DNA of 59,529 bases from Bacteroidota bacterium (GTDB taxonomy: Bacteria; Bacteroidota; Bacteroidia; Bacteroidales; WCHB1-69): the NCBI GenBank assembly GCA_023392945.1, contig JAEWNB010000061.1, positions 1-59,529 of the forward strand. Reading direction: 5' to 3'. Of this stretch, positions 1 to 59,529 are shown one piece after another; positions within the stretch are counted from its first letter, which is position 1; the number at the start of each line of letters is the position of its first letter. A model generated the notes under the pieces. The model was not told where the DNA came from. It saw nothing but the letters and a program-made list of their open reading frames with translations, and did not search any database. Both the position numbers and the translations under genes were made by a program.

Positions 1-138
1 ATCTCCGCCGGAGCTAACTCTTTTTGATTAGGGGGGCTTACTTTTTGAAAAACAAAATCGGATGCTTGATTATCAGGTGCTTTGGAGTTCCTTTTGACGG
101 TTTTTATTTTTTACCGGACAACAATAAATTTTTTTTAT

Positions 139-1161
139 TTACTTTCGCAATAATTGTCCACATGCTGCAGAAATATCTTGCCCTCTGCTATGTCTTATAT
201 TGACAATCAGATTTTTAGATTCAAGATAATTCACAAAAATCTCCCTTTTTTCAGGATGACTCCCCACAAATTCAGAATCCGTTGTGTTATATTCTATAAT
301 ATTTATTTTAACGGGAAAAGCTCTGCAAAACTGAGCCAGTTTCTCTGCATCATATTGACTGTCATTGATTTTATCAAGAAGAAGATATTCTATGGTAAAT
401 CTGCTTTTTGTTTTTTCGACATAATACCTTAGGGCATCCTGAAGCTCAAGTAAAGTATTTGATGTGGTGACAGGCATTATTTTTTTTCTTTTTTCTTCGT
501 CTGCACTGTGAAGGGAAATGGCAAGTCCACATTTAAAACCCTCATCGGCAAGTCTGCGAATTCCTTGGACAATTCCTACTGTTGACAAGGTGATTCGGGT
601 GGGAGAGAGCCCTTTGCCTTCACTAGAAGTCAAAATATCAATGGATTTTTTCACATTATCATAATTTATTAGCGGCTCTCCCATACCCATATAAACAATA
701 TTGGAAATGTCATGACTATAATATTCAAGAGCTTTCTTGTTCATTAAAGAATATTGGTCGATGATTTCTGAAAAGTGCAAATGACGGGTAAACCCCATGC
801 TTCCTGTTGCACAAAACCGGCACCCCAGAGGACAGCCAACTTGAGAGGAAATGCATGCAGTTACCCTTTTATCCGATGGAATCAAAACCCCTTCAATTTT
901 ATTCCCATCAAACAACTTAAAAACAAATTTGACAGTTTTATCAATACTCTTTTCCTCCTTCTCAATAAGAGTTGTTTTAAATTCAAAATTACTTTTCAAA
1001 GATTCTCGCAAAGAAAGAGACAGATTGAGCATCTCGTCAAAACTTTGAATGTCTTTCTTCCACAACCACTCTCTGATTTGCTTTGCACGAAATGCTTTTT
1101 CTCCACATTTTTCTAAAAAAAGCATTATTTCATCATTTGAAATATATCGTATATCTTTCAT
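139..1161 (-). CDS. rlmN: 23S rRNA/tRNA (adenine-C2)-methyltransferase RlmN, radical SAM
   Basis: 340-aa ORF. Radical-SAM cysteine triad GCPLGCRFCATG, MGMGEPL motif and C-terminal ACGQL are typical of RlmN/Cfr. Confidence 0.92.
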   Translation of the reverse strand: MKDIRYISNDEIMLFLEKCGEKAFRAKQIREWLWKKDIQSFDEMLNLSLSLRESLKSNFEFKTTLIEKEEKSIDKTVKFVFKLFDGNKIEGVLIPSDKRVTACISSQVGCPLGCRFCATGSMGFTRHLHFSEIIDQYSLMNKKALEYYSHDISNIVYMGMGEPLINYDNVKKSIDILTSSEGKGLSPTRITLSTVGIVQGIRRLADEGFKCGLAISLHSADEEKRKKIMPVTTSNTLLELQDALRYYVEKTKSRFTIEYLLLDKINDSQYDAEKLAQFCRAFPVKINIIEYNTTDSEFVGSHPEKREIFVNYLESKNLIVNIRHSRGQDISAACGQLLRK

Positions 1162-1183
1162 CCTAAATATTACATTAAATATT

Positions 1184-2260
1184 TTATCCCATTTTTACTC
1201 TCGGATCAAGCCACCCATAAATGATATCACATAAAATGTTGATGATCACTAATATAATGGAAACATAAAGCAGTGAACCCATCACCACCGGGAAATCATA
1301 GAAATTCAGAGCCTCTACAATGACTACCCCCATTCCTTTCCAGTCGAAAATGTATTCAACAAACACTGCACCGGCTAACAAAGCAGCTAACCAACCTGAA
1401 ATAGCAGTCACTACGGGATTAAGAGCATTTTTTAAAGCATGTTTTATTAAAATGGTTTTATAAGAAAGTCCTTTTGCTTTTGCTGTTCTGATATAATCTT
1501 GCGATAAAACATCCAATAACGAATTCTTAGTTAATTCAACTACTAATGCCAGTGGCCTGATTCCTAAAGTGATTGCCGGAAGGATAAGATTTTTGAAATC
1601 TAAATATTGACCGTTCCCAAAATTATCTACTGAATAAAGACTTCCAAACATGCTGAGTCCGGTATAATCGGCTAACAGAAATGCGAATACCCATGCAAAC
1701 AAAATTGCTGCAAAAAAGGAAGGAAGAGACATTCCTAAGACAGAGAAGAAAAGTGCCACTTTGTCAAACCATTTGCCTTTGTAAATGGCACTCAGTATGC
1801 CCACAAAAATTCCAACAATTATGGCAAAAAAAATGGAAACTATTGCCAACAAGGCCGTTTTGGGAAAGGCTTCGGCAATGATTTCTGTAACTTGCCGTTT
1901 GGTTTGATAGGACCTCCTTAAAAAGGGCTTTTTTAAAACTATCGAGGATTCATCCGTTGAAAAAATCTTTATGTAGTGGTAGTCTTTATCATCTAAATAC
2001 CAAAATGAGTTATTATCTTGAGTATTGTGCCATGAAATGAAAGAAAGATCGTTTAAGTATGCAAGATATTGAATTCCAACAGGTAAATCCAATCCCATCT
2101 CCTTTCTAATAGCCTCTTCAGTTTCTAAGTCGCTTCTTTGTCCCATCATCATGCGTTCAGGATCTGATGGCAAAACAGTAAAAAGAAAGAAAACAAGGGT
2201 AATTACTCCAAGCATTAGTAGTAAACCATACAAAATTCTCTTAACAATAAACCTACCCAT
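1184..2260 (-). CDS. ABC transporter permease, DppB/OppB-type (binding-protein-dependent inner membrane component)
   Basis: Multi-TM ORF. Start MGRFIVKRILYG is typical of DppB/OppB permeases, and an EAA-like loop is present (YIRTAKAKGLS). Start moved to internal ATG at 2260. Confidence 0.78.
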   Translation of the reverse strand: MGRFIVKRILYGLLLMLGVITLVFFLFTVLPSDPERMMMGQRSDLETEEAIRKEMGLDLPVGIQYLAYLNDLSFISWHNTQDNNSFWYLDDKDYHYIKIFSTDESSIVLKKPFLRRSYQTKRQVTEIIAEAFPKTALLAIVSIFFAIIVGIFVGILSAIYKGKWFDKVALFFSVLGMSLPSFFAAILFAWVFAFLLADYTGLSMFGSLYSVDNFGNGQYLDFKNLILPAITLGIRPLALVVELTKNSLLDVLSQDYIRTAKAKGLSYKTILIKHALKNALNPVVTAISGWLAALLAGAVFVEYIFDWKGMGVVIVEALNFYDFPVVMGSLLYVSIILVIINILCDIIYGWLDPRVKMG

Positions 2261-2311
2261 ACTTTCAATATAAAAGATGAGCAAAAGTACGGGAAATTTT
2301 AATAATCACAA

Positions 2312-3247
2312 CTATTTTATTACAGTAAGGGTTCCGGAGCGAATTTCCTCAATATTGTGAATGGTGTAAAAGAATTGGTAATAATAAATGCCGGCTTCTA
2401 ATCCGTCTGCCCCCCAATCATTCTCATATCCTTGTGTCTGATATAATATTTTTCCATTCTTATTTCGAATAATTAATCTTGACTTGTCACACTGTTCGAT
2501 TCCCGAAATGACAAATTTTTCATTATAACCATCTCCGTTTGGGGTAATAACATTCGGAATTTCTATAATTATGGGATTTGAAATCTCTAACTGTTCATCC
2601 TGATCCATGTTTTGAATGACAGGATCCTCTCTGAGATTTTGAGGCATTGTTGGCTGTGAGGTTAGAGCCGGTTTAACAGAGGAATTTGTTAGGGAAGCTG
2701 TGGGCGAATTTGGCGCTAAAATTGGCTTAACCGGAGACTGATTGTTTGAAGATATATTCCCAATTTTGGTGATTTGATTGGTGCTCTGATTGTTCTGAAT
2801 AGTTATCGGAGTGCTCTCAACTATGGCAGATTTATTATTTGGGGTAATTTTATTATCGGATAAAGAGTTAATAACCGACTTATCTTCAGGAATAGTCACG
2901 AGAGAGTCATTTTCAGCAACTACCGTAATTTCGTCTGAGGGGATAGGTTGTGTTGTGACAGTTGAAGTCGATTGGTTTTTGGAAACATTGATTAGGGTAA
3001 CAACGGCAACGGTAGTAACGGCAATTGAAGAAACGGTAACAGCAGCTGCCTTTACCCAAAAGGCTGCTGATTTCTGCATGATCGAACTCTTGATTCCCGA
3101 GGCTATCTGTTGCCCTGATGCAGCTCCCTGTGAAGCAGGTGAAGAAGGCATCATAACAGATAATTGCTGTTCAATACTTTCCCAGCAACGCCCGGTAGGC
3201 ATCTCTTTTGCATTCTCCACTAAATCTCTTAAATTATGCATCTTCAT
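2312..3247 (-). CDS. Membrane anti-sigma-like protein with S/T/N/P-rich linker and C-terminal T9SS type-B (gliding motility-associated) sorting domain
   Basis: Starts 7 nt after the ECF sigma stop. Short N-terminal cytoplasmic segment, one TM helix (AAFWVKAAAVTVSSIAVTTVAVVTLI), about 140 aa of low-complexity linker, then ITPNGDGYNEKFVI...IRNKNGKILY...DWGADG...GIYYYQF...GTLTVIK, which matches the type-B CTD pattern. Confidence 0.6.
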   Translation of the reverse strand: MKMHNLRDLVENAKEMPTGRCWESIEQQLSVMMPSSPASQGAASGQQIASGIKSSIMQKSAAFWVKAAAVTVSSIAVTTVAVVTLINVSKNQSTSTVTTQPIPSDEITVVAENDSLVTIPEDKSVINSLSDNKITPNNKSAIVESTPITIQNNQSTNQITKIGNISSNNQSPVKPILAPNSPTASLTNSSVKPALTSQPTMPQNLREDPVIQNMDQDEQLEISNPIIIEIPNVITPNGDGYNEKFVISGIEQCDKSRLIIRNKNGKILYQTQGYENDWGADGLEAGIYYYQFFYTIHNIEEIRSGTLTVIK

Positions 3248-3254
3248 CGTTAGC

Positions 3255-3815
3255 TCATTTTATTTTTTTCTTTGACCCGGATCCCAAACGCTCTTCTAAC
3301 CACTGCTTGGCTTTGCAAAACCGCGTTCGGCAAGTGACTTCTGAAATATCTAAGATTTCTGCAATCTGGTTATATGAATATCCGTCAAATGCCCTTAAAT
3401 TCATTACAATACGCAAAAATTCCGGCATTTCCTGAATGATACCAAACAGTTCTTTCTGATTGATATTGGTTTCCATATCATTGAATGTATCCTCAACTTC
3501 ATTGCTGTTTACCTCATCAATAGAAACAGATTGATAATGCTTCGCATTTTTTCTGTAATAAGAAATCGCATTATTTACCATCACTTTTTTTATCCAGTAA
3601 TACAAAGAACTTTCCTCTTTATAAGAATCAAGGCTGAGGAAAACTTTCATAAAACCCTCTACCATGATATCTTCTGCCTCATCTTTACAATTTACATACC
3701 TCATGCAAATACCCAACATAATAGGTGCATATTTTTCGTATAATTTTTTTTGGCTGTCTCTTTGATTTTTTAAACAACCCTCTACGAGTATTTTGTCATC
3801 TTCTTGAGTATTCAC
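3255..3815 (-). CDS. RNA polymerase ECF-type sigma-70 factor
   Basis: 186 aa. Region 2 (DAEDIMVEGFMKVF, YYWIKKVMVNNAISYYRK) and region 4 HTH (YSYNQIAEILDISEVTCRTRFCKAKQWL). Confidence 0.88.
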   Translation of the reverse strand: MNTQEDDKILVEGCLKNQRDSQKKLYEKYAPIMLGICMRYVNCKDEAEDIMVEGFMKVFLSLDSYKEESSLYYWIKKVMVNNAISYYRKNAKHYQSVSIDEVNSNEVEDTFNDMETNINQKELFGIIQEMPEFLRIVMNLRAFDGYSYNQIAEILDISEVTCRTRFCKAKQWLEERLGSGSKKKIK

Positions 3816-3861
3816 AGTTTTTAAGACGCAAATAAAAAATAAATGTTCCTGAAAAAAATAG

Positions 3862-4845
3862 CTATTTGATAGATTTTACAATGGCTTCAACTTCCCGGAG
3901 ATAATCTCGCTTGTTTTCTTCGGGAGCATATACAAAGCCATCAACTGTAATAATATTCTGACCTGATTGGTCTATAAAAGAAAAACTATAGAATGGACCT
4001 CCCATCTTATCACGAACAGATTCCCACAATCCGCGCATTTCTACCCCCTTCCTTGATCCAATTTGTAAGTCGCTGACAAGAGGAAATCCGAATTTCTGAG
4101 TTACTATTGGATAAGCCCCTTTTATGGCACCCGGAATATATTTCTTGGTCATGGTATCACGGGCAGCAATCAAATTTGCTCCGGTCATCTCTTTATAGGG
4201 AGTTTTGTATATCATAATGAATCTGTCATTTCTGGCAGTCCTGAAACGTAACCACAGAAAATCACTTTCTTCTTTGGCTACAATATATTGCTGAGGTACT
4301 GACAGCAGAATTCCAAATTTTGTTTTGATTTTAGTTTCAATATTTTTTTCAATGTCTTTAGCATAAAAAACCTGTATTCTTTTCAAATCATTTTGATATA
4401 GCATTTGAATAATCTTATCCTGATTATTCAAAAATAATGAAAGACAAGAATCAGGATTATTACCCTTAATATAGACATATTCTTGAGGAGATGCCCAAAC
4501 ATTGTGAGAATATGAAATTTGATTCAGATTGAAGTCTTTATTGACTTCAAAACGTACTATATTGCGGTGCCTTTGAAAATTGTGAGTGAATTCTTTATTG
4601 TTAATTTCCAATAGTTCAAACATGGGTTCTATCTGATTGATGGCAGGCTGGGGCTGCATTAATATTTCTTTTACTTTTATTTTGTCACTATCACTCCATG
4701 TATTGTCATCCATAATCAAAACCACTTCCCCCGCTTTTCCTCCGGAGAAGTTGGTTACTTTAAATTTCCCGCCTTTTTTGCTATCACAAGCATTAAAAAG
4801 GATTATTGAACTTATCAAAACGAAAAAAAACAATGACTTTTTCAT
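3862..4845 (-). CDS. Hypothetical lipoprotein (possibly DUF4837-like)
   Basis: Lipoprotein signal MKKSLFFFVLISSIILFNAC. No catalytic motif recognised. The family guess is from memory only. Confidence 0.55.
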   Translation of the reverse strand: MKKSLFFFVLISSIILFNACDSKKGGKFKVTNFSGGKAGEVVLIMDDNTWSDSDKIKVKEILMQPQPAINQIEPMFELLEINNKEFTHNFQRHRNIVRFEVNKDFNLNQISYSHNVWASPQEYVYIKGNNPDSCLSLFLNNQDKIIQMLYQNDLKRIQVFYAKDIEKNIETKIKTKFGILLSVPQQYIVAKEESDFLWLRFRTARNDRFIMIYKTPYKEMTGANLIAARDTMTKKYIPGAIKGAYPIVTQKFGFPLVSDLQIGSRKGVEMRGLWESVRDKMGGPFYSFSFIDQSGQNIITVDGFVYAPEENKRDYLREVEAIVKSIK

Positions 4846-5064
4846 CTTATTCTTATTTTATATTGATTTTACAAATGCAATATTACACATTTTATGTACA
4901 ACAACCAAATACTATTTTTGTTGAGAATTTTCTATATTCTTTTATAAGGCAGGTTTGTCCAAATTGTACTTTGAAATAATAGAATATTTCATATCAATCC
5001 GACTCCGAACTTGCAACCTATGCTCAAAACCAAATCTTATAGATGCAAAATTTGAAAAAGATTA

Positions 5065-5733
5065 TTAATGGGTATGCTTGATATCTATGCCTTCAGTGAG
5101 AAAGATAACAGCTTCGCAAATGTTGGTAGAGCTGTCACCTATGCGTTCTATGTTGTAGATTATACGTCCCAGACTTAATATTTCCTCAATAAAAGCAGAC
5201 GATTTTTCGCACTCATTTAGAGAAAATAATTTTCGCTGTATTTCCCAGTTTAAATTGTCAACTTCATCATCTGAATCAATAACTTTTCTTGCCATTTCGC
5301 TGTTTTCATAAATAAAAGAAGCAATCGCATTTTTGACCATTGAGGTTGCCAACACATAGAGTTTAACTATATCGCTCCGCAAATGAGAGTAAACCCTTTC
5401 TTCTCTGTTAATCTTTGATATTTTTTTACTCACACTGTATAGTAAATCCCCAATTCTTTCCAAATCGGTTATCATATCCATATAAGAAATAATGCGGCGC
5501 AAGTCGGTTGCGCGTGGAGCTTGTAAAACAAGACTGTTAATGATCTCGGATCGGAGTGTGATTTCAAAACGATCTAATTCCAATTCATTGGCTTTTATTT
5601 TCTCCAATTTTTCAGGCGTAATTTTATCTATGAACAACTGTTTAACAAGGTCAATTTGCAGAATAACCAAATCAGACATATTTTTAAATTCATCTATCAA
5701 CCTGAGCAAATAATCTTCTCTTATTGTATTCAT
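5065..5733 (-). CDS. phoU: Phosphate transport system regulator PhoU
   Basis: 222 aa with two PhoU repeats carrying E-R-I-G-D motifs (DLERIGD, NIERIGD). Lies directly downstream of pstB. Confidence 0.9.
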   Translation of the reverse strand: MNTIREDYLLRLIDEFKNMSDLVILQIDLVKQLFIDKITPEKLEKIKANELELDRFEITLRSEIINSLVLQAPRATDLRRIISYMDMITDLERIGDLLYSVSKKISKINREERVYSHLRSDIVKLYVLATSMVKNAIASFIYENSEMARKVIDSDDEVDNLNWEIQRKLFSLNECEKSSAFIEEILSLGRIIYNIERIGDSSTNICEAVIFLTEGIDIKHTH

Positions 5734-5748
5734 ATCTATTGTTTTAAA

Positions 5749-6522
5749 TTAACCAATTCTTCCCGTGAGGTATGCCTCAGTTCTTTTATCCGAGGGATTG
5801 GTAAACATTTTTTGTGTTTTGTCATATTCAACCAACTCGCCCAAATACATAAACATAGAAAAATCGGAAATTCGGGCAGATTGTGACATGTTGTGTGTAA
5901 CGATGAGGATGGTAACATTATTTTTTAGTTCTACGAGTAAATCCTCAATGTAGGTTGTTGTGATAGGGTCAAGAGCTGATGTGGGTTCATCCATAAGGAG
6001 AATGTCAGGTTTTAGTGCCAGTGCTCTGGCAATACAAAGGCGTTGCTGTTGCCCACCGGATAGAAAAGTGCCTTTTTTGGTTAAGGAGTCTTTTACTTCA
6101 TCCCACAGATTGACATTCCTGAGACTGGTTTCCACAATCTCATCTTTTTCGTTATTGTTTTTTCTAATTCCGTTTAAGGTATATCCCGATATTACATTAT
6201 CATAAATGCTCATGGTGGGGAATGGATTAGGGCGTTGGAAAACCATTCCTGCCATGCGCCTCACCTCAGTTGGGTCCATTTTGAGGATATCTTTTCCGGC
6301 AAGTAAAATTTCTCCCGTTGTCACAATTCCCGGATACAACTCATGCATCCGGTTGATAGCGCGCAGTAGAGTGGTTTTCCCGCAACCGGAAGGCCCCATG
6401 ATGGAGGTAATGCTATTTATTTGTATGTCAGCTGTGACATTATCTACGGCATTTTTTCCCGGAGTGTATGAAATAGAAACATTTTTAAGCCTTAAAATGG
6501 CATCCTTAATTAAATTCTCCAT
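5749..6522 (-). CDS. pstB: Phosphate ABC transporter ATP-binding protein PstB
   Basis: Walker A GPSGCGKTT, signature LSGGQQQRLCIARA, Walker B LLMDEPTSALD. PstB-type length and C-terminus. Confidence 0.95.
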   Translation of the reverse strand: MENLIKDAILRLKNVSISYTPGKNAVDNVTADIQINSITSIMGPSGCGKTTLLRAINRMHELYPGIVTTGEILLAGKDILKMDPTEVRRMAGMVFQRPNPFPTMSIYDNVISGYTLNGIRKNNNEKDEIVETSLRNVNLWDEVKDSLTKKGTFLSGGQQQRLCIARALALKPDILLMDEPTSALDPITTTYIEDLLVELKNNVTILIVTHNMSQSARISDFSMFMYLGELVEYDKTQKMFTNPSDKRTEAYLTGRIG

Positions 6523-7370
6523 TTATTAGAAATTCGTTTAGCAAATATATTCAAAATTAAAATAAACATCAATAAAAACAGGGAAGCACTCCAGATCATA
6601 TTCTGGAGGTTGGGATCATTGTAAAACTCCCAAATAAGGAGCGAAACTGATGAAGCAGGCTTGGTGACATCCCATTGCACGGCACTGCTTCCGAGAGCCG
6701 TGAGCATCAGTGGGGCAGTTTCCCCAATAACGCGGGATACTGCCAATAATATTCCGGTGAATATTCCTCCAAACGCTGATGGAAGTATTACCCTGAAAAC
6801 TACTGAACTATAAGATGCCCCAAGAGATAATCCGGCCTCTTTTAGAGTAGTGGGCAACATCTTTAGAGTCTCTTCGGTAGAGCGCACAATGAGGGGTAAC
6901 ATGATTATCGATAAGGCAACACCCCCGGCAATTGCAGAATAGCTCTTCATTGGAATTATTACCCATATATAAACGATGATCCCGACAACAATAGAGGGAA
7001 CCCCCTGAAGAAGATCTGTCAGAAAACGTACAATCGATGCCAAGTGGGATTTTGAATTTTCAGCAAGATAGATTCCGCATATAATTCCGAAAGGAATTGC
7101 TATAGCACTGGCCATCAATACCATCAACAGCATGCCGATAATACCGTTCGCAATGCCTCCCGGAATAATCTCTCCGGCATTGATGGCATAGATGGCATCT
7201 AGAGTGGTGGGTGTGTTTTGAGTAAAAAAGTCGAAATTTATCTGTCTCCAACCTTTCAAAATTACTTTTACAAGAATTGCAATTAGAGGTACTGCTGTCA
7301 GCCCTGAAAGGATAATGACTCCAATATATAGTGCTTTGTTTTTTAAATTACGATACCGTGAAGTTTTCAT
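6510..7370 (-). CDS. pstA: Phosphate ABC transporter permease PstA
   Basis: Six-TM permease with EAA loop (KEAGLSLGAS). Overlaps pstB and pstC ends, consistent with translational coupling. Confidence 0.9.
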   Translation of the reverse strand: MKTSRYRNLKNKALYIGVIILSGLTAVPLIAILVKVILKGWRQINFDFFTQNTPTTLDAIYAINAGEIIPGGIANGIIGMLLMVLMASAIAIPFGIICGIYLAENSKSHLASIVRFLTDLLQGVPSIVVGIIVYIWVIIPMKSYSAIAGGVALSIIMLPLIVRSTEETLKMLPTTLKEAGLSLGASYSSVVFRVILPSAFGGIFTGILLAVSRVIGETAPLMLTALGSSAVQWDVTKPASSVSLLIWEFYNDPNLQNMIWSASLFLLMFILILNIFAKRISNKWRI

Positions 7371-8224
7371 TGATTTCTTCTTTTAATGATTAACTTCCCG
7401 ATATAGTTTATAATGGCCGTTATGATGAAAAGTAGCAATCCGATGGCAATCAGGGATGATAATTTCAACCCGCCGGCCTCCCCGAACTGATTGGCAATGA
7501 TGCTGGCCATGGTATTGCCGGTATCTGCTAGTGAAGTCGGAATAATATTGGCATTTCCAATTAACATGGTTACTGCCATAGTTTCCCCAAACGCACGACC
7601 TAAGGCCAGCATATAGGCAGAAAATATTCCGGGACCTGCCACAGGAAAGATAATATTCTGTATAACTTCCGCACGGGTTGCTCCCAGACTGTAAGCCCCT
7701 TCTTTAAGTTCTCCCGGAACCAACCTGATAAACTCCGAACTCAAAGAAGCAGCATACGGAATAATCATGATGGCTAAAACCAGAGAGGCTGTCAGTATGC
7801 CAAAGCCTTGTTCCGAAAGCCCCAGTGATACAATAAGAGGTCTTAATACGTAAAACCCCCATAAACCATAAACAATTGAGGGAATACCGGCCAATAGGTC
7901 AACAATAGTTCCTAATATGGATGCTATTCGCTTGCCTTTAAAATATTCTCCTATAAAAATGGCAACCGGAAGGGAAAACGGAATACAGAAGAGGAGAGCC
8001 AGCAACGAAGTCATGATAGTACCGACAATAAAAGTGAGAGCCCCGTATTCTTCCCTCCCCGGGGTGGCATTCCATTCAGGAGAAAAGATGAAATTAAAAA
8101 AACCAAACTCTTTAAAAGCCGGAATGGAGCCACTCGTTAATGAGTAAACCATTCCGCCACTAATCAGTAGTATGATGATAGCTGAACTACTGAGTAATAT
8201 TTTAAAAAGTTTGTCTGACATCAT
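7367..8224 (-). CDS. pstC: Phosphate ABC transporter permease PstC
   Basis: Permease with EAA loop (KEGAYSLGATRAEV). Position between pstS and pstA. Confidence 0.9.
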   Translation of the reverse strand: MMSDKLFKILLSSSAIIILLISGGMVYSLTSGSIPAFKEFGFFNFIFSPEWNATPGREEYGALTFIVGTIMTSLLALLFCIPFSLPVAIFIGEYFKGKRIASILGTIVDLLAGIPSIVYGLWGFYVLRPLIVSLGLSEQGFGILTASLVLAIMIIPYAASLSSEFIRLVPGELKEGAYSLGATRAEVIQNIIFPVAGPGIFSAYMLALGRAFGETMAVTMLIGNANIIPTSLADTGNTMASIIANQFGEAGGLKLSSLIAIGLLLFIITAIINYIGKLIIKRRNQ

Positions 8225-8226
8225 TT

Positions 8227-9276
8227 TTATTTAAGTGGATTTCCGTTATAAGTTATTTTGGCAATTGCCTTGGCCGCTTTCTCTTTCACTTCCTGCGGAA
8301 GAGGGGCATAATGAATTTGAGTAGTAAGGCTTTGTGCTTCATCTCCAATCATATATTTCATAAGGTCAACAGTTGCCTGAGCCTGCTCAATAGTTCGCTT
8401 AGAGTTATTTTGTTCCTGATAGACTAAAAGCCAGGTAAAGCAACTGATGGGATATGCACCCGGAGCAGTGGAGTTGGTAATCATGGCACGGGTGTCTTCG
8501 GGAATATCTCCCTGAGCAGCTGCAGAAATAGAAGCAGCAGAAGGAGTGATGAATTCTCCGGCAGGATTTTGAAGATTGGCAATAGTAGTTTTTAAAGCAA
8601 AAGCATATTCAGAACCAATATAACCGATGGATCCTTCTGTTTGACTGATTGTTCCTGCTACACCTGGATTACCCTTGGAGGCAATGCCAATAGGGAAATT
8701 CAGAGACTTTCCGGTGCCGATCTGCTCTTTCCATTCAGGACTGATTTTTGTCATATAGTCACTGAAAACATAAGTTGTCCCACTGCCGTCCGAACGATAA
8801 ACGGCTGTTATAGATTTATCCGGTAAAGAAATCCCTTCATTGATAGCCTTAATTTGAGGGTCATTCCATTTGGTTATTTTTCCCATAAAAATTGATGCTA
8901 CAATAGGTCCGGTTAAATTCAGTTTGTCAATGCCGGGGAGGTTATATGAAAGTACTACTGCCCCCAAACAGCTTGGAATATGAATGACGGCTTTCATCTC
9001 CGCAGCTTCATCATCTGAAAGATAAGCATCACTGCCTGCAAAATCTACAATTCCATCCTTTAAACTTCTGATACCACCGCCACTACCGATTGCCCCATAA
9101 GAAATGGCAGTGCCGGATTTTTGCTGAAATGATTTAAAAGCTAGATTATAATAGGGTTGTGGAAAAGTGGCTCCTGCACCTGAAAGGTCAATTTTCTTTT
9201 TGCCGGAGCTGTTGCAACTTGATAGCACAACTGCGACAATACTTAGAATAATCATTAATTTTTTCATTGTTTTCAT
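8227..9276 (-). CDS. pstS: Phosphate ABC transporter substrate-binding lipoprotein PstS
   Basis: GAGATFPQPYY and SDGSGTTYVF motifs are typical of PstS. Lipobox LSSC. Start set at MKTMKKLMII (ATG at 9276) rather than the Arg/Lys-rich upstream extension. Confidence 0.9.
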   Translation of the reverse strand: MKTMKKLMIILSIVAVVLSSCNSSGKKKIDLSGAGATFPQPYYNLAFKSFQQKSGTAISYGAIGSGGGIRSLKDGIVDFAGSDAYLSDDEAAEMKAVIHIPSCLGAVVLSYNLPGIDKLNLTGPIVASIFMGKITKWNDPQIKAINEGISLPDKSITAVYRSDGSGTTYVFSDYMTKISPEWKEQIGTGKSLNFPIGIASKGNPGVAGTISQTEGSIGYIGSEYAFALKTTIANLQNPAGEFITPSAASISAAAQGDIPEDTRAMITNSTAPGAYPISCFTWLLVYQEQNNSKRTIEQAQATVDLMKYMIGDEAQSLTTQIHYAPLPQEVKEKAAKAIAKITYNGNPLK

Positions 9277-9507
9277 TTTTTTATTGATATTTATTGTTCT
9301 TTTTTTCGAATACAAAAAAAACCTTAATCTATTTCTATTTCGTTTCAAAGTTATTACAAATCTATTAATTTAACAACCCCAAATTTGATTGAAAAAAAAA
9401 CCACATCGTAATATAAATTTAAAATTATGGTAATTTTGATCCATCATTTTTGCATTGTAAAAAGAAATTGAGTTTGTAATTATTATGAATATTAATATGT
9501 ATTTAAA

Positions 9508-10527
9508 ATGAAAAAAAATCTCGCTATTGCATTGTTCCTTTTATTATGCCTGAATTTATTTAGTCAGGAAACCCCTTCTAATGATAAACATCCGGGTGAT
9601 AGTTTGAAAAAAGAGGCATTTAAATTTTCAGGGAAACCTATTGTGTTACTATATACAAATTTTCATTATGGATTTGCAAATGCTATGGGAAATACCGGTT
9701 TTGAACTGGAAAGATCTTATTTTGGCTATCAGTTTAATATTTCATCGGACTGGTCTGCAAAAGTGGTTCTTGACATTGGAAACCCTAAGTTGTCAGGATC
9801 TGACCTGGAAAGAATTGCCTATGTAAAAAATGCTATGATTAGTTGGACTCCTGGAAATTTTACGTTGAATGCAGGCTTGGTCGGCTTGGAACAAGTTGGT
9901 TTGCAAGAGAAGTTTTTCGGTTATCGATATGTCATGAAATCGTTTCAGGATGAATATAAATTCGGATATACTGCGGATTTGGGAATTGTGGCAAAATATA
10001 AATTTGCCAATTGGGTATCTGCCGATGTTACCTTTATTAATGGTGAAGGATATAAGAAATTGCAAGCAGATAATAAATTCAGATACGGAGCTGGTATTAC
10101 TCTTAATCCCTGTAAATTATTGACTTTCAGAGTTTATTACGACAGGGCTGACCATCAGGATGTGGATACGTTAGGAAAAGCACAGGAAAACCTCTCTCTG
10201 TTTTTAGGATTAAAAAACGATTATTTCTCTGTCGGTGCAGAATGGAACGACCTTTTTAATGCAAATTTTGTCAATGCCAAACATCAATATGGAAGTTCCC
10301 TCTATTTCAGAGTAAAACTGCCTAAGAACTTTGAACTTTTCGGTCGCTGGGATTATCTCTTTTCTAATAATGATTGGAATCTTGCAAAGGATGGACAAAT
10401 TGCATTTTTGGGCTTTCAGTATAGCCCCATTAAATATGTTAAAATTGCTCCAAATTGTCAATTGGAAATTCCCAAATCAGGCAAAATTGAGGGGTTGGTT
10501 CGTGTTAATTTAGAAATTGCGCTGTAA
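9508..10527 (+). CDS. Putative outer-membrane porin, possibly phosphate-selective (OprO/P-like)
   Basis: Signal peptide and alternating beta-strand pattern rich in aromatic/Gly residues. Divergent from the pst operon. The family assignment is not verified. Confidence 0.5.
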   Translation: MKKNLAIALFLLLCLNLFSQETPSNDKHPGDSLKKEAFKFSGKPIVLLYTNFHYGFANAMGNTGFELERSYFGYQFNISSDWSAKVVLDIGNPKLSGSDLERIAYVKNAMISWTPGNFTLNAGLVGLEQVGLQEKFFGYRYVMKSFQDEYKFGYTADLGIVAKYKFANWVSADVTFINGEGYKKLQADNKFRYGAGITLNPCKLLTFRVYYDRADHQDVDTLGKAQENLSLFLGLKNDYFSVGAEWNDLFNANFVNAKHQYGSSLYFRVKLPKNFELFGRWDYLFSNNDWNLAKDGQIAFLGFQYSPIKYVKIAPNCQLEIPKSGKIEGLVRVNLEIAL

Positions 10528-10540
10528 GAAAAATAGAATT

Positions 10541-11551
10541 CTATTTATTTAAAGAACAATTGTTTTCAAATCGAATAACGCAATTTTCTCCCACTTCCAT
10601 TTGACAGAAACAGCCTAAACGTAAAGCGTAATTATTCCGCACATGTCCGACAGGGGCATTGAACAAAATAGGGTAGTGATAGTCCCGGCAATTTTCAAGT
10701 ACAATTTCTTCAATTTTCTTTCCCATCGCCACACCATCGGTCTGAATTTCTTTCAATCTCACAAATTCGCCTACTATCAAACCTGCCAGATGTTCCAACT
10801 TGCCGGCACGCCGCAATTCAGTCAGCATACGGTCAATATGATAATAGTATTCGTCGCAATCTTCAATAACTAATATTTTCCCGTCAAACTCCATTTCAGA
10901 TACTGATCCGGTTAGGGAGACCAACAGCGATAAGTTTCCGCCGATAAGTTCGCCTTCAGCATGACCTTTACGATTATAGGAATTGGGAGAGACGTCATAT
11001 TGGAGAGGCTCTCCTGTCAAAGCCCTAATCAGCGATTGAGCAGCTTCGTTGTGGCAATTTTCGGGAGTGATGATGAACGGCATTACCGAATGGATAGAGG
11101 CAGTTCTGTAAATTTTGTTCAGGTGTGAGTGAAAACAGGTAATGTCACTGAATCCGCAAAGCCATTTTGGATGTTGATTAAAAAGTGTAAAGTCGAGACG
11201 ATCTATCAGCTTAAGAGCACCATAACCGCCACGGGTTGCCATAATAGCCTTGACAGACGGATTGTCAAGCATCGACTGAAAGTCAGCCAGTCGTTCCTCA
11301 TCGGTCCCTGCATATAGGCTGCTTTTTTTAGTATCCATACAATTCCCGATCAAAACTTTAAAGCCAAGGCTATCCAGCCATTTCAAGGCAAATTCAATCT
11401 CATTGATATTCTGCTTGTAGGATGGTGCCACCAGTCCGATAGTATCTCCCCTTTTGAGATATTCAGGAATAATAATGTCTCTTTCTTTTTGAGAAAATGA
11501 ATTTCCGAAGATTACCACTGAAAGGAGAAAGAGAACGAATGCTTTTTTCAT
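10541..11551 (-). CDS. LD-carboxypeptidase (peptidase S66, LdcA-like) with signal peptide
   Basis: GFSDIT nucleophile-serine motif, 336 aa, N-terminal signal MKKAFVLFLLSVVIFGNSFS. Confidence 0.78.
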   Translation of the reverse strand: MKKAFVLFLLSVVIFGNSFSQKERDIIIPEYLKRGDTIGLVAPSYKQNINEIEFALKWLDSLGFKVLIGNCMDTKKSSLYAGTDEERLADFQSMLDNPSVKAIMATRGGYGALKLIDRLDFTLFNQHPKWLCGFSDITCFHSHLNKIYRTASIHSVMPFIITPENCHNEAAQSLIRALTGEPLQYDVSPNSYNRKGHAEGELIGGNLSLLVSLTGSVSEMEFDGKILVIEDCDEYYYHIDRMLTELRRAGKLEHLAGLIVGEFVRLKEIQTDGVAMGKKIEEIVLENCRDYHYPILFNAPVGHVRNNYALRLGCFCQMEVGENCVIRFENNCSLNK

Positions 11552-11573
11552 AATGGAGAAGAATTATTAAAAA

Positions 11574-11581
11574 CAAAGATA
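11574..11581 (-). promoter_or_regulatory. -7 box TATCTTTG (minus strand) upstream of LD-carboxypeptidase gene
   Basis: The plus strand reads CAAAGATA, 23 nt upstream of ATG 11551. Confidence 0.4.
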
Positions 11582-11646
11582 CAAAAAGGAAAATAAGATG
11601 AGGTAGAGAATGCATGCTATGCAAATATAACAATCAATTTTTTTTG

Positions 11647-11654
11647 TATGTTTG
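11647..11654 (+). promoter_or_regulatory. -7 box TATGTTTG upstream of EEP gene
   Basis: TAnnTTTG match 22 nt upstream of ATG 11676. Confidence 0.4.
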
Positions 11655-11675
11655 TCCGTTTTTATCATGATTTTT

Positions 11676-12509
11676 ATGAAAAAGATTATTTTATCATTTT
11701 TACTTTTCTCATTTGCCGTGACACTTTTTTCACAAGGGGAAGGTGAGCTTTCCATCCTGTCGTTCAATTTGAGGTACAGTGATGGTCATGACAGTCTCAA
11801 TCACTGGAGTTATCGAAAAGAAGCTATTGTAAAAATGATAAATTTAGCAACTCCTGATGTGATAGGCTTCCAGGAAGCTCTTTATGATCAGGTGCAATAT
11901 CTTGACACTAATTGCAGCCAATACCTGCGTGTGGGTGTGGGAAGAGATGACGGCAATAAAAAGGGTGAATTTGCAGCCGTCTATTTTCTAAAAAAGCGTT
12001 TTGCTATTGTGGATTCGGGAAACTTCTGGCTCAGCGAAACGCCCGATGTTCCTGCTGTTGGATGGGATGCAGCCTGCAAAAGAATTGTCACTTGGGTTCA
12101 TTTGGAAGATACGCTGCTGGATAATGAATTTTACCTTTTCAACACCCATTTCGACCATGCCGGCATTAGAGCCCGGAAAGAGTCGGCGCTACTACTGCTC
12201 AAAAAAATTGAAGAACTGGCCTACTGCTTTGAAAATAATATTTTTATTACGGGGGATTTTAATACCGTTAGTGAGGATTCGATTTTTTTGCCGCTGAAAA
12301 AATATTTCAAATTGGCACGTGATGTTGCCCCTGTAACCGATAAAAGTTTCACCTTTAACAATTTCGGAAAAACAGATGAGCCACCTATGGTCATCGATCA
12401 TATTTGGTTTACCAAGCCTGTTCCGGTAGAATTCAGGATCCTGAATGGGAATTACGGAGTTCCATACATTTCAGATCATTATCCTGTGTTGGGTATTTTT
12501 AAATACTAA
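11676..12509 (+). CDS. Endonuclease/exonuclease/phosphatase (EEP) family protein, secreted
   Basis: SFNLRY...GFQE...NTHFDH...GDFN...SDHYPV motif series of the EEP fold. Signal peptide from MKKIILSFLL. Confidence 0.8.
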   Translation: MKKIILSFLLFSFAVTLFSQGEGELSILSFNLRYSDGHDSLNHWSYRKEAIVKMINLATPDVIGFQEALYDQVQYLDTNCSQYLRVGVGRDDGNKKGEFAAVYFLKKRFAIVDSGNFWLSETPDVPAVGWDAACKRIVTWVHLEDTLLDNEFYLFNTHFDHAGIRARKESALLLLKKIEELAYCFENNIFITGDFNTVSEDSIFLPLKKYFKLARDVAPVTDKSFTFNNFGKTDEPPMVIDHIWFTKPVPVEFRILNGNYGVPYISDHYPVLGIFKY

Positions 12510-12702
12510 AAAACCTAGGAATATCCATAATACTTTCCTTTATTAATTTCTTATCCGAAAAATAATCAATCGGATTGGTTGCCGCATTATTGCCAAGGAA
12601 ATTTTTTCGCTTAAACCAATTATAATCAGCGAAGAAATTGAGACAAACAATATGCGGATTTATTTGTTTTATAGATAAATAACAATATAAAATATAAATA
12701 CA

Positions 12703-13470
12703 ATGAAAAAGTTAGAAAATAAAGTATCCATCGTTACAGGAGCAGGAGCTGGCATGGGAAAAGCCATCGCCATCCTGTTTGCTTCGGAAGGAAGCAAGGT
12801 GGTAGCCACAGATATTGACCCCGCTAGACTTGATTTACTGAAAAAAGAAATCAGTGATTCAGGGGGCGAAGTAACAACCCTCGTTGCAGATATGGCTAAA
12901 GAAGATGAAATTGACAATATGATTAATGTTGCAGTTGAAAAATATGGAACATTGGATATTTTAGTCAATAATGCCGGCATAATGGATAATTTTCTGCCTG
13001 TTGCAGAAGTAGATAACCAAATGTGGGAAAAGGTCATGAAAGTAAATCTTGAAGGTCCGTTTAAGGCAATGCGAAGTGCAATAAAAATATTCCTTGCCAA
13101 AGGAAGTGGAAACATCATTAATATTGCCTCTCTTGGGGGATTGAAAGGGGGTGTTGCAGGTGCCGCCTATACTACAAGTAAACATGCCTTGATAGGATTG
13201 TCGAAAAATACCGGCTATCTCTATTCTAAATCAGGAATCCGCTGTAATACCATTGCCCCGGGGGCTGTCAATACAAGTATATCCGATACTATTGACTTTA
13301 GTAAAATCACTTCTCTTGTAAACGAAAGAATTATGACGGGAATGGCTCTTAATCCCAGATTCGGAGAATCTTCAGAAATAGCTACTGCTGCTCTGTTTCT
13401 CGCTTCCGATGATTCCAGTTTCGTAAATGCGCAAGTTCTCGTAGTTGACGGAGGCTGGAGCTCCTATTAA
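12703..13470 (+). CDS. SDR family oxidoreductase (classical short-chain dehydrogenase)
   Basis: TGAGAGMGKA (TGxxxGxG), NNAG, YTTSKHA (YxxxK). Confidence 0.9.
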   Translation: MKKLENKVSIVTGAGAGMGKAIAILFASEGSKVVATDIDPARLDLLKKEISDSGGEVTTLVADMAKEDEIDNMINVAVEKYGTLDILVNNAGIMDNFLPVAEVDNQMWEKVMKVNLEGPFKAMRSAIKIFLAKGSGNIINIASLGGLKGGVAGAAYTTSKHALIGLSKNTGYLYSKSGIRCNTIAPGAVNTSISDTIDFSKITSLVNERIMTGMALNPRFGESSEIATAALFLASDDSSFVNAQVLVVDGGWSSY

Positions 13471-13635
13471 TGAGTAAGTATGAGAGTGTGTACTCTTTTT
13501 AAGACAAGTAAGTAGAATACATAACCAACTATTTACAATAGTCAAAATAATTCCCAAAGACCGGTTCTTACTAAAAGGATTGGTCTTTACTTTATTCACT
13601 AAAAATGTAAATTTAAAAGAGTGAATTTTTTTCTC

Positions 13636-13643
13636 TATTTTTG
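13636..13643 (+). promoter_or_regulatory. Bacteroidota -7 promoter box TATTTTTG upstream of helicase-nuclease gene
   Basis: Exact TAnnTTTG match about 24 nt upstream of the ATG. Confidence 0.5.
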
Positions 13644-13666
13644 CATTTAACTTAATAGTGCAAGGA

Positions 13667-16600
13667 ATGTTTAAAACCTATAAAGCCTCTGCCGGGTCAG
13701 GAAAAACAACCAATCTGGTTGCTGAATATTTGTCGCTTTGCTTTTCAAATCCGCATAAGTATCGTAATATTTTGGCTGTTACCTTTACCAATAATGCTAC
13801 GGCACAAATGAAGCAACGCATTATCAGCACGTTACAAAATTTTATTTTTGAAACTGACTATAATAACTTACAAGCATCTGATAAAGCTATTTTGAAGTTA
13901 ATTTCTAAAAATCTCCGACTGGCCCACGGACAAAATGAAGACTTTTTTCGTCAAAAATCTAAGGAACTCCTTCAGTTGATTTTATATGATTATCCGAATT
14001 TTTCGATTAGTACTATTGATAGTTTTTTTCAACGTTTGCTGAGGTCGTTTGCACTGGATTTGAAACTGAATCTCAATTATAATCTCGAAATTCAGTTAGA
14101 TGATTTTTTTACTCAGACTATTGATATATTGATGAATAAAATTTCTAGAAATTCCAAAAAATACCATGATTCCGGTCTTACGGACAGAGTGTTGTATTTG
14201 ATGGAAAATAAGATGGATATCAGTGGCAGAAGTAATATTGAAGAAGAGCTGAGAAAGGTGTTGTTCTCGATATATGATGAAAATTCTTATTTGCCGTTGA
14301 AAGAATTAAATAAACTGGAAGAAGAGGAATTCCTCCAAAAATGTAAAATTCATAAGAAAATTACGGCAAAGTTCCGTAATGATGTTGTGAATTTGGCTTT
14401 TGAAGGTGATTATATTATTAAAAGCAGCTCAATTCCGGAATCAGATTTCTATCAGGGAAATAGAGGTCCTTATTCATGGTTTTTAAATTTGGCTATTAAT
14501 CCTGATTCTACTTCTCAGGGTTATATGCAAAAAGCAATTGAACGGGAATCCTTTACCAAAAATAAAGGCGAATTGCCCGACGATGTACACCAACAATTGG
14601 TTGAGTTGTATTATAAAACTGTCGAAGCCCGCGATCGTTATATTTATGCATCCATTTTGTCTCAAAATATTGAATCATTAATGCTCATTTTTGATTTAAA
14701 AAAAATTATGGATGATATTAAGTTGAGAGACAATATTTTCTATCTCAGTGAAACCAATGCTAAAATTTATGATGAGATAAAAGATGAGCAAGCTCCCTAT
14801 ATATACGAAAAATTGGGGAACCGTTATTCCTATTTTTTAATTGATGAATTTCAGGACACTTCTCATTTACAGTGGAGAGATATATTTCCTTTGCTGAAAA
14901 ATGCGCTTTCCGGAAGCAATCAATATCATGAAGAAGGAAAAACTGTCATTTTTGGAGATGTGAAACAGGCCATTTATCGTTTTAGAAACGGGGATGCCAC
15001 TCTTTTGGACAAACTCTCTTCTTTTGAAGGTTATCAAAATGAGTTTGGCTTTCTTGAAAAAGATGATAGTAGGTTTGAGTTGATTTCTTTGCAAACCAAT
15101 TATCGTTCCAATTACAATATTGTTGATTTTAATAATCATTTTTTTACTTATCTAAAGCAGATAACGAATAGGGAACTTCCTGTTTTTCCAATGGCTGAGA
15201 GACTTTATGATGATGTAATTCAAGAGATAAAACCCACTGCCAAATCAGGTTTTGTTTCTATTCAATTTAATTCAGGAGAGTCTGATAAATATGAAGAAGA
15301 AAAGGTGCTTGAGGCTGTTAGGGATGCTCTAAGTAGAGATTATGATTATCAAGACATTGCTGTTTTGACAAAAGATAGGGAAAGGGGAGTCCGCTTGGGA
15401 CAGATGTTATCAGAAAATAATATTCCGGTAATATCTTCTGATACGTTGCTGTTGGGCAACTCGGATAAAGTGAATCTCATTATTGCTACTTTAAAATATC
15501 TTAGTAATAGAGATGATAAATTGTCCAAACTATTTATTGTCAATTATTTAATCAAATTTAAAAATAGCTCCAATAACCTTGAGGATATATATTCTTATTT
15601 AGAAAATGAAGACTCTTTTGCTCGTTTTTTGCTTTTTTTCAATATTACCATTCAAAAAGAGAGGCTTTTGACATTTCCATTATTTACCTTAATAAAAGAA
15701 ATCATTATTTTATATGATTTTTTGGAATCCGATCTCTTTGTTGTTGGGTTGTTGGATGTGGTTTTTGAATACACTTCCAAAAACAATAGCGATTTGACTC
15801 AATTTTTAAACTGGTGGGGAATGCAGGAGGGAAAGCTTTCTATTACTTCCCCGAATAAAAATAATGCAGTTACTGTTACTACAATTCACAAAGCAAAAGG
15901 CCTTGAATATCCTGTAGTCATTATTCCGATAAATCAATATAAAGAGAAATCAAACAATAAGTTATTTTGGTATAAAAATGAAACTGATGAATCCGGATTG
16001 ACATACGTACCGATATCAATTTCCAAAAAATTGTGCGGTACTTCTCTCGAAGAATTGTATGACAACGAATCAGCACTTGCAAGTTTGGATAATCTGAATG
16101 TGCTCTATGTGGCACACACCAGACCCCATGATTGTATGTATATTATTACCGGGAAAAAAGATAGAGGTAATTATTCAAAGTATTTATTTGATTTTTGTGA
16201 CAAAAACAGGGATAATCCACTCTTTCACTTTGAAGAAGATAACCGTATTATATATGGAGATTTAGACTATTGCAAAATTAGTGAAGAGAAAGATAAAAAG
16301 AAAGACAAGATGCAATCGGAACATGGGATTTCCGGAATGCACACTTCGTCTTTTACCCCCGAATCGAAGCAACTTGCTTATCAGCTATTTTCTTCCCCAT
16401 CGACCAAAGAAAAAGAGATCGGTCTTTTTGTTCACAATTTTTTATCTTCATTATCTAAATTTCCTCAAACCTTTCAGGAAATTGAAGAAATGGACTTAGC
16501 CATGGATGAAGAAAAAAGGTCAATGGTTAAAGGTGCCCTGAAAAAAATTATTGCCGATGAAACCCTCAAACCTTATTTTTTTACTGAAGCAGAAGTTTTA

Positions 16601-16798
16601 AATGAAATTTCAATATTAAAAACAGATGGGTCGGTACGACGACCGGACAGGATTGTCATAATGCCGGAGGAAGTGATGGTAATTGATTATAAGACAGGCA
16701 AAGAAAATCCAAAGTATGAAGAGCAGCTAGAAGAGTATAAATCTCTTTTAATTGACATGGGTTATAAAAATGTGCAGGGAAGATTGGTTTTCGTATAA
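13667..16798 (+). CDS. UvrD/AddA-type helicase fused to C-terminal PD-(D/E)XK nuclease
   Basis: Walker A ASAGSGKTT, DEFQDTS (motif II), QTNYRS, TIHKAKGLEYP. C-terminal RPDRIV...VIDYKTGK nuclease motif. An alternative GTG start lies at 13658. Confidence 0.85.
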   Translation: MFKTYKASAGSGKTTNLVAEYLSLCFSNPHKYRNILAVTFTNNATAQMKQRIISTLQNFIFETDYNNLQASDKAILKLISKNLRLAHGQNEDFFRQKSKELLQLILYDYPNFSISTIDSFFQRLLRSFALDLKLNLNYNLEIQLDDFFTQTIDILMNKISRNSKKYHDSGLTDRVLYLMENKMDISGRSNIEEELRKVLFSIYDENSYLPLKELNKLEEEEFLQKCKIHKKITAKFRNDVVNLAFEGDYIIKSSSIPESDFYQGNRGPYSWFLNLAINPDSTSQGYMQKAIERESFTKNKGELPDDVHQQLVELYYKTVEARDRYIYASILSQNIESLMLIFDLKKIMDDIKLRDNIFYLSETNAKIYDEIKDEQAPYIYEKLGNRYSYFLIDEFQDTSHLQWRDIFPLLKNALSGSNQYHEEGKTVIFGDVKQAIYRFRNGDATLLDKLSSFEGYQNEFGFLEKDDSRFELISLQTNYRSNYNIVDFNNHFFTYLKQITNRELPVFPMAERLYDDVIQEIKPTAKSGFVSIQFNSGESDKYEEEKVLEAVRDALSRDYDYQDIAVLTKDRERGVRLGQMLSENNIPVISSDTLLLGNSDKVNLIIATLKYLSNRDDKLSKLFIVNYLIKFKNSSNNLEDIYSYLENEDSFARFLLFFNITIQKERLLTFPLFTLIKEIIILYDFLESDLFVVGLLDVVFEYTSKNNSDLTQFLNWWGMQEGKLSITSPNKNNAVTVTTIHKAKGLEYPVVIIPINQYKEKSNNKLFWYKNETDESGLTYVPISISKKLCGTSLEELYDNESALASLDNLNVLYVAHTRPHDCMYIITGKKDRGNYSKYLFDFCDKNRDNPLFHFEEDNRIIYGDLDYCKISEEKDKKKDKMQSEHGISGMHTSSFTPESKQLAYQLFSSPSTKEKEIGLFVHNFLSSLSKFPQTFQEIEEMDLAMDEEKRSMVKGALKKIIADETLKPYFFTEAEVLNEISILKTDGSVRRPDRIVIMPEEVMVIDYKTGKENPKYEEQLEEYKSLLIDMGYKNVQGRLVFV

Positions 16799-16807
16799 AA
16801 TAATTTG

Positions 16808-16815
16808 TATTTTTG
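16808..16815 (+). promoter_or_regulatory. -7 box TATTTTTG upstream of pyrH
   Basis: Exact TAnnTTTG match 16 nt upstream of ATG 16831. Confidence 0.5.
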
Positions 16816-16830
16816 CGCCAAATAAGAGCA

Positions 16831-17535
16831 ATGAACTATAAACGGATTTTATTAAAATTAAGCGGTGAATCCTTAATGGGGGATGAGAACTATGGATTGG
16901 TTTATCAAGCCGTTAAACACTATGCAAGTGAAATTAAATCTGTTACTGACCTTGGCATTCAGGTAGGAGTTGTGATAGGCGGAGGAAATATCTTTCGTGG
17001 CGTAAAAGGAGCCGGCATCGGTTTTGACCGACGCAAGGGAGATTATATGGGAATGCTGGCAACGGTCATCAATTCTATGGCTTTAGAAGCTGTATTAGAA
17101 GAAATGGCTGTAAAGGTGAAAGTTATGACTGCCTTTGCCATTGAAGGATTTGGTGAAAAAATCTATTATCAAAATGCTGTTCGTTATCTGGAAGATGGAT
17201 ATGTGGTTATTTTTGCCGGCGGAACAGGAAATCCTTTTTTTACAACCGATTCGGGAGCTGCCCTTCGCGCTGTTGAAATAAAAGCTGACGTGTTATTGAA
17301 GGGAACCAGAGTGGATGGAATTTATTCTTCTGACCCTGAAAAAGATCCTGATGCCGTTAAATTTGATGAATTAACTTTTATGGATGCTTATAATAAAGAG
17401 CTTCATATTATGGATTTGACAGCTTTTACTCTTTGTCGTGATAATAATATGCCAATCTGTGTCTTTAATGTCAATGTTAAAGGAAATCTTTTGAAAATTT
17501 CTTCGGGAGAAAAAATTGGCACAATTGTAAAATGA
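16831..17535 (+). CDS. pyrH: UMP kinase
   Basis: ILLKLSGE, GGGNIFRG, TGNPFFTTDSGAALRA motifs. Confidence 0.93.
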   Translation: MNYKRILLKLSGESLMGDENYGLVYQAVKHYASEIKSVTDLGIQVGVVIGGGNIFRGVKGAGIGFDRRKGDYMGMLATVINSMALEAVLEEMAVKVKVMTAFAIEGFGEKIYYQNAVRYLEDGYVVIFAGGTGNPFFTTDSGAALRAVEIKADVLLKGTRVDGIYSSDPEKDPDAVKFDELTFMDAYNKELHIMDLTAFTLCRDNNMPICVFNVNVKGNLLKISSGEKIGTIVK

Positions 17536-17571
17536 TTTCGGGTTTTTAAAAATAATTTTAAACGGTGAATT

Positions 17572-18006
17572 ATGGATGAAAAGATAACCGATTTTCAAAA
17601 TGAAACTTCTGATTTGGTAAATAATGGCCAGGTGGATTCAACCTCCCCAAATTCAGATAATTCCGAGATGGTTGATAAGAAACTTTATAAAAAAGCTACC
17701 CGAAGAGCTGCTTTTAAAATTCATCTCGCCATTTATCTCCTGGTTAATCTGATTTTTTGGTTGATTTGGTTTTTTATTATCAAAAGTGAAGAATCTAATC
17801 CTACAAGTACCAAAACATTAAAGGCTTTGATTTTCTTTACTATTGTATGGTTGTTATTGTTAGTGGGGCATTATTTGGCAGTTTATAGGTGGAACAAAAC
17901 GCTTGTTGAAAAGGAATTGAATAAATTATTGAAAGAAAATAAGGCAAATGAGGAAAAACTGAGAATAGCCAGACAAAAAAACATCAATAGTCAGCAAAGT
18001 AATTAG
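17572..18006 (+). CDS. 2TM-domain membrane protein, function unknown
   Basis: RRAAFKIHLAIYLLVNLIFWLIWFF followed by a second TM helix fits the 2TM domain pattern. Coiled C-terminus. Confidence 0.55.
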   Translation: MDEKITDFQNETSDLVNNGQVDSTSPNSDNSEMVDKKLYKKATRRAAFKIHLAIYLLVNLIFWLIWFFIIKSEESNPTSTKTLKALIFFTIVWLLLLVGHYLAVYRWNKTLVEKELNKLLKENKANEEKLRIARQKNINSQQSN

Positions 18007-18028
18007 AATTTTTTTAATAGATATCACT

Positions 18029-18592
18029 ATGACAGAAGAATCAAAAAAATGTTTCGAGCAGGCTAAGGAAGCAATGAATCTAACTATAACTTTTTTTGAT
18101 AAAGAGTTGCAAAAAGTTCATGCCGGCAAAGCATCTCCCCAGATGCTTGAAGGGTTAAAAGTAGATTATTATGGGAACCCCACCCCAATTGAACAAGTTG
18201 CTAATATCAATACGCCGGATGCCCGTCAGATTATCATTCAACCTTGGGAACGCAATATGCTTTCGGCAATTGAAAAAGCAATTTTAGCTGCCAATTTAGG
18301 TTTTACCCCCCAAAATAACGGGGAATTTATTAGAATTGTGGTTCCAACTCCAACTGAAGAGAGAAGAAAAGAACTAGTCAAAAAAATAAAACAAGATTCT
18401 GAACAAAATAAAGTTAGCATCCGGAATATTAGACGTTCAGCAAATGAAACTGCTAAAAAATTAAAAGATTCCGGACTTCCGGAGGATGAAACTAAAAAAC
18501 TGGAAGATGATATCCAGAAAATTACTGATGAGTATATAGCAAAAATAGATAAAATGGCTGAAGCCAAAGAAAAAGAAATAATGACAGTATAA
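18029..18592 (+). CDS. frr: Ribosome recycling factor
   Basis: 187 aa. VDYYG.PTP, IQPWE and LTEERRKELVK-like motifs. Next to pyrH, as in most bacteria. Confidence 0.95.
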   Translation: MTEESKKCFEQAKEAMNLTITFFDKELQKVHAGKASPQMLEGLKVDYYGNPTPIEQVANINTPDARQIIIQPWERNMLSAIEKAILAANLGFTPQNNGEFIRIVVPTPTEERRKELVKKIKQDSEQNKVSIRNIRRSANETAKKLKDSGLPEDETKKLEDDIQKITDEYIAKIDKMAEAKEKEIMTV

Positions 18593-18604
18593 ATTATCAA
18601 AACT

Positions 18605-18985
18605 ATGAATGTACCAACAAATTTAAAGTATTCAAAAGACCACGAATGGGTAAAAATCGAAGGAGACATCGCTTATATTGGAATTACTGCTTATGCAGCT
18701 GACCAATTAGGAGATATCGTTTTTATTGATGTAACAACAGTTGGAGATAATCTCGACAAAGAAGAGGTTTTTGGAACAATTGAAGCAGTAAAAACTGTAT
18801 CTGATATTTTTATGCCAATTGGTGGTGAAATTATTGAGTTTAATGAAGCACTTGAAGGGAATCCCGGATTGGTTAATACAGATCCCTATGGCGAAGGATG
18901 GATTATAAAAATTAATCCTACCGATGTTTCGGAAATGAATGATTTGTTAGACGCTGATGCTTATAAAGCTTTAATTGGCGAATAA
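18605..18985 (+). CDS. gcvH: Glycine cleavage system protein H
   Basis: 126 aa. YSKDHEWV, lipoyl-lysine motif [15 protein letters not shown]. Confidence 0.93.
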
Positions 18986-19007
18986 AAATTTTCTTTTCCA
19001 TTATAGA

Positions 19008-19049
19008 AGTATTAAGTGCATAAAAATTGTCTCTTAATACTTTTTTTTT
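19008..19049 (+). terminator. Rho-independent terminator after gcvH
   Basis: AGTATTAAG ... CTTAATACT stem (9 bp, 16-nt loop) followed by a T-run. Confidence 0.6.
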
Positions 19050-19081
19050 ATCAAAAAAAATGGATGTAAGTAATAAATTGT

Positions 19082-19089
19082 TATTTTTG
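19082..19089 (+). promoter_or_regulatory. -7 box TATTTTTG upstream of tonB-like gene
   Basis: Exact TAnnTTTG match 45 nt upstream of the ATG. Confidence 0.45.
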
Positions 19090-19133
19090 CAGTTCTTAAA
19101 ATAATAGAGTATTAACATCTAAAAACTTTAGAT

Positions 19134-19820
19134 ATGATAATCAAAAAATCGCCAAAAGGAGACTTGGAAAGCAGGAAAAATATGTTCCTATTGATAGGAC
19201 TTGTATTGGTTCTTGCCCTAGTTTATGTTGCGTTTGAGCTTTTTGCAACACAGGAAAAATCGCAGGTCATGACTGTAGAGGAAGAAGAATATGTCGATAT
19301 AATGGATGAGAATGTTTTGGCTACCGACCAAACGCCACCCCCACCGGCCCCTGAAGTACAACAACAGACAGAAGTTGTAATCAATATTGTGGAAGACAAT
19401 ATTAAAGTTACTACAGACTGGGATTTTAGTCAGGATTTTGATGAATCTGCCGCTATTGAAGAATATACACCGATTGATATTGTTCAGGAAGCAGTTGACG
19501 ATACTCCTCCTGTCCGTTTTGCAGAAGAGATGCCTGAGTTTATTGGCGGAGAAGAAGCTTTGTATAAATTTTTGAGCAATGAACTGAAGTACCCCAATTT
19601 GGCTAAAGAAAATTTAATTCAGGGTACTGTTCTTGTTGAATTTGTTATTGAGAGAGACGGAAGTCCAAGTAATGTAAAAGTATTGGTCTCCCTTTTTCCC
19701 GATTGTGATCAGGAAGCTATGAGGGTTATTAAAAGCATGCCTAAATGGAAACCCGGAAAACAAATGGGAAGACCGGTTCGTTGTTTCTACAATATTCCTA
19801 TTAGATTTACTCTACAGTAA
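19134..19820 (+). CDS. TonB-family energy transducer
   Basis: N-terminal TM anchor, Pro-rich stretch (TPPPPAPE), C-terminal TonB_C-like domain (PEFIGGEEALYKFL...GTVLVEFVIERDGS). Confidence 0.8.
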   Translation: MIIKKSPKGDLESRKNMFLLIGLVLVLALVYVAFELFATQEKSQVMTVEEEEYVDIMDENVLATDQTPPPPAPEVQQQTEVVINIVEDNIKVTTDWDFSQDFDESAAIEEYTPIDIVQEAVDDTPPVRFAEEMPEFIGGEEALYKFLSNELKYPNLAKENLIQGTVLVEFVIERDGSPSNVKVLVSLFPDCDQEAMRVIKSMPKWKPGKQMGRPVRCFYNIPIRFTLQ

Positions 19821-19836
19821 ATTTTAAAATTAGCAT

Positions 19837-19871
19837 AAAAAAAAGAGAGGTCAACTGACCTCTCTTTTTTT
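19837..19871. terminator. Bidirectional rho-independent terminator between convergent genes
   Basis: A8, GAGAGGTC, AACT loop, GACCTCTC, T7. Confidence 0.85.
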
Positions 19872-19873
19872 GT

Positions 19874-20389
19874 TTAAAATAAAATTGAAATATCTTCTTT
19901 AAGTGCTTTCATTGCAAGGCTTCCGGGAGATTTAACAGATACCTTTTCTAATATGGAAGTGGCTAAATCAATACTTGTAGCTTTATCGTCCAATTTTCCA
20001 GAACAAAGATTGATAAGTTGAATAGTCTCTTCTTTTGCCTGAACAATGAGGTCCCAAACGACTGAAGAAATATAGATCTGTTGAGATAGGTTGTGCTCAA
20101 ATTCTGCACGGATAGAAGTTAACATGATTGTCTTAAACTGCTCAGAAGTCAAATCCTGATTATTTAAACGTTGAATAAGCTGGTTTGGTTCTATTCTTTC
20201 TAAAAACATCGCCATTCTTTCATATGCCTGAAGCCTAATGGGAGTAATCAATGATTTAGAATTATATTTAAGTTCCAGAATTCTTTTTTTCTGATCATTT
20301 TCCAAGAAATATTTAATTGAAAAAAAAGCAGTAAAAAAAACTACAGCACCGGCAAAAGCAATTCCAATAATATACCATAAGATTTCCAT
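19874..20389 (-). CDS. Hypothetical single-TM membrane protein
   Basis: N-terminal TM (ILWYIIGIAFAGAVVFFTAFF) then a helical soluble domain. No known motif recognised. Confidence 0.45.
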   Translation of the reverse strand: MEILWYIIGIAFAGAVVFFTAFFSIKYFLENDQKKRILELKYNSKSLITPIRLQAYERMAMFLERIEPNQLIQRLNNQDLTSEQFKTIMLTSIRAEFEHNLSQQIYISSVVWDLIVQAKEETIQLINLCSGKLDDKATSIDLATSILEKVSVKSPGSLAMKALKEDISILF

Positions 20390-20430
20390 AAAATCGTAAT
20401 TTTAAAATATAGAACAATTAAGTTTAATGA

Positions 20431-21939
20431 TTAACCGCAATGAAAATAGGCATTAACCAATTCTGACAATTTTTTTGAATTTAATGCTACTTCTTTTCTA
20501 ATATCCTTGTCATTAAATGATTTAAGATGTTTTACAATATCATCAATCATTTCAGCATCAAATACACCATGTTTTTCAAAGATATGACGGTGGGCTGATA
20601 ATTCGTCAGCAGATTCCCAGCAACTGGCAGGTAATTGTCCAAGTTTCAGAAGTTTACTTTTATTTTCGGGACTATGAATATTAACATCAACGTAGGTCGA
20701 TTTTGCAAAGTCAAGTGCACTTTCCATTTCGAACCCATGACGAGCAGCAACGGCAAGACCGGCAATCAAAAGATAAATGTCGGCTGAACCATCCGGACAT
20801 CTGAATTCAACTGTTTGTTTTTGAGTAAGGTCTTCTGTGTTCCCTTTTTCGAGAGGATTAACTTCGGCAATCATATCATTTTTGTGAGTCCATCCCAGAG
20901 GAACTCTTACCAAAACAGAGCGGTTTCTATCTCCCCAGCAAATAGAAGTTGGGGCTTCCTGATGAGGTACTAAACGAAAATAGGAGGTTGGATTGGTGTT
21001 CCCAAAAGCAGTAAGAGAAGATGCACAAGTCATGTATCCGGCAATGGCAGATTTGGCAATCGAATTTAGTTTTCCTTTAGTAACCATTTGGTTGACGCCA
21101 TTCTTGTTCACAATTCTAGTATGTATATGAAGTCCGCTTCCTGCTTTTCCGGTAGTTATTTTTGGAGCAAAAGTAACATTCAATCCATACAGATAGGCCA
21201 TGGTTCTGATAATCCATTTTGCAATAACCAGCTGATCAGCCGCATCTTGAGCATCACAAACTAAAAATTCAATTTCATTCTGTTCATAGATTTTGTTGTC
21301 TAAAGTAAAATTACCTACTTCAGAGTGTCCGTATTTAATCTGACCTCCTGCTTTTGCAATACTAAGCATACATTCTGTCCGGAATTGTTCAAATTTTGTA
21401 AAAGGAGCAGATTCATGATATCCTTTTTGGTCAGGGGTTTCATAAAGGTCATCTTTATCTCCAATGACATAATATTCCAATTCACCCATAGCCTGGAAAG
21501 TCATATTGGTAACTTTCGTAAAAGCACTACATGCCTTTTTGAGAATATATTCGGGAGAATTCTGCATGGGTTTTCCATCTTTGTTGAAATAGGAGCATAG
21601 AAAACATAAAGAAGGAATATCGCTGAATGGATCCATAAAGGCAGTGCTAAAACGAGGGATGACATATAAGTCGCTTGAATCTGCATGAATAAAGTCCGGG
21701 AAAATATTAGAACCGTCTACTCTTTCACCAGCAGATAGGATTTGTTCAAGATAGTCGCGGTTATTGATTACAAAATTCAGGCTTTTTAATTTTCCGTCAC
21801 CTGCAACATACCTGAAATTAATCATTTTGATTTCATTCTCTTCAACATACTTAATTATATCAGCTTTTGTAAATTCTTTGGGAGATTTCTTTAAAAAGAT
21901 GACTAAGGGATTTAGACTTAATGCAATGTTTTCTTTCAT
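20431..21939 (-). CDS. glnA: Glutamine synthetase family protein (about 500-aa form)
   Basis: Beta-grasp plus catalytic domain pattern (GELEYYV, KYGHSEVG, GSGLHIHT). Confidence 0.82.
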   Translation of the reverse strand: MKENIALSLNPLVIFLKKSPKEFTKADIIKYVEENEIKMINFRYVAGDGKLKSLNFVINNRDYLEQILSAGERVDGSNIFPDFIHADSSDLYVIPRFSTAFMDPFSDIPSLCFLCSYFNKDGKPMQNSPEYILKKACSAFTKVTNMTFQAMGELEYYVIGDKDDLYETPDQKGYHESAPFTKFEQFRTECMLSIAKAGGQIKYGHSEVGNFTLDNKIYEQNEIEFLVCDAQDAADQLVIAKWIIRTMAYLYGLNVTFAPKITTGKAGSGLHIHTRIVNKNGVNQMVTKGKLNSIAKSAIAGYMTCASSLTAFGNTNPTSYFRLVPHQEAPTSICWGDRNRSVLVRVPLGWTHKNDMIAEVNPLEKGNTEDLTQKQTVEFRCPDGSADIYLLIAGLAVAARHGFEMESALDFAKSTYVDVNIHSPENKSKLLKLGQLPASCWESADELSAHRHIFEKHGVFDAEMIDDIVKHLKSFNDKDIRKEVALNSKKLSELVNAYFHCG

Positions 21940-21990
21940 AACTCAGAATGTTTATTATTAATATTATATATAAATTCAACTAATAGTATG

Positions 21991-21998
21991 CAAAAATA
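21991..21998 (-). promoter_or_regulatory. -7 box TATTTTTG (minus strand) upstream of glutamine synthetase gene
   Basis: The plus strand reads CAAAAATA, 52 nt upstream of ATG 21939. Confidence 0.4.
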
Positions 21999-22004
21999 GA
22001 GATA

Positions 22005-22982
22005 TTATTGATTTAAAAGCTTGAAATATCTTTTAATTTCAACTTTCATTCTTTCATTGCTGCCAAAACTAACGTTTTTTGGTTCGATTCCATTTTTAAA
22101 CATAACCATTCCGGCATCGCTGGTAGAAATATAAGGAGTGATATCAAATTCGGCCACTTCGTTCATTTTGTAATCACGAATTAATATATTAGAGTATCCG
22201 GAATAGACTTCTTCAAAGTAAATATTTTTTTCTTCACAATATGACTGTAGAATAGGAATATACTCATCCCACTCTTCCGGTTTGTTTTCTTTATTATAAT
22301 AAAAAACTACTGCATTATAATTGGCACTATCCTGTTGTTGCACATGCTCAAATCTACTCATTTCATTAATATAATACTTGTCCATAACAAAATATGATTT
22401 TTGAAATGCGGAAGGATCGTTTTCAATTTCTGTTTTAGTAACATCAACGACAGATTTAATCCATTCATAGGATTTTTCAACAACAAAAGCTCCATCTGAT
22501 TCACGACGGGTAGTCCATACTTCGGTTTCAAGCACATTTTGGTTTTGGACTGCAAGATTTACGGCGACAGGAATAAGATCAAGAATTCTTTGTGTTCCAA
22601 GTCCGGAAGTAATCACTAAATAAATCCACTCCCTGCTTTTTGATTGTACCATCCACAGCTCTCTGCCTTCAGGCAATCTTTCAATACAGACAACACCCCA
22701 TTCATTTGGAAAGTCAATTTTTGTCCGAACAGGTTCTCCTTCAAAATCATTTGCTTGCCTGATAAACTCTTGTAAAAAATCTTCACTGACAGGATATAAA
22801 GGTGCATTGTCAGAAAGTGATGTGGCAATAGTATTTGAAATTATGGTAATAGGGTATTCAACTGTTTCCGTTAATGTCTCTGTGGGTGGAGGCGTTTTTT
22901 GTTTTCTACAGGAGGAGCCACTAAATACTAATATTAAAACTGTGAGTGTTATGATAAAAATTTCTTTTAGGTAAGTTTTCAT
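22005..22982 (-). CDS. Hypothetical lipoprotein
   Basis: Signal/lipobox LVFSGSSC. No recognisable motif. Confidence 0.5.
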   Translation of the reverse strand: MKTYLKEIFIITLTVLILVFSGSSCRKQKTPPPTETLTETVEYPITIISNTIATSLSDNAPLYPVSEDFLQEFIRQANDFEGEPVRTKIDFPNEWGVVCIERLPEGRELWMVQSKSREWIYLVITSGLGTQRILDLIPVAVNLAVQNQNVLETEVWTTRRESDGAFVVEKSYEWIKSVVDVTKTEIENDPSAFQKSYFVMDKYYINEMSRFEHVQQQDSANYNAVVFYYNKENKPEEWDEYIPILQSYCEEKNIYFEEVYSGYSNILIRDYKMNEVAEFDITPYISTSDAGMVMFKNGIEPKNVSFGSNERMKVEIKRYFKLLNQ

Positions 22983-23056
22983 ATTAATACAAAATTGTTG
23001 AATTGGTATAATAGACTAGGGCAAAGATAATATATTTTTGATAATAATTTAAGAAG

Positions 23057-24952
23057 TTATTTGTCTGATAATTTACTCCAAATTTTTAGTTGGGATACAA
23101 GACTTTCAATATCAAATCCCAACTCATTATGAAGATTAGGAATATCACCATGGTCAATAAATTTGTCGGGAATTGCGATAGGATGCAAAATATTGGAACA
23201 ATGTCGATTCTCAAGAAATTCTGCGACGGCTGAAAACAATCCTCCCTTTTCAGTCCCGTCTTCCACGGTAACCAAAATTGGGTATTTTTCTGCAATTGTA
23301 GTTAAAAGATCTTCATCAATTGGTTTAAGAAATTGCATATCGATATGGGCAGGGCAAATATCCTGAGATTCAAGAATGTCAATTGCTTCAGCAACATTAT
23401 TTCCAATAGGTCCTAAAGAAATGACTGCCATATTTTGACCTTCTCTCAATATATTGCCTTTGCCAATGGTTAATTTTTGGAAAGGATGTTGCCAATTCTT
23501 ATGAACACCTCTTCCACGGGGATAACGGATAGCAAAAGGATTCGTTTTATTAAGATAGGCGGTATATAATAAATTCCGTAAAGCAATTTCATCCAAAGGA
23601 GAAGCAATAATCATATTGGGAACAGAACGAAGAAAAGCCAGATCAAATGTTCCGTGATGAGTTACTCCGTCTTCTCCAACAATCCCGGCTCGGTCAATAC
23701 AAAATATAACAGGGAGATTTTGCAAGGCAACATCATGAATTATCTGGTCATATCCTCGTTGTAAAAAAGATGAATATATATTGCAGAAAGGGATATATCC
23801 TTCAACAGCAAGTCCTGCAGAAAAAGTAACGGCATGTTGTTCAGCAATCCCAACGTCAAACATACGGTCAGGATAATGTTCCTTAAGAATATTTAATGAA
23901 CAACCGGTTGCCATGGCAGGAGTAATACCAACAACTTTTTTATTTAATTTAGCCAGTTCAAGAATAGTTTCTCCGAAAACTGTTTGATATTTTGGGGGTG
24001 TATCAGGAGCGTAATTTTCAATAAGTTCACCGGTGTCAGGATTGAATTTTCCCGGAGCATGATAGGTGGTTTGGTCAGATTCTGCAAGTTTAAGACCTTT
24101 TCCTTTTACTGTAATAATATGTAATAATTTAGGACCGGAAATCTTTTTTAATGCCTGCAATATGGCAACAAGTTTTACCACATCATGACCATCAGCCGGT
24201 CCAAAATAACGAAAGCCCATACTTTGGAAGAGATTACTTCCACTGAGCAGGAAGCCCTTCAGGACATTTCCCATGCTGCTCAAAAAATGAGTTAATTTAT
24301 TAGACTGTTTCTTTTTAAAAGTAAAGAAATTCCACAACTTGTTTTTATATCTGTTATAGGCAGGAGATGAGGTGATATTAAGCAGATATTGGCTCATGGC
24401 CCCAACATTACTGTCAATTGCTATTTTATTGTCATTAAGTATAATCAACATATTGGCATTTGAACCGCCTGCATGATTCATTGCTTCGAAAGCCATTCCT
24501 CCCCCCATTGCACCGTCTCCAATAACTGCAATATGATTTTGATTTATGTTTCCATCTAATTTTGCAGCTGCAGCCATTCCCATAATGGCAGAAATTGAAG
24601 TTGAAGAGTGTCCTGTCCCAAATGAGTCATATTCGCTTTCACTCATTTTTGGGAATCCACTGATCCCCTTGTATTTTCTATTTGTATGAAAATGTTCTTT
24701 TCTTCCGGTCAATATTTTATGAGCATAGGCCTGATGGCCTACATCCCAAACTAATTTATCATCAGGAGTATTAAAAACATAATGAATGGCAACAGTCAAT
24801 TCTATTGTTCCAAGACTTGCCCCAAGATGACCCGGATTTTCTGCAGTTTCGTTAATGATAAATTCACGGAGTTCTTCACACAATTTCGGCAGTTCATTAA
24901 TGTTGAGTTTTTTAAGATCTTCCGGATATTTTATTTGATCGAGATAGTTCAT
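23057..24952 (-). CDS. dxs: 1-deoxy-D-xylulose-5-phosphate synthase
   Basis: 631 aa. GHLGASLG, WDVGHQAY, TPP motif GDGAMGGGMAFEAMN, GEDGVTHHG. Confidence 0.95.
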   Translation of the reverse strand: MNYLDQIKYPEDLKKLNINELPKLCEELREFIINETAENPGHLGASLGTIELTVAIHYVFNTPDDKLVWDVGHQAYAHKILTGRKEHFHTNRKYKGISGFPKMSESEYDSFGTGHSSTSISAIMGMAAAAKLDGNINQNHIAVIGDGAMGGGMAFEAMNHAGGSNANMLIILNDNKIAIDSNVGAMSQYLLNITSSPAYNRYKNKLWNFFTFKKKQSNKLTHFLSSMGNVLKGFLLSGSNLFQSMGFRYFGPADGHDVVKLVAILQALKKISGPKLLHIITVKGKGLKLAESDQTTYHAPGKFNPDTGELIENYAPDTPPKYQTVFGETILELAKLNKKVVGITPAMATGCSLNILKEHYPDRMFDVGIAEQHAVTFSAGLAVEGYIPFCNIYSSFLQRGYDQIIHDVALQNLPVIFCIDRAGIVGEDGVTHHGTFDLAFLRSVPNMIIASPLDEIALRNLLYTAYLNKTNPFAIRYPRGRGVHKNWQHPFQKLTIGKGNILREGQNMAVISLGPIGNNVAEAIDILESQDICPAHIDMQFLKPIDEDLLTTIAEKYPILVTVEDGTEKGGLFSAVAEFLENRHCSNILHPIAIPDKFIDHGDIPNLHNELGFDIESLVSQLKIWSKLSDK

Positions 24953-24985
24953 AATTGGATATTAATAATTATCTATTTCGACAAG

Positions 24986-26215
24986 TTAATCTTGTTCTAA
25001 AATTGGTTCATGGTTAATAAGGTCATAGTAGAAAGCAATAATTTTTTCTGTAATTATTTCATTGTTATGATAAAGTGTGACATAATTTTTAGCATTTTCA
25101 CCAATTATTTTGCATATATCTGGTGTCCTTACACATTTATCAATCACTTCAATAAACTCATCCGGATCATTGGCAATGAGAATATTTTTACCGTTTTCTA
25201 CTGATAAACCCTCGGCTCCGATAGTTGTAGTAATAATTGTTCTGCCAAGGGCCATCCCTTCAAGTATTTTTATTCTTACTCCGCTTCCTGACAAAAGGGG
25301 AACAATCATAATATCCTTTGATAAGATAAATTCTTTGGCATTTTTTACTTCACCAAGAATAATCAAGTTGGGGATGTTGTATTCCAAAAATTTAGCCGGG
25401 GTGTTTCTCCCTGCAATGGAAAAAGTCAATTGAGGAAATATGGCATTAATTTTACCCCAAACCTTTTCAATAAACCAGCTAAGACCCTCAATATTAGGGG
25501 CCCAATTCATACTTCCAATATGAAATAATTCGGGTTTATCTGAAGGAATATATTCATCTTCAGAATGATAAAGTTCCATATCAATTCCGGCTTCAATTAC
25601 AGTTCCGGGGACATTCGGGAATAATTCATGGAAGAAGTTATAATCCTGATCAGAGATAGCCATATAGCCATCGATAAGGTTGAAGGTTGAATATTCAAAC
25701 TTTTTTAACTGATTGGTTATTCTTTTTAAAATAATCTTTTTGGCAATATTTTTCTCGTGAAGTGTAATCCGCTCCCATATTCTATGTTCTATGTTATGAG
25801 TACGGAGAACAATTTTAGCTTTAGAGTATTGTCTAATAACAGGAATATAGGGCGCAATAAAAATTGTTTCCAAGTGAATAACATCAAACTCTTCAGCTTT
25901 TAGAATAGAGATAATTTTTTGAGTTAACTCCTTAGAAATAAAACGTTGGACATGATAGGATTTATTAAACAACAAAGCTTTTAAAAAGCTGAGTTTTTTC
26001 ATGGAAGTATCAATAAAAACCGTTTCAAAACGGGTTTTCATTAAATAATCCTGAGGTAATTCAGATTTTTTAAAAGGATGTTTTGGTGTTGATATAGCCA
26101 CTACTTTTATATCGTGTCCACTTTTAAGTACACCACGGGTAATATTGTTGATGGCTATACAACCTCCGTCCACCGCCGGTAAAGGAGGCTTATTACAAAA
26201 CTGAAGTATTTTCAT
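24986..26215 (-). CDS. Glycosyltransferase family 4 (GT-B fold)
   Basis: C-terminal EX7E-type motif (LEGMALGRTIITTTIGAEGL). N-terminal GT4-like domain. Confidence 0.82.
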   Translation of the reverse strand: MKILQFCNKPPLPAVDGGCIAINNITRGVLKSGHDIKVVAISTPKHPFKKSELPQDYLMKTRFETVFIDTSMKKLSFLKALLFNKSYHVQRFISKELTQKIISILKAEEFDVIHLETIFIAPYIPVIRQYSKAKIVLRTHNIEHRIWERITLHEKNIAKKIILKRITNQLKKFEYSTFNLIDGYMAISDQDYNFFHELFPNVPGTVIEAGIDMELYHSEDEYIPSDKPELFHIGSMNWAPNIEGLSWFIEKVWGKINAIFPQLTFSIAGRNTPAKFLEYNIPNLIILGEVKNAKEFILSKDIMIVPLLSGSGVRIKILEGMALGRTIITTTIGAEGLSVENGKNILIANDPDEFIEVIDKCVRTPDICKIIGENAKNYVTLYHNNEIITEKIIAFYYDLINHEPILEQD

Positions 26216-27654
26216 TTTGAAATATCGGAAGATTTATTTATTAAATTAAATTTTTTAAACCATTTAGCATATTCTTCGGTTGATAATACTGCTGAGTCAA
26301 TTGTTGCTTTATTTGTCAGAAATGCACAAATGGGGATCAATATAAATGTTGAAAACCACATTCCTATGTTAACCGGGATAAGGCTCCCTTTTGAAACTTT
26401 TTCGCCAATAATTGAAATTACAAAATAGAAAGTAAAAAACACAATAGTAACCACAAGTGGAATCCCGATGCCGCCTTTTCTTATTATTGATCCAAGAGGA
26501 GCCCCAATAAAAAAGAACAGAATACAGGCAACAGCTAAAGTAAATTTTCTATGCCATTCAATTTGGTATGACCAAAGAGCAATATTGCGGTAATCCATTT
26601 CATCATAGGAAAATTTCACTGAATTGATAAAATTTCCCGAACATTGTTGTGCAAAATTAAAAATTCTTTCCTGATTTCGGAAAGGAATACTGTCTATGGA
26701 ATATTTTGAAACATTTTGCATCGGGATATAATCCGCCGTATCCGATTTTATTATTTGGCTGAAATAAAATAAATTATTGAAGAAAGAGCTGGATGCATTA
26801 GAAGTAATCAGAGATATCTGTTTTTTCAGAGTGTCAATTTCTTTAGTTAAATCTTTAATTGGTAATGCCTTAGTAGTTGTTTTAAAAAAAGACTCATCAG
26901 ATTTCTGAATTTGAAAAGAGGAAAGATCAAAACGTTTATATTGTTCTTTGAATTTTGCTCTTGTTAAAGGGAAACGAGTACCTCTGCTATTATTATTCTG
27001 ACTTTCATCCCAAAAATAGCCGTTGTAGAGTATAAAAAGCAGATATTTCTTATCAGGGGTTATTTTCATAGTGCCTTTTTTAGCATAAGTCATAGTGGTA
27101 TTTCCCTGATGTTTTGAATGATCATATATCAGAATATCTTCAATGGTTTCATTATTGCGATGTTTTTTCCCAATTCGAATCGTATAGTTGTCAAAACCAT
27201 CGTAAAAGGTTCCTTCTTCAATGCTTAAGGCAGGTTTTTGTTCTCTTATGTCATATAGTAACGTTCTCATTTTGATGTAGGCTTTAGGGCTTACATTATT
27301 ACTAAACCAAAATGAACCGCCGGCAATCACAACTGAAAGCAAGGCAAGTGGAATCATCAATTTGCTGATTGGAATTCCGGCTGATTTAAGTGCCACAATT
27401 TCATAACGCTCACCTAATGAACCAAAAGTCATTAAAGAGGAGAGGAGCACAGCCAAAGGAGCAGCCATTGAGACAAAAGTAGCGGAGGCAAATAATAAGA
27501 GTTCAAGAATTAGATGTATTTCCAAACCTTTTCCCACTAATTCATCAACATACTTCCACAAGAATTGCATCAGTAGGATAAAAAGTGCAAAGAAAAAAGT
27601 AAGGACAAAGGGCCCGAGAAATTTTTTTATTAAGTAGCGATAAATAATTTTCAC
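26212..27654 (-). CDS. LptF/LptG (YjgP/YjgQ) family LPS export permease
   Basis: IIYRYLIKKFLGPF start, three TM helices, a large periplasmic domain, then three TM helices. The 4-nt ATGA overlap with the GT4 gene suggests coupling. Confidence 0.8.
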   Translation of the reverse strand: MKIIYRYLIKKFLGPFVLTFFFALFILLMQFLWKYVDELVGKGLEIHLILELLLFASATFVSMAAPLAVLLSSLMTFGSLGERYEIVALKSAGIPISKLMIPLALLSVVIAGGSFWFSNNVSPKAYIKMRTLLYDIREQKPALSIEEGTFYDGFDNYTIRIGKKHRNNETIEDILIYDHSKHQGNTTMTYAKKGTMKITPDKKYLLFILYNGYFWDESQNNNSRGTRFPLTRAKFKEQYKRFDLSSFQIQKSDESFFKTTTKALPIKDLTKEIDTLKKQISLITSNASSSFFNNLFYFSQIIKSDTADYIPMQNVSKYSIDSIPFRNQERIFNFAQQCSGNFINSVKFSYDEMDYRNIALWSYQIEWHRKFTLAVACILFFFIGAPLGSIIRKGGIGIPLVVTIVFFTFYFVISIIGEKVSKGSLIPVNIGMWFSTFILIPICAFLTNKATIDSAVLSTEEYAKWFKKFNLINKSSDISK

Positions 27655-27668
27655 GGATAAAAAACTAA

Positions 27669-28514
27669 TTAATAATCCCCGATAGTTTCGGGTAACTGAG
27701 ACAAAGCTTTCGCTGCTTGCTCATCGTTTGGCGGGGTTCCGTGCCATTTATGAGTACCCATCATAAAATCTACGCCCATTCCCATTTCAGTGTGCATTAA
27801 AATAATGACAGGTTTCCCTTTTCCGGTTAGTGTTTTAGCATATTTTAGCATCTTAACGGTATCTTCCATGGCATTGCCGTTCATTTCAATAACTTCCCAG
27901 TCAAATGCAAGTAACTTGGATTTCAAATCTCCAAGACTGCATACGTCATCGGTCGATCCATCAATCTGTTTTTTGTTATAATCAACAATGGCAATAAGAT
28001 TGTCAATTTTATTTGCGGAAGCAAAAAGCAAAGATTCCCAGATTTGTCCTTCTTCAAGTTCACCGTCTCCGGTCAGAACAAATACGGTTTTATCATCTTT
28101 ATTGTTCTTTTTGGCAATAGAAGCTCCGATAGCAATTGAAATACCCTGACCTAATGAACCGGAAGTAACTCTGATTCCAGGTAAATGTTTTGCAGGTGTC
28201 GGATGCCCTTGCAATCTGGAACCAAAAAGTCTGAATGATTTTAATTCATCTATTGGAAAATATCCGCGACGTGCCATTACACTGTATAAAACAGGAGTCA
28301 AATGACCATTAGAAATAAAAAACATATCTTCATTCATTCCTGTTTGAGTAAAATTTGTCGGATTAATATCCATAATTTCAAAATGCAGTGCTGTCAAAAA
28401 ATCGGCACAGCCAAGAGATCCCCCCGGATGTCCTGATTTAGCATTGTGAACCATTCTGATTATATCTCTTCTAACCTGAGCTGAAATAGTCTCTAATTCT
28501 CTAATTGAAGTCAT
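27669..28514 (-). CDS. Transketolase, N-terminal (TPP-binding) subunit
   Basis: SGHPGGSLG, GSLGQG and GDGELEEGQIWE TPP motifs. The 281-aa length matches the split-transketolase N subunit. Confidence 0.9.
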   Translation of the reverse strand: MTSIRELETISAQVRRDIIRMVHNAKSGHPGGSLGCADFLTALHFEIMDINPTNFTQTGMNEDMFFISNGHLTPVLYSVMARRGYFPIDELKSFRLFGSRLQGHPTPAKHLPGIRVTSGSLGQGISIAIGASIAKKNNKDDKTVFVLTGDGELEEGQIWESLLFASANKIDNLIAIVDYNKKQIDGSTDDVCSLGDLKSKLLAFDWEVIEMNGNAMEDTVKMLKYAKTLTGKGKPVIILMHTEMGMGVDFMMGTHKWHGTPPNDEQAAKALSQLPETIGDY

Positions 28515-28571
28515 TCTGAATAATATTTTGATTAATTGTCTAACGATTTATTATAAAGTATATTATATTTT

Positions 28572-29093
28572 TTAAATTACATTTTCATTTGTTTTTAGAA
28601 TTTCATTTTCTAACTGAGTGAGAAAATAAGTTCCAAGTAAAGTTATGGTCTCAAGTTGAGAAAGATAAGTAAAGTCTTTTGAAACTTCAATATCTCCTTT
28701 AATAGTCCCGGCAATGGTTGGTTTATAACGAACAATAATCTGATTTTTTTCGTTAGTCCATCCCCATTGGTTTTTCCAAAGATTAATTAGTCTGAAGTAA
28801 AAGGCAACTTTATCAATTGTAATTTTTGTATAGCAATCAAGATTCAAATAAGCGATGGTTTCATTTGTATCATGTTTTTCTTTGCGTAGTGTAATATAGG
28901 GTTTAAAAAAACCGCATCTTTTAACTGTAAATGTCCCCTGATAAGTTTCAAGTCGTGCTAAAGTTCCGGTATTATTAACCAGATCAACAGAACCATATAA
29001 CTCTTCTCCGGATTTAATTTCATAGTATTTTTTGATAATATCGGGTTTGATTATTTGGAGGGTTGTTATCGGGCTCTCACTAATTGTTTTCAT
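28572..29093 (-). CDS. Hypothetical protein
   Basis: ORF in operon context. Start moved to MKTISE (ATG at 29093) to remove a 53-nt overlap with the HIT gene. No motif recognised. Confidence 0.4.
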   Translation of the reverse strand: MKTISESPITTLQIIKPDIIKKYYEIKSGEELYGSVDLVNNTGTLARLETYQGTFTVKRCGFFKPYITLRKEKHDTNETIAYLNLDCYTKITIDKVAFYFRLINLWKNQWGWTNEKNQIIVRYKPTIAGTIKGDIEVSKDFTYLSQLETITLLGTYFLTQLENEILKTNENVI

Positions 29094-29112
29094 TGCTGAT
29101 AAAATAAAATTG

Positions 29113-29526
29113 TTATTGTGTGATGGCTTTTGATATTTCAGATACAATTGCTTCAAATTCTTCATTGCTAAAAGAAACTCTTTTCCCGGAAAAATTCATT
29201 TCTTCAACTTTATTTATGGGAATCAGATGAATATGAGTATGGGGCACATCCAGTCCAATAACAGCAACACCAATTCTTTTACAAGGAATAACTTTTTCTA
29301 TACCGACAGCTACTTTTTTAGCAAAAAGTGTTAATTCTGATAGCATAGCATCTTCAAGGTCAAAAATGTAGTCATTCTGAATTTTTGGTACTACCAGCGC
29401 ATGTCCTTTAGCTAAAGGTGAAATGTCTAAAAAAGATATAAAATCGTCATTCTCAGCAATTTTATAACAAGGAATTTCACCTTTGATTATTTTTGTGAAT
29501 ATTGTTTCCATTTTATCTTGATACAT
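29113..29526 (-). CDS. HIT (histidine triad) family protein
   Basis: FTKIIKGEIP start and histidine triad HTHIHLIP. Confidence 0.9.
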   Translation of the reverse strand: MYQDKMETIFTKIIKGEIPCYKIAENDDFISFLDISPLAKGHALVVPKIQNDYIFDLEDAMLSELTLFAKKVAVGIEKVIPCKRIGVAVIGLDVPHTHIHLIPINKVEEMNFSGKRVSFSNEEFEAIVSEISKAITQ

Positions 29527-29986
29527 TTAAAATCTCAAATTGTATTTTGCCTGCCGGAACATCCACCGTAATCTTATCTCCTTTTGTTTTACCTAATAAT
29601 GCACTTGCAATAGGCGATGTGACAGATATTTTGCCAAGTTTTATGTCAGCTTCAGATTCAGGAACTATAGTATAGCTCATTTCAATCTTATTAGAAATAT
29701 TTTTAATTTTAACAATAGAATAAAGCAAAATCTTAGAAGTGTCAATTTTGGTTTCATCTAAAACTCTTGCATTTGCAATTAAGTTTTTCAATTTGGATAT
29801 TTTAAGTTCAAGAAGACCTTGTGCCTCTTTAGCGGCATCATATTCTGCATTTTCCGAAAGATCACCTTTATCTCTGGCTTCAGCAATTGCTGCTGAAATT
29901 TTTGGTCTTTCAACGGATTCAAGTTCTAACAACTCTTGTCTTAAAGTTTCTAAACCTTCTTTTGAATAGTATTTAATTTTGTTCAT
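29513..29986 (-). CDS. greA: Transcription elongation factor GreA
   Basis: 157 aa. GDLSENAEYDAAKE motif. C-terminal FKBP-like domain. Confidence 0.95.
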   Translation of the reverse strand: MNKIKYYSKEGLETLRQELLELESVERPKISAAIAEARDKGDLSENAEYDAAKEAQGLLELKISKLKNLIANARVLDETKIDTSKILLYSIVKIKNISNKIEMSYTIVPESEADIKLGKISVTSPIASALLGKTKGDKITVDVPAGKIQFEILNVSR

Positions 29987-30011
29987 AATTTCTATTGTTT
30001 GAATAACAATG

Positions 30012-30036
30012 AAAATTAAAGAGGCCCAAAAGCCTC
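30012..30036 (-). terminator. Probable rho-independent terminator after the PorV-like gene
   Basis: On the minus strand: GAGGC, TTTTGG loop, GCCTC, then TTTAATTTT. Confidence 0.5.
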
Positions 30037-30070
30037 CTTAATTTATTATTTTAAAAGGATTATATGGTTT

Positions 30071-31228
30071 CTAGAGTGCTACTTTTAAACTAATATAATG
30101 GTTCCCTTTCCATTTATTTGTAAACCTATATGCATAATCTAAAATTAATTTCTGATTTCCCTTGTTCTTTTTTGCAAGAGGAATACCAAGAGAAACTCCG
30201 GCGCAAGGTCCAGCATACCATGTTGTGCTGGTTTTAGCATTCCACATACCTCCCTCAATAGTATATCCGGCGCGAATCATAAAAATATCCATAAGACTAT
30301 ATTCAATTCCCAAAGCGAATAAGTCTCTGGAGTAAGAATTTGCGGTGAAAGAACCGGCCAATGTTAATCTGTTTGTTGCATCATTTCGGGTGAGTCCCTC
30401 GTCAATTCTATCTTCTTTGCTCATAGTCTTATATTCTTTTCCCCAAAAAAGGAAGTCATAGGAAATACCGATTGTAAGTAATGATGGCATTTCGAATTGA
30501 GCAGAACGTTGTTCCAAAGTTAATTCATGATCTGTAGCGTTAACAATTCCTCTTAAAGAATAACCATCACCGGCATAACGCATAGGAAGACCTATGTTTT
30601 TCATGGTAACTCCAATTTTGAAATTTTCGTAAGGACCGGAAAGATACTGAACACCGGCATCAATTGCAAAACCTGTAGAACTAAGGTCTGCAATACTTTC
30701 ATTAATTAATTTAAATGATACACCGCCATGGATATATTTATTAAATGATTTGGCATAATGCAAGCCAATATAGAGTAGATTAGGAGAAAAATTTCCCATA
30801 TTACCTTCAGGTTGGGGTACCGTTGTAATTTCAATATCTCCAAAGCCCATTGAGAATACAGAGATGCCTAATACACCAAAATTTTTGATAATTCTTCCTG
30901 TTTCTTTATCTTTTTTGGTAAGTGATTGAGCAAGTGCAAAAGAATTAATAGAAATTCCGGAGCCAACCAAATATTGAGTTCTTGAAAATCCAAATTCAGT
31001 TTTTTTAGTAAAAGCCATTCCGGCTACATTAGAGTATATTGATTCTAATCCACGAATTTCAGCAACTCCTGCAGTTCCCCATCCATTGGATCTTGCCCAG
31101 GGGTCAATCAGTAAATGTTGTGCACCTGCTTGGCCTGAACGGTCTTTATTTCCTGCAAATACTTGAGTACTTACAGATAATATTCCCATTAAAGCGATAA
31201 TTATTAATGTTTTATATGTTTTATTCAT
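30071..31228 (-). CDS. PorV/PorQ (FadL-like) family outer-membrane beta-barrel
   Basis: Signal peptide, then GQAGAQHLLIDPWARSNGWGTAGVAE...SNVAGMAF. This resembles the conserved N-terminal motif of PorV/PorQ family barrels. Alternating beta-strand pattern throughout. Confidence 0.6.
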   Translation of the reverse strand: MNKTYKTLIIIALMGILSVSTQVFAGNKDRSGQAGAQHLLIDPWARSNGWGTAGVAEIRGLESIYSNVAGMAFTKKTEFGFSRTQYLVGSGISINSFALAQSLTKKDKETGRIIKNFGVLGISVFSMGFGDIEITTVPQPEGNMGNFSPNLLYIGLHYAKSFNKYIHGGVSFKLINESIADLSSTGFAIDAGVQYLSGPYENFKIGVTMKNIGLPMRYAGDGYSLRGIVNATDHELTLEQRSAQFEMPSLLTIGISYDFLFWGKEYKTMSKEDRIDEGLTRNDATNRLTLAGSFTANSYSRDLFALGIEYSLMDIFMIRAGYTIEGGMWNAKTSTTWYAGPCAGVSLGIPLAKKNKGNQKLILDYAYRFTNKWKGNHYISLKVAL

Positions 31229-31263
31229 AGTCGTATAATATTAAAATTCACAAATTAATAATG

Positions 31264-34200
31264 TTAAAATGCATTTAAGTCAACAGGACGCATTGCACAG
31301 AAGAATTTTAAGGTTCTTTCTCCAATGCCGGGAGCTTTTACATGGATTATGTATACACCACTTGCAATAGGAATTCCGGCATTATTTTTAAGATCCCAAT
31401 TTACATATGTAGACCCACTATCTCCTTTTGAAATAGTTTTCACCAAAAGTCCACCTACCGTAAAGATAGATATAGAACAATTCTCAGGTAAATTTACAAT
31501 TTTAATATAATTTTCCAATGCAGTCGATTCATACATTGAAAAACCATAATATGGATTTGGAACTACATTTATCTCATCAAGTATACTCTGATGTGTAGAT
31601 TCGGCATTAGTAGTTGGAGCAATATTTTTGGTTGTAAAAGTATACATTGGGAATCCATTATTTTGAGAAGCGTTTGGAGCAGTAGAAGGGTTGTCAAACC
31701 AACGGGAAGAATATCTCATATAGGGACGGGAAACACGAAGTTTGACAACAGCTTGATTTGAGAGCCAGTTATCATTTTGACCGTATGCCGGCATAGGAAT
31801 ACTGGTCCACATAACATTATTAAATAGTTGCATTTTAAACTGATGAATAATGCTATTGCCATATGAAGAATTATCCACAAACTGAGCAAACTTTGCCTTT
31901 AACCATGAACATTCATCATACGGACCACATTCATAATAAGGATAGTCTTTTCCACCAAAAGAGAATGATCCTCCTTGAAAAATTCCATTGCTTTGGAAAG
32001 TTTGATAGCTGTCATTGTAGTTACGTTTTCTGTCAAAACCTCTGGCACTGTAAAAAATAGAATTTGTATTACCGCTACTTCCACAAACATATACAAAGTG
32101 TTTTCCACCCCATACTGGTTCAGTTGTTCCGTCAAAAATACTATTATAAGTTCCTGAATTAATAGGGTAAAGTGTGTCAATGCCTTCATCTTCATTTATG
32201 TAATGAAAATATGCATAAACATCAGTAGGATTAAAGAGCATATCATTTCCATTATTTCTTGTATCAGATGAGTTTTCTGAAAACATAACATTAAGACGTT
32301 CTCCTGTTTCCACATTGATTGCGTAACCCGGGAACCAACCCATACCTTCACCTGTTCCGTCAGGATTTCCATCTTTATCAACTGAAGCATGTTTTCTTGG
32401 CTCATGTTTCAATGCACCACCTTCTGAAAGACTTTCATCATCACAAGCTTCAAGAACAATACAACGTGTCCATTTACTCTTATCGGGAGTAAAAACAATG
32501 TCAACAGAATAAATGTTGGTCATTGTCTGATTAAATCCCGGACAATAAGGAATTGCACTCAACAATGTGAAGTCGTAATAAGGTTCTTCCGGTTGTGTTC
32601 CAGGAATGGTGTCAGGTTTTATATATTTTGCCTGAGGTCCGCCATTATAAGGAGATGACAAAACATAAGGAGCCCAGGTTCCTCCAATAGCGTCTTCAAA
32701 TTGTCCTTTGGGATCTTTCCATCCTCTGGATTGCCAGCTGTCATTAAGTGTACCTGCAGCCATTAATATGAAGAAATCTTCGGTCTTCCATAGAGTATAA
32801 TCATCTCTTACTCCTTCTCCTGCATCTAATCCTTGCCATTGACCGGAGTTTTGTTGTCCTGAACGAATCCAGTTATTAGGAAAATCTCCTTCACCATCTT
32901 CAACTCCGCCCAACCATGGTTTGCTATTGTCTGCATATTCTATGCTGGAACCGATGAAATCAACTTGTGCATATTTTGAAATGTTAACATAATTTAATCC
33001 TGTGGACGTTGATTCTACCCAATCCAGTAATTCTTTTTGATGAATTTTAAATCCATAATTTTTAATAGATATAGAAATACCAAGAGGAAGAATTAATTGT
33101 TCATTAGTCATGTCAATACTCATTTTAGAATTGATTATTCTAATAGGATTGTTATCTTCATCGACTAAATTCATACTGATAAGTTCTTCGTCAGTAACAT
33201 CCAATATTTCAAGTTGCCAATTAGTAGAATCAGTAACATCTTCGGCATTTTCTAAAAATTTAATAGAATAGTCAAAAGGTTTAACTTTTAATGGATCAAT
33301 AACTTTAATACCTAGTGGACCATAATTATTTTTATATTGGATTTCATTAATAGCCCATGTGGGTTGTCCGTAATCGTCGAGCTCTCCACCGGACATGATT
33401 TTATCTCTTGATTCGTCAGTCATGTCAAGAAAATAACCTCCGTTGCCTTGTCCTTCAATTCTGGTAATCATGGGTTGTGTACCATATGCTGAATTTAGAA
33501 CAGTTCCTTCATTTTGAGGAGTAGTTTTGTGAGGTATTCCGGAATATACTTTTATATTCTTTCTACCGGCAAGAAATACTTTTTGCTGTCCTGCTAAGCC
33601 TTCAACACCATTTGTGATAGAATAAGGTGCAAATTCATTATAGGCATACGCAATAACCATATAATAGTATGTTTTATGATTTACTAATTCAGTTGCAGTT
33701 GTGGCAAATTTATCTTCGGTTAGTTTAAGTGAGTGATAAACTCCATTATTGGAACCATTTACCATTTCTGTTGCAACTGAAGTAGAAACAGCATCATTGT
33801 AAACCCAGTTAACTAATTGTCCCACACCGCTTCCGTCAGGTCTGTAATTCTCAATATCACATTGACCAACCAACTTGGCTTTATCAGGATCATCAAGATC
33901 CGTTACACTAATACTTTTACTTTTCAATTGATAAATCATATATCCTTCAAAGCGATATTTTCTGTCATTTGGAATTTTATCAATTTCAGTGACTGATCTT
34001 GTATAGGTAATGATTGTATCATGACCATCTATTGTGGCATGTATTGTATCAGTTACATTATAAGAGGTTTCAACTTCTCTGAATTCAGCAATTTGATTGT
34101 CAAATTCTTCATATTCTTCATTATAGTTATTGCTTAACTTGTCATCATTAGAGATGAAAAGGATAAGTTCGTTTTCAAGTTCGCGAATGGTAATGTCTGG

Positions 34201-35982
34201 TGCATCGGGTCCATCCAGTACTTTAAAGCAGTTTTCAAAAAGCGATTGACATTTATCGTCAGCAATTTTCAAAAGTTCAACAGATGCCCAGGCACCTCCT
34301 TGTGAAGCACGTGCCCATGGAATACCGACAGTAATGTAGTTGACAGAACCGGCTTTCAGTGTGAAAGGTCCGGCAGATTGCATAAAACGACGGTCATAGG
34401 GAGCATTTCCAACATTAGCTTCTGTCCATCCTCCGTCACCGTATTGGGATTCGTTAGGATCAACACCTGCAGTTCCCCAATTACAAGGGTCTGTTGTTCC
34501 GGGGAACATAAAATCACATTCAGGACCGGAGGCTCCGTTCGATGGATGTGCATTTGCACCATATCTCATTCGTTGATTATCTCTCCAAATACCTTGTAAC
34601 ATATTATAATAATCAATAGCTACATCCGGGTCTCCTGTAGGAGAGTTATCATTGTTGTGGTAAACAAATCTTCTCATTCCGAAACGTTCATTGTCAACAA
34701 TGCCATCTCCAAAGTTAACTCCGTTGATTGCCATTTGGTCAACACCAAATTCACTATCCAAATAACGATCACAATATCCGTTTACAATTGCAGAATCTTT
34801 GAAAAATTTAGGATTGTCTCTGCCATCATCGTCGATATAAGGTCCTTGAAAAAAGTCAACTCCAACAGCAGGTGGTTGAGAACTATATGCCCAAGTTTGA
34901 CCTGTACCGTCAACATCGTAGCCGTTGTAACAATACCCCAATCCTCTGGCTACATCACAACCGACATAGTCATCATTGGCATAACCCAAATCAGGGTCTA
35001 CCCATTGAGAGAAAAAAGTATTGGTTAATTCATAAGTGGATCTGTTGATGATTTCATAAGAATAGAAAGTCATGTTGTTTAGATCGTCATTGGTAGCAAA
35101 ACCAAATGCTTGTCCACGAATTTCAAGACCGATAGGTTCTCCTTCTGATTCGGTATGAGCACCTCCTTTATCATTGAAAATCCAATAGAGTGTCTCATCC
35201 CCTTTAAGGACGTGGTCAGCATAGATCATTCCGGTGGTTACACCGGAAGCTTCTTCAGGAGTAATCGGGAGCATTCCTGCAGCAGCTAAAGCCCTATTTG
35301 CCTCAGTCCAGGGACATAAATCATTGTCAAGGTCATAATAAGGATAATCACCCTGATCCGGATTGTATTCACCGTCTTCACCTAAATCCTTAAATGGAGC
35401 CAGATATTTGGATTGTCCTTTAGAAACATCACCATGGGCAGGCCAGTTGGTTATAATGGAAGGAGTGACATATTCAGGATCAATCAAAGTTCCGTTTTCG
35501 TCGAAAGCAGCGATATGAGCTTCTACCTGAGCACGTGTAATTTTAAAATGTTTATCATATTGACTGCAAGTTTCCTGATCTACAGATGCGCCTACAACTG
35601 TAAGTGGACCTGTCCAAAAATCATCTCCTTTTTGGCGAAAACGGACAGCAGCCAATTTTAATTGTTGATTAATATCTCTTCCTCCAATCCATAAGGCAGC
35701 GCAAAACATTGAAGTCATTCCGGAACCAACAGGCACTTCATATTCAGCAACTTCTCTAAACCACATAGTACCGTTGGTTTCCAAATATGCTCTAACATTA
35801 TTAATGGTCAGTTCATTTGAATTGGTAGCGGGAAGGCAGGAGGCATTTGCTTTTTGCTTTTTGGAAATTTGAACACTTCTTGATCTTTCTGCCATCACTG
35901 ACGAGGAAGCAAGGAGTGTGAAAATTCCAACTAAAATTAAAATTTTGTTTATATTCTTCATGTCTCTATTTATTTTTTTCAT
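31264..35982 (-). CDS. Very large (1572 aa) secreted protein with T9SS type-A C-terminal sorting domain, function unknown
   Basis: Signal peptide (ILILVGIFTLLASSSVMA). C-terminal VVPNPY...ISIFTVGGLLVKTI...WDLKNNAGIPIASGVYIIHVKA pattern of the Por secretion tail. No catalytic motif recognised in the other roughly 1450 aa. Confidence 0.8.
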   Translation of the reverse strand: MKKINRDMKNINKILILVGIFTLLASSSVMAERSRSVQISKKQKANASCLPATNSNELTINNVRAYLETNGTMWFREVAEYEVPVGSGMTSMFCAALWIGGRDINQQLKLAAVRFRQKGDDFWTGPLTVVGASVDQETCSQYDKHFKITRAQVEAHIAAFDENGTLIDPEYVTPSIITNWPAHGDVSKGQSKYLAPFKDLGEDGEYNPDQGDYPYYDLDNDLCPWTEANRALAAAGMLPITPEEASGVTTGMIYADHVLKGDETLYWIFNDKGGAHTESEGEPIGLEIRGQAFGFATNDDLNNMTFYSYEIINRSTYELTNTFFSQWVDPDLGYANDDYVGCDVARGLGYCYNGYDVDGTGQTWAYSSQPPAVGVDFFQGPYIDDDGRDNPKFFKDSAIVNGYCDRYLDSEFGVDQMAINGVNFGDGIVDNERFGMRRFVYHNNDNSPTGDPDVAIDYYNMLQGIWRDNQRMRYGANAHPSNGASGPECDFMFPGTTDPCNWGTAGVDPNESQYGDGGWTEANVGNAPYDRRFMQSAGPFTLKAGSVNYITVGIPWARASQGGAWASVELLKIADDKCQSLFENCFKVLDGPDAPDITIRELENELILFISNDDKLSNNYNEEYEEFDNQIAEFREVETSYNVTDTIHATIDGHDTIITYTRSVTEIDKIPNDRKYRFEGYMIYQLKSKSISVTDLDDPDKAKLVGQCDIENYRPDGSGVGQLVNWVYNDAVSTSVATEMVNGSNNGVYHSLKLTEDKFATTATELVNHKTYYYMVIAYAYNEFAPYSITNGVEGLAGQQKVFLAGRKNIKVYSGIPHKTTPQNEGTVLNSAYGTQPMITRIEGQGNGGYFLDMTDESRDKIMSGGELDDYGQPTWAINEIQYKNNYGPLGIKVIDPLKVKPFDYSIKFLENAEDVTDSTNWQLEILDVTDEELISMNLVDEDNNPIRIINSKMSIDMTNEQLILPLGISISIKNYGFKIHQKELLDWVESTSTGLNYVNISKYAQVDFIGSSIEYADNSKPWLGGVEDGEGDFPNNWIRSGQQNSGQWQGLDAGEGVRDDYTLWKTEDFFILMAAGTLNDSWQSRGWKDPKGQFEDAIGGTWAPYVLSSPYNGGPQAKYIKPDTIPGTQPEEPYYDFTLLSAIPYCPGFNQTMTNIYSVDIVFTPDKSKWTRCIVLEACDDESLSEGGALKHEPRKHASVDKDGNPDGTGEGMGWFPGYAINVETGERLNVMFSENSSDTRNNGNDMLFNPTDVYAYFHYINEDEGIDTLYPINSGTYNSIFDGTTEPVWGGKHFVYVCGSSGNTNSIFYSARGFDRKRNYNDSYQTFQSNGIFQGGSFSFGGKDYPYYECGPYDECSWLKAKFAQFVDNSSYGNSIIHQFKMQLFNNVMWTSIPMPAYGQNDNWLSNQAVVKLRVSRPYMRYSSRWFDNPSTAPNASQNNGFPMYTFTTKNIAPTTNAESTHQSILDEINVVPNPYYGFSMYESTALENYIKIVNLPENCSISIFTVGGLLVKTISKGDSGSTYVNWDLKNNAGIPIASGVYIIHVKAPGIGERTLKFFCAMRPVDLNAF

Positions 35983-35997
35983 TATTACTTCATTATA

Positions 35998-38900
35998 TTA
36001 AAAACCAAATTGAAGTCCTAAACTAACCCGTGCAGGTGTGCTGTAGTTATAAGGATTTTGCATTATCATATTGTAATAGTTAATGTAGGAAGGCACATAT
36101 ATCTGTGAATTAATTTGTTGTTGATACTCAGTAGCTGAAAGGTATCCATCATCATCAGGATTTCCTGTGTATGTATATACAGATATAATGTTTTTAAAAT
36201 TAAAAATATTAGTAATATCTAAATAGACAAGCAGATAAGCATTTTTAGAATTTCTTTGTTTTCCTTCTTTGTCTTTAGAATTTAAATTAAACATAAAAGT
36301 TTTATCAATACGTATGTCGCATTGGAAAGTCCATGGTTTATGAGAACCATTTATAGATCCTGAAAGTTGAGAAGCAGTTCCTGTAACATAGGTTGAGTAA
36401 GGTGTACTTGAGCGACTGTATGGGAGACCTGAAGCTGCGGATAATAAAAGAGTTATTCCGGTATTTTCAAGCCATCTGATTTCTTTAACTTTATTAGTCC
36501 CCTTTTTAGAATATTGAGTTTTGGGACCGTTATAGTCGGCACCTCCCTCAAAACGGTAGTCAAGGTTGGCACTAATACGATGTCTTTGGTCAAAAGAAAG
36601 ATTATTTAATGTTCTTAAATTAGGTTGACCGGAAGCAATGATGGCGAGGTTTGAAGAAGCCGAGGATCCGGTTCCTTTTGCAAATTGCAAAGTATAACCT
36701 GCACGAAGGGAAACATTTTTTATTCTTCTCAAATCATAGCTTAAAGAGAAGCCCTGAACTGTTCCAAAGTCAAGATTAGCATATGAGTAATAAGTACTTG
36801 GATATGAACCGGAATAACGGTATGCCTGAATCTGATCACGTTTTTCAGAATAATAAGCAGTAATTCCAATAGCCGATTTATCACTTACTTTTTGAGTAAA
36901 ACTAACCTCATAGTCAATACTTTTTTGAGGTTTAAGGTTAGGATTGTTAACGATATTATTTGCATTAGTCCCGAATTTTTCTATAAATAGATAATCGATA
37001 GGACTTAATTGCAAGTTAGTAGGACGGGAAGTGATAATGTTATAGTGAGCAGTAAATACTGAGTTATCTGATACAGGAAATGAAAATGAAACACGTGGCA
37101 TGATAGACCATTGTGGTTTATAATCTTCAAAAGCACTTGGGTCAACTTTTGAAATTGCGCTCTGTTCAAGAGCATCTACTAGGATTGGACCACCATTAGC
37201 ACCCAACATGTTTTCAGGATCGACTATTTCTTGGCCCTGACTATCATACCAAGTATTTCCGTTTCGATAACCGATAATAGTAGTATTGTCTAAATCAAGT
37301 GTACCATCTTTTTGGTTTACATAAACTACCCAGTCGTCTCCTGCGTTATTAGTAAAATATTGATTCTTCGAATAGCCTTTGCCAATTAAATCCCCAACAG
37401 TGTAAGCTGCACGGAATAAGTAAGGGTCAGACAATACAGATTGATTTGCATCGAAACGGTCAATACGTACACCAATATTGAACAATAAACTCTGAATAGA
37501 GAATTTGTCCTGTAAGTATAAAGCCATATAAATAGGCTCATAAGCTCCAATATTGTAAGTCTTATTACCATTTTCATCTGTAGAGTTGAAAAAGTCGTAA
37601 ATCGTAGTTTTTTTATTGTATTTTTGAGTTCCTGTATAATCATAACCATAATAATTTACCAAAGAACTGCTGAGTCCAACCAATAATTCTTCGGCTGAGA
37701 ACATGCTTAAATCATAAGTTTCAGGAGAAAGATTATCAATGTCAATCCAGTCGCTGCCATTAGGATCCAATCCCAGTGAAGTACGCAAATTTCTATCGAA
37801 GGAAGTTTGCTCATCCAAATTGATTAAATTATTGTAATCAACAGTATCTCCATGAATGATCGGATTGTCAACATCAAGTTCATTGATATGGAAGTTGGCT
37901 TTTTGTCTCATCATTGTCCAAAGTGGTGTTGGATTAACTGAGAAACCACGACTTGTAAGCTTTTCAAATTCATAACCTAATTTAAATTCATGATCTTTTA
38001 GATTAACAGATAAACTTGCTTTTGCTCCTAAAGAAGTTAATTCGGATTTGCTATAACCATCGGTAATTGCACCGGGCATATAAAATAGGCTATAAACACG
38101 GTCAGGCTGGTCTCCGTTTCTCAAAGCTCCGAATTGAGAATATAAAGTCAAGTTATAAGGTACTGTATATCCGTAATAGTCATTAATTATTTCAGGAGTG
38201 AACTGATCAACAAAATTCTGAGTATAGTAAATTAAGTCCGGATTAGAGCTTCCAGTTGCATCAAAAGTAACTAACGAATCATAGATGTTAGTTAATACAT
38301 TCATACCAATATAGTCAATAGAATCGATTTGAATATCCTGTAATTCATAAAATTTAGCTTTTGTAGTTTTAAAATATCCAATATGACCATAATTAAACAA
38401 GTTATCTTTATGTCTTGCATCCTGAGTTAATGAATTAAACTTAGTATAATTAATGTTAATATCATACATGATATTTTTAAAGATTGCGGTATCACTTGGA
38501 TTGGTATAAACTCTATGATTGATTCTGGCATTCAATCGCATGGTAGAGTTTTGTGATTCAGAGTTGTTTTGTGCATTAAATAGTGCAGTTGATCTACCCC
38601 AGTTTTTAGCTTTTAAGAATTCATAAGACCCCCCCACGGATATTTTTACATTATGAGTTTTTCCTGTAAGAAAATCAAGTTTCCCCTGCAAAAGATAATT
38701 CCAGTAACCGGCATGATCTCTTACTCTTCTATTATAGAAAGCATCACTTTCAAGGTAACTGGCGCTTTGATACCATACGCCAAAAGCAATTGGGTCATAA
38801 CGAAGCGGGGTTTTAATCAAATAGTCAATGGTTTCATCGGTAGCACGCCAAGTTCCACCTTGTGCAGGTGAGTTATCGATATCATAAGAAATTTCACCTG

Positions 38901-39717
38901 TAAGTAAAAATCCAATTCTGGCAGGATCCTCGCGTTTTTTTCCTTTGAGGAGAGGCCCTGAAAGAGAAAGAGCTCCAAGGAAATTTCCATAGCCTTCAAG
39001 AGAGCCCCTTATTTCAGCAGCTCCGTGAAAATCTTTGGAAATACCTTTTGTTGTAATCACGGTAAAACTGGTTCCATCACCATATTCAGCAGGAATACCT
39101 CCCTGAATTAATTCGGCTTCTTCAATTGATTGCATGGAAACTCCACCATTACCTCTGACACGCACACCATCAATAATTGTTTGTTGTCCATCGGGACGAT
39201 TTCCGCGGACACTGGCAATGGCTCCATCTTGCATGGTAACACCTTCTACACTGGCAAGTGCAGCAGTAATGGAACGACCGGGGGTTCTTCGTAAGTCCTC
39301 ACCGGTAATAGTCACAGATTTTTTAGTTTCATCTTGATCAAAAACGGGCTTTTCCCATTTAATTTCCACTGCAGCAAGTTCTTGACCACAATTGATGGTC
39401 GCATGTTCCCACATTACAACATCAGGGGAGATGGAAATACCTGTTTTTTTGTATGTGTTTGAACAACCAAGAGGTCCGGTAATTTCAAGATCATATTTTC
39501 CGGCAGAAATACCGAACAGTTGGTATTCTCCCTTTTCATTAGTCATAGCATAATTCACAACTTTATCATCCTGTTTCAAATATACATTTGCATAGGCCAA
39601 GGCCGACTTAGTTTGATCTTTAACAGTTCCTTTTAAAGTACTTTGTTGTGAGTACGCAATTTCGCTGCAAAGGAAGATGATCCCAAGAGCAAATAGTAAC
39701 TTTTTAATCATAGCCAT
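35998..39717 (-). CDS. TonB-dependent-receptor-like outer-membrane barrel with N-terminal CarboxypepD_reg domain (1239 aa), no SusD partner
   Basis: Signal peptide. STLKGTVKD...YANVYL...GEYQL...GKYDLEI (CarboxypepD_reg-like), plug-like segment (ITGEDLRRTPGRSITAALASVEGV...VRGNR), long beta-strand region, terminal aromatic (LQFGF). Confidence 0.78.
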   Translation of the reverse strand: MAMIKKLLFALGIIFLCSEIAYSQQSTLKGTVKDQTKSALAYANVYLKQDDKVVNYAMTNEKGEYQLFGISAGKYDLEITGPLGCSNTYKKTGISISPDVVMWEHATINCGQELAAVEIKWEKPVFDQDETKKSVTITGEDLRRTPGRSITAALASVEGVTMQDGAIASVRGNRPDGQQTIIDGVRVRGNGGVSMQSIEEAELIQGGIPAEYGDGTSFTVITTKGISKDFHGAAEIRGSLEGYGNFLGALSLSGPLLKGKKREDPARIGFLLTGEISYDIDNSPAQGGTWRATDETIDYLIKTPLRYDPIAFGVWYQSASYLESDAFYNRRVRDHAGYWNYLLQGKLDFLTGKTHNVKISVGGSYEFLKAKNWGRSTALFNAQNNSESQNSTMRLNARINHRVYTNPSDTAIFKNIMYDININYTKFNSLTQDARHKDNLFNYGHIGYFKTTKAKFYELQDIQIDSIDYIGMNVLTNIYDSLVTFDATGSSNPDLIYYTQNFVDQFTPEIINDYYGYTVPYNLTLYSQFGALRNGDQPDRVYSLFYMPGAITDGYSKSELTSLGAKASLSVNLKDHEFKLGYEFEKLTSRGFSVNPTPLWTMMRQKANFHINELDVDNPIIHGDTVDYNNLINLDEQTSFDRNLRTSLGLDPNGSDWIDIDNLSPETYDLSMFSAEELLVGLSSSLVNYYGYDYTGTQKYNKKTTIYDFFNSTDENGNKTYNIGAYEPIYMALYLQDKFSIQSLLFNIGVRIDRFDANQSVLSDPYLFRAAYTVGDLIGKGYSKNQYFTNNAGDDWVVYVNQKDGTLDLDNTTIIGYRNGNTWYDSQGQEIVDPENMLGANGGPILVDALEQSAISKVDPSAFEDYKPQWSIMPRVSFSFPVSDNSVFTAHYNIITSRPTNLQLSPIDYLFIEKFGTNANNIVNNPNLKPQKSIDYEVSFTQKVSDKSAIGITAYYSEKRDQIQAYRYSGSYPSTYYSYANLDFGTVQGFSLSYDLRRIKNVSLRAGYTLQFAKGTGSSASSNLAIIASGQPNLRTLNNLSFDQRHRISANLDYRFEGGADYNGPKTQYSKKGTNKVKEIRWLENTGITLLLSAASGLPYSRSSTPYSTYVTGTASQLSGSINGSHKPWTFQCDIRIDKTFMFNLNSKDKEGKQRNSKNAYLLVYLDITNIFNFKNIISVYTYTGNPDDDGYLSATEYQQQINSQIYVPSYINYYNMIMQNPYNYSTPARVSLGLQFGF

Positions 39718-39741
39718 TTATTTATATTAAACATTATTATT

Positions 39742-39792
39742 TTGTCAGAAAATTCTGGGCGGTAAATTTATAAAAATAATTTGTTCTGACAA
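39742..39792. repeat. Perfect 9-bp inverted repeat TTGTCAGAA / TTCTGACAA separated by 33 bp, in the gap before the barrel gene
   Basis: Read directly. The arms are at 39742-39750 and 39784-39792. Confidence 0.8.
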
Positions 39793-39830
39793 TTTATTTT
39801 TTTTTGAAAGCCCAATATTTTTATAATATC

Positions 39831-40235
39831 TTAATAATTAGGTCTTTTTAAAATCTCGCCATATATGATTCCATTTATAATTTCACCACTTTCAAGGGTT
39901 AACATAGGAAAAGATTCGTCTTCATTATCAACAGTTTGAGTTTTTGCTTTTACAAAAGAATCATCATTATTGTAATATTCTGATTCAATTTTATTAGTTT
40001 CTTCATAAGTGAAATAATTCTCTTTTTTGGAAGAATTTATTCCAATTTCTTCCATTGAGGTGTTCAAAACAGTTCTTTTTTTTTCAAATTTTGGTTCAAA
40101 AGGTATGTCGACGGATTCTGGTGTGTTTGGTATTTCAATTGGCTCAGAATTGTTGCTTTTTTCTTTCTTTTTATAATTGAAAAACAAGTAGGCAACAACA
40201 ACAATAATTGAAATAACTATATCAATGGTATCCAT
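39831..40235 (-). CDS. Hypothetical small membrane-anchored protein
   Basis: N-terminal TM helix (IVISIIVVVAYLFF), acidic/Asn-rich middle. Has its own TAnnTTTG box upstream. Same strand as the barrel gene. Confidence 0.45.
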   Translation of the reverse strand: MDTIDIVISIIVVVAYLFFNYKKKEKSNNSEPIEIPNTPESVDIPFEPKFEKKRTVLNTSMEEIGINSSKKENYFTYEETNKIESEYYNNDDSFVKAKTQTVDNEDESFPMLTLESGEIINGIIYGEILKRPNY

Positions 40236-40252
40236 CCTATTTTTTTTAAATG

Positions 40253-40260
40253 CAAATATA
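40253..40260 (-). promoter_or_regulatory. -7 box TATATTTG (minus strand) upstream of the small TM gene heading the barrel/cargo/PorV-like string
   Basis: The plus strand reads CAAATATA, 18 nt upstream of ATG 40235. Confidence 0.45.
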
Positions 40261-40268
40261 CAATATTT

Positions 40269-40276
40269 TATATTTG
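40269..40276 (+). promoter_or_regulatory. -7 box TATATTTG upstream of Rieske-like lipoprotein gene
   Basis: TAnnTTTG match 22 nt upstream of ATG 40298. Confidence 0.45.
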
Positions 40277-40297
40277 CTTCGTTATATTCTTTTACCG

Positions 40298-40714
40298 ATG
40301 AAAAAAATATTTTTTATATTATTCTGTTGTTGGTGCTTAATTGGTTGTAATGGTTATGAGCACGAGACCATTCCTAATGTTCAAGTAGATTTTACTATAT
40401 ATCCAAATGATGTTGCATACTATAGTTTAAATCATTATGGGGGGCATATGTATTTTACCGGTGGAGTGAGGGGAATAGTAGTTTATAGGCTTGATCCATA
40501 TACTTTTATGGCTTATGATCGTGCATGCCCTTACGACTGGGAAGATAACGATTCCTGGATTTGGGTAGAGGAAAGTGGTATTACACTTATTGACAGTTGT
40601 TGTGGATCCAGATTTAATATATTGGATGGCTCTGTTGTTAATGGTCCTGCAATCTATTCGTTAAAGCATTACAGAACAACCTTTGATGGAGTAAAACTTC
40701 GTGTCTATAACTGA
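40298..40714 (+). CDS. Lipoprotein with degenerate Rieske-like domain (cluster ligand histidines absent)
   Basis: Lipobox CLIGC. RACPYDW and DSCCGSRFNILDGSVVNGPA resemble Rieske boxes CxH and CxCHGSxF, but both His are missing. Confidence 0.5.
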   Translation: MKKIFFILFCCWCLIGCNGYEHETIPNVQVDFTIYPNDVAYYSLNHYGGHMYFTGGVRGIVVYRLDPYTFMAYDRACPYDWEDNDSWIWVEESGITLIDSCCGSRFNILDGSVVNGPAIYSLKHYRTTFDGVKLRVYN

Positions 40715-41517
40715 TGCATCATTTCATATACTAGTTGTACCATTTTGGGACCTGCTGCAGCGGCTTCCTTCAGCACTTCTTCATGAGAGGCCTTTTCAAC
40801 CTTTCCAATAATTCCCAAATCTGTTATTACAGATAATGCAAATACTTCCATCCCCCTGTGTTTGGCAGCAATTGTCTCCGGAACAGTTGACATTCCGACA
40901 GCATCGGCTCCCATATAATGAAACATCCTATATTCTGCAGGGGTTTCAAAACAAGGACCGGTTACGCCCATATAAACACCCTGTTGAAGGTGAATGTTGA
41001 TTTTTTTTCCTGTTTCCAAAGCAATCTTAATCAGTTTCTTAGAATAAGCCTCGCTCATATCGGGAAAGCGGGGACCTTCCTTGTCTTCGTTTGGTCCAAG
41101 TAGAGGATTGTTTCCGAAAAAATTAATATGGTCATTTATTATCATAATATCTCCAATTTTAAATGTGGGATTCATCCCACCCGCAGCATTTGATAATATT
41201 ATTTTTTCTATTCCAAGCTCTTTAAGAATCTGAATAGGAAGAGTAACTTCTTGCATTGAATATCCTTCATAATAATGAAACCTGCCATTCAGAACAATAA
41301 CGTCTACATTGTTTAATTTTCCAAAAATCCAGGTTCCTTTATGTCCTTTAACCGTCGAAACAATAAAATCGGGAATTTCTCGGTATGTGATTTCAATTCT
41401 TTCTTTTATTTTATCAACAAGGCCTCCTAAACCTGACCCTAAAATTATTGCAATTTTAGGGTGATTTGTCATCTTTTCTTTTAAATACTTAACAGTTTTA
41501 TCGATGTTCCTTTTCAT
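40705..41517 (-). CDS. Purine nucleoside phosphorylase (trimeric PunA/PNP type), paralog 1
   Basis: GSGLGGL, GHKGTWIFG, RFHYYEG, SNAAGG, MSTVPE motifs. Confidence 0.9.
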   Translation of the reverse strand: MKRNIDKTVKYLKEKMTNHPKIAIILGSGLGGLVDKIKERIEITYREIPDFIVSTVKGHKGTWIFGKLNNVDVIVLNGRFHYYEGYSMQEVTLPIQILKELGIEKIILSNAAGGMNPTFKIGDIMIINDHINFFGNNPLLGPNEDKEGPRFPDMSEAYSKKLIKIALETGKKINIHLQQGVYMGVTGPCFETPAEYRMFHYMGADAVGMSTVPETIAAKHRGMEVFALSVITDLGIIGKVEKASHEEVLKEAAAAGPKMVQLVYEMMHQL

Positions 41518-41573
41518 ATTATATTATATAGTATATTTTTTTTGTTTGCATAATGACTACATAAACCCAATTG

Positions 41574-42389
41574 CTATGAAATCAAAGGCATCATTTCATA
41601 AATTAGTTTCACCATTTTAGGTCCTGCAATTTCAGCTTCTTTAAGAACCTCTTCTAAAGATACTTTTTCAATTTTTCCGGTAATACCCAAATCAGTTATA
41701 ACAGATAAAGCGAAAACTTTTATATTTCTGTGACGTGCTATTATGGTTTCAGGCACAGTTGACATTCCGACAGCATCAGCACCTAAATAATGAAACATCC
41801 TATATTCTGCCGGAGTTTCAAAGCAGGGACCACTTAATCCCAAATAGACACCCTGTTGAAGATGAATATCTATTTTTTTTGCACAAGATAAAGCAACATT
41901 GATTAATTCTTTTGAATATGCTTCGCTCATATCAGGGAAGCGGGGACCTAAATTGTCATCATTTGGTCCTATCAAAGGATTGGTCCCGAAAAAATTAATA
42001 TGATCGGTAATAATCATGATATCACCAATTTTGAATGCCGGATTCATTCCACCTGCCGCATTTGATAAAATGAGTTTTTCTATTCCAATTTCTTTCATGA
42101 TTTGGATAGGCATTGTTACTTCATTTAAAGTGTAACCCTCGTAATAGTGAAACCTTCCATTGAGGACCACAACATCAACCCCGTTAAATTTTCCAAAAAT
42201 CCAGGTCCCTTTATGACCGCTAACAGTGGAAACAGGGAAATTTGGAATATCTTGATAAGGTATTTCAAGTTCTACTTGTAACTTTTCAACAAGCCCACCC
42301 AGACCTGTTCCCAAAATAATGCCTATTTTGGGTTTTGAAAACATTTTGTCTCTTAGATAATTAATTGACGATTGAATTGGATCTAACAT
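41574..42389 (-). CDS. Purine nucleoside phosphorylase (trimeric PunA/PNP type), paralog 2
   Basis: Same motif set as paralog 1, and by eye a clear majority of residues are identical. Start chosen at MLDPIQSS by alignment with the paralog, which overlaps the lpxK end. Confidence 0.87.
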   Translation of the reverse strand: MLDPIQSSINYLRDKMFSKPKIGIILGTGLGGLVEKLQVELEIPYQDIPNFPVSTVSGHKGTWIFGKFNGVDVVVLNGRFHYYEGYTLNEVTMPIQIMKEIGIEKLILSNAAGGMNPAFKIGDIMIITDHINFFGTNPLIGPNDDNLGPRFPDMSEAYSKELINVALSCAKKIDIHLQQGVYLGLSGPCFETPAEYRMFHYLGADAVGMSTVPETIIARHRNIKVFALSVITDLGITGKIEKVSLEEVLKEAEIAGPKMVKLIYEMMPLIS

Positions 42390-43434
42390 ATTGCTGGATA
42401 ATATCATTAAAAATTTTATCTTCTTCAAAAAGAAATTTAACTTCTATAGGGATAGTAAAAACCGGCATAGAATTAATTTCATCTAATAAGGTTTTACTCC
42501 TAAATCGCATCATATCTTTTTCTGTCGTAAAAACAACAGTGTTTGATTTTAGTTCATCCGAAATCATTTTTTTGATAATAATCATATCTTTTTTAGTAAA
42601 GAAATGATGGTCATGAAATTTTAAATGCAATACTTTTTTATATTGCTTTGAAAGTCTTTCATATAATGGTTTTGGGTTAGCTATTCCGGTAACTAATAGA
42701 ATGGTTGTTTCGGAATAAAGAGCAATTTGTTTAGCGGGAATAGTTTGAGGCTCCGGATTGCCATATATATAGGTTGTAAAAAACAATCTTTGTCTTGGGC
42801 AAAGTGCTATTTTTTCACAAAAAACATCCTTTTCCAATTGGGTAATACTATCAGGGGTTTTAGAAACTATTATGATGTTAGCAATATTTGCTGCGTTGCG
42901 AAATTCTCTTAAATTCCCCGCCGGAATAGGATAATCATTAAAAAAGGGTTTTTCATATTCAGTTAGTAATATCTTTAGTCCAGCGTTGACTTGAATATGT
43001 TGATAGGCATCATCCAATAAAATTAATTGCAAAGATGGAAATTTGGTAGTGAGATTGATAATTCCTATTTTTCTTTTTTCTGCAACTGCTACTTTGATAT
43101 TAGGATATTTGACATGATATTGCATGGGCTCATCTCCGATTAGTAAAGCATCGGTATTGCTTATCTCTGTATCATTTAAAAGAATATATCCTTTAGAGAT
43201 ACGTCCGTAACCTCTGCTCAAAGTTGCAATTTCCCATTCCGGAAACAATAATCTTATTAAATATTCTGTATGGGGGGTCTTTCCGGCCCCTCCCAAGCAC
43301 AAGTTCCCAATAGCAATTGTGGGTAGTTTGGGATCAAACGGTTTTACAATTTTGTGATGGTATAACAAACGTCTTATCCAAAGAAAAAATCCGTAAATCA
43401 AAGAAAAAGGGAGAAGAATTAATCTGATTTTCAT
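42361..43434 (-). CDS. lpxK: Tetraacyldisaccharide 4'-kinase
   Basis: N-terminal membrane helix and P-loop GNLCLGGAGKTP, characteristic of LpxK. Confidence 0.9.
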   Translation of the reverse strand: MKIRLILLPFSLIYGFFLWIRRLLYHHKIVKPFDPKLPTIAIGNLCLGGAGKTPHTEYLIRLLFPEWEIATLSRGYGRISKGYILLNDTEISNTDALLIGDEPMQYHVKYPNIKVAVAEKRKIGIINLTTKFPSLQLILLDDAYQHIQVNAGLKILLTEYEKPFFNDYPIPAGNLREFRNAANIANIIIVSKTPDSITQLEKDVFCEKIALCPRQRLFFTTYIYGNPEPQTIPAKQIALYSETTILLVTGIANPKPLYERLSKQYKKVLHLKFHDHHFFTKKDMIIIKKMISDELKSNTVVFTTEKDMMRFRSKTLLDEINSMPVFTIPIEVKFLFEEDKIFNDIIQQYVRSNSIVN

Positions 43435-44405
43435 GTCGGAGAATTTTGGAATTTATCATTTTCCCACTTTTCATATTTTTCAATGATTTTTGTAACAAGG
43501 TGATGTCTAACAACATCAGAGTTGTCTAAATAGACAAAATCGATACCTTTAACATTATTCAATATTTTGGTAGCCTGAATCAGCCCTGAATTTTGATTAC
43601 GAGGAAGATCAATCTGAGTAATATCACCGGTGATAAAGAATTTGGCATTTTTCCCCATTCTGGTAAGGAACATCTTGATTTGGCTTTCAGTTGCATTTTG
43701 TGCTTCATCCAAGATGACGTATGCATTATCCAGAGTTCGACCTCTCATAAAAGCAAGAGGTGCAATTTCAATGGTTTTATCCTCCATATAGGAAAGAAGT
43801 TTTTGCATAGGCATCATATCCCAAAGTGCATCATAAAGTGGCTGGAGATAAGGATCTAACTTATCTCTTAAATCCCCGGGAAGAAATCCGAGATTTTCAC
43901 CGGCTTCTACTGCCGGTCTTGTTAAGATAATTCTTCTGATCTGTTTGTTTTTCAGCGCTCTGACAGCTAATGCAACAGCTGTATAGGTTTTTCCTGTTCC
44001 CGCCGGACCGATGGCAAATACCATATCATGTGATGCAGTACTTTCAACAATTTTTCTTTGGTTTGGCGTCAATGCTTTGATTAATCTTCCATCTTTACCA
44101 TGTAAGATAATGTCATCCTGAATGCCATTGTGATCTAATCTATAAAATGAATCGTCTTCCGATGAAATAATATTGAGAATGTCAGTTTCGTTAATTTTCC
44201 CAAAACGTTCGTAATGTAAAACCAAAAGTTGAAATCTGTCTATAAAAAGTTCTACTTCCGAATTTTCTCCAAAAACTTTAACTTCATTACCTCTGGCATT
44301 TATTTTTAGTTTTGGGAAAAGATTTCTTAGGAGGTCAATGTTGTTGTTGTTAGTACCATATATTCCTACTGCAATATTATTTTCTAATGTGATACTTGTT
44401 TCCAT
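43431..44405 (-). CDS. phoH: PhoH-family ATPase
   Basis: GPAGTGKTY Walker A, ILDEAQN Walker B, ITGDITQIDLP. Confidence 0.92.
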   Translation of the reverse strand: METSITLENNIAVGIYGTNNNNIDLLRNLFPKLKINARGNEVKVFGENSEVELFIDRFQLLVLHYERFGKINETDILNIISSEDDSFYRLDHNGIQDDIILHGKDGRLIKALTPNQRKIVESTASHDMVFAIGPAGTGKTYTAVALAVRALKNKQIRRIILTRPAVEAGENLGFLPGDLRDKLDPYLQPLYDALWDMMPMQKLLSYMEDKTIEIAPLAFMRGRTLDNAYVILDEAQNATESQIKMFLTRMGKNAKFFITGDITQIDLPRNQNSGLIQATKILNNVKGIDFVYLDNSDVVRHHLVTKIIEKYEKWENDKFQNSPT

Positions 44406-44420
44406 TTTTTAATCTACTTT

Positions 44421-45338
44421 TTAATTTACTACTATGTAATCGCTTGGATTAACCGGAAACCCGTTGTACCAAAGTTCAAAATGAAGAAAAACCTCTTTTG
44501 ACCTATTTCCACTATTTCCCATTCTGGCAATAGGTTCTCCGGCCAACACTTTATAGCCTTCTTCTTTAAGCAAAATTTCTGTGTGTTTATAAACAGAAAT
44601 AAGATTTCCACTATGTTGAATTATGATAGTATTTCCATCTTTCGGATCATAGCCCGAATATATGACAATCCCATCTGCAACACTTGTTATCAAGGTATTG
44701 CGAATATTTTTAATATCAATGCCATAACGATTTTCGGCAGGATTATATTCGGCAAGAATAACTCCAATTGTTGGGGGCAGTAATAAGAGCGTATTTATAT
44801 TAGCTCTTTTGCTTAAAGGAGTTGAAGCAGTTGCACTATTTTTGAGGCTTTTCTTTTCTTTCATGATCAAATCAGCTTCTTCAAGTATTGCAGCATTAGC
44901 TTCATCAATTTTTTTTCTTTCACTTTCTGAGATTTCTTTTGGAGAATAGCTCTTTGCTTGGGTATTCTCCATATCTTCAGTAGTAGTTATTTTATCATTG
45001 ATTATTCTGTAAAAATTATCAATATACTGTTGATTTTGATTTAGCATTAATTCCACAGAATCAATGCTGATTGCCATTTTCTTAATGTTTCTGTAGTCTT
45101 CAGGGTTTGTATATCCGGGAACATAAACACGAAGAGGAGTAAAGGCAATTAGGAGAGCAGTAAGAATAATAAGCAGAACAGAAGAGGTAGTGACCACTAC
45201 AAAAACATTTCTTGGACTTAACAGAAATGATATCTTATCTGCATGAGAATCATCATTTCTAATAATCAGGCGATATTTAGTTTTCCAGTTGATTCTGAGC
45301 CGGCTCCAATAATATTTTATTTTTTTAAATTTTATCAT
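44421..45338 (-). CDS. Degenerate M23/LytM-domain protein (predicted non-catalytic)
   Basis: TM anchor, coiled region and C-terminal LytM fold. The HxxxD box reads RYGID and the HxH box reads FLHFE, so two metal-ligand His are lost. Confidence 0.72.
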   Translation of the reverse strand: MIKFKKIKYYWSRLRINWKTKYRLIIRNDDSHADKISFLLSPRNVFVVVTTSSVLLIILTALLIAFTPLRVYVPGYTNPEDYRNIKKMAISIDSVELMLNQNQQYIDNFYRIINDKITTTEDMENTQAKSYSPKEISESERKKIDEANAAILEEADLIMKEKKSLKNSATASTPLSKRANINTLLLLPPTIGVILAEYNPAENRYGIDIKNIRNTLITSVADGIVIYSGYDPKDGNTIIIQHSGNLISVYKHTEILLKEEGYKVLAGEPIARMGNSGNRSKEVFLHFELWYNGFPVNPSDYIVVN

Positions 45339-45355
45339 ATCATTTCAGGTAATTA

Positions 45356-46321
45356 TTAGGATAAAGCCTGATTTACTTCTTTAGATGATTTGAGAATAGC
45401 ATCGTATTCTGCCGGTGTGATGTCATTGAAGAAATAGTGAACCGGATTTACATAAGAACCATTTTTTATGATTTCATAATGAAGATGAGGTCCTAATGAA
45501 AGACCTGTGTTGCCAACATATCCGATAACTTGTCCTCGTTTTACTTTTTGTCCGGCTTTTACAGCTTTTTTTGACAAGTGTGCATATACTGATTTATAGG
45601 AATATCCATGATTAATTATTACAACAATACCATAACCTGAGCCACCCGTTTCTCCGGAGACATAGCCATCGGCAGTTGCATATACCGGAGTTCCCCTGGG
45701 AGCCGTTATGTCTATACCTGTGTGAGGTCTTAATGTTTTCAGAATAGGATGATATCGTCTTCCAAATCCTGAAGAAATTGAGTACATGTTTTTAAGGGGT
45801 CTTATTGCAGGAATTGATGCGAGCATTTCAGTTTTTTTTGTCGCCAGTATAGAAATAGTATCATAAGAACGTGATTGTGAAGCCATCTGAACAGTAAGCT
45901 TGTCCATTTTTACTTTTATTTCATTTAGCAACTCATAGGCTTCATCGTGTGAAAGACGGTCATATTTTGTGCTTTCCAGCATAGTGGGATTCCTTTGTTC
46001 TAACGGAAGTGGATCGGTTTCAAAAATGGATCGGTAAACATTGTCATCCCTTTCTTGTAAGTCTTTCATTACAAATTCAAAAATATCTACTTTTTTATTG
46101 ATTTTTTTTAGCTCAGCCTTGAGTTCATTATTCTCTCTTTGAAGCATTTTTTCTTTTGGAGAATCAATAAGATAAAATGAAATCCATAAAACAATTACAG
46201 AAAAGGAAAGAGCGGTTGCAAAAAACCATAATAACCTCTTAATGATATCTTTCAGAGTGAGTTTTTCTTTTTCAAAAGATAGTGTATTTGGGTTAAAATA
46301 ATAAAATGTTTTTTTGGACAT
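45356..46321 (-). CDS. M23 family metallopeptidase (intact active site)
   Basis: TM anchor, coiled coil. HTGIDI (HxxxD) and PHLHYEI (HxH) motifs are intact. Confidence 0.85.
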   Translation of the reverse strand: MSKKTFYYFNPNTLSFEKEKLTLKDIIKRLLWFFATALSFSVIVLWISFYLIDSPKEKMLQRENNELKAELKKINKKVDIFEFVMKDLQERDDNVYRSIFETDPLPLEQRNPTMLESTKYDRLSHDEAYELLNEIKVKMDKLTVQMASQSRSYDTISILATKKTEMLASIPAIRPLKNMYSISSGFGRRYHPILKTLRPHTGIDITAPRGTPVYATADGYVSGETGGSGYGIVVIINHGYSYKSVYAHLSKKAVKAGQKVKRGQVIGYVGNTGLSLGPHLHYEIIKNGSYVNPVHYFFNDITPAEYDAILKSSKEVNQALS

Positions 46322-46325
46322 GATG

Positions 46326-47528
46326 TTATTTTTTACACGAGATGCAGATGATGTTTCCTACGCTAAATTCACTCATTTGATAATTATTTCTTGCAAAAAT
46401 CAACTTTAAGGGAACAGCATATTTTTGAGCAATGTATTTCATAGTTTCTCCTTTTTCAATAGTATGAAAAGAAACTTCCGATTTTTTGTTTTTGTACTGC
46501 AAATAAACAACTTCCCCTGGAATAGGTTCATAATTATCGTCAAAAATATCATTAAAAAGTCTTAGATTTGACTCCGTTATTTGTACATCTTTCCCTATTT
46601 TTTCATAGCTATCTCCTTTTTCTGCAATAATAAATTTAATTTTATTATTTACATAAACGGTTCTTGAAGTGTAAGGATAATATACAGGCTGATATTCCAT
46701 CTCTTTTGCAGTAAAAACTTTTGCAATAACTGGTTGCTCCTCAGTTTTCACAATTGCTACAGAATCTTTTCCACACGACTCCTGAGTTTTGATTTTTCTT
46801 TCAATAATAACTTCAATTCCTGACTCAATCAAAGTGTCTCTTTTAATGGAGTCATTGTTTGGCTTTTCTTTGGGAAGCTCTGCAATCTTTTTAGTATTAT
46901 AAATTTTAGAAGAATCAGAGATTATATTTTTTTGAACTGATTCTTTCTTAACAGGAATTTGTGCCGGGGTTTCCGGAAGATTGGTTTTTATTTCATCTTT
47001 TATATTTGTCGGGAGTTCACTTTCAGGATTGTCATACAAATAAAGAAAATAGGTTTCAATGATATTAATCAACTGATTGCTGTAATTGGGGTTTATTGAA
47101 TAACTTGCTTCCTGAAGTCCTTTTGCCCATCCTTTATAATCATCAATTTCAAGGGTAAACAGTTTGTTATATCTGCTTCTTTCCGTGAGAAATTTTGAAT
47201 GGTCATTATAGGAATCTTCAACAGAAGCATATTTTCTGTAACAGGTGTGAGTTATATCAGCAGGGTCATAATAAATTTCTCCGGTATATTTTTCATGACA
47301 AAGAATTCCAAAGTGGTTGTTGGCATATTTTGAGAGTGTATTAGTTCCGGCATTAGAAGAATAGATTGCTTGTGCAAGTTTAATACTGGCAGGAATATGA
47401 CTGGTTTCCATTAATTTAATTGCCAAATCTTTATATTTATCAATATATTCATAAACAATTTCGTCGTTGTATTGGGCAAAGGAAGTTGCACTATACAAAA
47501 ACAGTATTATGATACCTATTTTTTTCAT
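46326..47528 (-). CDS. Glucosaminidase (GH73-like) domain protein with C-terminal LysM repeats, paralog A
   Basis: Signal peptide. PASIKLAQAIYSSNAGT...NNHFGI...GWAKGLQEASYSINPNY resembles mannosyl-glycoprotein endo-beta-N-acetylglucosaminidase. Two LysM-like segments. Confidence 0.72.
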   Translation of the reverse strand: MKKIGIIILFLYSATSFAQYNDEIVYEYIDKYKDLAIKLMETSHIPASIKLAQAIYSSNAGTNTLSKYANNHFGILCHEKYTGEIYYDPADITHTCYRKYASVEDSYNDHSKFLTERSRYNKLFTLEIDDYKGWAKGLQEASYSINPNYSNQLINIIETYFLYLYDNPESELPTNIKDEIKTNLPETPAQIPVKKESVQKNIISDSSKIYNTKKIAELPKEKPNNDSIKRDTLIESGIEVIIERKIKTQESCGKDSVAIVKTEEQPVIAKVFTAKEMEYQPVYYPYTSRTVYVNNKIKFIIAEKGDSYEKIGKDVQITESNLRLFNDIFDDNYEPIPGEVVYLQYKNKKSEVSFHTIEKGETMKYIAQKYAVPLKLIFARNNYQMSEFSVGNIICISCKK

Positions 47529-47532
47529 AGTA

Positions 47533-48528
47533 TTAATGTTTCAGTTTAATAATATCTCCGGGTTGTATAATCGATTTTTCATCTAAATTATTATATTTAA
47601 AAAGATAATGCAACTGAATGGCATATTTCTGAGATATATATCTTAATGTTTCCCCCTTAGAGACAATATGTTTTTGAGCAGAATTGGATTTTGCCTTGTT
47701 TTCGATATAAATTACTTCTCCTTCCCTTGGCTGAATTCCGAGTTTTGCATCATTATATTTTCGGATATTTTTTTCTAAATCCTGAACATCTTTAGCAATT
47801 GAAGCATAAGTGTCGCCAGATTTGGCAATGATAAAGAAATTTTTATTGTTTACATATACTTTTCTCTCTGTAAATGGGAATTCGCCTCTGGGAAAGTCAT
47901 TGTCTTTAGCACTAAAAAAAATATAATTCAAAGCTTTAGGTTCAGATGCTGCCACATTTTTTTCTTTAAGATCACCGCTTATATCATTATAAGTGGTATC
48001 AAAGGAGATATATCTTTTTAAAAAGATAGTATCCTGTTTTGAAATGTTATACTTTTCAATCAAATTGATGAGACGCTCAGCATACTGTGGATTAGTTGCA
48101 TAACCGGCTGCTTTTAAACCTTTTGCCCAACCTTTATAGTCCATTATGTCAAGTGAGAAAAGTTCGCTGTATCTTGGTCGGCTTGTGAGAAATAATGCAT
48201 GGTCAGTATATGAATCTTCCACTTTTAAATATTTCCGAAAACACTCTCCTAGTGAATCATCATCAATGAGCAATGTATCACCGGTCCATTCTTTGTGACA
48301 TTTAATTCCAAAATGATTATTCCCTGAAAGGGCTAATTTGCTTTTTCCACAAGCACTTTCAAAAATACCTTGTGCCAAAGTAATGCTGGCGGGAATTTTG
48401 TATTGGTGCATTTTTTGGATAGCCAGTTCTTTATAATTATCAATGTAAGTGTAAATATCTTTTTCATTGTACTGAGAAAATGCAGTTCCACAATACATTA
48501 TAAATAGTAACAAAAAAAATCTTTTCAT
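47533..48528 (-). CDS. Glucosaminidase (GH73-like) domain protein with C-terminal LysM repeats, paralog B
   Basis: PASITLAQGIFESACGKS...NNHFGIKC...GWAKGLKAAGYATNPQYA. Two LysM-like segments. The catalytic Glu context (FES) is present here, but reads YSS in paralog A. Confidence 0.74.
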   Translation of the reverse strand: MKRFFLLLFIMYCGTAFSQYNEKDIYTYIDNYKELAIQKMHQYKIPASITLAQGIFESACGKSKLALSGNNHFGIKCHKEWTGDTLLIDDDSLGECFRKYLKVEDSYTDHALFLTSRPRYSELFSLDIMDYKGWAKGLKAAGYATNPQYAERLINLIEKYNISKQDTIFLKRYISFDTTYNDISGDLKEKNVAASEPKALNYIFFSAKDNDFPRGEFPFTERKVYVNNKNFFIIAKSGDTYASIAKDVQDLEKNIRKYNDAKLGIQPREGEVIYIENKAKSNSAQKHIVSKGETLRYISQKYAIQLHYLFKYNNLDEKSIIQPGDIIKLKH

Positions 48529-48543
48529 AATGAATTAGAGTCG

Positions 48544-49527
48544 TTAATTTTTATTCAAAGCCTCAAATATTAATTCTGAATAAAAATCTACAATATTGAT
48601 GTTTAGAAATTTAACTTGGCGCGGAATAATACTCATGGCTGTCTGACCGGGAATGGTATTAATTTCCAGAAAAAAGGGAATTCCTTCAGGAGTAAGGATA
48701 TAATCAATTCTTACAACACCCTTACATCCCAATTTTTTAAATACAATTTCTGAATATTCTTTTATTTTATTTTCTGTTGACTTGTCAATATCAGCAGGGG
48801 TGTCTAATTCCAAATATCCGGGAGTATATTTAGCCTGGTAGTCGTAATATTCCTTTTTGCTTTTCACTTCTGTAACGGCTAATGGAGTCACTATTCCCTT
48901 GATGGTGGCCACTCCGCAAGTCATTTCCCTCCCCGGTATGAATTTTTCAATCATTAACTGATTGTCGTATTGAAAGGCCGTAGCGATTCCACTTATTAAT
49001 TCTTCCGTATTATGAGCCTTGGTTACTCCAACACTAGATCCCGAATTACATGGCTTAATAAAGCATGGGAATCCGCATCTGTCAATAATGTGTTCGTAAT
49101 TAATAGCTTCATCTTTATAATAATGAATGGATGGAGCAATTGGAATTCCAAAGTTGGCAACAGCAATGTTGCAAAAGTATTTATTGAAAGTTATGGCCGA
49201 AGTAAACATATCGCAACCGGTATATGGAATTCCAAGCATTTCAAAATAGCCCTGAAATTTTCCATTTTCGCCCGGAGTCCCATGAATTGCAATAAAGACA
49301 GCATCAAAGTAAATCTTGTCAGAACCTAATAAAAGAGAAAAATCATTTCTGTCAAGCTGAATTTTTTGTCCGCTATTATCAGTGTAAAACCATTCAACAC
49401 CCTGAACAAGAATCAAATAAGGAGTAAATTTATCTTTATCGAGAACGTTATAAATGTTGTCGGCTGTTTTTAATGAAATTTCATATTCGCCTGAATTTCC
49501 ACCTGCTAAAATTGCAATATTTTTCAT
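48544..49527 (-). CDS. ddl: D-alanine--D-alanine ligase
   Basis: GGNSGEYEISL, HGTPGENG, ATP-grasp segment, EINTIPG. Confidence 0.93.
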   Translation of the reverse strand: MKNIAILAGGNSGEYEISLKTADNIYNVLDKDKFTPYLILVQGVEWFYTDNSGQKIQLDRNDFSLLLGSDKIYFDAVFIAIHGTPGENGKFQGYFEMLGIPYTGCDMFTSAITFNKYFCNIAVANFGIPIAPSIHYYKDEAINYEHIIDRCGFPCFIKPCNSGSSVGVTKAHNTEELISGIATAFQYDNQLMIEKFIPGREMTCGVATIKGIVTPLAVTEVKSKKEYYDYQAKYTPGYLELDTPADIDKSTENKIKEYSEIVFKKLGCKGVVRIDYILTPEGIPFFLEINTIPGQTAMSIIPRQVKFLNINIVDFYSELIFEALNKN

Positions 49528-49549
49528 TTTTGATATTTATAGAGCCTCG

Positions 49550-49557
49550 CAAAAGTA
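49550..49557 (-). promoter_or_regulatory. -7 box TACTTTTG (minus strand) upstream of ddl
   Basis: The plus strand reads CAAAAGTA, about 23 nt upstream of the ddl ATG. Confidence 0.45.
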
Positions 49558-49648
49558 CAAAAAATATATGAAATTTTTGTTTTCTTATACCGGATTTGTG
49601 AACAACAGTTTGTTGAATTGTCGTAAGGAAATGTTACATATTTTTTTG

Positions 49649-49656
49649 TATTTTTG
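49649..49656 (+). promoter_or_regulatory. -7 box TATTTTTG upstream of PASTA gene
   Basis: Exact motif in the divergent ddl/PASTA intergenic region. Confidence 0.45.
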
Positions 49657-49712
49657 TGCCCAATTATAATAATTAAGCAGTTTTTTTGTTTATATGTTTT
49701 AAGAAATTATTT

Positions 49713-50306
49713 ATGGGAAAGTTTAAAGATTTTTTTAAACACGACAGATTGGGATTTCATCTATTACTTGCTCTCGGAATCACTATATTCCTGATTGTTG
49801 TTGCTTTGATTTTTTTAAGAATTTATACTCGTCATGGGCAGGAAGTAGAAATGCCCAATTTTATCGGAAAAGATTCAAAATTATTAATCCAAAATATTTC
49901 TTCTGCTGATTTTATTATGGTAGTTTCAGATTATGTTTATGATAAATCACAGCCGGAAGGAATTGTTTTAAAACAAAATCCTCAGGCAAAGGAGAAGGTT
50001 AAAATGGGTAGGAAAGTATATCTTACAGTTGCCTCTTCAATTCCCCCAAAAGTTAAAATGCCTGAGTTGAAAGATGTTTCGCAACGGCAGGCTGAGATTA
50101 TGCTGAAAGCAATAGGACTTGAAATCGGGGGTGTTATCTATAAAGCAAGCCCTTTTGAAAATGCTGTGCTTGAGCAACTTTATAAAGGCCGTGCGATTGC
50201 TGCCGGAACTGAAATTAGTATGGGTGAATCTGTAACGCTTGTTGTGGGAAAAGATATTAATGATTTGCCAGAATCAAAAGACTCTTTGATGAATATTCAG
50301 GAATGA
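49713..50306 (+). CDS. PASTA-domain membrane protein
   Basis: N-terminal TM then two PASTA-like repeats (MPNFIGK..., MPELKDVSQRQAE...). Start set at ATG 49713. Confidence 0.68.
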   Translation: MGKFKDFFKHDRLGFHLLLALGITIFLIVVALIFLRIYTRHGQEVEMPNFIGKDSKLLIQNISSADFIMVVSDYVYDKSQPEGIVLKQNPQAKEKVKMGRKVYLTVASSIPPKVKMPELKDVSQRQAEIMLKAIGLEIGGVIYKASPFENAVLEQLYKGRAIAAGTEISMGESVTLVVGKDINDLPESKDSLMNIQE

Positions 50307-50372
50307 TTATTCACCAATTTGAATTAAACAATTAAGGTTAAAATAAATGGTTTTTTTGAAAATGAATATTCT

Positions 50373-52523
50373 ATGAAGCGCTATTACTGTTGTAAGTTAT
50401 TTTTTGTTTTAATTTTCGTTTTATGTTTTGCAAATTTTCTCGCAGCACAAGAAGTTTTAATAGATCTTCCAAATAATATTCAGCTTTTAAAAGAATCAAA
50501 AAATGTTCACGTTAAATCTGCAACAACTAATGCTGAACCCGTTAAACTACCTTTTATTGATGATTTTTCTGATTATAATCTATATCCTAATCCCCTGTTA
50601 TGGGAAGATAAGCAAGGTTTTGTCAATTCCACTTTTCCTATTAATCCACCCTCAATCGGTGTGGTTACATTAGATGCCCTTGATGAGTTCGGGAAAATTT
50701 ATAGCCATGCTTCAGAGTCGCCTTTTCCTGCTGACACTCTTACTTCACATGCCATAAGACTGGATTCAGTTTTTAACCCAAATAGACCAGTTGGGATACA
50801 AGATTCGGTTTATTTTAGTTTTTATTATCAACCGGGAGGTGGAACCTTTTCTCATCCTTATCTTGAATGGGAAAGAATTGGAAATAGACCGGATAACGAA
50901 GATAAACTGATTCTTGAATTCGGATATGCAACCGGAGATACTATTTTTACCGGTTATTCTTATGCTGAATATACTCTAGGTGAAGGAGAATCATATGTGA
51001 TAGGAGATTCTCTTGAAAACCCTTTTATTCTTGGAACTTATTATATTTTTGAATCAAATGCTTTCCCCGGTCAGACCATATTATTACCTTTTGATTCACT
51101 TTTCGGTCCTGAAAAAATTTGGAGTGAGGTTTGGTCATCCAATGGCTGTAAACTGGATGATTGGCTGGATGCAGATTCTTTAAGGTTGACCTATTTTAAA
51201 CAGGTGCTTGTCCCAATTACGGATCCTATATATTTTCGTAATAATTTTCAGTTCAGATTCCGAAATTATGCCAGTCTTGAGCCAAACGGAGTTGCCGGTT
51301 GGGCAAGTAATGTTGACCAATGGCACATTGATTATATTATTCTTAATATTAACAGAACTAAAGATGATATCTATCCCAATGATATTTCTTTTGTCCTTCC
51401 TACTACTACTTTTCTTAATAAATATTATTCAATGCCTTGGAATCAATTTCAAGCATCCGATATGAAAAGTGCTTTTAATAATCAACTTGCAAATATTTCA
51501 AATACAACTAAAAATACAAGCTATTCTTATCATGTTGAAAAAAACGGAAGCCAGACAGTTGGAAATTATGTAAGCAATAATGAAAATGCATATTCTTATT
51601 ACCCAAATGGTTTCCATACCTATCCTATGCATGCCAATCCCTCTGTAAACTTTGCAATTTCGTATGATAATCAGGATAGTGCAACTTTCTTGGTGACTCA
51701 TATTTTTCAAGTTGTAGGAGGAACCGGTGATGCACGTCATCAAAATGACACCTCTTTTTTTGAACAGAAATTTTATAATTATTATGCGTATGATGACGGA
51801 ACTGCTGAGGCAGGCTATTCTCTCCTCTCCACTATGGCTTCTCCTGAAGCTTCATTTGCTGTAAAATTTACATTGGCTCAGCCCGATACATTGCGTTGTG
51901 TAAGAATGTGGTTTAACAGTGTTCTTGAAAATGCCAATTTTGATAATTTTACACTGAAAGTATGGGATGATGATGACGGTTTCCCCGGAAATGAATTATA
52001 TTCTTCTGAATCACTGCTCCCTTCTCAAAGCTCTGATTTTCTTGATTTTGTGAGTTATTTTTTGGAAGAACCTTTGTTTGTTTCAGGTACTTTTTATGTT
52101 GGCTTTTATCAAAATCACGATACACAACTTAATATTGGATTTGACCAGAATAGTGATGCTCGAGGAAACTTTTTTTATAAAACTGCTGATGAATGGGTTG
52201 AATCTTTCTTTAAAGGAGCTCCTATGATTAGACCGGTATTGGGTAAATATTTTAATCCGGTATCTGTTCCAAATATCTCTCCGCTAACTTTTTCGGCTTT
52301 TCCTAATCCAACTTCTCATTATGTTACCATTAAACTAAGTGATGATAGCTATAATTTTGATAAAGTCATTATATACGATATGTATGGAAAACTTTTGAAA
52401 ACCTATTCATGTACCCAAAATACCAATGTCATTGATTTATCTTCTTTTGCACCTGGTATCTATGTTTTGCAATTAGTTAGTGAAAGTAAAATTTTGGGTA
52501 TTTCAAAAATTGTCAAACTATAA
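50373..52523 (+). CDS. Secreted protein with T9SS type-A C-terminal sorting domain, function unknown
   Basis: Signal peptide. C-terminal FPNPTSHYVTIKL...IYDMYGKLL...FAPGIYVLQLVSE...KIVKL. Confidence 0.75.
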   Translation: MKRYYCCKLFFVLIFVLCFANFLAAQEVLIDLPNNIQLLKESKNVHVKSATTNAEPVKLPFIDDFSDYNLYPNPLLWEDKQGFVNSTFPINPPSIGVVTLDALDEFGKIYSHASESPFPADTLTSHAIRLDSVFNPNRPVGIQDSVYFSFYYQPGGGTFSHPYLEWERIGNRPDNEDKLILEFGYATGDTIFTGYSYAEYTLGEGESYVIGDSLENPFILGTYYIFESNAFPGQTILLPFDSLFGPEKIWSEVWSSNGCKLDDWLDADSLRLTYFKQVLVPITDPIYFRNNFQFRFRNYASLEPNGVAGWASNVDQWHIDYIILNINRTKDDIYPNDISFVLPTTTFLNKYYSMPWNQFQASDMKSAFNNQLANISNTTKNTSYSYHVEKNGSQTVGNYVSNNENAYSYYPNGFHTYPMHANPSVNFAISYDNQDSATFLVTHIFQVVGGTGDARHQNDTSFFEQKFYNYYAYDDGTAEAGYSLLSTMASPEASFAVKFTLAQPDTLRCVRMWFNSVLENANFDNFTLKVWDDDDGFPGNELYSSESLLPSQSSDFLDFVSYFLEEPLFVSGTFYVGFYQNHDTQLNIGFDQNSDARGNFFYKTADEWVESFFKGAPMIRPVLGKYFNPVSVPNISPLTFSAFPNPTSHYVTIKLSDDSYNFDKVIIYDMYGKLLKTYSCTQNTNVIDLSSFAPGIYVLQLVSESKILGISKIVKL

Positions 52524-52538
52524 TTTTCCCCATTTTTT

Positions 52539-53288
52539 ATGCATCAGGATAATATTATATATGGACTAAGACCTCTGTTGGAAGCCATTAAAAGTGATAA
52601 AACTATCGACAAAGTATTATTTCAAAAAGGGCTAAAAGGAGATCTTTTTAAGGAGCTTTTTTATCTTGTTCGCCAAAATGGAATTCCTTTTCAATATGTG
52701 CCGGTTGAAAAAATAAATAAATTTACACATGCCAACCATCAGGGTGTTGTTGCCTTTATTTCAGCAATTGAGTATCAGGATATTTTTTCTATTTTGCCTT
52801 CCATATTTGAAAAGGGAAAGGTTCCTTTTCTTCTTATTTTGGACAAAATTACTGATGTCCGTAATATTGGAGCAATTGCCCGTTCGGCGGAATGTGCTGC
52901 AGTTGACGCCATAATATTGCCCCTAAAAGGAGGTGCTCAACTCAATGAAGATGCTGTTAAAAGTTCAGCCGGAGCCTTGCATTCTATCCCGGTTTGCCGT
53001 CATTCTAATTTAGTCGAAATTATACAATTCCTTCAAGATTCTGGAGTTGAGGTTGTGGCCGTAACAGAAAAGGCAAAACATTACTATTTTGAAAAAGATT
53101 TCACCAAACCACTTTGTTTGATTATGGGGAATGAGTATGAGGGTATTGCTTGGGATTATCAAAGAATATGTAATGATGCTGTAAACATACCTATGCTTGG
53201 TACTATTGAATCACTAAATGTATCTGTTGCAACAGGTATTGTGCTCTTTGAAGTGGCCAAACAAAGACTAAATGATATTGGTGTTTAG
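52539..53288 (+). CDS. rlmB: 23S rRNA (guanosine-2'-O)-methyltransferase, SpoU/TrmH family (RlmB-like)
   Basis: L30e-like N-terminal domain plus SpoU motifs (DKITDVRNIGAIARSA, MGNEYEGI, SLNVSVATGIVLFE). Confidence 0.83.
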   Translation: MHQDNIIYGLRPLLEAIKSDKTIDKVLFQKGLKGDLFKELFYLVRQNGIPFQYVPVEKINKFTHANHQGVVAFISAIEYQDIFSILPSIFEKGKVPFLLILDKITDVRNIGAIARSAECAAVDAIILPLKGGAQLNEDAVKSSAGALHSIPVCRHSNLVEIIQFLQDSGVEVVAVTEKAKHYYFEKDFTKPLCLIMGNEYEGIAWDYQRICNDAVNIPMLGTIESLNVSVATGIVLFEVAKQRLNDIGV

Positions 53289-53315
53289 TTTTTCTTTTAT
53301 GTAAGATTTTTAATT

Positions 53316-53804
53316 ATGACAATCGGCATACTTTCCGACACACATGGTTACCTCCATCCTAATATTTTCTCTTTCTTTGAAAAATGTGATGAAATATGGC
53401 ATGCCGGTGATATCGGAAATAGCGAAATTCTTGATCAACTGGAATTAATTGCTCCTGTTAAAGCAGTTTTTGGAAATTGTGATGACTGGTCAGTCAGAAG
53501 TCAGATTCCCGAATTTATGGTTTTTCCTTGTCAGGAACATAAAATTGCTTTAATGCATATCGTGGGTTCTCCCGGATTCTATTATTCTAAATCAATTGAA
53601 ATTATTAAAAAGGAGAAACCTACTGTTTTTATTGCAGGTCATTCTCATATTCTTAAAGTGATGAATGATACAAAAAATAATTTGCTTTTTATTAATCCGG
53701 GATCAGCAGGAAGATACGGCATTCATAACAGGTTAACTTTTCTTCGATTTAAGATTAGCGGGAAAATAATTAGTGATCTTGAAATTTATGATGAACCAAA
53801 ATAA
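53316..53804 (+). CDS. Metallophosphoesterase, YfcE/MJ0936 family
   Basis: SDTHG, HAGD, GNCD, GHSH motif series. Confidence 0.85.
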   Translation: MTIGILSDTHGYLHPNIFSFFEKCDEIWHAGDIGNSEILDQLELIAPVKAVFGNCDDWSVRSQIPEFMVFPCQEHKIALMHIVGSPGFYYSKSIEIIKKEKPTVFIAGHSHILKVMNDTKNNLLFINPGSAGRYGIHNRLTFLRFKISGKIISDLEIYDEPK

Positions 53805-53814
53805 TAGTAAAATA

Positions 53815-54738
53815 ATGATTCATGATATTATTACTATTCTAGGCCCAACTGCTACTGGAAAAACTCGGTTGGCTGCTCTTTTGGCAAAAGAATTAAAAGC
53901 TGAAATTGTCAGTGCCGATTCCCGTCAGGTTTATCGTGATATGAATATTGGAACAGGAAAAGATCTTGACGACTACAGAATAGGAAATATAACGATTCCT
54001 TACCATCTGATTGATATTGTAAATCCGGGATTGGAATACAATATTTTTCTATATCAACAGGATGCGGTTAAGGCTATTAATTATATCCAATCTAAAAAAA
54101 AACAGGTAATTCTTTGTGGGGGTAGTGGAATGTATATTGAAGCTTTGTTGAAAGGTTACAAACTCTTTCCTGTTCCTGAAAATCAATTACTTAGAAAAGA
54201 AGTTGAGCAAAAATCCGAAGAAGAATTAATAAGTTTACTTACCTCTTTTCGTACTATTCATAACGTTACTGATACTTGCGAACATTCTAGATTGCTCCGA
54301 GCTATCGAAATAGAATATTATTATCGCGAACATCCTGAATTAAGTGAGTTTGCCAAACCGATACCATCGCTAATTTTTGGATTAAAAGGAGACAGAGATT
54401 TAATCAGAAATAAAATTACTTTACGCCTTAAGCATCGTTTAGAAAATGGGATGATTGAAGAAGTGGACAATTTGATAAAAAGAGGTGTTAATCCCAATTT
54501 ACTAATAAGATATGGCCTTGAATATAAATTTATCACCCTGTTTTTACTCAAAGAAATAGATTATAATACTTTATTTAAACAACTTAATACTGCAATTCAT
54601 CAATTTTCGAAAAGGCAGATGACCTGGTTCCGAAAAATGGAACGCAATGGTTTTAAAATTAATTGGATAGATATTTCTCTTGATGAGGAAGAAAAAATTA
54701 GATTAATCAAAGACTTTCTGAGAATTCAGAATCCCTAG
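53815..54738 (+). CDS. miaA: tRNA dimethylallyltransferase
   Basis: P-loop GPTATGKT, SADSRQVYRDMNIGT. Alternative upstream ATGs at 53788 and 53791 overlap the previous gene. Confidence 0.9.
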   Translation: MIHDIITILGPTATGKTRLAALLAKELKAEIVSADSRQVYRDMNIGTGKDLDDYRIGNITIPYHLIDIVNPGLEYNIFLYQQDAVKAINYIQSKKKQVILCGGSGMYIEALLKGYKLFPVPENQLLRKEVEQKSEEELISLLTSFRTIHNVTDTCEHSRLLRAIEIEYYYREHPELSEFAKPIPSLIFGLKGDRDLIRNKITLRLKHRLENGMIEEVDNLIKRGVNPNLLIRYGLEYKFITLFLLKEIDYNTLFKQLNTAIHQFSKRQMTWFRKMERNGFKINWIDISLDEEEKIRLIKDFLRIQNP

Positions 54739-56174
54739 AATCTGAAACCGAAAGTGGCAAAGACTTTGTGATTAATATAGGTGTTGTTGGAAGCTTCTAC
54801 TAATTCAGGATTGTATAACCAATAGTTTTCAGTTGAATATTTGAAAACATAGGCTAAATCAAAGAAGAAAGATTTAGTTCTTATGCCAAATCCCAAAGAT
54901 CCCAAATGTGAAGTGCCGGTGTTGATTTCATTCTTGTAAGGAGAACTCTTGAAATTGTATCCAAGTCGAATTAAGAAATTTTCCGATAAATAGACTTCTG
55001 TACCGACACGAACAATATTTGATATTCCATATTTTTCCTGAATATTTTTGTTTTCATCTGAAAAGGAATAATCATTGGCATACATGTAGGCCATTCCGTA
55101 ATCTACAAATTCATATTCTGCGCTAATAAAAGCACGCTTGTTGATAAAAAAAGCAAGACTTCCGATTGCACGGAGAGGAGTGGTAAGTTTGTAGTTATAC
55201 TGATTTTCGTATGAAGCCGAATATTCTTCTCCTGCATCACTATAAGAGGTTATTTCTCTATAAAATTTATCTGAAATACTGTTAAAATAAGTTGGAGTGT
55301 GAAAAGCTGCGCCAATTCTCATGAATTTGAAAGGTTGGTATAAAATGCCTAGTTTTAAGTTAATGCCAGTTCCTTTTACAATAAGTTCGTCATCTATTGT
55401 ATAAGAATCCATTCCACCTACTGTCATCTCTTCATCAATTTCTTCGTAACTGGAAATTTCCTTATAATGTAAAAATGGTATTCCCATTGTTGCCCCAATA
55501 AATATACGATCATCATAATTTCCTCCAACAGAAAAAGACATTTCATCTATTCCACCACTTGTTTTGGTATATTTACTTTGAGCTAGATTTGATCCGCTGA
55601 AGGGAGAATAATAATGGTTGTCGTCACCTGGTAAAGTGTCTATTAACCAAGTTTCCCAAGCTACAAGATTATCCCCATATAAGTTTTGAAAATTTGTTGA
55701 ATTAGCATTGTTGACAAATGCATCAGTCATTGAACTCCCTATTGAGGTTCCTTCTACAAGGCTGGTATTATTAAAATCAGTATTTCTATTATATCCAAAT
55801 CCAAATTGAATTGCATTCCATTTGGAGTTTGGAATTTCATTAGTTTTAAAGATCATTCCTAAATTGGTAATACTATAGTTTGATGAAATATATCGTGACT
55901 CAGTATTGAAATAGTTTGCTTTGCTGTTAAAAACAGAAATTACAATAGGAGTAAAAGAAATTTCATTTTTTTTAAAAACACCAATAGATGCAGGGTTAGT
56001 GCTTAATGCTGAAAAGTCAGCTCCAACTGCTCCAAAAGCACCCCCGGCTCCCATAAAGCGCGCTGTTCCTTCCCAATTATTTTGAGAAAATCTGAATGCA
56101 TCAATGTCATTTTGAGCATTTATAAATACAATGCAAAAACCAAATACGATACTCAAAAACAATTTCTTTTTCAT
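54735..56174 (-). CDS. FadL/PorV-like outer-membrane beta-barrel, function unknown
   Basis: Signal peptide. GTARFMGAGGAFGAVGADFSALSTNPA motif as in FadL/UPF0164/PorV-type barrels. Beta-strand periodicity. Terminal aromatic (FGFRF). Confidence 0.58.
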   Translation of the reverse strand: MKKKLFLSIVFGFCIVFINAQNDIDAFRFSQNNWEGTARFMGAGGAFGAVGADFSALSTNPASIGVFKKNEISFTPIVISVFNSKANYFNTESRYISSNYSITNLGMIFKTNEIPNSKWNAIQFGFGYNRNTDFNNTSLVEGTSIGSSMTDAFVNNANSTNFQNLYGDNLVAWETWLIDTLPGDDNHYYSPFSGSNLAQSKYTKTSGGIDEMSFSVGGNYDDRIFIGATMGIPFLHYKEISSYEEIDEEMTVGGMDSYTIDDELIVKGTGINLKLGILYQPFKFMRIGAAFHTPTYFNSISDKFYREITSYSDAGEEYSASYENQYNYKLTTPLRAIGSLAFFINKRAFISAEYEFVDYGMAYMYANDYSFSDENKNIQEKYGISNIVRVGTEVYLSENFLIRLGYNFKSSPYKNEINTGTSHLGSLGFGIRTKSFFFDLAYVFKYSTENYWLYNPELVEASNNTYINHKVFATFGFRF

Positions 56175-56213
56175 AATTATTTTATTTTAATGAGAAAAAA
56201 CTATTAAATGGAA

Positions 56214-57839
56214 TTAACGTCTGTTTGAACTACTGCTAGGAGAAGAGGAACCTCTGCTACTGCCAGAAGAAGATGAGCTGCTTGGAGAAGAATAGGATCT
56301 GCCTGAGGAGCTACTAGGTGATGAGTAAGATCTGCCGGAAGAACTACTTGGAGAAGAGTAGGATCTGCTTGAGGGACTACTTGGTGATGAGTAAGACCTG
56401 CCGGAAGAGTTACTTGGAGATGAGTAAGACCTGCCGGAACTTGAATTAGGCGTTGAATAAGTTCTCCCACTTGGATTATCAGTTTTTTTGTAAGTTGGAG
56501 TTGTTCTGGAATTAGACGGTCTATATTGGTTATTATAAGGATTAGGATTATTAGGGGGAGTGTTTCTGTATTGATTATTATTTGTTCCGGAATTAGGGTT
56601 TTGTTTAGGATTGTTTTGGGGAGTATTATAATAGGTAGGTCTTGTTGTATTAGTATTAGCAGGTCTTGTCGTAGTAGTATTAGCAGGTCTTGTCGTAGTG
56701 GTGTTAGCAGGTCTTGTTGTATTAGTATTAGCAGGTCTTGTCGTAGTGGTGTTAGCAGGTCTTGTTGTATTAGTATTAGCAGGTCTTGTCGTAGTGGTGT
56801 TAGCTGGGTTGGTAGTTGTTTTGGCTTCAGGAGTTGAGGGAACCGTATTGTAAGTTTTTGAATTTGTAGAGTTATTATTAGTTACATTGGTTGGAGAAAC
56901 CGGATTTTGTGTTTTGGAGCTGGTAGTATTATTAATAGGTTTATTTGAAGAAACATTGTTGGTGTTATTTGCCGGTTTTTTTATTTCGGAAGCGCTTGTT
57001 GAAGATGTTGCAAGGGCATCATAACGTTGATTGAAACTGGTTGGGGTTACAGAACGAGAAACAGAACCTGAATTATTATTGTTATTTCCATAATCATTGG
57101 GTCTATCACCGCGACCTCCGTGGTTCGCAATTCCATTTGATGAACCAACATTATGCCTGTGTCCATAGAAATAGGAGTGGTTGTTGTCATAATTATTGTG
57201 ATAATATCCTGCATAGTATCCGGTATAATAACCATCATAATATCCCCAATTATAAGCATTCCAGTAATAATTTGGACGATGGCACCCCCATCCCCATCCG
57301 TAGTTAAAACCATAAGAATAATAACCGTAATCATAATAATATGGCCGATACATATATGATGGCCACCACCAGTCATATCCTAAGTATATACTCATACCCC
57401 AGCTTGAGGGATAATAATCATACCAGTACATATTGGTATAGTAAGGATCGTAATATCCCCATCCATCAAAAGAATTTGAATGAAAACGTCGAATACGGGA
57501 GGAATAATAATAGTCATAATAATCATCATAAAAATCGTAGTTATCATCATAATAGTAGTTGTTAGTTACATATGCATTTCCTTCTTCATCATAATAGGTT
57601 TCTGAATTTTCATAAGTTAAAGAAGGATTTGTGGTGTCGTAATAAACGACACTGTTATCATCCATATTTTCATCTTCAGAATATTGAACCTGATTATCAG
57701 GAGTGGCTTCTATTGGTCTTTGATACTGGGCATCATTGGATGATGTGTAAATATCATCATAGTAGGTTAAAGTACCGATGTTGCACGATATCATACTGAT
57801 TGCTAAAATGAAAAGCGGGATTAAAATCTTTTTTTTCAT
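56214..57839 (-). CDS. Low-complexity Tyr/Asn/Asp/Ser-rich lipoprotein with two tandem repeat arrays
   Basis: Lipobox ISMISC. An aromatic-rich block covers about aa 25-235 (YYDDNYDFYDDYYDYYY, GWGWG, YYDGYYTGYYAGYY). Seven ANT(N/T)TTRP units and six SGRSYSSPSSS units. This frame stays open for 541 codons, while the other frames here hold only short repeat-derived ORFs. Confidence 0.7.
   Translation of the reverse strand: MKKKILIPLFILAISMISCNIGTLTYYDDIYTSSNDAQYQRPIEATPDNQVQYSEDENMDDNSVVYYDTTNPSLTYENSETYYDEEGNAYVTNNYYYDDNYDFYDDYYDYYYSSRIRRFHSNSFDGWGYYDPYYTNMYWYDYYPSSWGMSIYLGYDWWWPSYMYRPYYYDYGYYSYGFNYGWGWGCHRPNYYWNAYNWGYYDGYYTGYYAGYYHNNYDNNHSYFYGHRHNVGSSNGIANHGGRGDRPNDYGNNNNNSGSVSRSVTPTSFNQRYDALATSSTSASEIKKPANNTNNVSSNKPINNTTSSKTQNPVSPTNVTNNNSTNSKTYNTVPSTPEAKTTTNPANTTTTRPANTNTTRPANTTTTRPANTNTTRPANTTTTRPANTTTTRPANTNTTRPTYYNTPQNNPKQNPNSGTNNNQYRNTPPNNPNPYNNQYRPSNSRTTPTYKKTDNPSGRTYSTPNSSSGRSYSSPSNSSGRSYSSPSSPSSRSYSSPSSSSGRSYSSPSSSSGRSYSSPSSSSSSGSSRGSSSPSSSSNRR
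56274..56471 (-). repeat. Six tandem imperfect 33-bp units encoding SGRSYSSPSSS
   Basis: Repeat seen in both the DNA and the translated sequence. Also generates a spurious repeat-bearing ORF in another frame (56204-56470). Confidence 0.85.
56637..56804 (-). repeat. Seven tandem 24-bp units (two alternating variants, giving a 48-bp superperiod), in-frame within the low-complexity lipoprotein gene
   Basis: The units aggtcttgttgtattagtattagc and aggtcttgtcgtagtggtgttagc are read directly. Each encodes ANT(N/T)TTRP. Confidence 0.9.
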
Positions 57840-57877
57840 GGCTTTATCTCCTATATTTTTTGGGTTCTTATTTTTTA

Positions 57878-57885
57878 TATTTTTG
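57878..57885 (+). promoter_or_regulatory. -7 box TATTTTTG upstream of proS
   Basis: Exact motif 57 nt upstream of the ATG. Confidence 0.45.
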
Positions 57886-57905
57886 CAATTCGAATTAATA
57901 GACTA

Positions 57906-57913
57906 CAAAAATA
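57906..57913 (-). promoter_or_regulatory. -7 box TATTTTTG (minus strand) upstream of low-complexity lipoprotein gene
   Basis: The plus strand reads CAAAAATA, 67 nt upstream of ATG 57839. Confidence 0.4.
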
Positions 57914-57941
57914 ATCAAAAGTTAATCCTAAACGAAAAATA

Positions 57942-59414
57942 ATGGCAAAAAGTATTACTACACGTGTTGAAAATTACTCTCAATGGTACAATGATATTGT
58001 TAAAAAAGCTGATCTTGCTGAAAATTCTTCAGTTAGAGGTTGTATGGTAATCAAACCCTATGGGTATGCAATTTGGGAAAAAATGCAGTCAGCTATAGAT
58101 AAAATGTTTAAAGATACCGGACATGTAAATGCATATTTTCCTTTGTTTATTCCTAAGTCATTTTTTAGTAAAGAAGCAAGTCATGTTGAAGGTTTTGCAA
58201 AAGAATGTGCCGTTATAACTCATTACCGTCTGAAAAATGATCCTAATGGTGGTGTTATTGTTGATCCGGAAGCTAAACTGGAAGAAGAATTGATTGTCCG
58301 TCCCACTTCCGAAACCATTATTTGGGATAGCTATAAAAACTGGATTCAGTCATACCGTGACCTTCCTCTTTTAATAAACCAATGGGCAAATGTTGTTAGA
58401 TGGGAAATGCGTACTCGTTTGTTTTTGAGAACCGCTGAATTTCTTTGGCAAGAAGGTCATACTGCTCATTCAACAAAGCAAGAGGCAATAGAAGAAGCTG
58501 AAAGAATGCTGAATGTTTATACTGATTTTGCAGAGAATTTTATGGCTATGCCCGTAATCAAGGGTGTTAAGTCTCCTAATGAACGTTTTGCAGGAGCAGA
58601 AGACACCTATTGTATTGAAGCTCTTATGCAGGATGGAAAAGCACTTCAGGCTGGAACTTCACACTTCTTAGGTCAGAATTTTGCAAAAGCATTTGATGTT
58701 AAATTTTTGAATAAGGAGAATCAGCTGGAATATGTCTGGGCTACTTCATGGGGAGTATCCACACGTTTGATTGGGGCTCTTATCATGACACACTCTGATG
58801 ATAACGGATTGGTACTGCCTCCAAAACTTGCACCTATTCAAGTAGTGATTGTTCCTATATACAAGGAAGAAGAACAGTTAAAAATGATCACTGAAAAAAT
58901 TCAGCCTCTGATTGGAAAATTGAAAGCCAGAAATATATCGGTCAAATATGATGATGATGATTCCAAACGCTCAGGATGGAAATTCAATGAATATGAAATG
59001 AAAGGGGTTCCTGTTCGTTTAGTTATTGGACCAAGGGACTTGGAAAATAATCAAGTGGAAGTTGTACGTCGTGATACTTTGCAAAAAATGAATTTTTCTT
59101 TTGATACGCTGGATTTGGAGGTGGAAAAATTGTTAGGCGAAATTCAACAGAACCTTTTCGAAAGATCTTTGCAATTTAGAAAAGAAAATATTCGTAAAGC
59201 AGATTCCTGGGATGAGTTTATCGATATTCTTGATAATAAGGGAGGTTTTGTTTTAGCTCATTGGGATGGAACTGCTGAAACCGAACAGCTTATTAAAGAG
59301 AGCTCAAAAGCCACAATACGTTGCATCCCACTTGACAATCAGCTTGAAGCCGGTAAATGTATTTTAACAGGCAAACCATCTACTCAAAGAGTACTTTTTG
59401 CAAGAGCTTACTAA
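57942..59414 (+). CDS. proS: Proline--tRNA ligase (archaeal/eukaryote-like short form)
   Basis: 490 aa. Class II motifs ([30 protein letters not shown]). C-terminal ...RVLFARAY. Confidence 0.95.
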
Positions 59415-59473
59415 AGAAAATGATGATTTGAGGCAACTTTTTATTTTATTACTAATTTTATTAAAATTATAAT

Positions 59474-59529
59474 ATGCAAGATAACAGACTCTCAGCCTTT
59501 AAAAGATTATTGGATATTATGGATGAACT
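59474..59529 (+). CDS. Partial 5' end of probable MazG-type nucleoside triphosphate pyrophosphohydrolase
   Basis: MQDNRLSAFKRLLDIMDEL resembles the MazG N-terminus that precedes the CPWD motif. Only 18 codons are in the window. Confidence 0.35.
   Translation, partial: MQDNRLSAFKRLLDIMDE

Follow-up and report, generated by a model that had tools for sequence, protein, structure and literature searches.

A type-B T9SS sorting domain on a putative inner-membrane anti-sigma factor encoded next to an ECF sigma gene in uncultured Bacteroidota

How Bacteroidota sense the state of their T9SS is only partly understood, and to our knowledge the only studied route is PorA-PorXY-SigP, in Porphyromonas gingivalis alone. 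Inner-membrane-tethered PorA still signals, and the proposed logic is that the working of the T9SS is reported by a C-terminal sorting domain (CTD) that stays behind in the periplasm (PMC7712824, PMC12152298); periplasmic signalling by the PorA CTD does not require engagement of the T9SS (PMC12152298). Envelope-spanning anti-sigma factors of Bacteroidota, the Dma family, were described in 2024, and in Dma1 an N-terminal sigma-binding region and a transmembrane (TM) helix are connected through a long disordered linker to an outer-membrane domain (PMC10927553). PorP/SprF-like proteins are the binding partners of type-B CTDs, and the proteins that carry such CTDs remain on the cell surface attached to PorP-like proteins (PMC9143113). 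Orphan type-B CTDs work through unlinked shuttles, and in SprB each of the conserved type-B CTD motifs is needed for secretion (PMC12618676).

We analysed a 59,529-nt stretch of Bacteroidota DNA, referred to throughout as the window, that encodes an ECF sigma factor and a CTD protein side by side (Table 1). The first-pass annotation had placed a 311-aa ORF 7 nt after a 186-aa ECF sigma gene, and both ORFs and the gap are confirmed in the sequence, in which the TGA stop codon of the sigma gene is followed by 7 nt (gctaacg) and the ATG of the 311-aa ORF. The 186-aa protein is an ECF (group IV) sigma factor: it has sigma-2 and sigma-4 domains only (Pfam Sigma70_r2, 51.9 bits; Sigma70_r4_2, 43.1 bits), it falls in the size range of ~180-200 aa, and it scores 95.2 bits against NCBIfam TIGR02937, for which the cut-off is 42.9. 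The closest solved structure is that of E. coli sigma-E (1or7, E 1.8e-19), and full-length structure matches were obtained to 6in7 and 8z6g, both of the RpoE/AlgU type.

Table 1. Features of the sigma/CTD-protein locus, in window coordinates
Feature	Position	Strand	Basis or remark
ECF (group IV) sigma gene, RpoE-like, 186 aa	3255..3815	minus	GTG start; Sigma70_r2 and Sigma70_r4_2 matches
Putative anti-sigma gene, 311 aa, single-pass, type-B T9SS CTD at end	2312..3247 (including stop)	minus	
Conserved cytoplasmic N-terminal module, residues 1-31	3155..3247	minus	Presumed sigma-binding part
Single TM helix, ~residues 61-88, predicted signal-anchor, N-in	2984..3067	minus	Kyte-Doolittle maximum
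Predicted disordered periplasmic tether, residues 89-227	2567..2983	minus	AF2 pLDDT and composition
Type-B T9SS C-terminal sorting domain (CHU_C / TIGR04131), residues 228-311	2315..2566	minus	HMM, AF2, Foldseek
Predicted ECF-type promoter of the sigma/anti-sigma operon	3822..3852	minus	Direct reading and PWM
DUF4837 lipoprotein gene, frequent upstream neighbour, outside the ECF promoter	3862..4845	minus	PF16125, 279.7 bits

The sigma gene is preceded by a predicted autoregulatory ECF promoter of the AAC (-35) / CGT (-10) type, with GGAAC at 3849..3845, a 16-nt spacer and CGTC at 3828..3825. Since the promoter ends 9 nt from the GTG start, the mRNA would be almost without a leader. This promoter is the top PWM match of the whole window (score 19.9), and across the family the consensus (T)G(T/G/C)AAC-N16/17-CG(T/A)C lies directly upstream of the sigma gene. 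Of 47 non-redundant related loci, 42 have the motif at this position, with only ~5 other matches in 445 kb, and it is also found at a locus without a DUF4837 neighbour (L011). PWM scans gave no second site above shuffled background in the window, and around the 47 loci (±5 kb) no further target recurred; the regulon is therefore not tied to the T9SS by promoter sites.

The 311-aa protein begins with a conserved module (consensus IKDxLxNxxExPSxxCWxxIxxxL) in which a 72-sequence family alignment shows no variation at P17 and W22 and 96% conservation of L29. Mean pairwise identity among the 72 sequences is 41% in this module, as against 14-18% in the neighbouring regions. AF2 models the module as two short helices (residues 5-11 and 19-30) with low confidence (pLDDT ~53). 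An HxxxCxxC motif is absent from it, and one clade has Val in place of the single Cys21. The first-pass annotation had proposed a search of the 311-aa protein with anti-sigma HMMs, and this came back empty: no anti-sigma family of Pfam or NCBIfam matched at E-values up to 1, and RseA_N, zf-HC2 and FecR domains were not detected with either collection. A profile search with the N-terminal module and TM helix together returned two fragments only and missed known members.

Topology and signal peptides were called across the family with a Kyte-Doolittle hydropathy script and a charge count. The strongest 19-residue hydrophobic window of the 311-aa protein starts at residue 68 (Kyte-Doolittle mean 2.15), and no second hydrophobic segment is seen by hydropathy. 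The median start of the TM window in the family is residue 58, and the script found no hydrophobic segment within the first 30 residues in any of the 72 members. On the N side of the TM helix the 15 flanking residues carry a family net charge of +2.47, as compared with -0.71 for those on the C side; in 68 of the 72 the N-side flank has the more positive charge, so that the positive-inside rule predicts an N-in, C-out topology. Hydropathy and the family alignment agree with the initial view of one TM helix after ~60 cytoplasmic residues and no cleavable signal peptide, and by this measure the protein appears to lack the N-terminal Sec signal peptide that marks T9SS cargo.

The predicted tether is ~140 aa long here, 143 aa by the hydropathy script, is rich in T, S, P, E, N and Q across the family, and belongs to a stretch (residues 32-201) in which the AF2 pLDDT is <50. 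Its pairwise identity in the family is 14%, yet its length stays within 115-164 aa (median 147). The C-terminus that follows is a type-B T9SS sorting domain by curated cut-offs, by its extreme C-terminal position and by its predicted beta-sandwich fold. CHU_C (PF13585) matches residues 228-307 over model positions 1-84 of 86 with 59.3 bits (cut-off 27, E 4e-16), TIGR04131 matches with 37.2 bits (cut-off 35), and the AF2 pLDDT of the domain is ~90. The best Foldseek match in the PDB is 8glk_D, the NucA CTD in the SprA translocon complex (TMt 0.65), with further matches to PorZ (5m11) and the mirolase CTD (8qb1); E-values of the top matches are only 3e-3 to 6e-2. Pairwise identity of the CTD is 52% in the 72-member family, and the PNxxTPNGDGxND, YxNxW and GxYxY blocks are invariant. 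Both parts had been anticipated: the S/T/N/P/Q-rich linker of ~140 aa is found as an S/T/P-rich tether of that length, and the assignment of the final ~85 aa to the type-B CTDs is upheld by TIGR04131 and PF13585, both above their curated cut-offs.

The full-length architecture aligns end to end in ~63 clusters at 90% identity and in ~180 clusters at 50% identity; the pairing of sigma factor and CTD protein is far beyond chance. An intact CTD protein follows the sigma factor in 56 of the 57 DUF4837-linked sigma loci for which enough sequence is available, and in the one exception (L169) it is split by a frameshift. Apparent cases of a sigma factor without a CTD protein (L094, L132, L167/168) were rejected as ORF-calling artefacts. 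Distant members, at 26-32% identity, always lie directly after an ECF sigma gene while the flanking genes vary, and the junction between the two genes consists across relatives of gaps of a few nt or, often, of overlapping stop and start codons. The same plan of N-terminal motif, TM helix and CTD, likewise placed after an ECF sigma gene, is found in divergent branches with proteins of 450 aa (P0064), 428 aa (L033) and 280 aa (P0071). When a genome collection was scanned with the full-length alignment, generic TPNGDGxN[DE] matches dominated, and L011 was the sole true member among the matches listed; the 79 other loci represent a sample of ordinary type-B cargo. Such cargo in the 80-locus sample has N-terminal signal peptides, and a sigma neighbour is present at only 2 of the 80 type-B CTD genome loci, both of which have the sigma/TM/CTD plan. 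Carriers of the family are uncultured Bacteroidota, every member found being from a MAG or metagenome contig. The genes are currently annotated only as 'gliding motility-associated C-terminal domain-containing protein'.

The structural reading of the locus as an inner-membrane-tethered protein without a signal peptide, with a genuine type-B CTD and coupled to an ECF sigma factor, holds, and it is strengthened by the conserved N-terminal module, the positive-inside rule, the strict sigma adjacency and the predicted autoregulatory promoter. Two of the three refuting conditions named in the first-pass annotation, a cleavable signal peptide and a C-terminus that fails the type-B model, are not borne out. 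A gene directly 3' of a sigma gene whose product has a predicted single-pass, N-in topology is arranged as an anti-sigma gene would be, and genomic context points to a putative anti-sigma role for the 311-aa protein. A T9SS in the source organism is indicated by a type-A CTD cargo encoded in the window. As had been noted at the outset, no PorP/SprF-like gene is adjacent; indeed, none was found among the scanned window ORFs of at least 150 aa, and the loci examined have neither a PorP/SprF-like gene nor a T9SS component gene linked to the pair. The gene after the P0064-type protein was considered as PorP/SprF-like and rejected, as it matches PagL. The missing PorP/SprF neighbour carries little weight because orphan type-B CTDs use unlinked shuttles (PMC12618676).

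We lean, with moderate confidence, towards an autoregulated sigma/anti-sigma operon in which the CTD of the 311-aa protein docks on the outer-membrane T9SS and a change in this contact frees the sigma factor. The conserved N-terminal module of ~30 residues would hold the sigma factor at the inner membrane, and the periplasmic part, with no folded sensor except the CTD, would form a disordered tether long enough to cross the periplasm. The CTD would dock on a PorP/SprF-type shuttle or on the SprA/Sov translocon, and the protein would span from inner to outer membrane in the manner of the Dma anti-sigma factors. With the T9SS absent, blocked, saturated or pulling, the CTD contact would change and leave the tether open to periplasmic proteases, and regulated intramembrane proteolysis would then release free sigma factor for transcription of its own operon and regulon. 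The design probably couples gene expression to the state of the secretion machine or of the outer membrane, and the CTD may, we infer, serve as a 'bait' that reports T9SS occupancy to the sigma factor. Several points count against docking on the T9SS. No anti-sigma domain model matches, and the N-terminal AF2 confidence is only ~53; a linked PorP/SprF or T9SS gene and a second promoter site are both lacking; and signalling by the PorA CTD can proceed independently of the T9SS components (PMC12152298). Moreover, an inner-membrane-anchored polypeptide cannot complete export, so that stable engagement could jam the translocon. We consider it fairly unlikely that the PMF-driven T9SS pulls the tethered CTD or threads it to the surface, with secretion gating sigma release mechanically or proteolytically as a FlgM-like checkpoint; were this true, a single polypeptide would connect the cytoplasm with the outer membrane or cell surface.

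There is a small but real probability that the two genes are a sigma/anti-sigma pair in which the CTD is a small Ig-like periplasmic binding or sensor domain that never meets the T9SS, its likeness to a sorting signal reflecting ancestry. The want of any PorP/SprF or T9SS gene linked to the pair speaks for such a domain, whose candidate partners would be a periplasmic protease, a chaperone or the DUF4837 lipoprotein. DUF4837, for which neither a sequence relative in the PDB nor a mention in the searched literature was found, is a frequent neighbour, and its predicted fold weakly resembles those of the envelope lipoproteins DcrB and LpqN. As a partner, however, it is weakened by its distribution: it precedes the sigma gene in 56 loci, but occurs by itself in 18 and is missing from L011, L007, L009 and L033. 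The sensor domain itself sits poorly with the invariance of all type-B blocks in the 72 members and their presence in the divergent branches, given that such motifs are each required for secretion in SprB (PMC12618676), and a tether kept at 115-164 residues would be hard to explain with an inner-membrane partner.

Docking of the CTD on the T9SS, which we prefer, has also to be weighed against delivery by the T9SS. It is improbable, in our estimate, that the 311-aa protein is a surface protein with an uncleaved or late-cleaved signal-anchor, the tether of which is cut and the C-terminal part exported onto a PorP-like anchor, with the sigma factor merely co-expressed or its release a by-product of maturation. 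A semi-conserved D-P-V motif, found as D[PN][VI] in 51 of 72 members, lies in the tether 22-23 residues before the CTD and, together with P225, at a fixed distance from it, where it could mark a processing site; retention of type-B CTD proteins on PorP-like proteins at the surface (PMC9143113) and the occurrence of Dma1 C-terminal fragments in outer-membrane vesicles (PMC10927553) would fit with this. The exported part would, however, comprise little more than linker and CTD, with no functional passenger domain, the N-terminal module, as the second most conserved region of the protein, would make no sense for a mere export anchor, and the sigma linkage is strict. That the protein is ordinary T9SS cargo with its start called too far upstream, the true start being M57 and the hydrophobic stretch a Sec signal peptide, is suggested by Met57-Gln-Lys-Ser before this stretch in this one sequence, but we rejected such a mis-called start as highly improbable from the N-terminal conservation and hydropathy across the family: residues 1-31 show protein-level conservation in 72 sequences, without change at P17 and W22; homologues do not share the internal Met; the junction with the sigma gene, a 7-nt gap or a stop/start overlap, recurs; and the stretch of ~28 residues would make a long signal peptide and is followed by no consistent A-x-A motif in the alignment.

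The sigma/tethered-CTD design is widespread but undescribed: no description of an architecture that combines a type-B CTD with an anti-sigma factor was found in the searchable literature, and the main text of the ECF reclassification paper makes no mention of it. The family offers a second and physically simpler candidate route for sensing of the T9SS, in which a sorting signal would be wired straight to a sigma factor through one polypeptide, and it is open to clear, cheap genetic tests.

Several known systems share parts of this design. FlgM/sigma-28 resembles it in concept, in that an anti-sigma factor carries the export signal of the machine on which it could report, but FlgM is soluble and fully secreted, whereas the 311-aa protein is membrane-anchored and has no sequence or structural relation to it. 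With RseA/RpoE the locus shares an RpoE-like sigma factor, an autoregulated promoter of the AAC/CGT type and a downstream gene for a single-pass, N-in anti-sigma factor, and release of the sigma factor by regulated proteolysis would be expected in both; with FecR it shares a periplasmic end proposed to contact an outer-membrane machine. Unlike in either, there is here no RseA_N, zf-HC2 or FecR domain and no folded periplasmic sensor but the CTD, and in place of unfolded OMPs or a TonB-dependent transducer the partner would be a secretion system. In the PorA-PorY-PorX-SigP pathway of P. gingivalis, too, a T9SS CTD has a regulatory role, and its signal ends at an ECF sigma factor (PMC7712824, PMC12152298). 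The CTD of PorA, however, is of type A and sits on normal Sec-exported cargo, and its signal is relayed by a histidine kinase and response regulator and not by an anti-sigma factor, whereas here the CTD and the presumed sigma-sequestering module are one polypeptide.

Dma appears to be the closer architectural precedent than the 'bait' picture. Both families have an adjacent ECF sigma gene, are found in Bacteroidota only and have proteolytic control proposed for them (PMC10927553), and both combine a short cytoplasmic N-terminus without a classical anti-sigma domain, one TM helix, a long disordered periplasmic linker and a C-terminal module that belongs at the outer membrane. In Dma this module is an 8-stranded OMP_b-brl_2 barrel, for which the insertion route is unknown, whereas here it is a CHU_C domain of ~85 residues, and attachment to the outer membrane would need the T9SS and a PorP/SprF-type partner. 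The Dma sigma factors are ECF21, while the sigma factor here is placed only by its nearest solved relative, RpoE. Since its C-terminus is CHU_C with no match to an OMP barrel, the 311-aa protein is Dma-like in its working at most and not a member of that family. The family described here would extend the envelope-spanning anti-sigma principle of Dma to another distal module, and together the two suggest a general tether-and-distal-module design in Bacteroidota.

The periplasmic part of the putative anti-sigma factor encoded beside the ECF sigma gene comprises, we conclude, nothing beyond a tether of periplasmic length and a type-B sorting domain (CTD) of the T9SS. Direct reading of the sequence gave exactly the coordinates and junction claimed in the first-pass annotation, a 186-aa ECF sigma factor followed after 7 nt by a 311-aa protein. 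The sigma factor contains sigma-2 and sigma-4 domains (TIGR02937, 95.2 bits), its closest solved structure is E. coli sigma-E (1or7, E 1.8e-19), with full-length matches to 6in7 and 8z6g, and we conclude that it is of the RpoE-like ECF type. The C-terminus of the 311-aa protein, previously assigned as a type-B CTD by pattern, passes both curated cut-offs: CHU_C (PF13585) scores 59.3 bits over residues 228-307, nearly the entire model (cut-off 27), and TIGR04131 scores 37.2 bits (cut-off 35). No anti-sigma domain and no family besides the CTD was detected in this protein by domain-model search.

Features of the window, segments of the 311-aa protein and DUF4837 loci without the sigma pair
Feature	Position	Strand	Details
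311-aa ORF	2312..3247	-	ATG start, 7 nt (gctaacg) after sigma TGA
N-terminal module	residues 1-31		41% mean pairwise identity; P17, W22 invariant, L29 96%
Spacer	residues 32-60		18% mean pairwise identity
Hydrophobic helix	residues 61-88		23% mean pairwise identity
Linker	residues 89-204		14% mean pairwise identity
Pre-CTD segment	residues 205-227		31% mean pairwise identity
CTD	residues 228-311		52% mean pairwise identity
D-P-V motif to CTD	2567-2650	-	P225 90% conserved
ECF sigma gene	3255..3815	-	186 aa, GTG start, TGA stop
-10 CGTC to sigma GTG	3813-3828	-	start 9 nt after CGTC
Candidate ECF promoter	GGAAC 3849..3845, CGTC 3828..3825	-	16 nt between elements; in 46-nt DUF4837-sigma gap
DUF4837 lipoprotein	3862-4845	-	lipobox, invariant Cys20
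1572-aa ORF	31264-35982	-	weak FlgD_ig-like match, residues 1502-1550
1239-aa TonB-dependent-receptor-like protein	35998-39717	-	directly upstream of 1572-aa ORF
Three tandem paralogue pairs	40705-48528	-	two PNP_UDP_1 phosphorylases, two M23 peptidases, two glucosaminidase+LysM proteins
716-aa protein	50373..52523	+	type-A sorting domain (Por_Secre_tail, 43.5 bits)
DUF4837-alone loci (18)			L096, L106, L108, L109, L112-L114, L116, L117, L124, L126, L134, L148, L149, L152-L154, L162

The 311-aa protein belongs to a coherent family. In a 5.8-billion-protein collection, ~63 clusters of 300-325 aa align with it over their full length at 26-89% identity, and an exhaustive HMMER search of 50%-identity representatives returned 180 proteins at E <= 1e-30, nearly all of them 290-350 aa and aligned end to end; for comparison, type-B CTDs of one sort or another are recognisable in 56,972 representatives of the same set. 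All members found come from MAGs or metagenome contigs, none from an isolate genome, and public databases annotate them as 'gliding motility-associated C-terminal domain-containing protein'. An alignment of 72 unique sequences is conserved at both ends and variable in the middle.

Our own hydropathy and charge statistics over these 72 members support the proposed topology of about 60 cytoplasmic residues and one TM helix without a cleavable signal peptide. The first 30 residues contain no hydrophobic segment in any member (highest 19-residue Kyte-Doolittle mean 0.79), while each member has one strong segment (median start residue 58, median score 2.2), after which no second segment of comparable Kyte-Doolittle hydrophobicity occurs in any of the 72. 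Net charge averages +2.47 in the 15 residues before the helix and -0.71 in the 15 after it, with the N side the more positively charged in 68 of the 72 sequences, the pattern characteristic of a signal-anchor oriented N-in, C-out. A mis-called start, with Met57 opening a 'signal peptide', was excluded, because the 31-residue stretch upstream shows protein-level conservation, the Met itself varies among homologues and the tight sigma junction recurs across loci. The N-terminus is modelled by AF2 as two short helices at low confidence.

Between helix and CTD lies a tether rich in T, S, P, E, N and Q, a composition that bears out the S/T/N/P/Q-rich linker described earlier, and it is predicted to be disordered (AF2 pLDDT <50 for residues 32-201). 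Its length is held within 115-164 residues (median 147) across the 72 members and its sequence is essentially unconserved, the pattern a spacer would show; by our estimate, a chain of this length could span the periplasm. In 51 of 72 members a D-P-V motif sits 22-23 residues ahead of the CTD, where it may mark a processing site or already form the CTD's first element.

The CTD itself is modelled confidently (pLDDT ~90). Its best PDB matches, with modest E-values, are T9SS sorting domains: the CTD of NucA caught within the SprA translocon complex (8glk_D, TMt 0.65), PorZ (5m11) and the CTD of mirolase (8qb1). The type-A domain is the only one recognised in the 716-aa protein, and from its presence we infer a T9SS in this organism. 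Elsewhere in the window, the 1572-aa ORF has no Pfam family apart from its FlgD_ig-like C-terminus, possibly a sorting domain that has diverged.

The candidate promoter upstream of the sigma gene is of the classic ECF type, with AAC at -35 and CGT at -10. At related loci, (T)G(T/G/C)AAC-N16/17-CG(T/A)C lies mostly 8-10 nt before the sigma start; a PWM scan placed it there in 42 of 47 non-redundant loci, with only ~5 other matches in 445 kb, and no other site in the window rose above shuffled background. An ECF-type motif before the pair argues for positive autoregulation, and the short spacing implies that the mRNA has little or no leader and is translated from a non-AUG codon, which would be unusual.

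DUF4837 lies outside this predicted promoter. Related loci L001, L003 and L005 (~30% identity) keep the order DUF4837, ECF sigma, CTD protein within differing flanks. A DUF4837 profile scan of metagenome contigs yielded 80 loci, and counted jointly with the earlier loci, 56 carry DUF4837, sigma and an intact CTD protein. At 18 loci DUF4837 stands without either gene despite at least 1.8 kb of following sequence; the remainder end too soon after DUF4837 to score, and four apparent 'sigma only' loci were artefacts of ORF calling. At least two of the 18 encode proteins with type-A-like sorting-domain C-termini. Conversely, L011 (a Bacteroidota MAG, 26% identity) has sigma, CTD protein and the promoter motif without DUF4837. 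At the end of another contig, the C-terminal region 4 of an ECF sigma comes before P0346 (370 aa). The survey thus identifies the sigma and CTD-protein pair as the core unit, the pair being no obligatory neighbour of DUF4837, and DUF4837 is a frequent neighbour rather than a component. At one further locus (L169:1778-2701) a frameshift divides the CTD-protein gene into an N-terminal fragment of 139 aa, deposited as P0219, and a CTD fragment of 133 aa; this reflects either a pseudogene or an error in sequencing.

DUF4837 is itself conserved at 50-60% identity, far above the neighbouring putative anti-sigma factor. From its confident AF2 model (pLDDT 85) and weak fold matches (E 5e-5 to 8e-3) to BT_1490 (3hlz), LpqN, MTC28, Mog1, DcrB and SciW/Eag chaperones, we read it as two PsbP/Mog1/DcrB-like domains; we found no paper mentioning the family. 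Farther along the window, three tandem paralogue pairs adjoin lpxK, phoH and ddl in a cell-wall gene neighbourhood.

The architecture also appears in divergent branches. In each of the nearest non-family CTD matches, P0064 (450 aa), P0065 (457 aa), P0066 (323 aa) and P0071 (280 aa), the N-terminus bears a P-x-x-x-(W/F)-x-x-(I/L/M) motif, a helix lies around residues 50-75 and a signal peptide is lacking. ECF sigma genes precede P0064, P0071 and a similar 428-aa protein at L033. Type-A CTD cargoes, a 4378-aa adhesin-like protein (L007:1-5199) and an M1 peptidase (L009:2985-5315), lie just upstream of sigma in the P0064 and P0071 loci, which hints at a local link of these sigma pairs to T9SS substrates. 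Among 80 genome loci retrieved by a generic type-B pattern, only L011 and L033 have a sigma neighbour, and the remaining complete small CTD proteins start with ordinary signal peptides. The pairing of an ECF sigma with an N-in single-pass type-B CTD protein therefore recurs, rarely, in ~0.3% of type-B CTD clusters.

Strict adjacency to sigma, frequent stop/start overlap, N-in topology, the conserved cytoplasmic module and the autoregulated promoter make it highly probable that the 311-aa protein is an anti-sigma factor. We lean only slightly towards the full model, in which its CTD would dock on the T9SS or a shuttle at the outer membrane and the state of that contact would control tether proteolysis and hence sigma release, with the engaged state either on or off. 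Docking is the simplest mechanistic reading because PorP/SprF-like outer-membrane shuttles are bound by type-B CTDs, which then stay attached to them (PMC9143113, PMC12618676). The main rival, that the CTD is only a periplasmic binding or sensor domain that never meets the T9SS, draws on the P. gingivalis PorA system, where a CTD can carry regulatory information to an ECF sigma, a CTD protein tethered at the inner membrane can still signal, and this kind of signalling can proceed without the T9SS itself (PMC12152298). We consider it unlikely, since the full type-B blocks (PNxxTPNGDGxND, YxNxW, GxYxY and a terminal G-x-hydrophobic strand) are invariant across all 72 members, and in SprB each of five conserved type-B motifs is needed for secretion (PMC12618676); the family's blocks, typical of type-B CTDs, may coincide with those five.

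An anti-sigma factor with a T9SS CTD is undescribed in the full-text literature searched, which excludes most subscription journals, so a prior mention may exist. The nearest published architecture is that of the Dma family of Bacteroidota, which shares the plan of the 311-aa family: Dma1 uses a short N-terminal region to bind its sigma, passes the inner membrane a single time, continues as a long disordered periplasmic region that ends in an outer-membrane beta-barrel, and is proteolytically processed (PMC10927553). The distal module differs, being a beta-barrel in Dma1 but a type-B CTD here, and we class the 311-aa family with the known envelope-spanning or cell-surface-signalling anti-sigma factors, with a T9SS CTD as its new distal module.

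Follow-up and report, generated by a model that had tools for sequence, protein, structure and literature searches.

Gene organization and putative transcription signals

Within the window, the 59,529-nt stretch of Bacteroidota DNA (GCA_023392945.1) that was analysed, four consecutive ORFs on the minus strand encode a small bitopic membrane protein, a TonB-dependent-transporter-like outer-membrane protein, a secreted giant protein and a PorV/PorQ-family outer-membrane barrel (Table 1). The ORF coordinates of the initial annotation were reproduced, as were the gaps of 15 and 35 nt between the last three genes as called. Because homologues of the giant protein begin at Met8, a residue that is invariant among them, the true start of its gene is probably this codon at 35961, as far as can be judged from the alignment, and the first gap would then be 36 nt.

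The TAnnTTTG box reported upstream of the first gene and the terminator behind the last one were both found again. The 113-nt gap upstream of the barrel gene had been described as devoid of such a box, which is correct for the exact TAnnTTTG motif, but the gap does contain a conserved promoter-like box. Boxes of this TAnnTTTAC type were present in 25 of the 29 long intergenic regions, compared with 1.3 expected from shuffles, and were positioned 46-60 nt upstream of the orthologous start codon (38 nt in one locus). Judged by these motifs, a conserved promoter-like box belongs to the barrel gene itself in many lineages, and the transcription unit is therefore probably made up of the small gene and an operon of the three others. 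Conservation of the inverted repeat that surrounds the box was not apparent in other loci.

Table 1 Features of the locus (coordinates refer to the window).
Feature	Position	Strand	Basis or remark
Small bitopic membrane protein, 134 aa	39831..40235	-	ORF call and sequence
TonB-dependent-transporter-like outer-membrane protein, 1239 aa	35998..39717	-	Pfam PF13620, PF07715, PF00593
Secreted giant protein, 1572 aa	31264..35982	-	~1,450 residues without recognisable domain, then T9SS-type C-terminal domain (CTD) and tail
PorV/PorQ-family outer-membrane barrel, 385 aa	30071..31228	-	NF033709 PorV_fam above cutoff
Bacteroidetes-type -7 promoter box TATATTTG	40253..40260	-	Read directly; 17 nt 5′ of the small-gene ATG (40235)
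Promoter-like box TAAATTTACC	39761..39770	-	53 nt 5′ of the barrel-gene start codon; family consensus TAnnTTTAC[C/G]
Perfect 9-bp inverted repeat TTGTCAGAA ... TTCTGACAA	39742..39792	-	Flanks the promoter-like box on both sides
Intrinsic-terminator-like hairpin and T-run	30013..30044	-	3′ of the last gene
TonB-box-like segment, residues 113-126, ELAAVEIKWEKPVF	39340..39381	-	Directly before the plug; alignment of 72 orthologues
T9SS C-terminal domain, residues ~1470-1562	31297..31575	-	Ig-like beta-sandwich, nearest the PorZ and PorU CTDs
10-residue C-terminal tail AMRPVDLNAF	31267..31296	-	Beyond the CTD; consensus xMRPxDLxxF

The 134-aa protein, for which no family match was found in Pfam or NCBIfam, has a TM helix at its N-terminus, followed by a low-complexity linker and, at the C-terminus, a conserved motif (...IIYGEILKRPNY). 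At no fewer than 45 distinct loci the barrel gene is preceded by a gene for the same architecture, with a motif close to FDLRKAVIYSEILxRPY, and by this recurrence the small gene is a conserved family that is tied to the module by position. In 42 of 45 sequences the charge of the helix flanks is -1 on the N-terminal and +4 on the C-terminal side; the predicted topology is N-out/C-in, with the bulk of the protein predicted to be cytoplasmic. Its role is unexplained and may be regulatory.

Conservation of the three-gene set

Of 81 Bacteroidia loci, 75 have the genes for the TonB-type barrel, the giant protein and the PorV-like barrel side by side in this order and colinear; the median gaps among related loci are 35 and 37 nt. 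Since so many related loci keep the trio, its adjacency is more than chance. This synteny persists down to 38% identity and extends over Bacteroidales, Flavobacteriales and other Bacteroidia MAGs; a Flavobacteriales genome and a metagenome contig of 4.96 Mb have the same order. A lack of synteny, which would have refuted the module as initially proposed, was thus not encountered, and the trios annotated only as hypothetical that had been mentioned for genomes across the FCB group were confirmed for the Bacteroidia only. Downstream of the trio, greA-HIT usually follows; in the window greA comes directly after it, and LptF/G and LpxK are located nearby. The three proteins show correlated divergence (r=0.88-0.92), but this carries little weight, as common descent by itself would produce it.

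The giant-protein family comprises 6,914 clusters at 50% identity, and identity across genera is ~60% over 1,570 residues. Some genomes carry second or lone copies of the giant gene, the lone ones without adjacent barrels. We found no published characterisation of this set of barrel, giant-protein and PorV-like genes.

The TonB-type barrel

Three Pfam families match the 1239-aa protein, all above their gathering scores: CarboxypepD_reg (residues 27-88), Plug (residues 128-216; 35.3 bits, cutoff 23.9) and TonB_dep_Rec_b-barrel (residues 522-1076; 51.3 bits, cutoff 27), the strand count of the barrel remaining undetermined. The protein has a signal peptide and ends in ...GLQFGF. A profile built from its orthologues finds the Cir plug (1.3e-12) and the PfeA plug (7e-6), and it also matches two N-terminal extension domains, one from a SusC homologue and one from a TonB-dependent receptor. 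In the alignment of the 72 orthologues the segment before the plug has the consensus LExVEVVDYKVPLI; from its position and pattern we infer a putative TonB box, and energisation by TonB is likewise an inference.

The protein had been described as a SusC-like barrel without a SusD. The domain layout bears this out, and neither gene downstream of the barrel has a Pfam match to the SusD family before greA is reached, but the SusC/RagA model gave no NCBIfam match at E<=0.1. An assignment as SusC/RagA with a SusD partner was rejected on these two grounds.

The giant protein, its C-terminal domain and its tail

Except for an FlgD_ig match below the cutoff, no Pfam or NCBIfam domain was found over the full length of the 1572-aa protein, nor was there a PDB sequence match outside the CTD, in agreement with the initial impression of about 1450 aa without a recognised motif. 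AlphaFold2 modelled the protein with pLDDT values of 90.4 (residues 40-905) and 88.5 (residues 800-1572); Foldseek searches with these models returned no convincing PDB match outside the last ~100 residues. Weak matches of the N-terminal part to carbohydrate-enzyme beta-sandwich domains (TM ~0.2) were unconvincing. By inspection only, without a predictor, a signal peptide can be read from Met8 (MKNINKILILVGIFTLLASSSVMA/ER).

The CTD, in turn, matched PorZ (5m11, E=8e-6) and PorU (6za2, 4e-3) in Foldseek, and also the substrate CTDs in the SprA-PorV complexes 8glk_D and 8gl8_D. This fold supports the type-A T9SS sorting domain that had been proposed, but the isolated CTD reached only 19.6 bits with TIGR04183 (Por_Secre_tail; cutoff 23) and the full protein was not matched at all. 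The syntenic orthologue in locus L010 passes the same model with 31.8 bits, and many homologues bear T9SS type A naming at NCBI. The PorZ model NF052228 aligned with the CTD region only (36.9 bits, cutoff 260, E=1.5e-9), and in a PDB profile search the match to PorZ was confined to the CTD of PorZ; with the model failed and no homology beyond the CTD, PorZ was rejected as an identity for the protein. The suggestion that the protein is not PorU was upheld, as it has no Pfam match to Peptidase_C25 at E<=0.1 and the PorU model NF033707 touches only the CTD (positions 994-1076 of 1095; 18.6 bits, cutoff 420, E=2.8e-4). Among those ORFs of the 59.5-kb window for which an annotation was obtained, none was recognised as a core T9SS gene.

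The extra tail noticed behind the sorting domain is real and conserved family-wide. A diverse alignment shows conservation of 90% or more for R1565, D1568 and L1569, F1572 is invariant among close homologues, and the RPxDLxxF tail was found in every copy examined, whether syntenic, tandem or lone. In the model it forms a short helix, but the pLDDT there is low.

The PorV-like barrel

The 385-aa protein aligns end to end with the PorV_fam model NF033709 (125.6 bits, cutoff 90), and a profile of its orthologues finds the solved F. johnsoniae PorV (6h3i_F, E=2.3e-15), the FadL-type TodX coming next with only 0.04. The equivalog models for PorQ (NF033711; 59.3 bits, cutoff 220), PorV (NF033710; 51 bits, cutoff 250) and PorV2 (NF052325; 39 bits, cutoff 325) all failed, and all three identities were rejected. 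By these profile scores the protein is a barrel of the PorV/PorQ family, as first proposed, and not itself the equivalog of PorV or of PorQ. The further idea of a PorV-like barrel for one cargo needs to be modified: the barrel appears dedicated, but to a cargo family rather than to a single cargo, because some genomes carry a second or lone giant-protein copy with the same tail.

Comparison with known systems

The lipoproteins SusD, RagB and BtuG are the capture or lid partners of other Bacteroidota transporters. As in SusC/SusD, RagAB and BtuB-BtuG, a TonB-dependent barrel with CarboxypepD_reg and plug domains here adjoins the gene of a presumed extracellular partner; this partner, however, is a T9SS-type protein of ~1,570 residues instead of a lipoprotein, and there is a third gene, for a PorV-like anchor barrel.

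The pairs PorZ-PorQ and PorU-PorV of Porphyromonas gingivalis likewise combine a large surface protein that has a type A-like CTD with a barrel partner of the PorV/PorQ family. PorZ and PorU, whose CTDs are the most similar to that of the 1572-aa protein, are the two T9SS proteins with retained CTDs, bound to PorQ and PorV, respectively (PMC10202324). In contrast to these pairs, the 1572-aa protein lacks a C25 peptidase domain and a body of the PorZ beta-propeller type, all four equivalog models fail, and the module adds the RPxDLxxF tail after the CTD and a TonB-type barrel in the operon. SprB-SprF resembles the module in that a cognate PorV-like barrel adjoins a surface-held cargo (PMC10202324), but PorP/SprF-type barrels go with a type B CTD, whereas the CTD here is type A/PorZ-like, the barrel belongs to PorV_fam and a TonB-type barrel is added. 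A TonB-receptor-type barrel that is functionally tied to the T9SS is known in PG0534 (PorF; PMC5445135), with 92 kDa compared to ~140 kDa for the 1239-aa barrel.

Discussion

The reading that we prefer, though only tentatively and with somewhat less than even confidence, is that the trio forms one outer-membrane complex in which a giant protein anchored by the PorV-like barrel serves a TonB-type importer. The giant protein would be synthesised with a Sec signal peptide and, as we infer, cross the outer membrane via the T9SS using its CTD, which would not be cleaved but kept as in PorZ-PorQ and PorU-PorV. The CTD and the RPxDLxxF tail would then dock it non-covalently on the PorV/PorQ-family barrel encoded downstream, while its extracellular body of ~1,450 residues would lie over or beside the TonB-type barrel encoded upstream and act as a capture or lid subunit in a role like that of SusD, RagB or BtuG. 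Captured substrate would enter through the plug-gated barrel, energised by TonB. The association of the three proteins and the direction of transport are, like retention of the CTD, inferred.

The observed similarity of the CTD to the retained CTDs of PorZ and PorU (PMC10202324) counts for such docking. The colinear trio with its gaps of ~35 nt, the plug and barrel domains and the TonB-box-like segment count for the importer complex as a whole, as do the PorV_fam score, the L010 orthologue that passes TIGR04183 and the conserved tail. Against it count the subthreshold TIGR04183 score of the protein in the window, the lone giant-gene copies without barrels and the absence of any experiment or complex prediction that links the three proteins. 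The giant body is also far larger than the transporter lids known so far, and neither a binding nor a catalytic fold could be detected in it. The ~60% identity and the fixed greA/HIT neighbourhood suit a core envelope machine no less well than a nutrient importer, and PG0534 is already a T9SS component and not an importer (PMC5445135).

These last points lead to the strongest competitor, which we regard as unlikely but the best of the alternatives: an envelope-biogenesis or T9SS-accessory unit, similar to a second attachment complex, in which a PorZ-like, CTD-retaining protein sits on a PorQ-like barrel together with a PorF/PG0534-like barrel and handles surface glycolipid, LPS or other cargo. 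The CTD is indeed nearest to that of PorZ, the PorQ model gives the 385-aa protein a slightly better score than the PorV model does, and the T9SS of P. gingivalis does not function without PG0534, a TonB-receptor-like barrel (PMC5445135). The very high conservation and the housekeeping context of greA, LptF/G and LpxK would suit such a role, and so would the carbohydrate-enzyme folds hinted at in the N-terminal part, were these matches not unconvincing. However, the PorZ and PorQ models fail widely, homology to PorZ ends at the CTD, and the kinship of the barrel to PG0534 is not backed by a sequence comparison.

Ordinary T9SS cargo, an adhesin or enzyme whose CTD is cut by PorU before A-LPS anchoring or release, is a still more doubtful identity for the giant protein; the barrels would then be conserved neighbours with a function of their own, or the PorV-like one merely an export shuttle. 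The TIGR04183 match in L010 and the lone copies without barrels would be explained, but adjacency with ~35-nt gaps in most loci across orders would not; a conserved tail beyond a CTD that is thrown away would serve no purpose, the domain is nearer to the retained CTDs of PorZ and PorU than to the generic model, and full-length identity of ~60% is unusual for adhesins. That the locus is the ordinary porU-porV of this genome, as a large CTD protein directly followed by a PorV-family barrel and the weak match to the PorU sortase model might suggest, is ruled out by the HMM and fold results, namely the lack of a Peptidase_C25 match at E<=0.1, a PorU alignment restricted to the CTD, the failed PorV equivalog and an N-terminal part of 1,450 residues that has no convincing match in the PDB although PorU is represented there.

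For an anchored giant protein serving a TonB-type importer, published locus maps offer possible parallels. The map of the alginate utilisation locus of Rhodothermus marinus shows a TonB-dependent receptor, a T9SS type A protein and a PorV/PorQ family protein (PMC9530828), and hmu-type loci of Porphyromonas contain T9SS and porV/Q genes (PMC12106395). These maps agree with the module described here in the order of the genes and in their annotation classes, albeit without a sequence comparison; the T9SS proteins encoded there are far shorter (2,181 nt in R. marinus) and the loci substrate-specific, and in both papers the triplet was drawn but not itself studied. The similarity of these loci suggests a recurring uptake design. 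The trio described here is a real, very widely conserved and uncharacterised outer-membrane gene set of the Bacteroidia, and what it encodes is probably a surface machine of a new kind.

Gene arrangement of the module

The four minus-strand ORFs of the module, which encode a small protein, a TonB-type barrel, a giant putative T9SS protein and a PorV-like barrel, were found exactly where the initial annotation had placed them. The gaps of 15 and 35 nt reported between the last three genes hold for the ORFs as annotated; the first of them is probably 36 nt, because every homologue of the giant protein begins at Met8 of the window protein, making a start at that codon probable. The hairpin with a T-run described after the PorV-like gene was recovered as well, and scans for sigma-70 promoters and terminators gave nothing else beyond shuffled expectation. 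A search with Rfam over window positions 29900-40500 returned no match.

Features of the module and its surroundings in the window
Feature	Position	Strand	Remark
Three tandem paralogue pairs	40705-42428, 44421-46321, 46326-48528	-	
Divergent ORF	40250-40714	+	Adjoins the small gene; no family hit
TATATTTG box	40260-40253	-	TAnnTTTG; 17 nt upstream of the small gene's ATG
Small gene	39831-40235	-	ORF, 134 aa
Inverted repeat TTGTCAGAA ... TTCTGACAA	39742-39792	-	Perfect, 9 bp; brackets the TAAATTTACC box
Promoter-like box TAAATTTACC	39770-39761	-	Inside the 113-nt gap before the barrel gene
TonB-type barrel gene	35998-39717	-	ORF, 1239 aa
Giant gene	31264-35982	-	ORF, 1572 aa; probable start 35961
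PorV-like barrel gene	30071-31228	-	ORF, 385 aa
Terminator-like hairpin	30044-30013	-	14 pairs, then T-run; 3′ of the last gene
greA/HIT region	29113-29986	-	
DUF7935 protein gene	19874-20389	-	
TonB C-terminal-domain protein gene	19134-19820	+	

Housekeeping genes surround the module, with greA and genes for a HIT protein, a transketolase subunit and LptF/G on its 3′ side and two PNP genes, LpxK, PhoH, M23 peptidases and Ddl on its 5′ side. The three tandem paralogue pairs are two PNP_UDP_1 phosphorylases, two M23 peptidases and two Glucosaminidase-plus-LysM proteins, and the latter two pairs form a cell-wall hydrolase cluster adjoining ddl. The genes for the TonB C-terminal-domain protein and the DUF7935 protein both lie about 10 kb from the module, and this TonB gene is unlinked to the barrel gene. 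When read from the ATG at 40298, the divergent ORF starts with MKKIFFILFCCWCLIGC, which is lipoprotein-signal-like, and would leave a divergent promoter region of 62 nt.

A giant protein with a T9SS C-terminal domain between two barrel genes

Searches with Pfam and NCBIfam assigned no domain to the giant protein and gave only a sub-threshold FlgD_ig match at its C-terminus; there was no match to Pfam Peptidase_C25, in agreement with the earlier view that the protein does not look like PorU. A single-sequence search of the PDB found nothing, and a profile search matched the C-terminal domains (CTDs) of PorZ and PorU only. Two overlapping AlphaFold2 models, computed with a 72-sequence alignment as input, were both of high confidence and mostly beta (residues 40-905, pLDDT 90.4, pTM 0.85; residues 800-1572, pLDDT 88.5, pTM 0.85). 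For the first model, Foldseek against the PDB yielded only weak matches (best E = 1.7e-4, TM ~0.2), namely to beta-sandwich regions in glycoside hydrolases and phosphorylases, and with such values we did not accept homology to these enzymes. For the second, the matches were confined to the last ~100-130 residues, that is, the CTD, and comprised PorZ (5m11, E = 8e-6, 24% identity), PorU (6za2), the substrate CTDs in SprA-PorV complexes (8glk_D and 8gl8_D) and FlgD. About 1,450 residues are without a recognisable fold relative in the PDB.

When the C-terminal 118 residues were searched in isolation, NCBIfam recognized the CTD regions of the PorZ model (E = 1.5e-9) and the PorU model (E = 2.8e-4), and TIGR04183 scored 19.6 bits, just below its 23-bit cutoff. 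The same model is passed, with 31.8 bits, by the syntenic orthologue in L010 (L-numbers denote related loci from other genomes that carry giant-protein homologues). From the Foldseek, NCBIfam and L010 results we conclude that the C-terminal domain is a T9SS CTD, nearest to those of PorZ and PorU, the two proteins with uncleaved CTDs that stay bound to PorQ and PorV (PMC10202324). It is followed by the ten-residue tail AMRPVDLNAF, which is conserved throughout the family as xMRPxDLxxF.

The assignment of the 385-aa barrel to the PorV/PorQ family was borne out: it passes the NCBIfam model PorV_fam end to end (125.6 bits, cutoff 90) and fails the equivalog models of PorV (51 versus 250), PorQ (59 versus 220) and PorV2 (39 versus 325). 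Nothing was found for it in a single-sequence PDB search; with a 20-orthologue profile, PorV of F. johnsoniae was the only significant PDB match (E = 2.3e-15), and FadL-type TodX came next (E = 0.04). We rejected the reading that the barrel belongs to the Bacteroidota BAM subunits (FadL-like BamG with BamH), because BAM complexes with BamG/BamH contain no T9SS cargo (PMC12578637, PMC12611786) and the barrel is a PorV_fam member that reaches TodX only at that E value.

The 1239-aa protein passes the Pfam models CarboxypepD_reg (residues 27-88), Plug (128-216) and TonB_dep_Rec_b-barrel (522-1076). It does not match the SusC/RagA model of NCBIfam and nothing SusD-like lies downstream of its gene, on which grounds a SusC/SusD pair was rejected. 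A single-sequence PDB search found nothing, and an 18-orthologue profile matched the plugs of Cir (1.3e-12) and PfeA as well as N-terminal extension domains from a SusC homologue and a further TonB-dependent receptor. At the putative TonB-box position, most orthologues have a conserved LExVEVVDYKVPLI, which reads ELAAVEIKWEKPVF in the window protein.

Distribution and synteny

An exhaustive HMMER search with residues 1-1200 of the giant protein, clustered at 50% identity, returned 6,914 clusters at E ≤ 1e-3 and 1,929 at E ≤ 1e-30, mostly 1,300-1,570 residues long; among close homologues the full-length identity is ~60%. None of the 360 homologues listed came from a named cultured source, only MAG and metagenome sources being found, and homology, cluster and contig look-ups revealed no characterised orthologue. 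Carriers include Bacteroidia from rumen, gut, freshwater and soil. At least 592 loci with giant-protein homologues were detected in a scan of one genome per species, and the best 80 of these carry Bacteroidota labels (including Bacteroidales, Lentimicrobiaceae, Flavobacteriales and a bin labelled Chitinophaga) except L020, labelled only 'uncultured bacterium', and L081. The latter is a 4.4-kb contig with a giant-protein homologue that was binned as an uncultured Oscillospiraceae (a Firmicute), which is most likely a binning error and not evidence of the family outside Bacteroidota.

The barrel, giant and PorV-like genes are adjacent and colinear in 75 of 81 loci, with median gaps of 35 and 37 nt in the adjacent trios, and a genome assembly from Flavobacteriales and a metagenome contig of 4.96 Mb show the same order. 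According to the initial annotation, its reading of the module would have been refuted by a C25 (PorU) match together with a sole PorV, by a lack of synteny elsewhere, or by failure of the 385-aa protein in PorV/PorQ/FadL models; given the domain results and the synteny, none of these applies. In 70 of the 75 trio loci, across orders, greA follows the PorV-like gene within 300 nt on the 3′ side, usually with a HIT-family gene next, an unexpectedly stable linkage of an outer-membrane operon to a transcription factor gene.

The exceptions to the trio arrangement are additional giant genes, which occur in tandem after greA (L010 8004-12182) or as lone copies without barrels (L067 7845-11870, L076 8007-12029 and L085 10001-14209), and all of them keep the RPxDLxxF tail. 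The gene after the lone copy in L076 encodes a 665-aa protein that passes TIGR04183. The syntenic copy in L010 is split into ORFs of 316 and 1096 aa, through a frameshift or an assembly error.

A conserved box and a small membrane protein upstream of the barrel gene

The TAnnTTTG box reported upstream of the small gene is present, and the statement that the gap before the barrel gene lacks such a box is literally right; a variant box, TAAATTTACC, stands there instead. Its consensus, TAnnTTTAC[C/G], was found in 25 of 29 long intergenic regions before orthologous barrel genes (1.3 expected from shuffles; among others in L005, L013, L014 and L018-L038), 46-60 nt ahead of the start codon, or 38 nt in one locus. 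The box departs from the usual Bacteroidetes TAnnTTTG in the last base, and C/G-rich bases follow it; it may represent a variant of the -7 box, or a special sigma factor or a regulator may act there. Since this conserved box precedes it, the barrel gene probably has its own promoter, as far as can be judged from sequence, and co-transcription of all four genes is possible in lineages whose gaps measure 13-60 nt. The inverted repeat that brackets the box in the window may be an operator or a hairpin and is not obviously conserved in other loci.

The small protein was missed by tblastn in related loci and was found there instead by position and motif. It represents a conserved, unannotated family of 100-190 aa, and at least 45 distinct loci encode a member directly 5′ of their barrel gene (for example L013 3688-4170 and L048 3650-4138). 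A TM helix at the N-terminus is followed by a variable, charged linker and, at the C-terminus, by a motif close to FDLRKAVIYSEILxRPY (...IIYGEILKRPNY in the window protein). The stretch before the helix carries a charge of about -1 and the stretch after it about +4 in 42 of 45 sequences, and by the positive-inside rule linker and motif are predicted to be cytoplasmic, in which case they would have no direct contact with the outer-membrane proteins. In loci without this family, the nearest small gene on the 5′ side encodes a protein of 85-115 aa with a signal peptide and an extremely Lys/Arg-rich sequence (L084 5735-6055, L087 5468-5815 and the upstream ORFs of L035, L050, L052, L053, L056, L065, L071, L072 and L082), a second, distinct class of conserved small neighbour. 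The nearest upstream ORF in L020, L027, L031, L034, L040, L045 and L074 is ~248 aa long, starts with MIRCVIVEDEE... or MLKAIIIDDEK... and looks like a response-regulator receiver, judged by eye only and without an HMM.

Discussion

Each part of the module is of a known kind; neither the combination nor the giant protein's fold is described. No characterisation of the module was found in the searchable literature, of which our coverage was incomplete, including work on PorV2, PorV-like proteins, the PorQ family, PorF/PG0534 and T9SS-TonB themes. TonB-dependent barrels of Bacteroidota work with an extracellular partner encoded beside them. We infer that an importer-type complex with a T9SS-delivered, anchored partner is the best-supported reading, as it joins this principle with a second one, the holding of a CTD-bearing protein on the surface by a cognate PorV-like barrel, known from PorU-PorV, PorZ-PorQ and SprB-SprF (PMC10202324). 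The giant protein would be the partner subunit that is delivered by the T9SS, its retained PorZ/PorU-like CTD and conserved tail would keep it on its private PorV-like barrel, and, anchored in this way, the protein would serve the TonB-type barrel. All of this is inference, from export and CTD retention to the formation of a complex, the dependence on TonB and the substrate. The map of the Rhodothermus marinus alginate locus has the same order of annotation classes as the trio (PMC9530828), and hmu-type loci of Porphyromonas contain T9SS and porV/Q genes (PMC12106395); the triplet itself was studied in neither case, and by analogy these gene maps point to a recurring uptake design.

The main rival is that the module forms a biogenesis or T9SS-accessory complex and not an importer. 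PG0534, a barrel resembling TonB receptors, is already known as a T9SS component (PMC5445135), and both the strong conservation and the housekeeping context fit a core machine. That the giant protein is an ordinary cleaved T9SS cargo is less likely, because the tail is conserved and the synteny of the trio is kept. A canonical porU-porV locus is excluded, as a C25 domain is lacking and none of the equivalog models of PorU, PorV, PorQ and PorZ is passed.

The module may be a third, undescribed outer-membrane transport architecture of Bacteroidota, made of a TonB-powered barrel and a T9SS-delivered giant subunit and present as one conserved core copy per genome across Bacteroidia, a proposal that we make tentatively and would not be surprised to see fail. 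Its extracellular subunit would be a giant protein of a new fold and not a lipoprotein, permanently attached through its uncleaved CTD and a dedicated tail to a private PorV/PorQ paralogue, and the module would possibly be the prototype of the smaller TonB receptor/T9SS protein/PorV/Q triplets in substrate-specific loci. A single complex of the three proteins would join two hallmark systems of Bacteroidota, TonB-dependent uptake and type IX secretion, in one machine. It would also extend docking through a retained CTD, known only for PorU-PorV and PorZ-PorQ, to a working surface complex, and it would assign a function to a family without a Pfam domain that ranks among the largest unannotated ones in the phylum. 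Since the carriers include Bacteroidia of rumen, gut, freshwater and soil, the substrate of such a complex, or the process that it serves, is likely to be of general physiological importance. Through the conserved tail and the dedicated barrel, the way in which T9SS cargo avoids cleavage of its CTD becomes directly testable.
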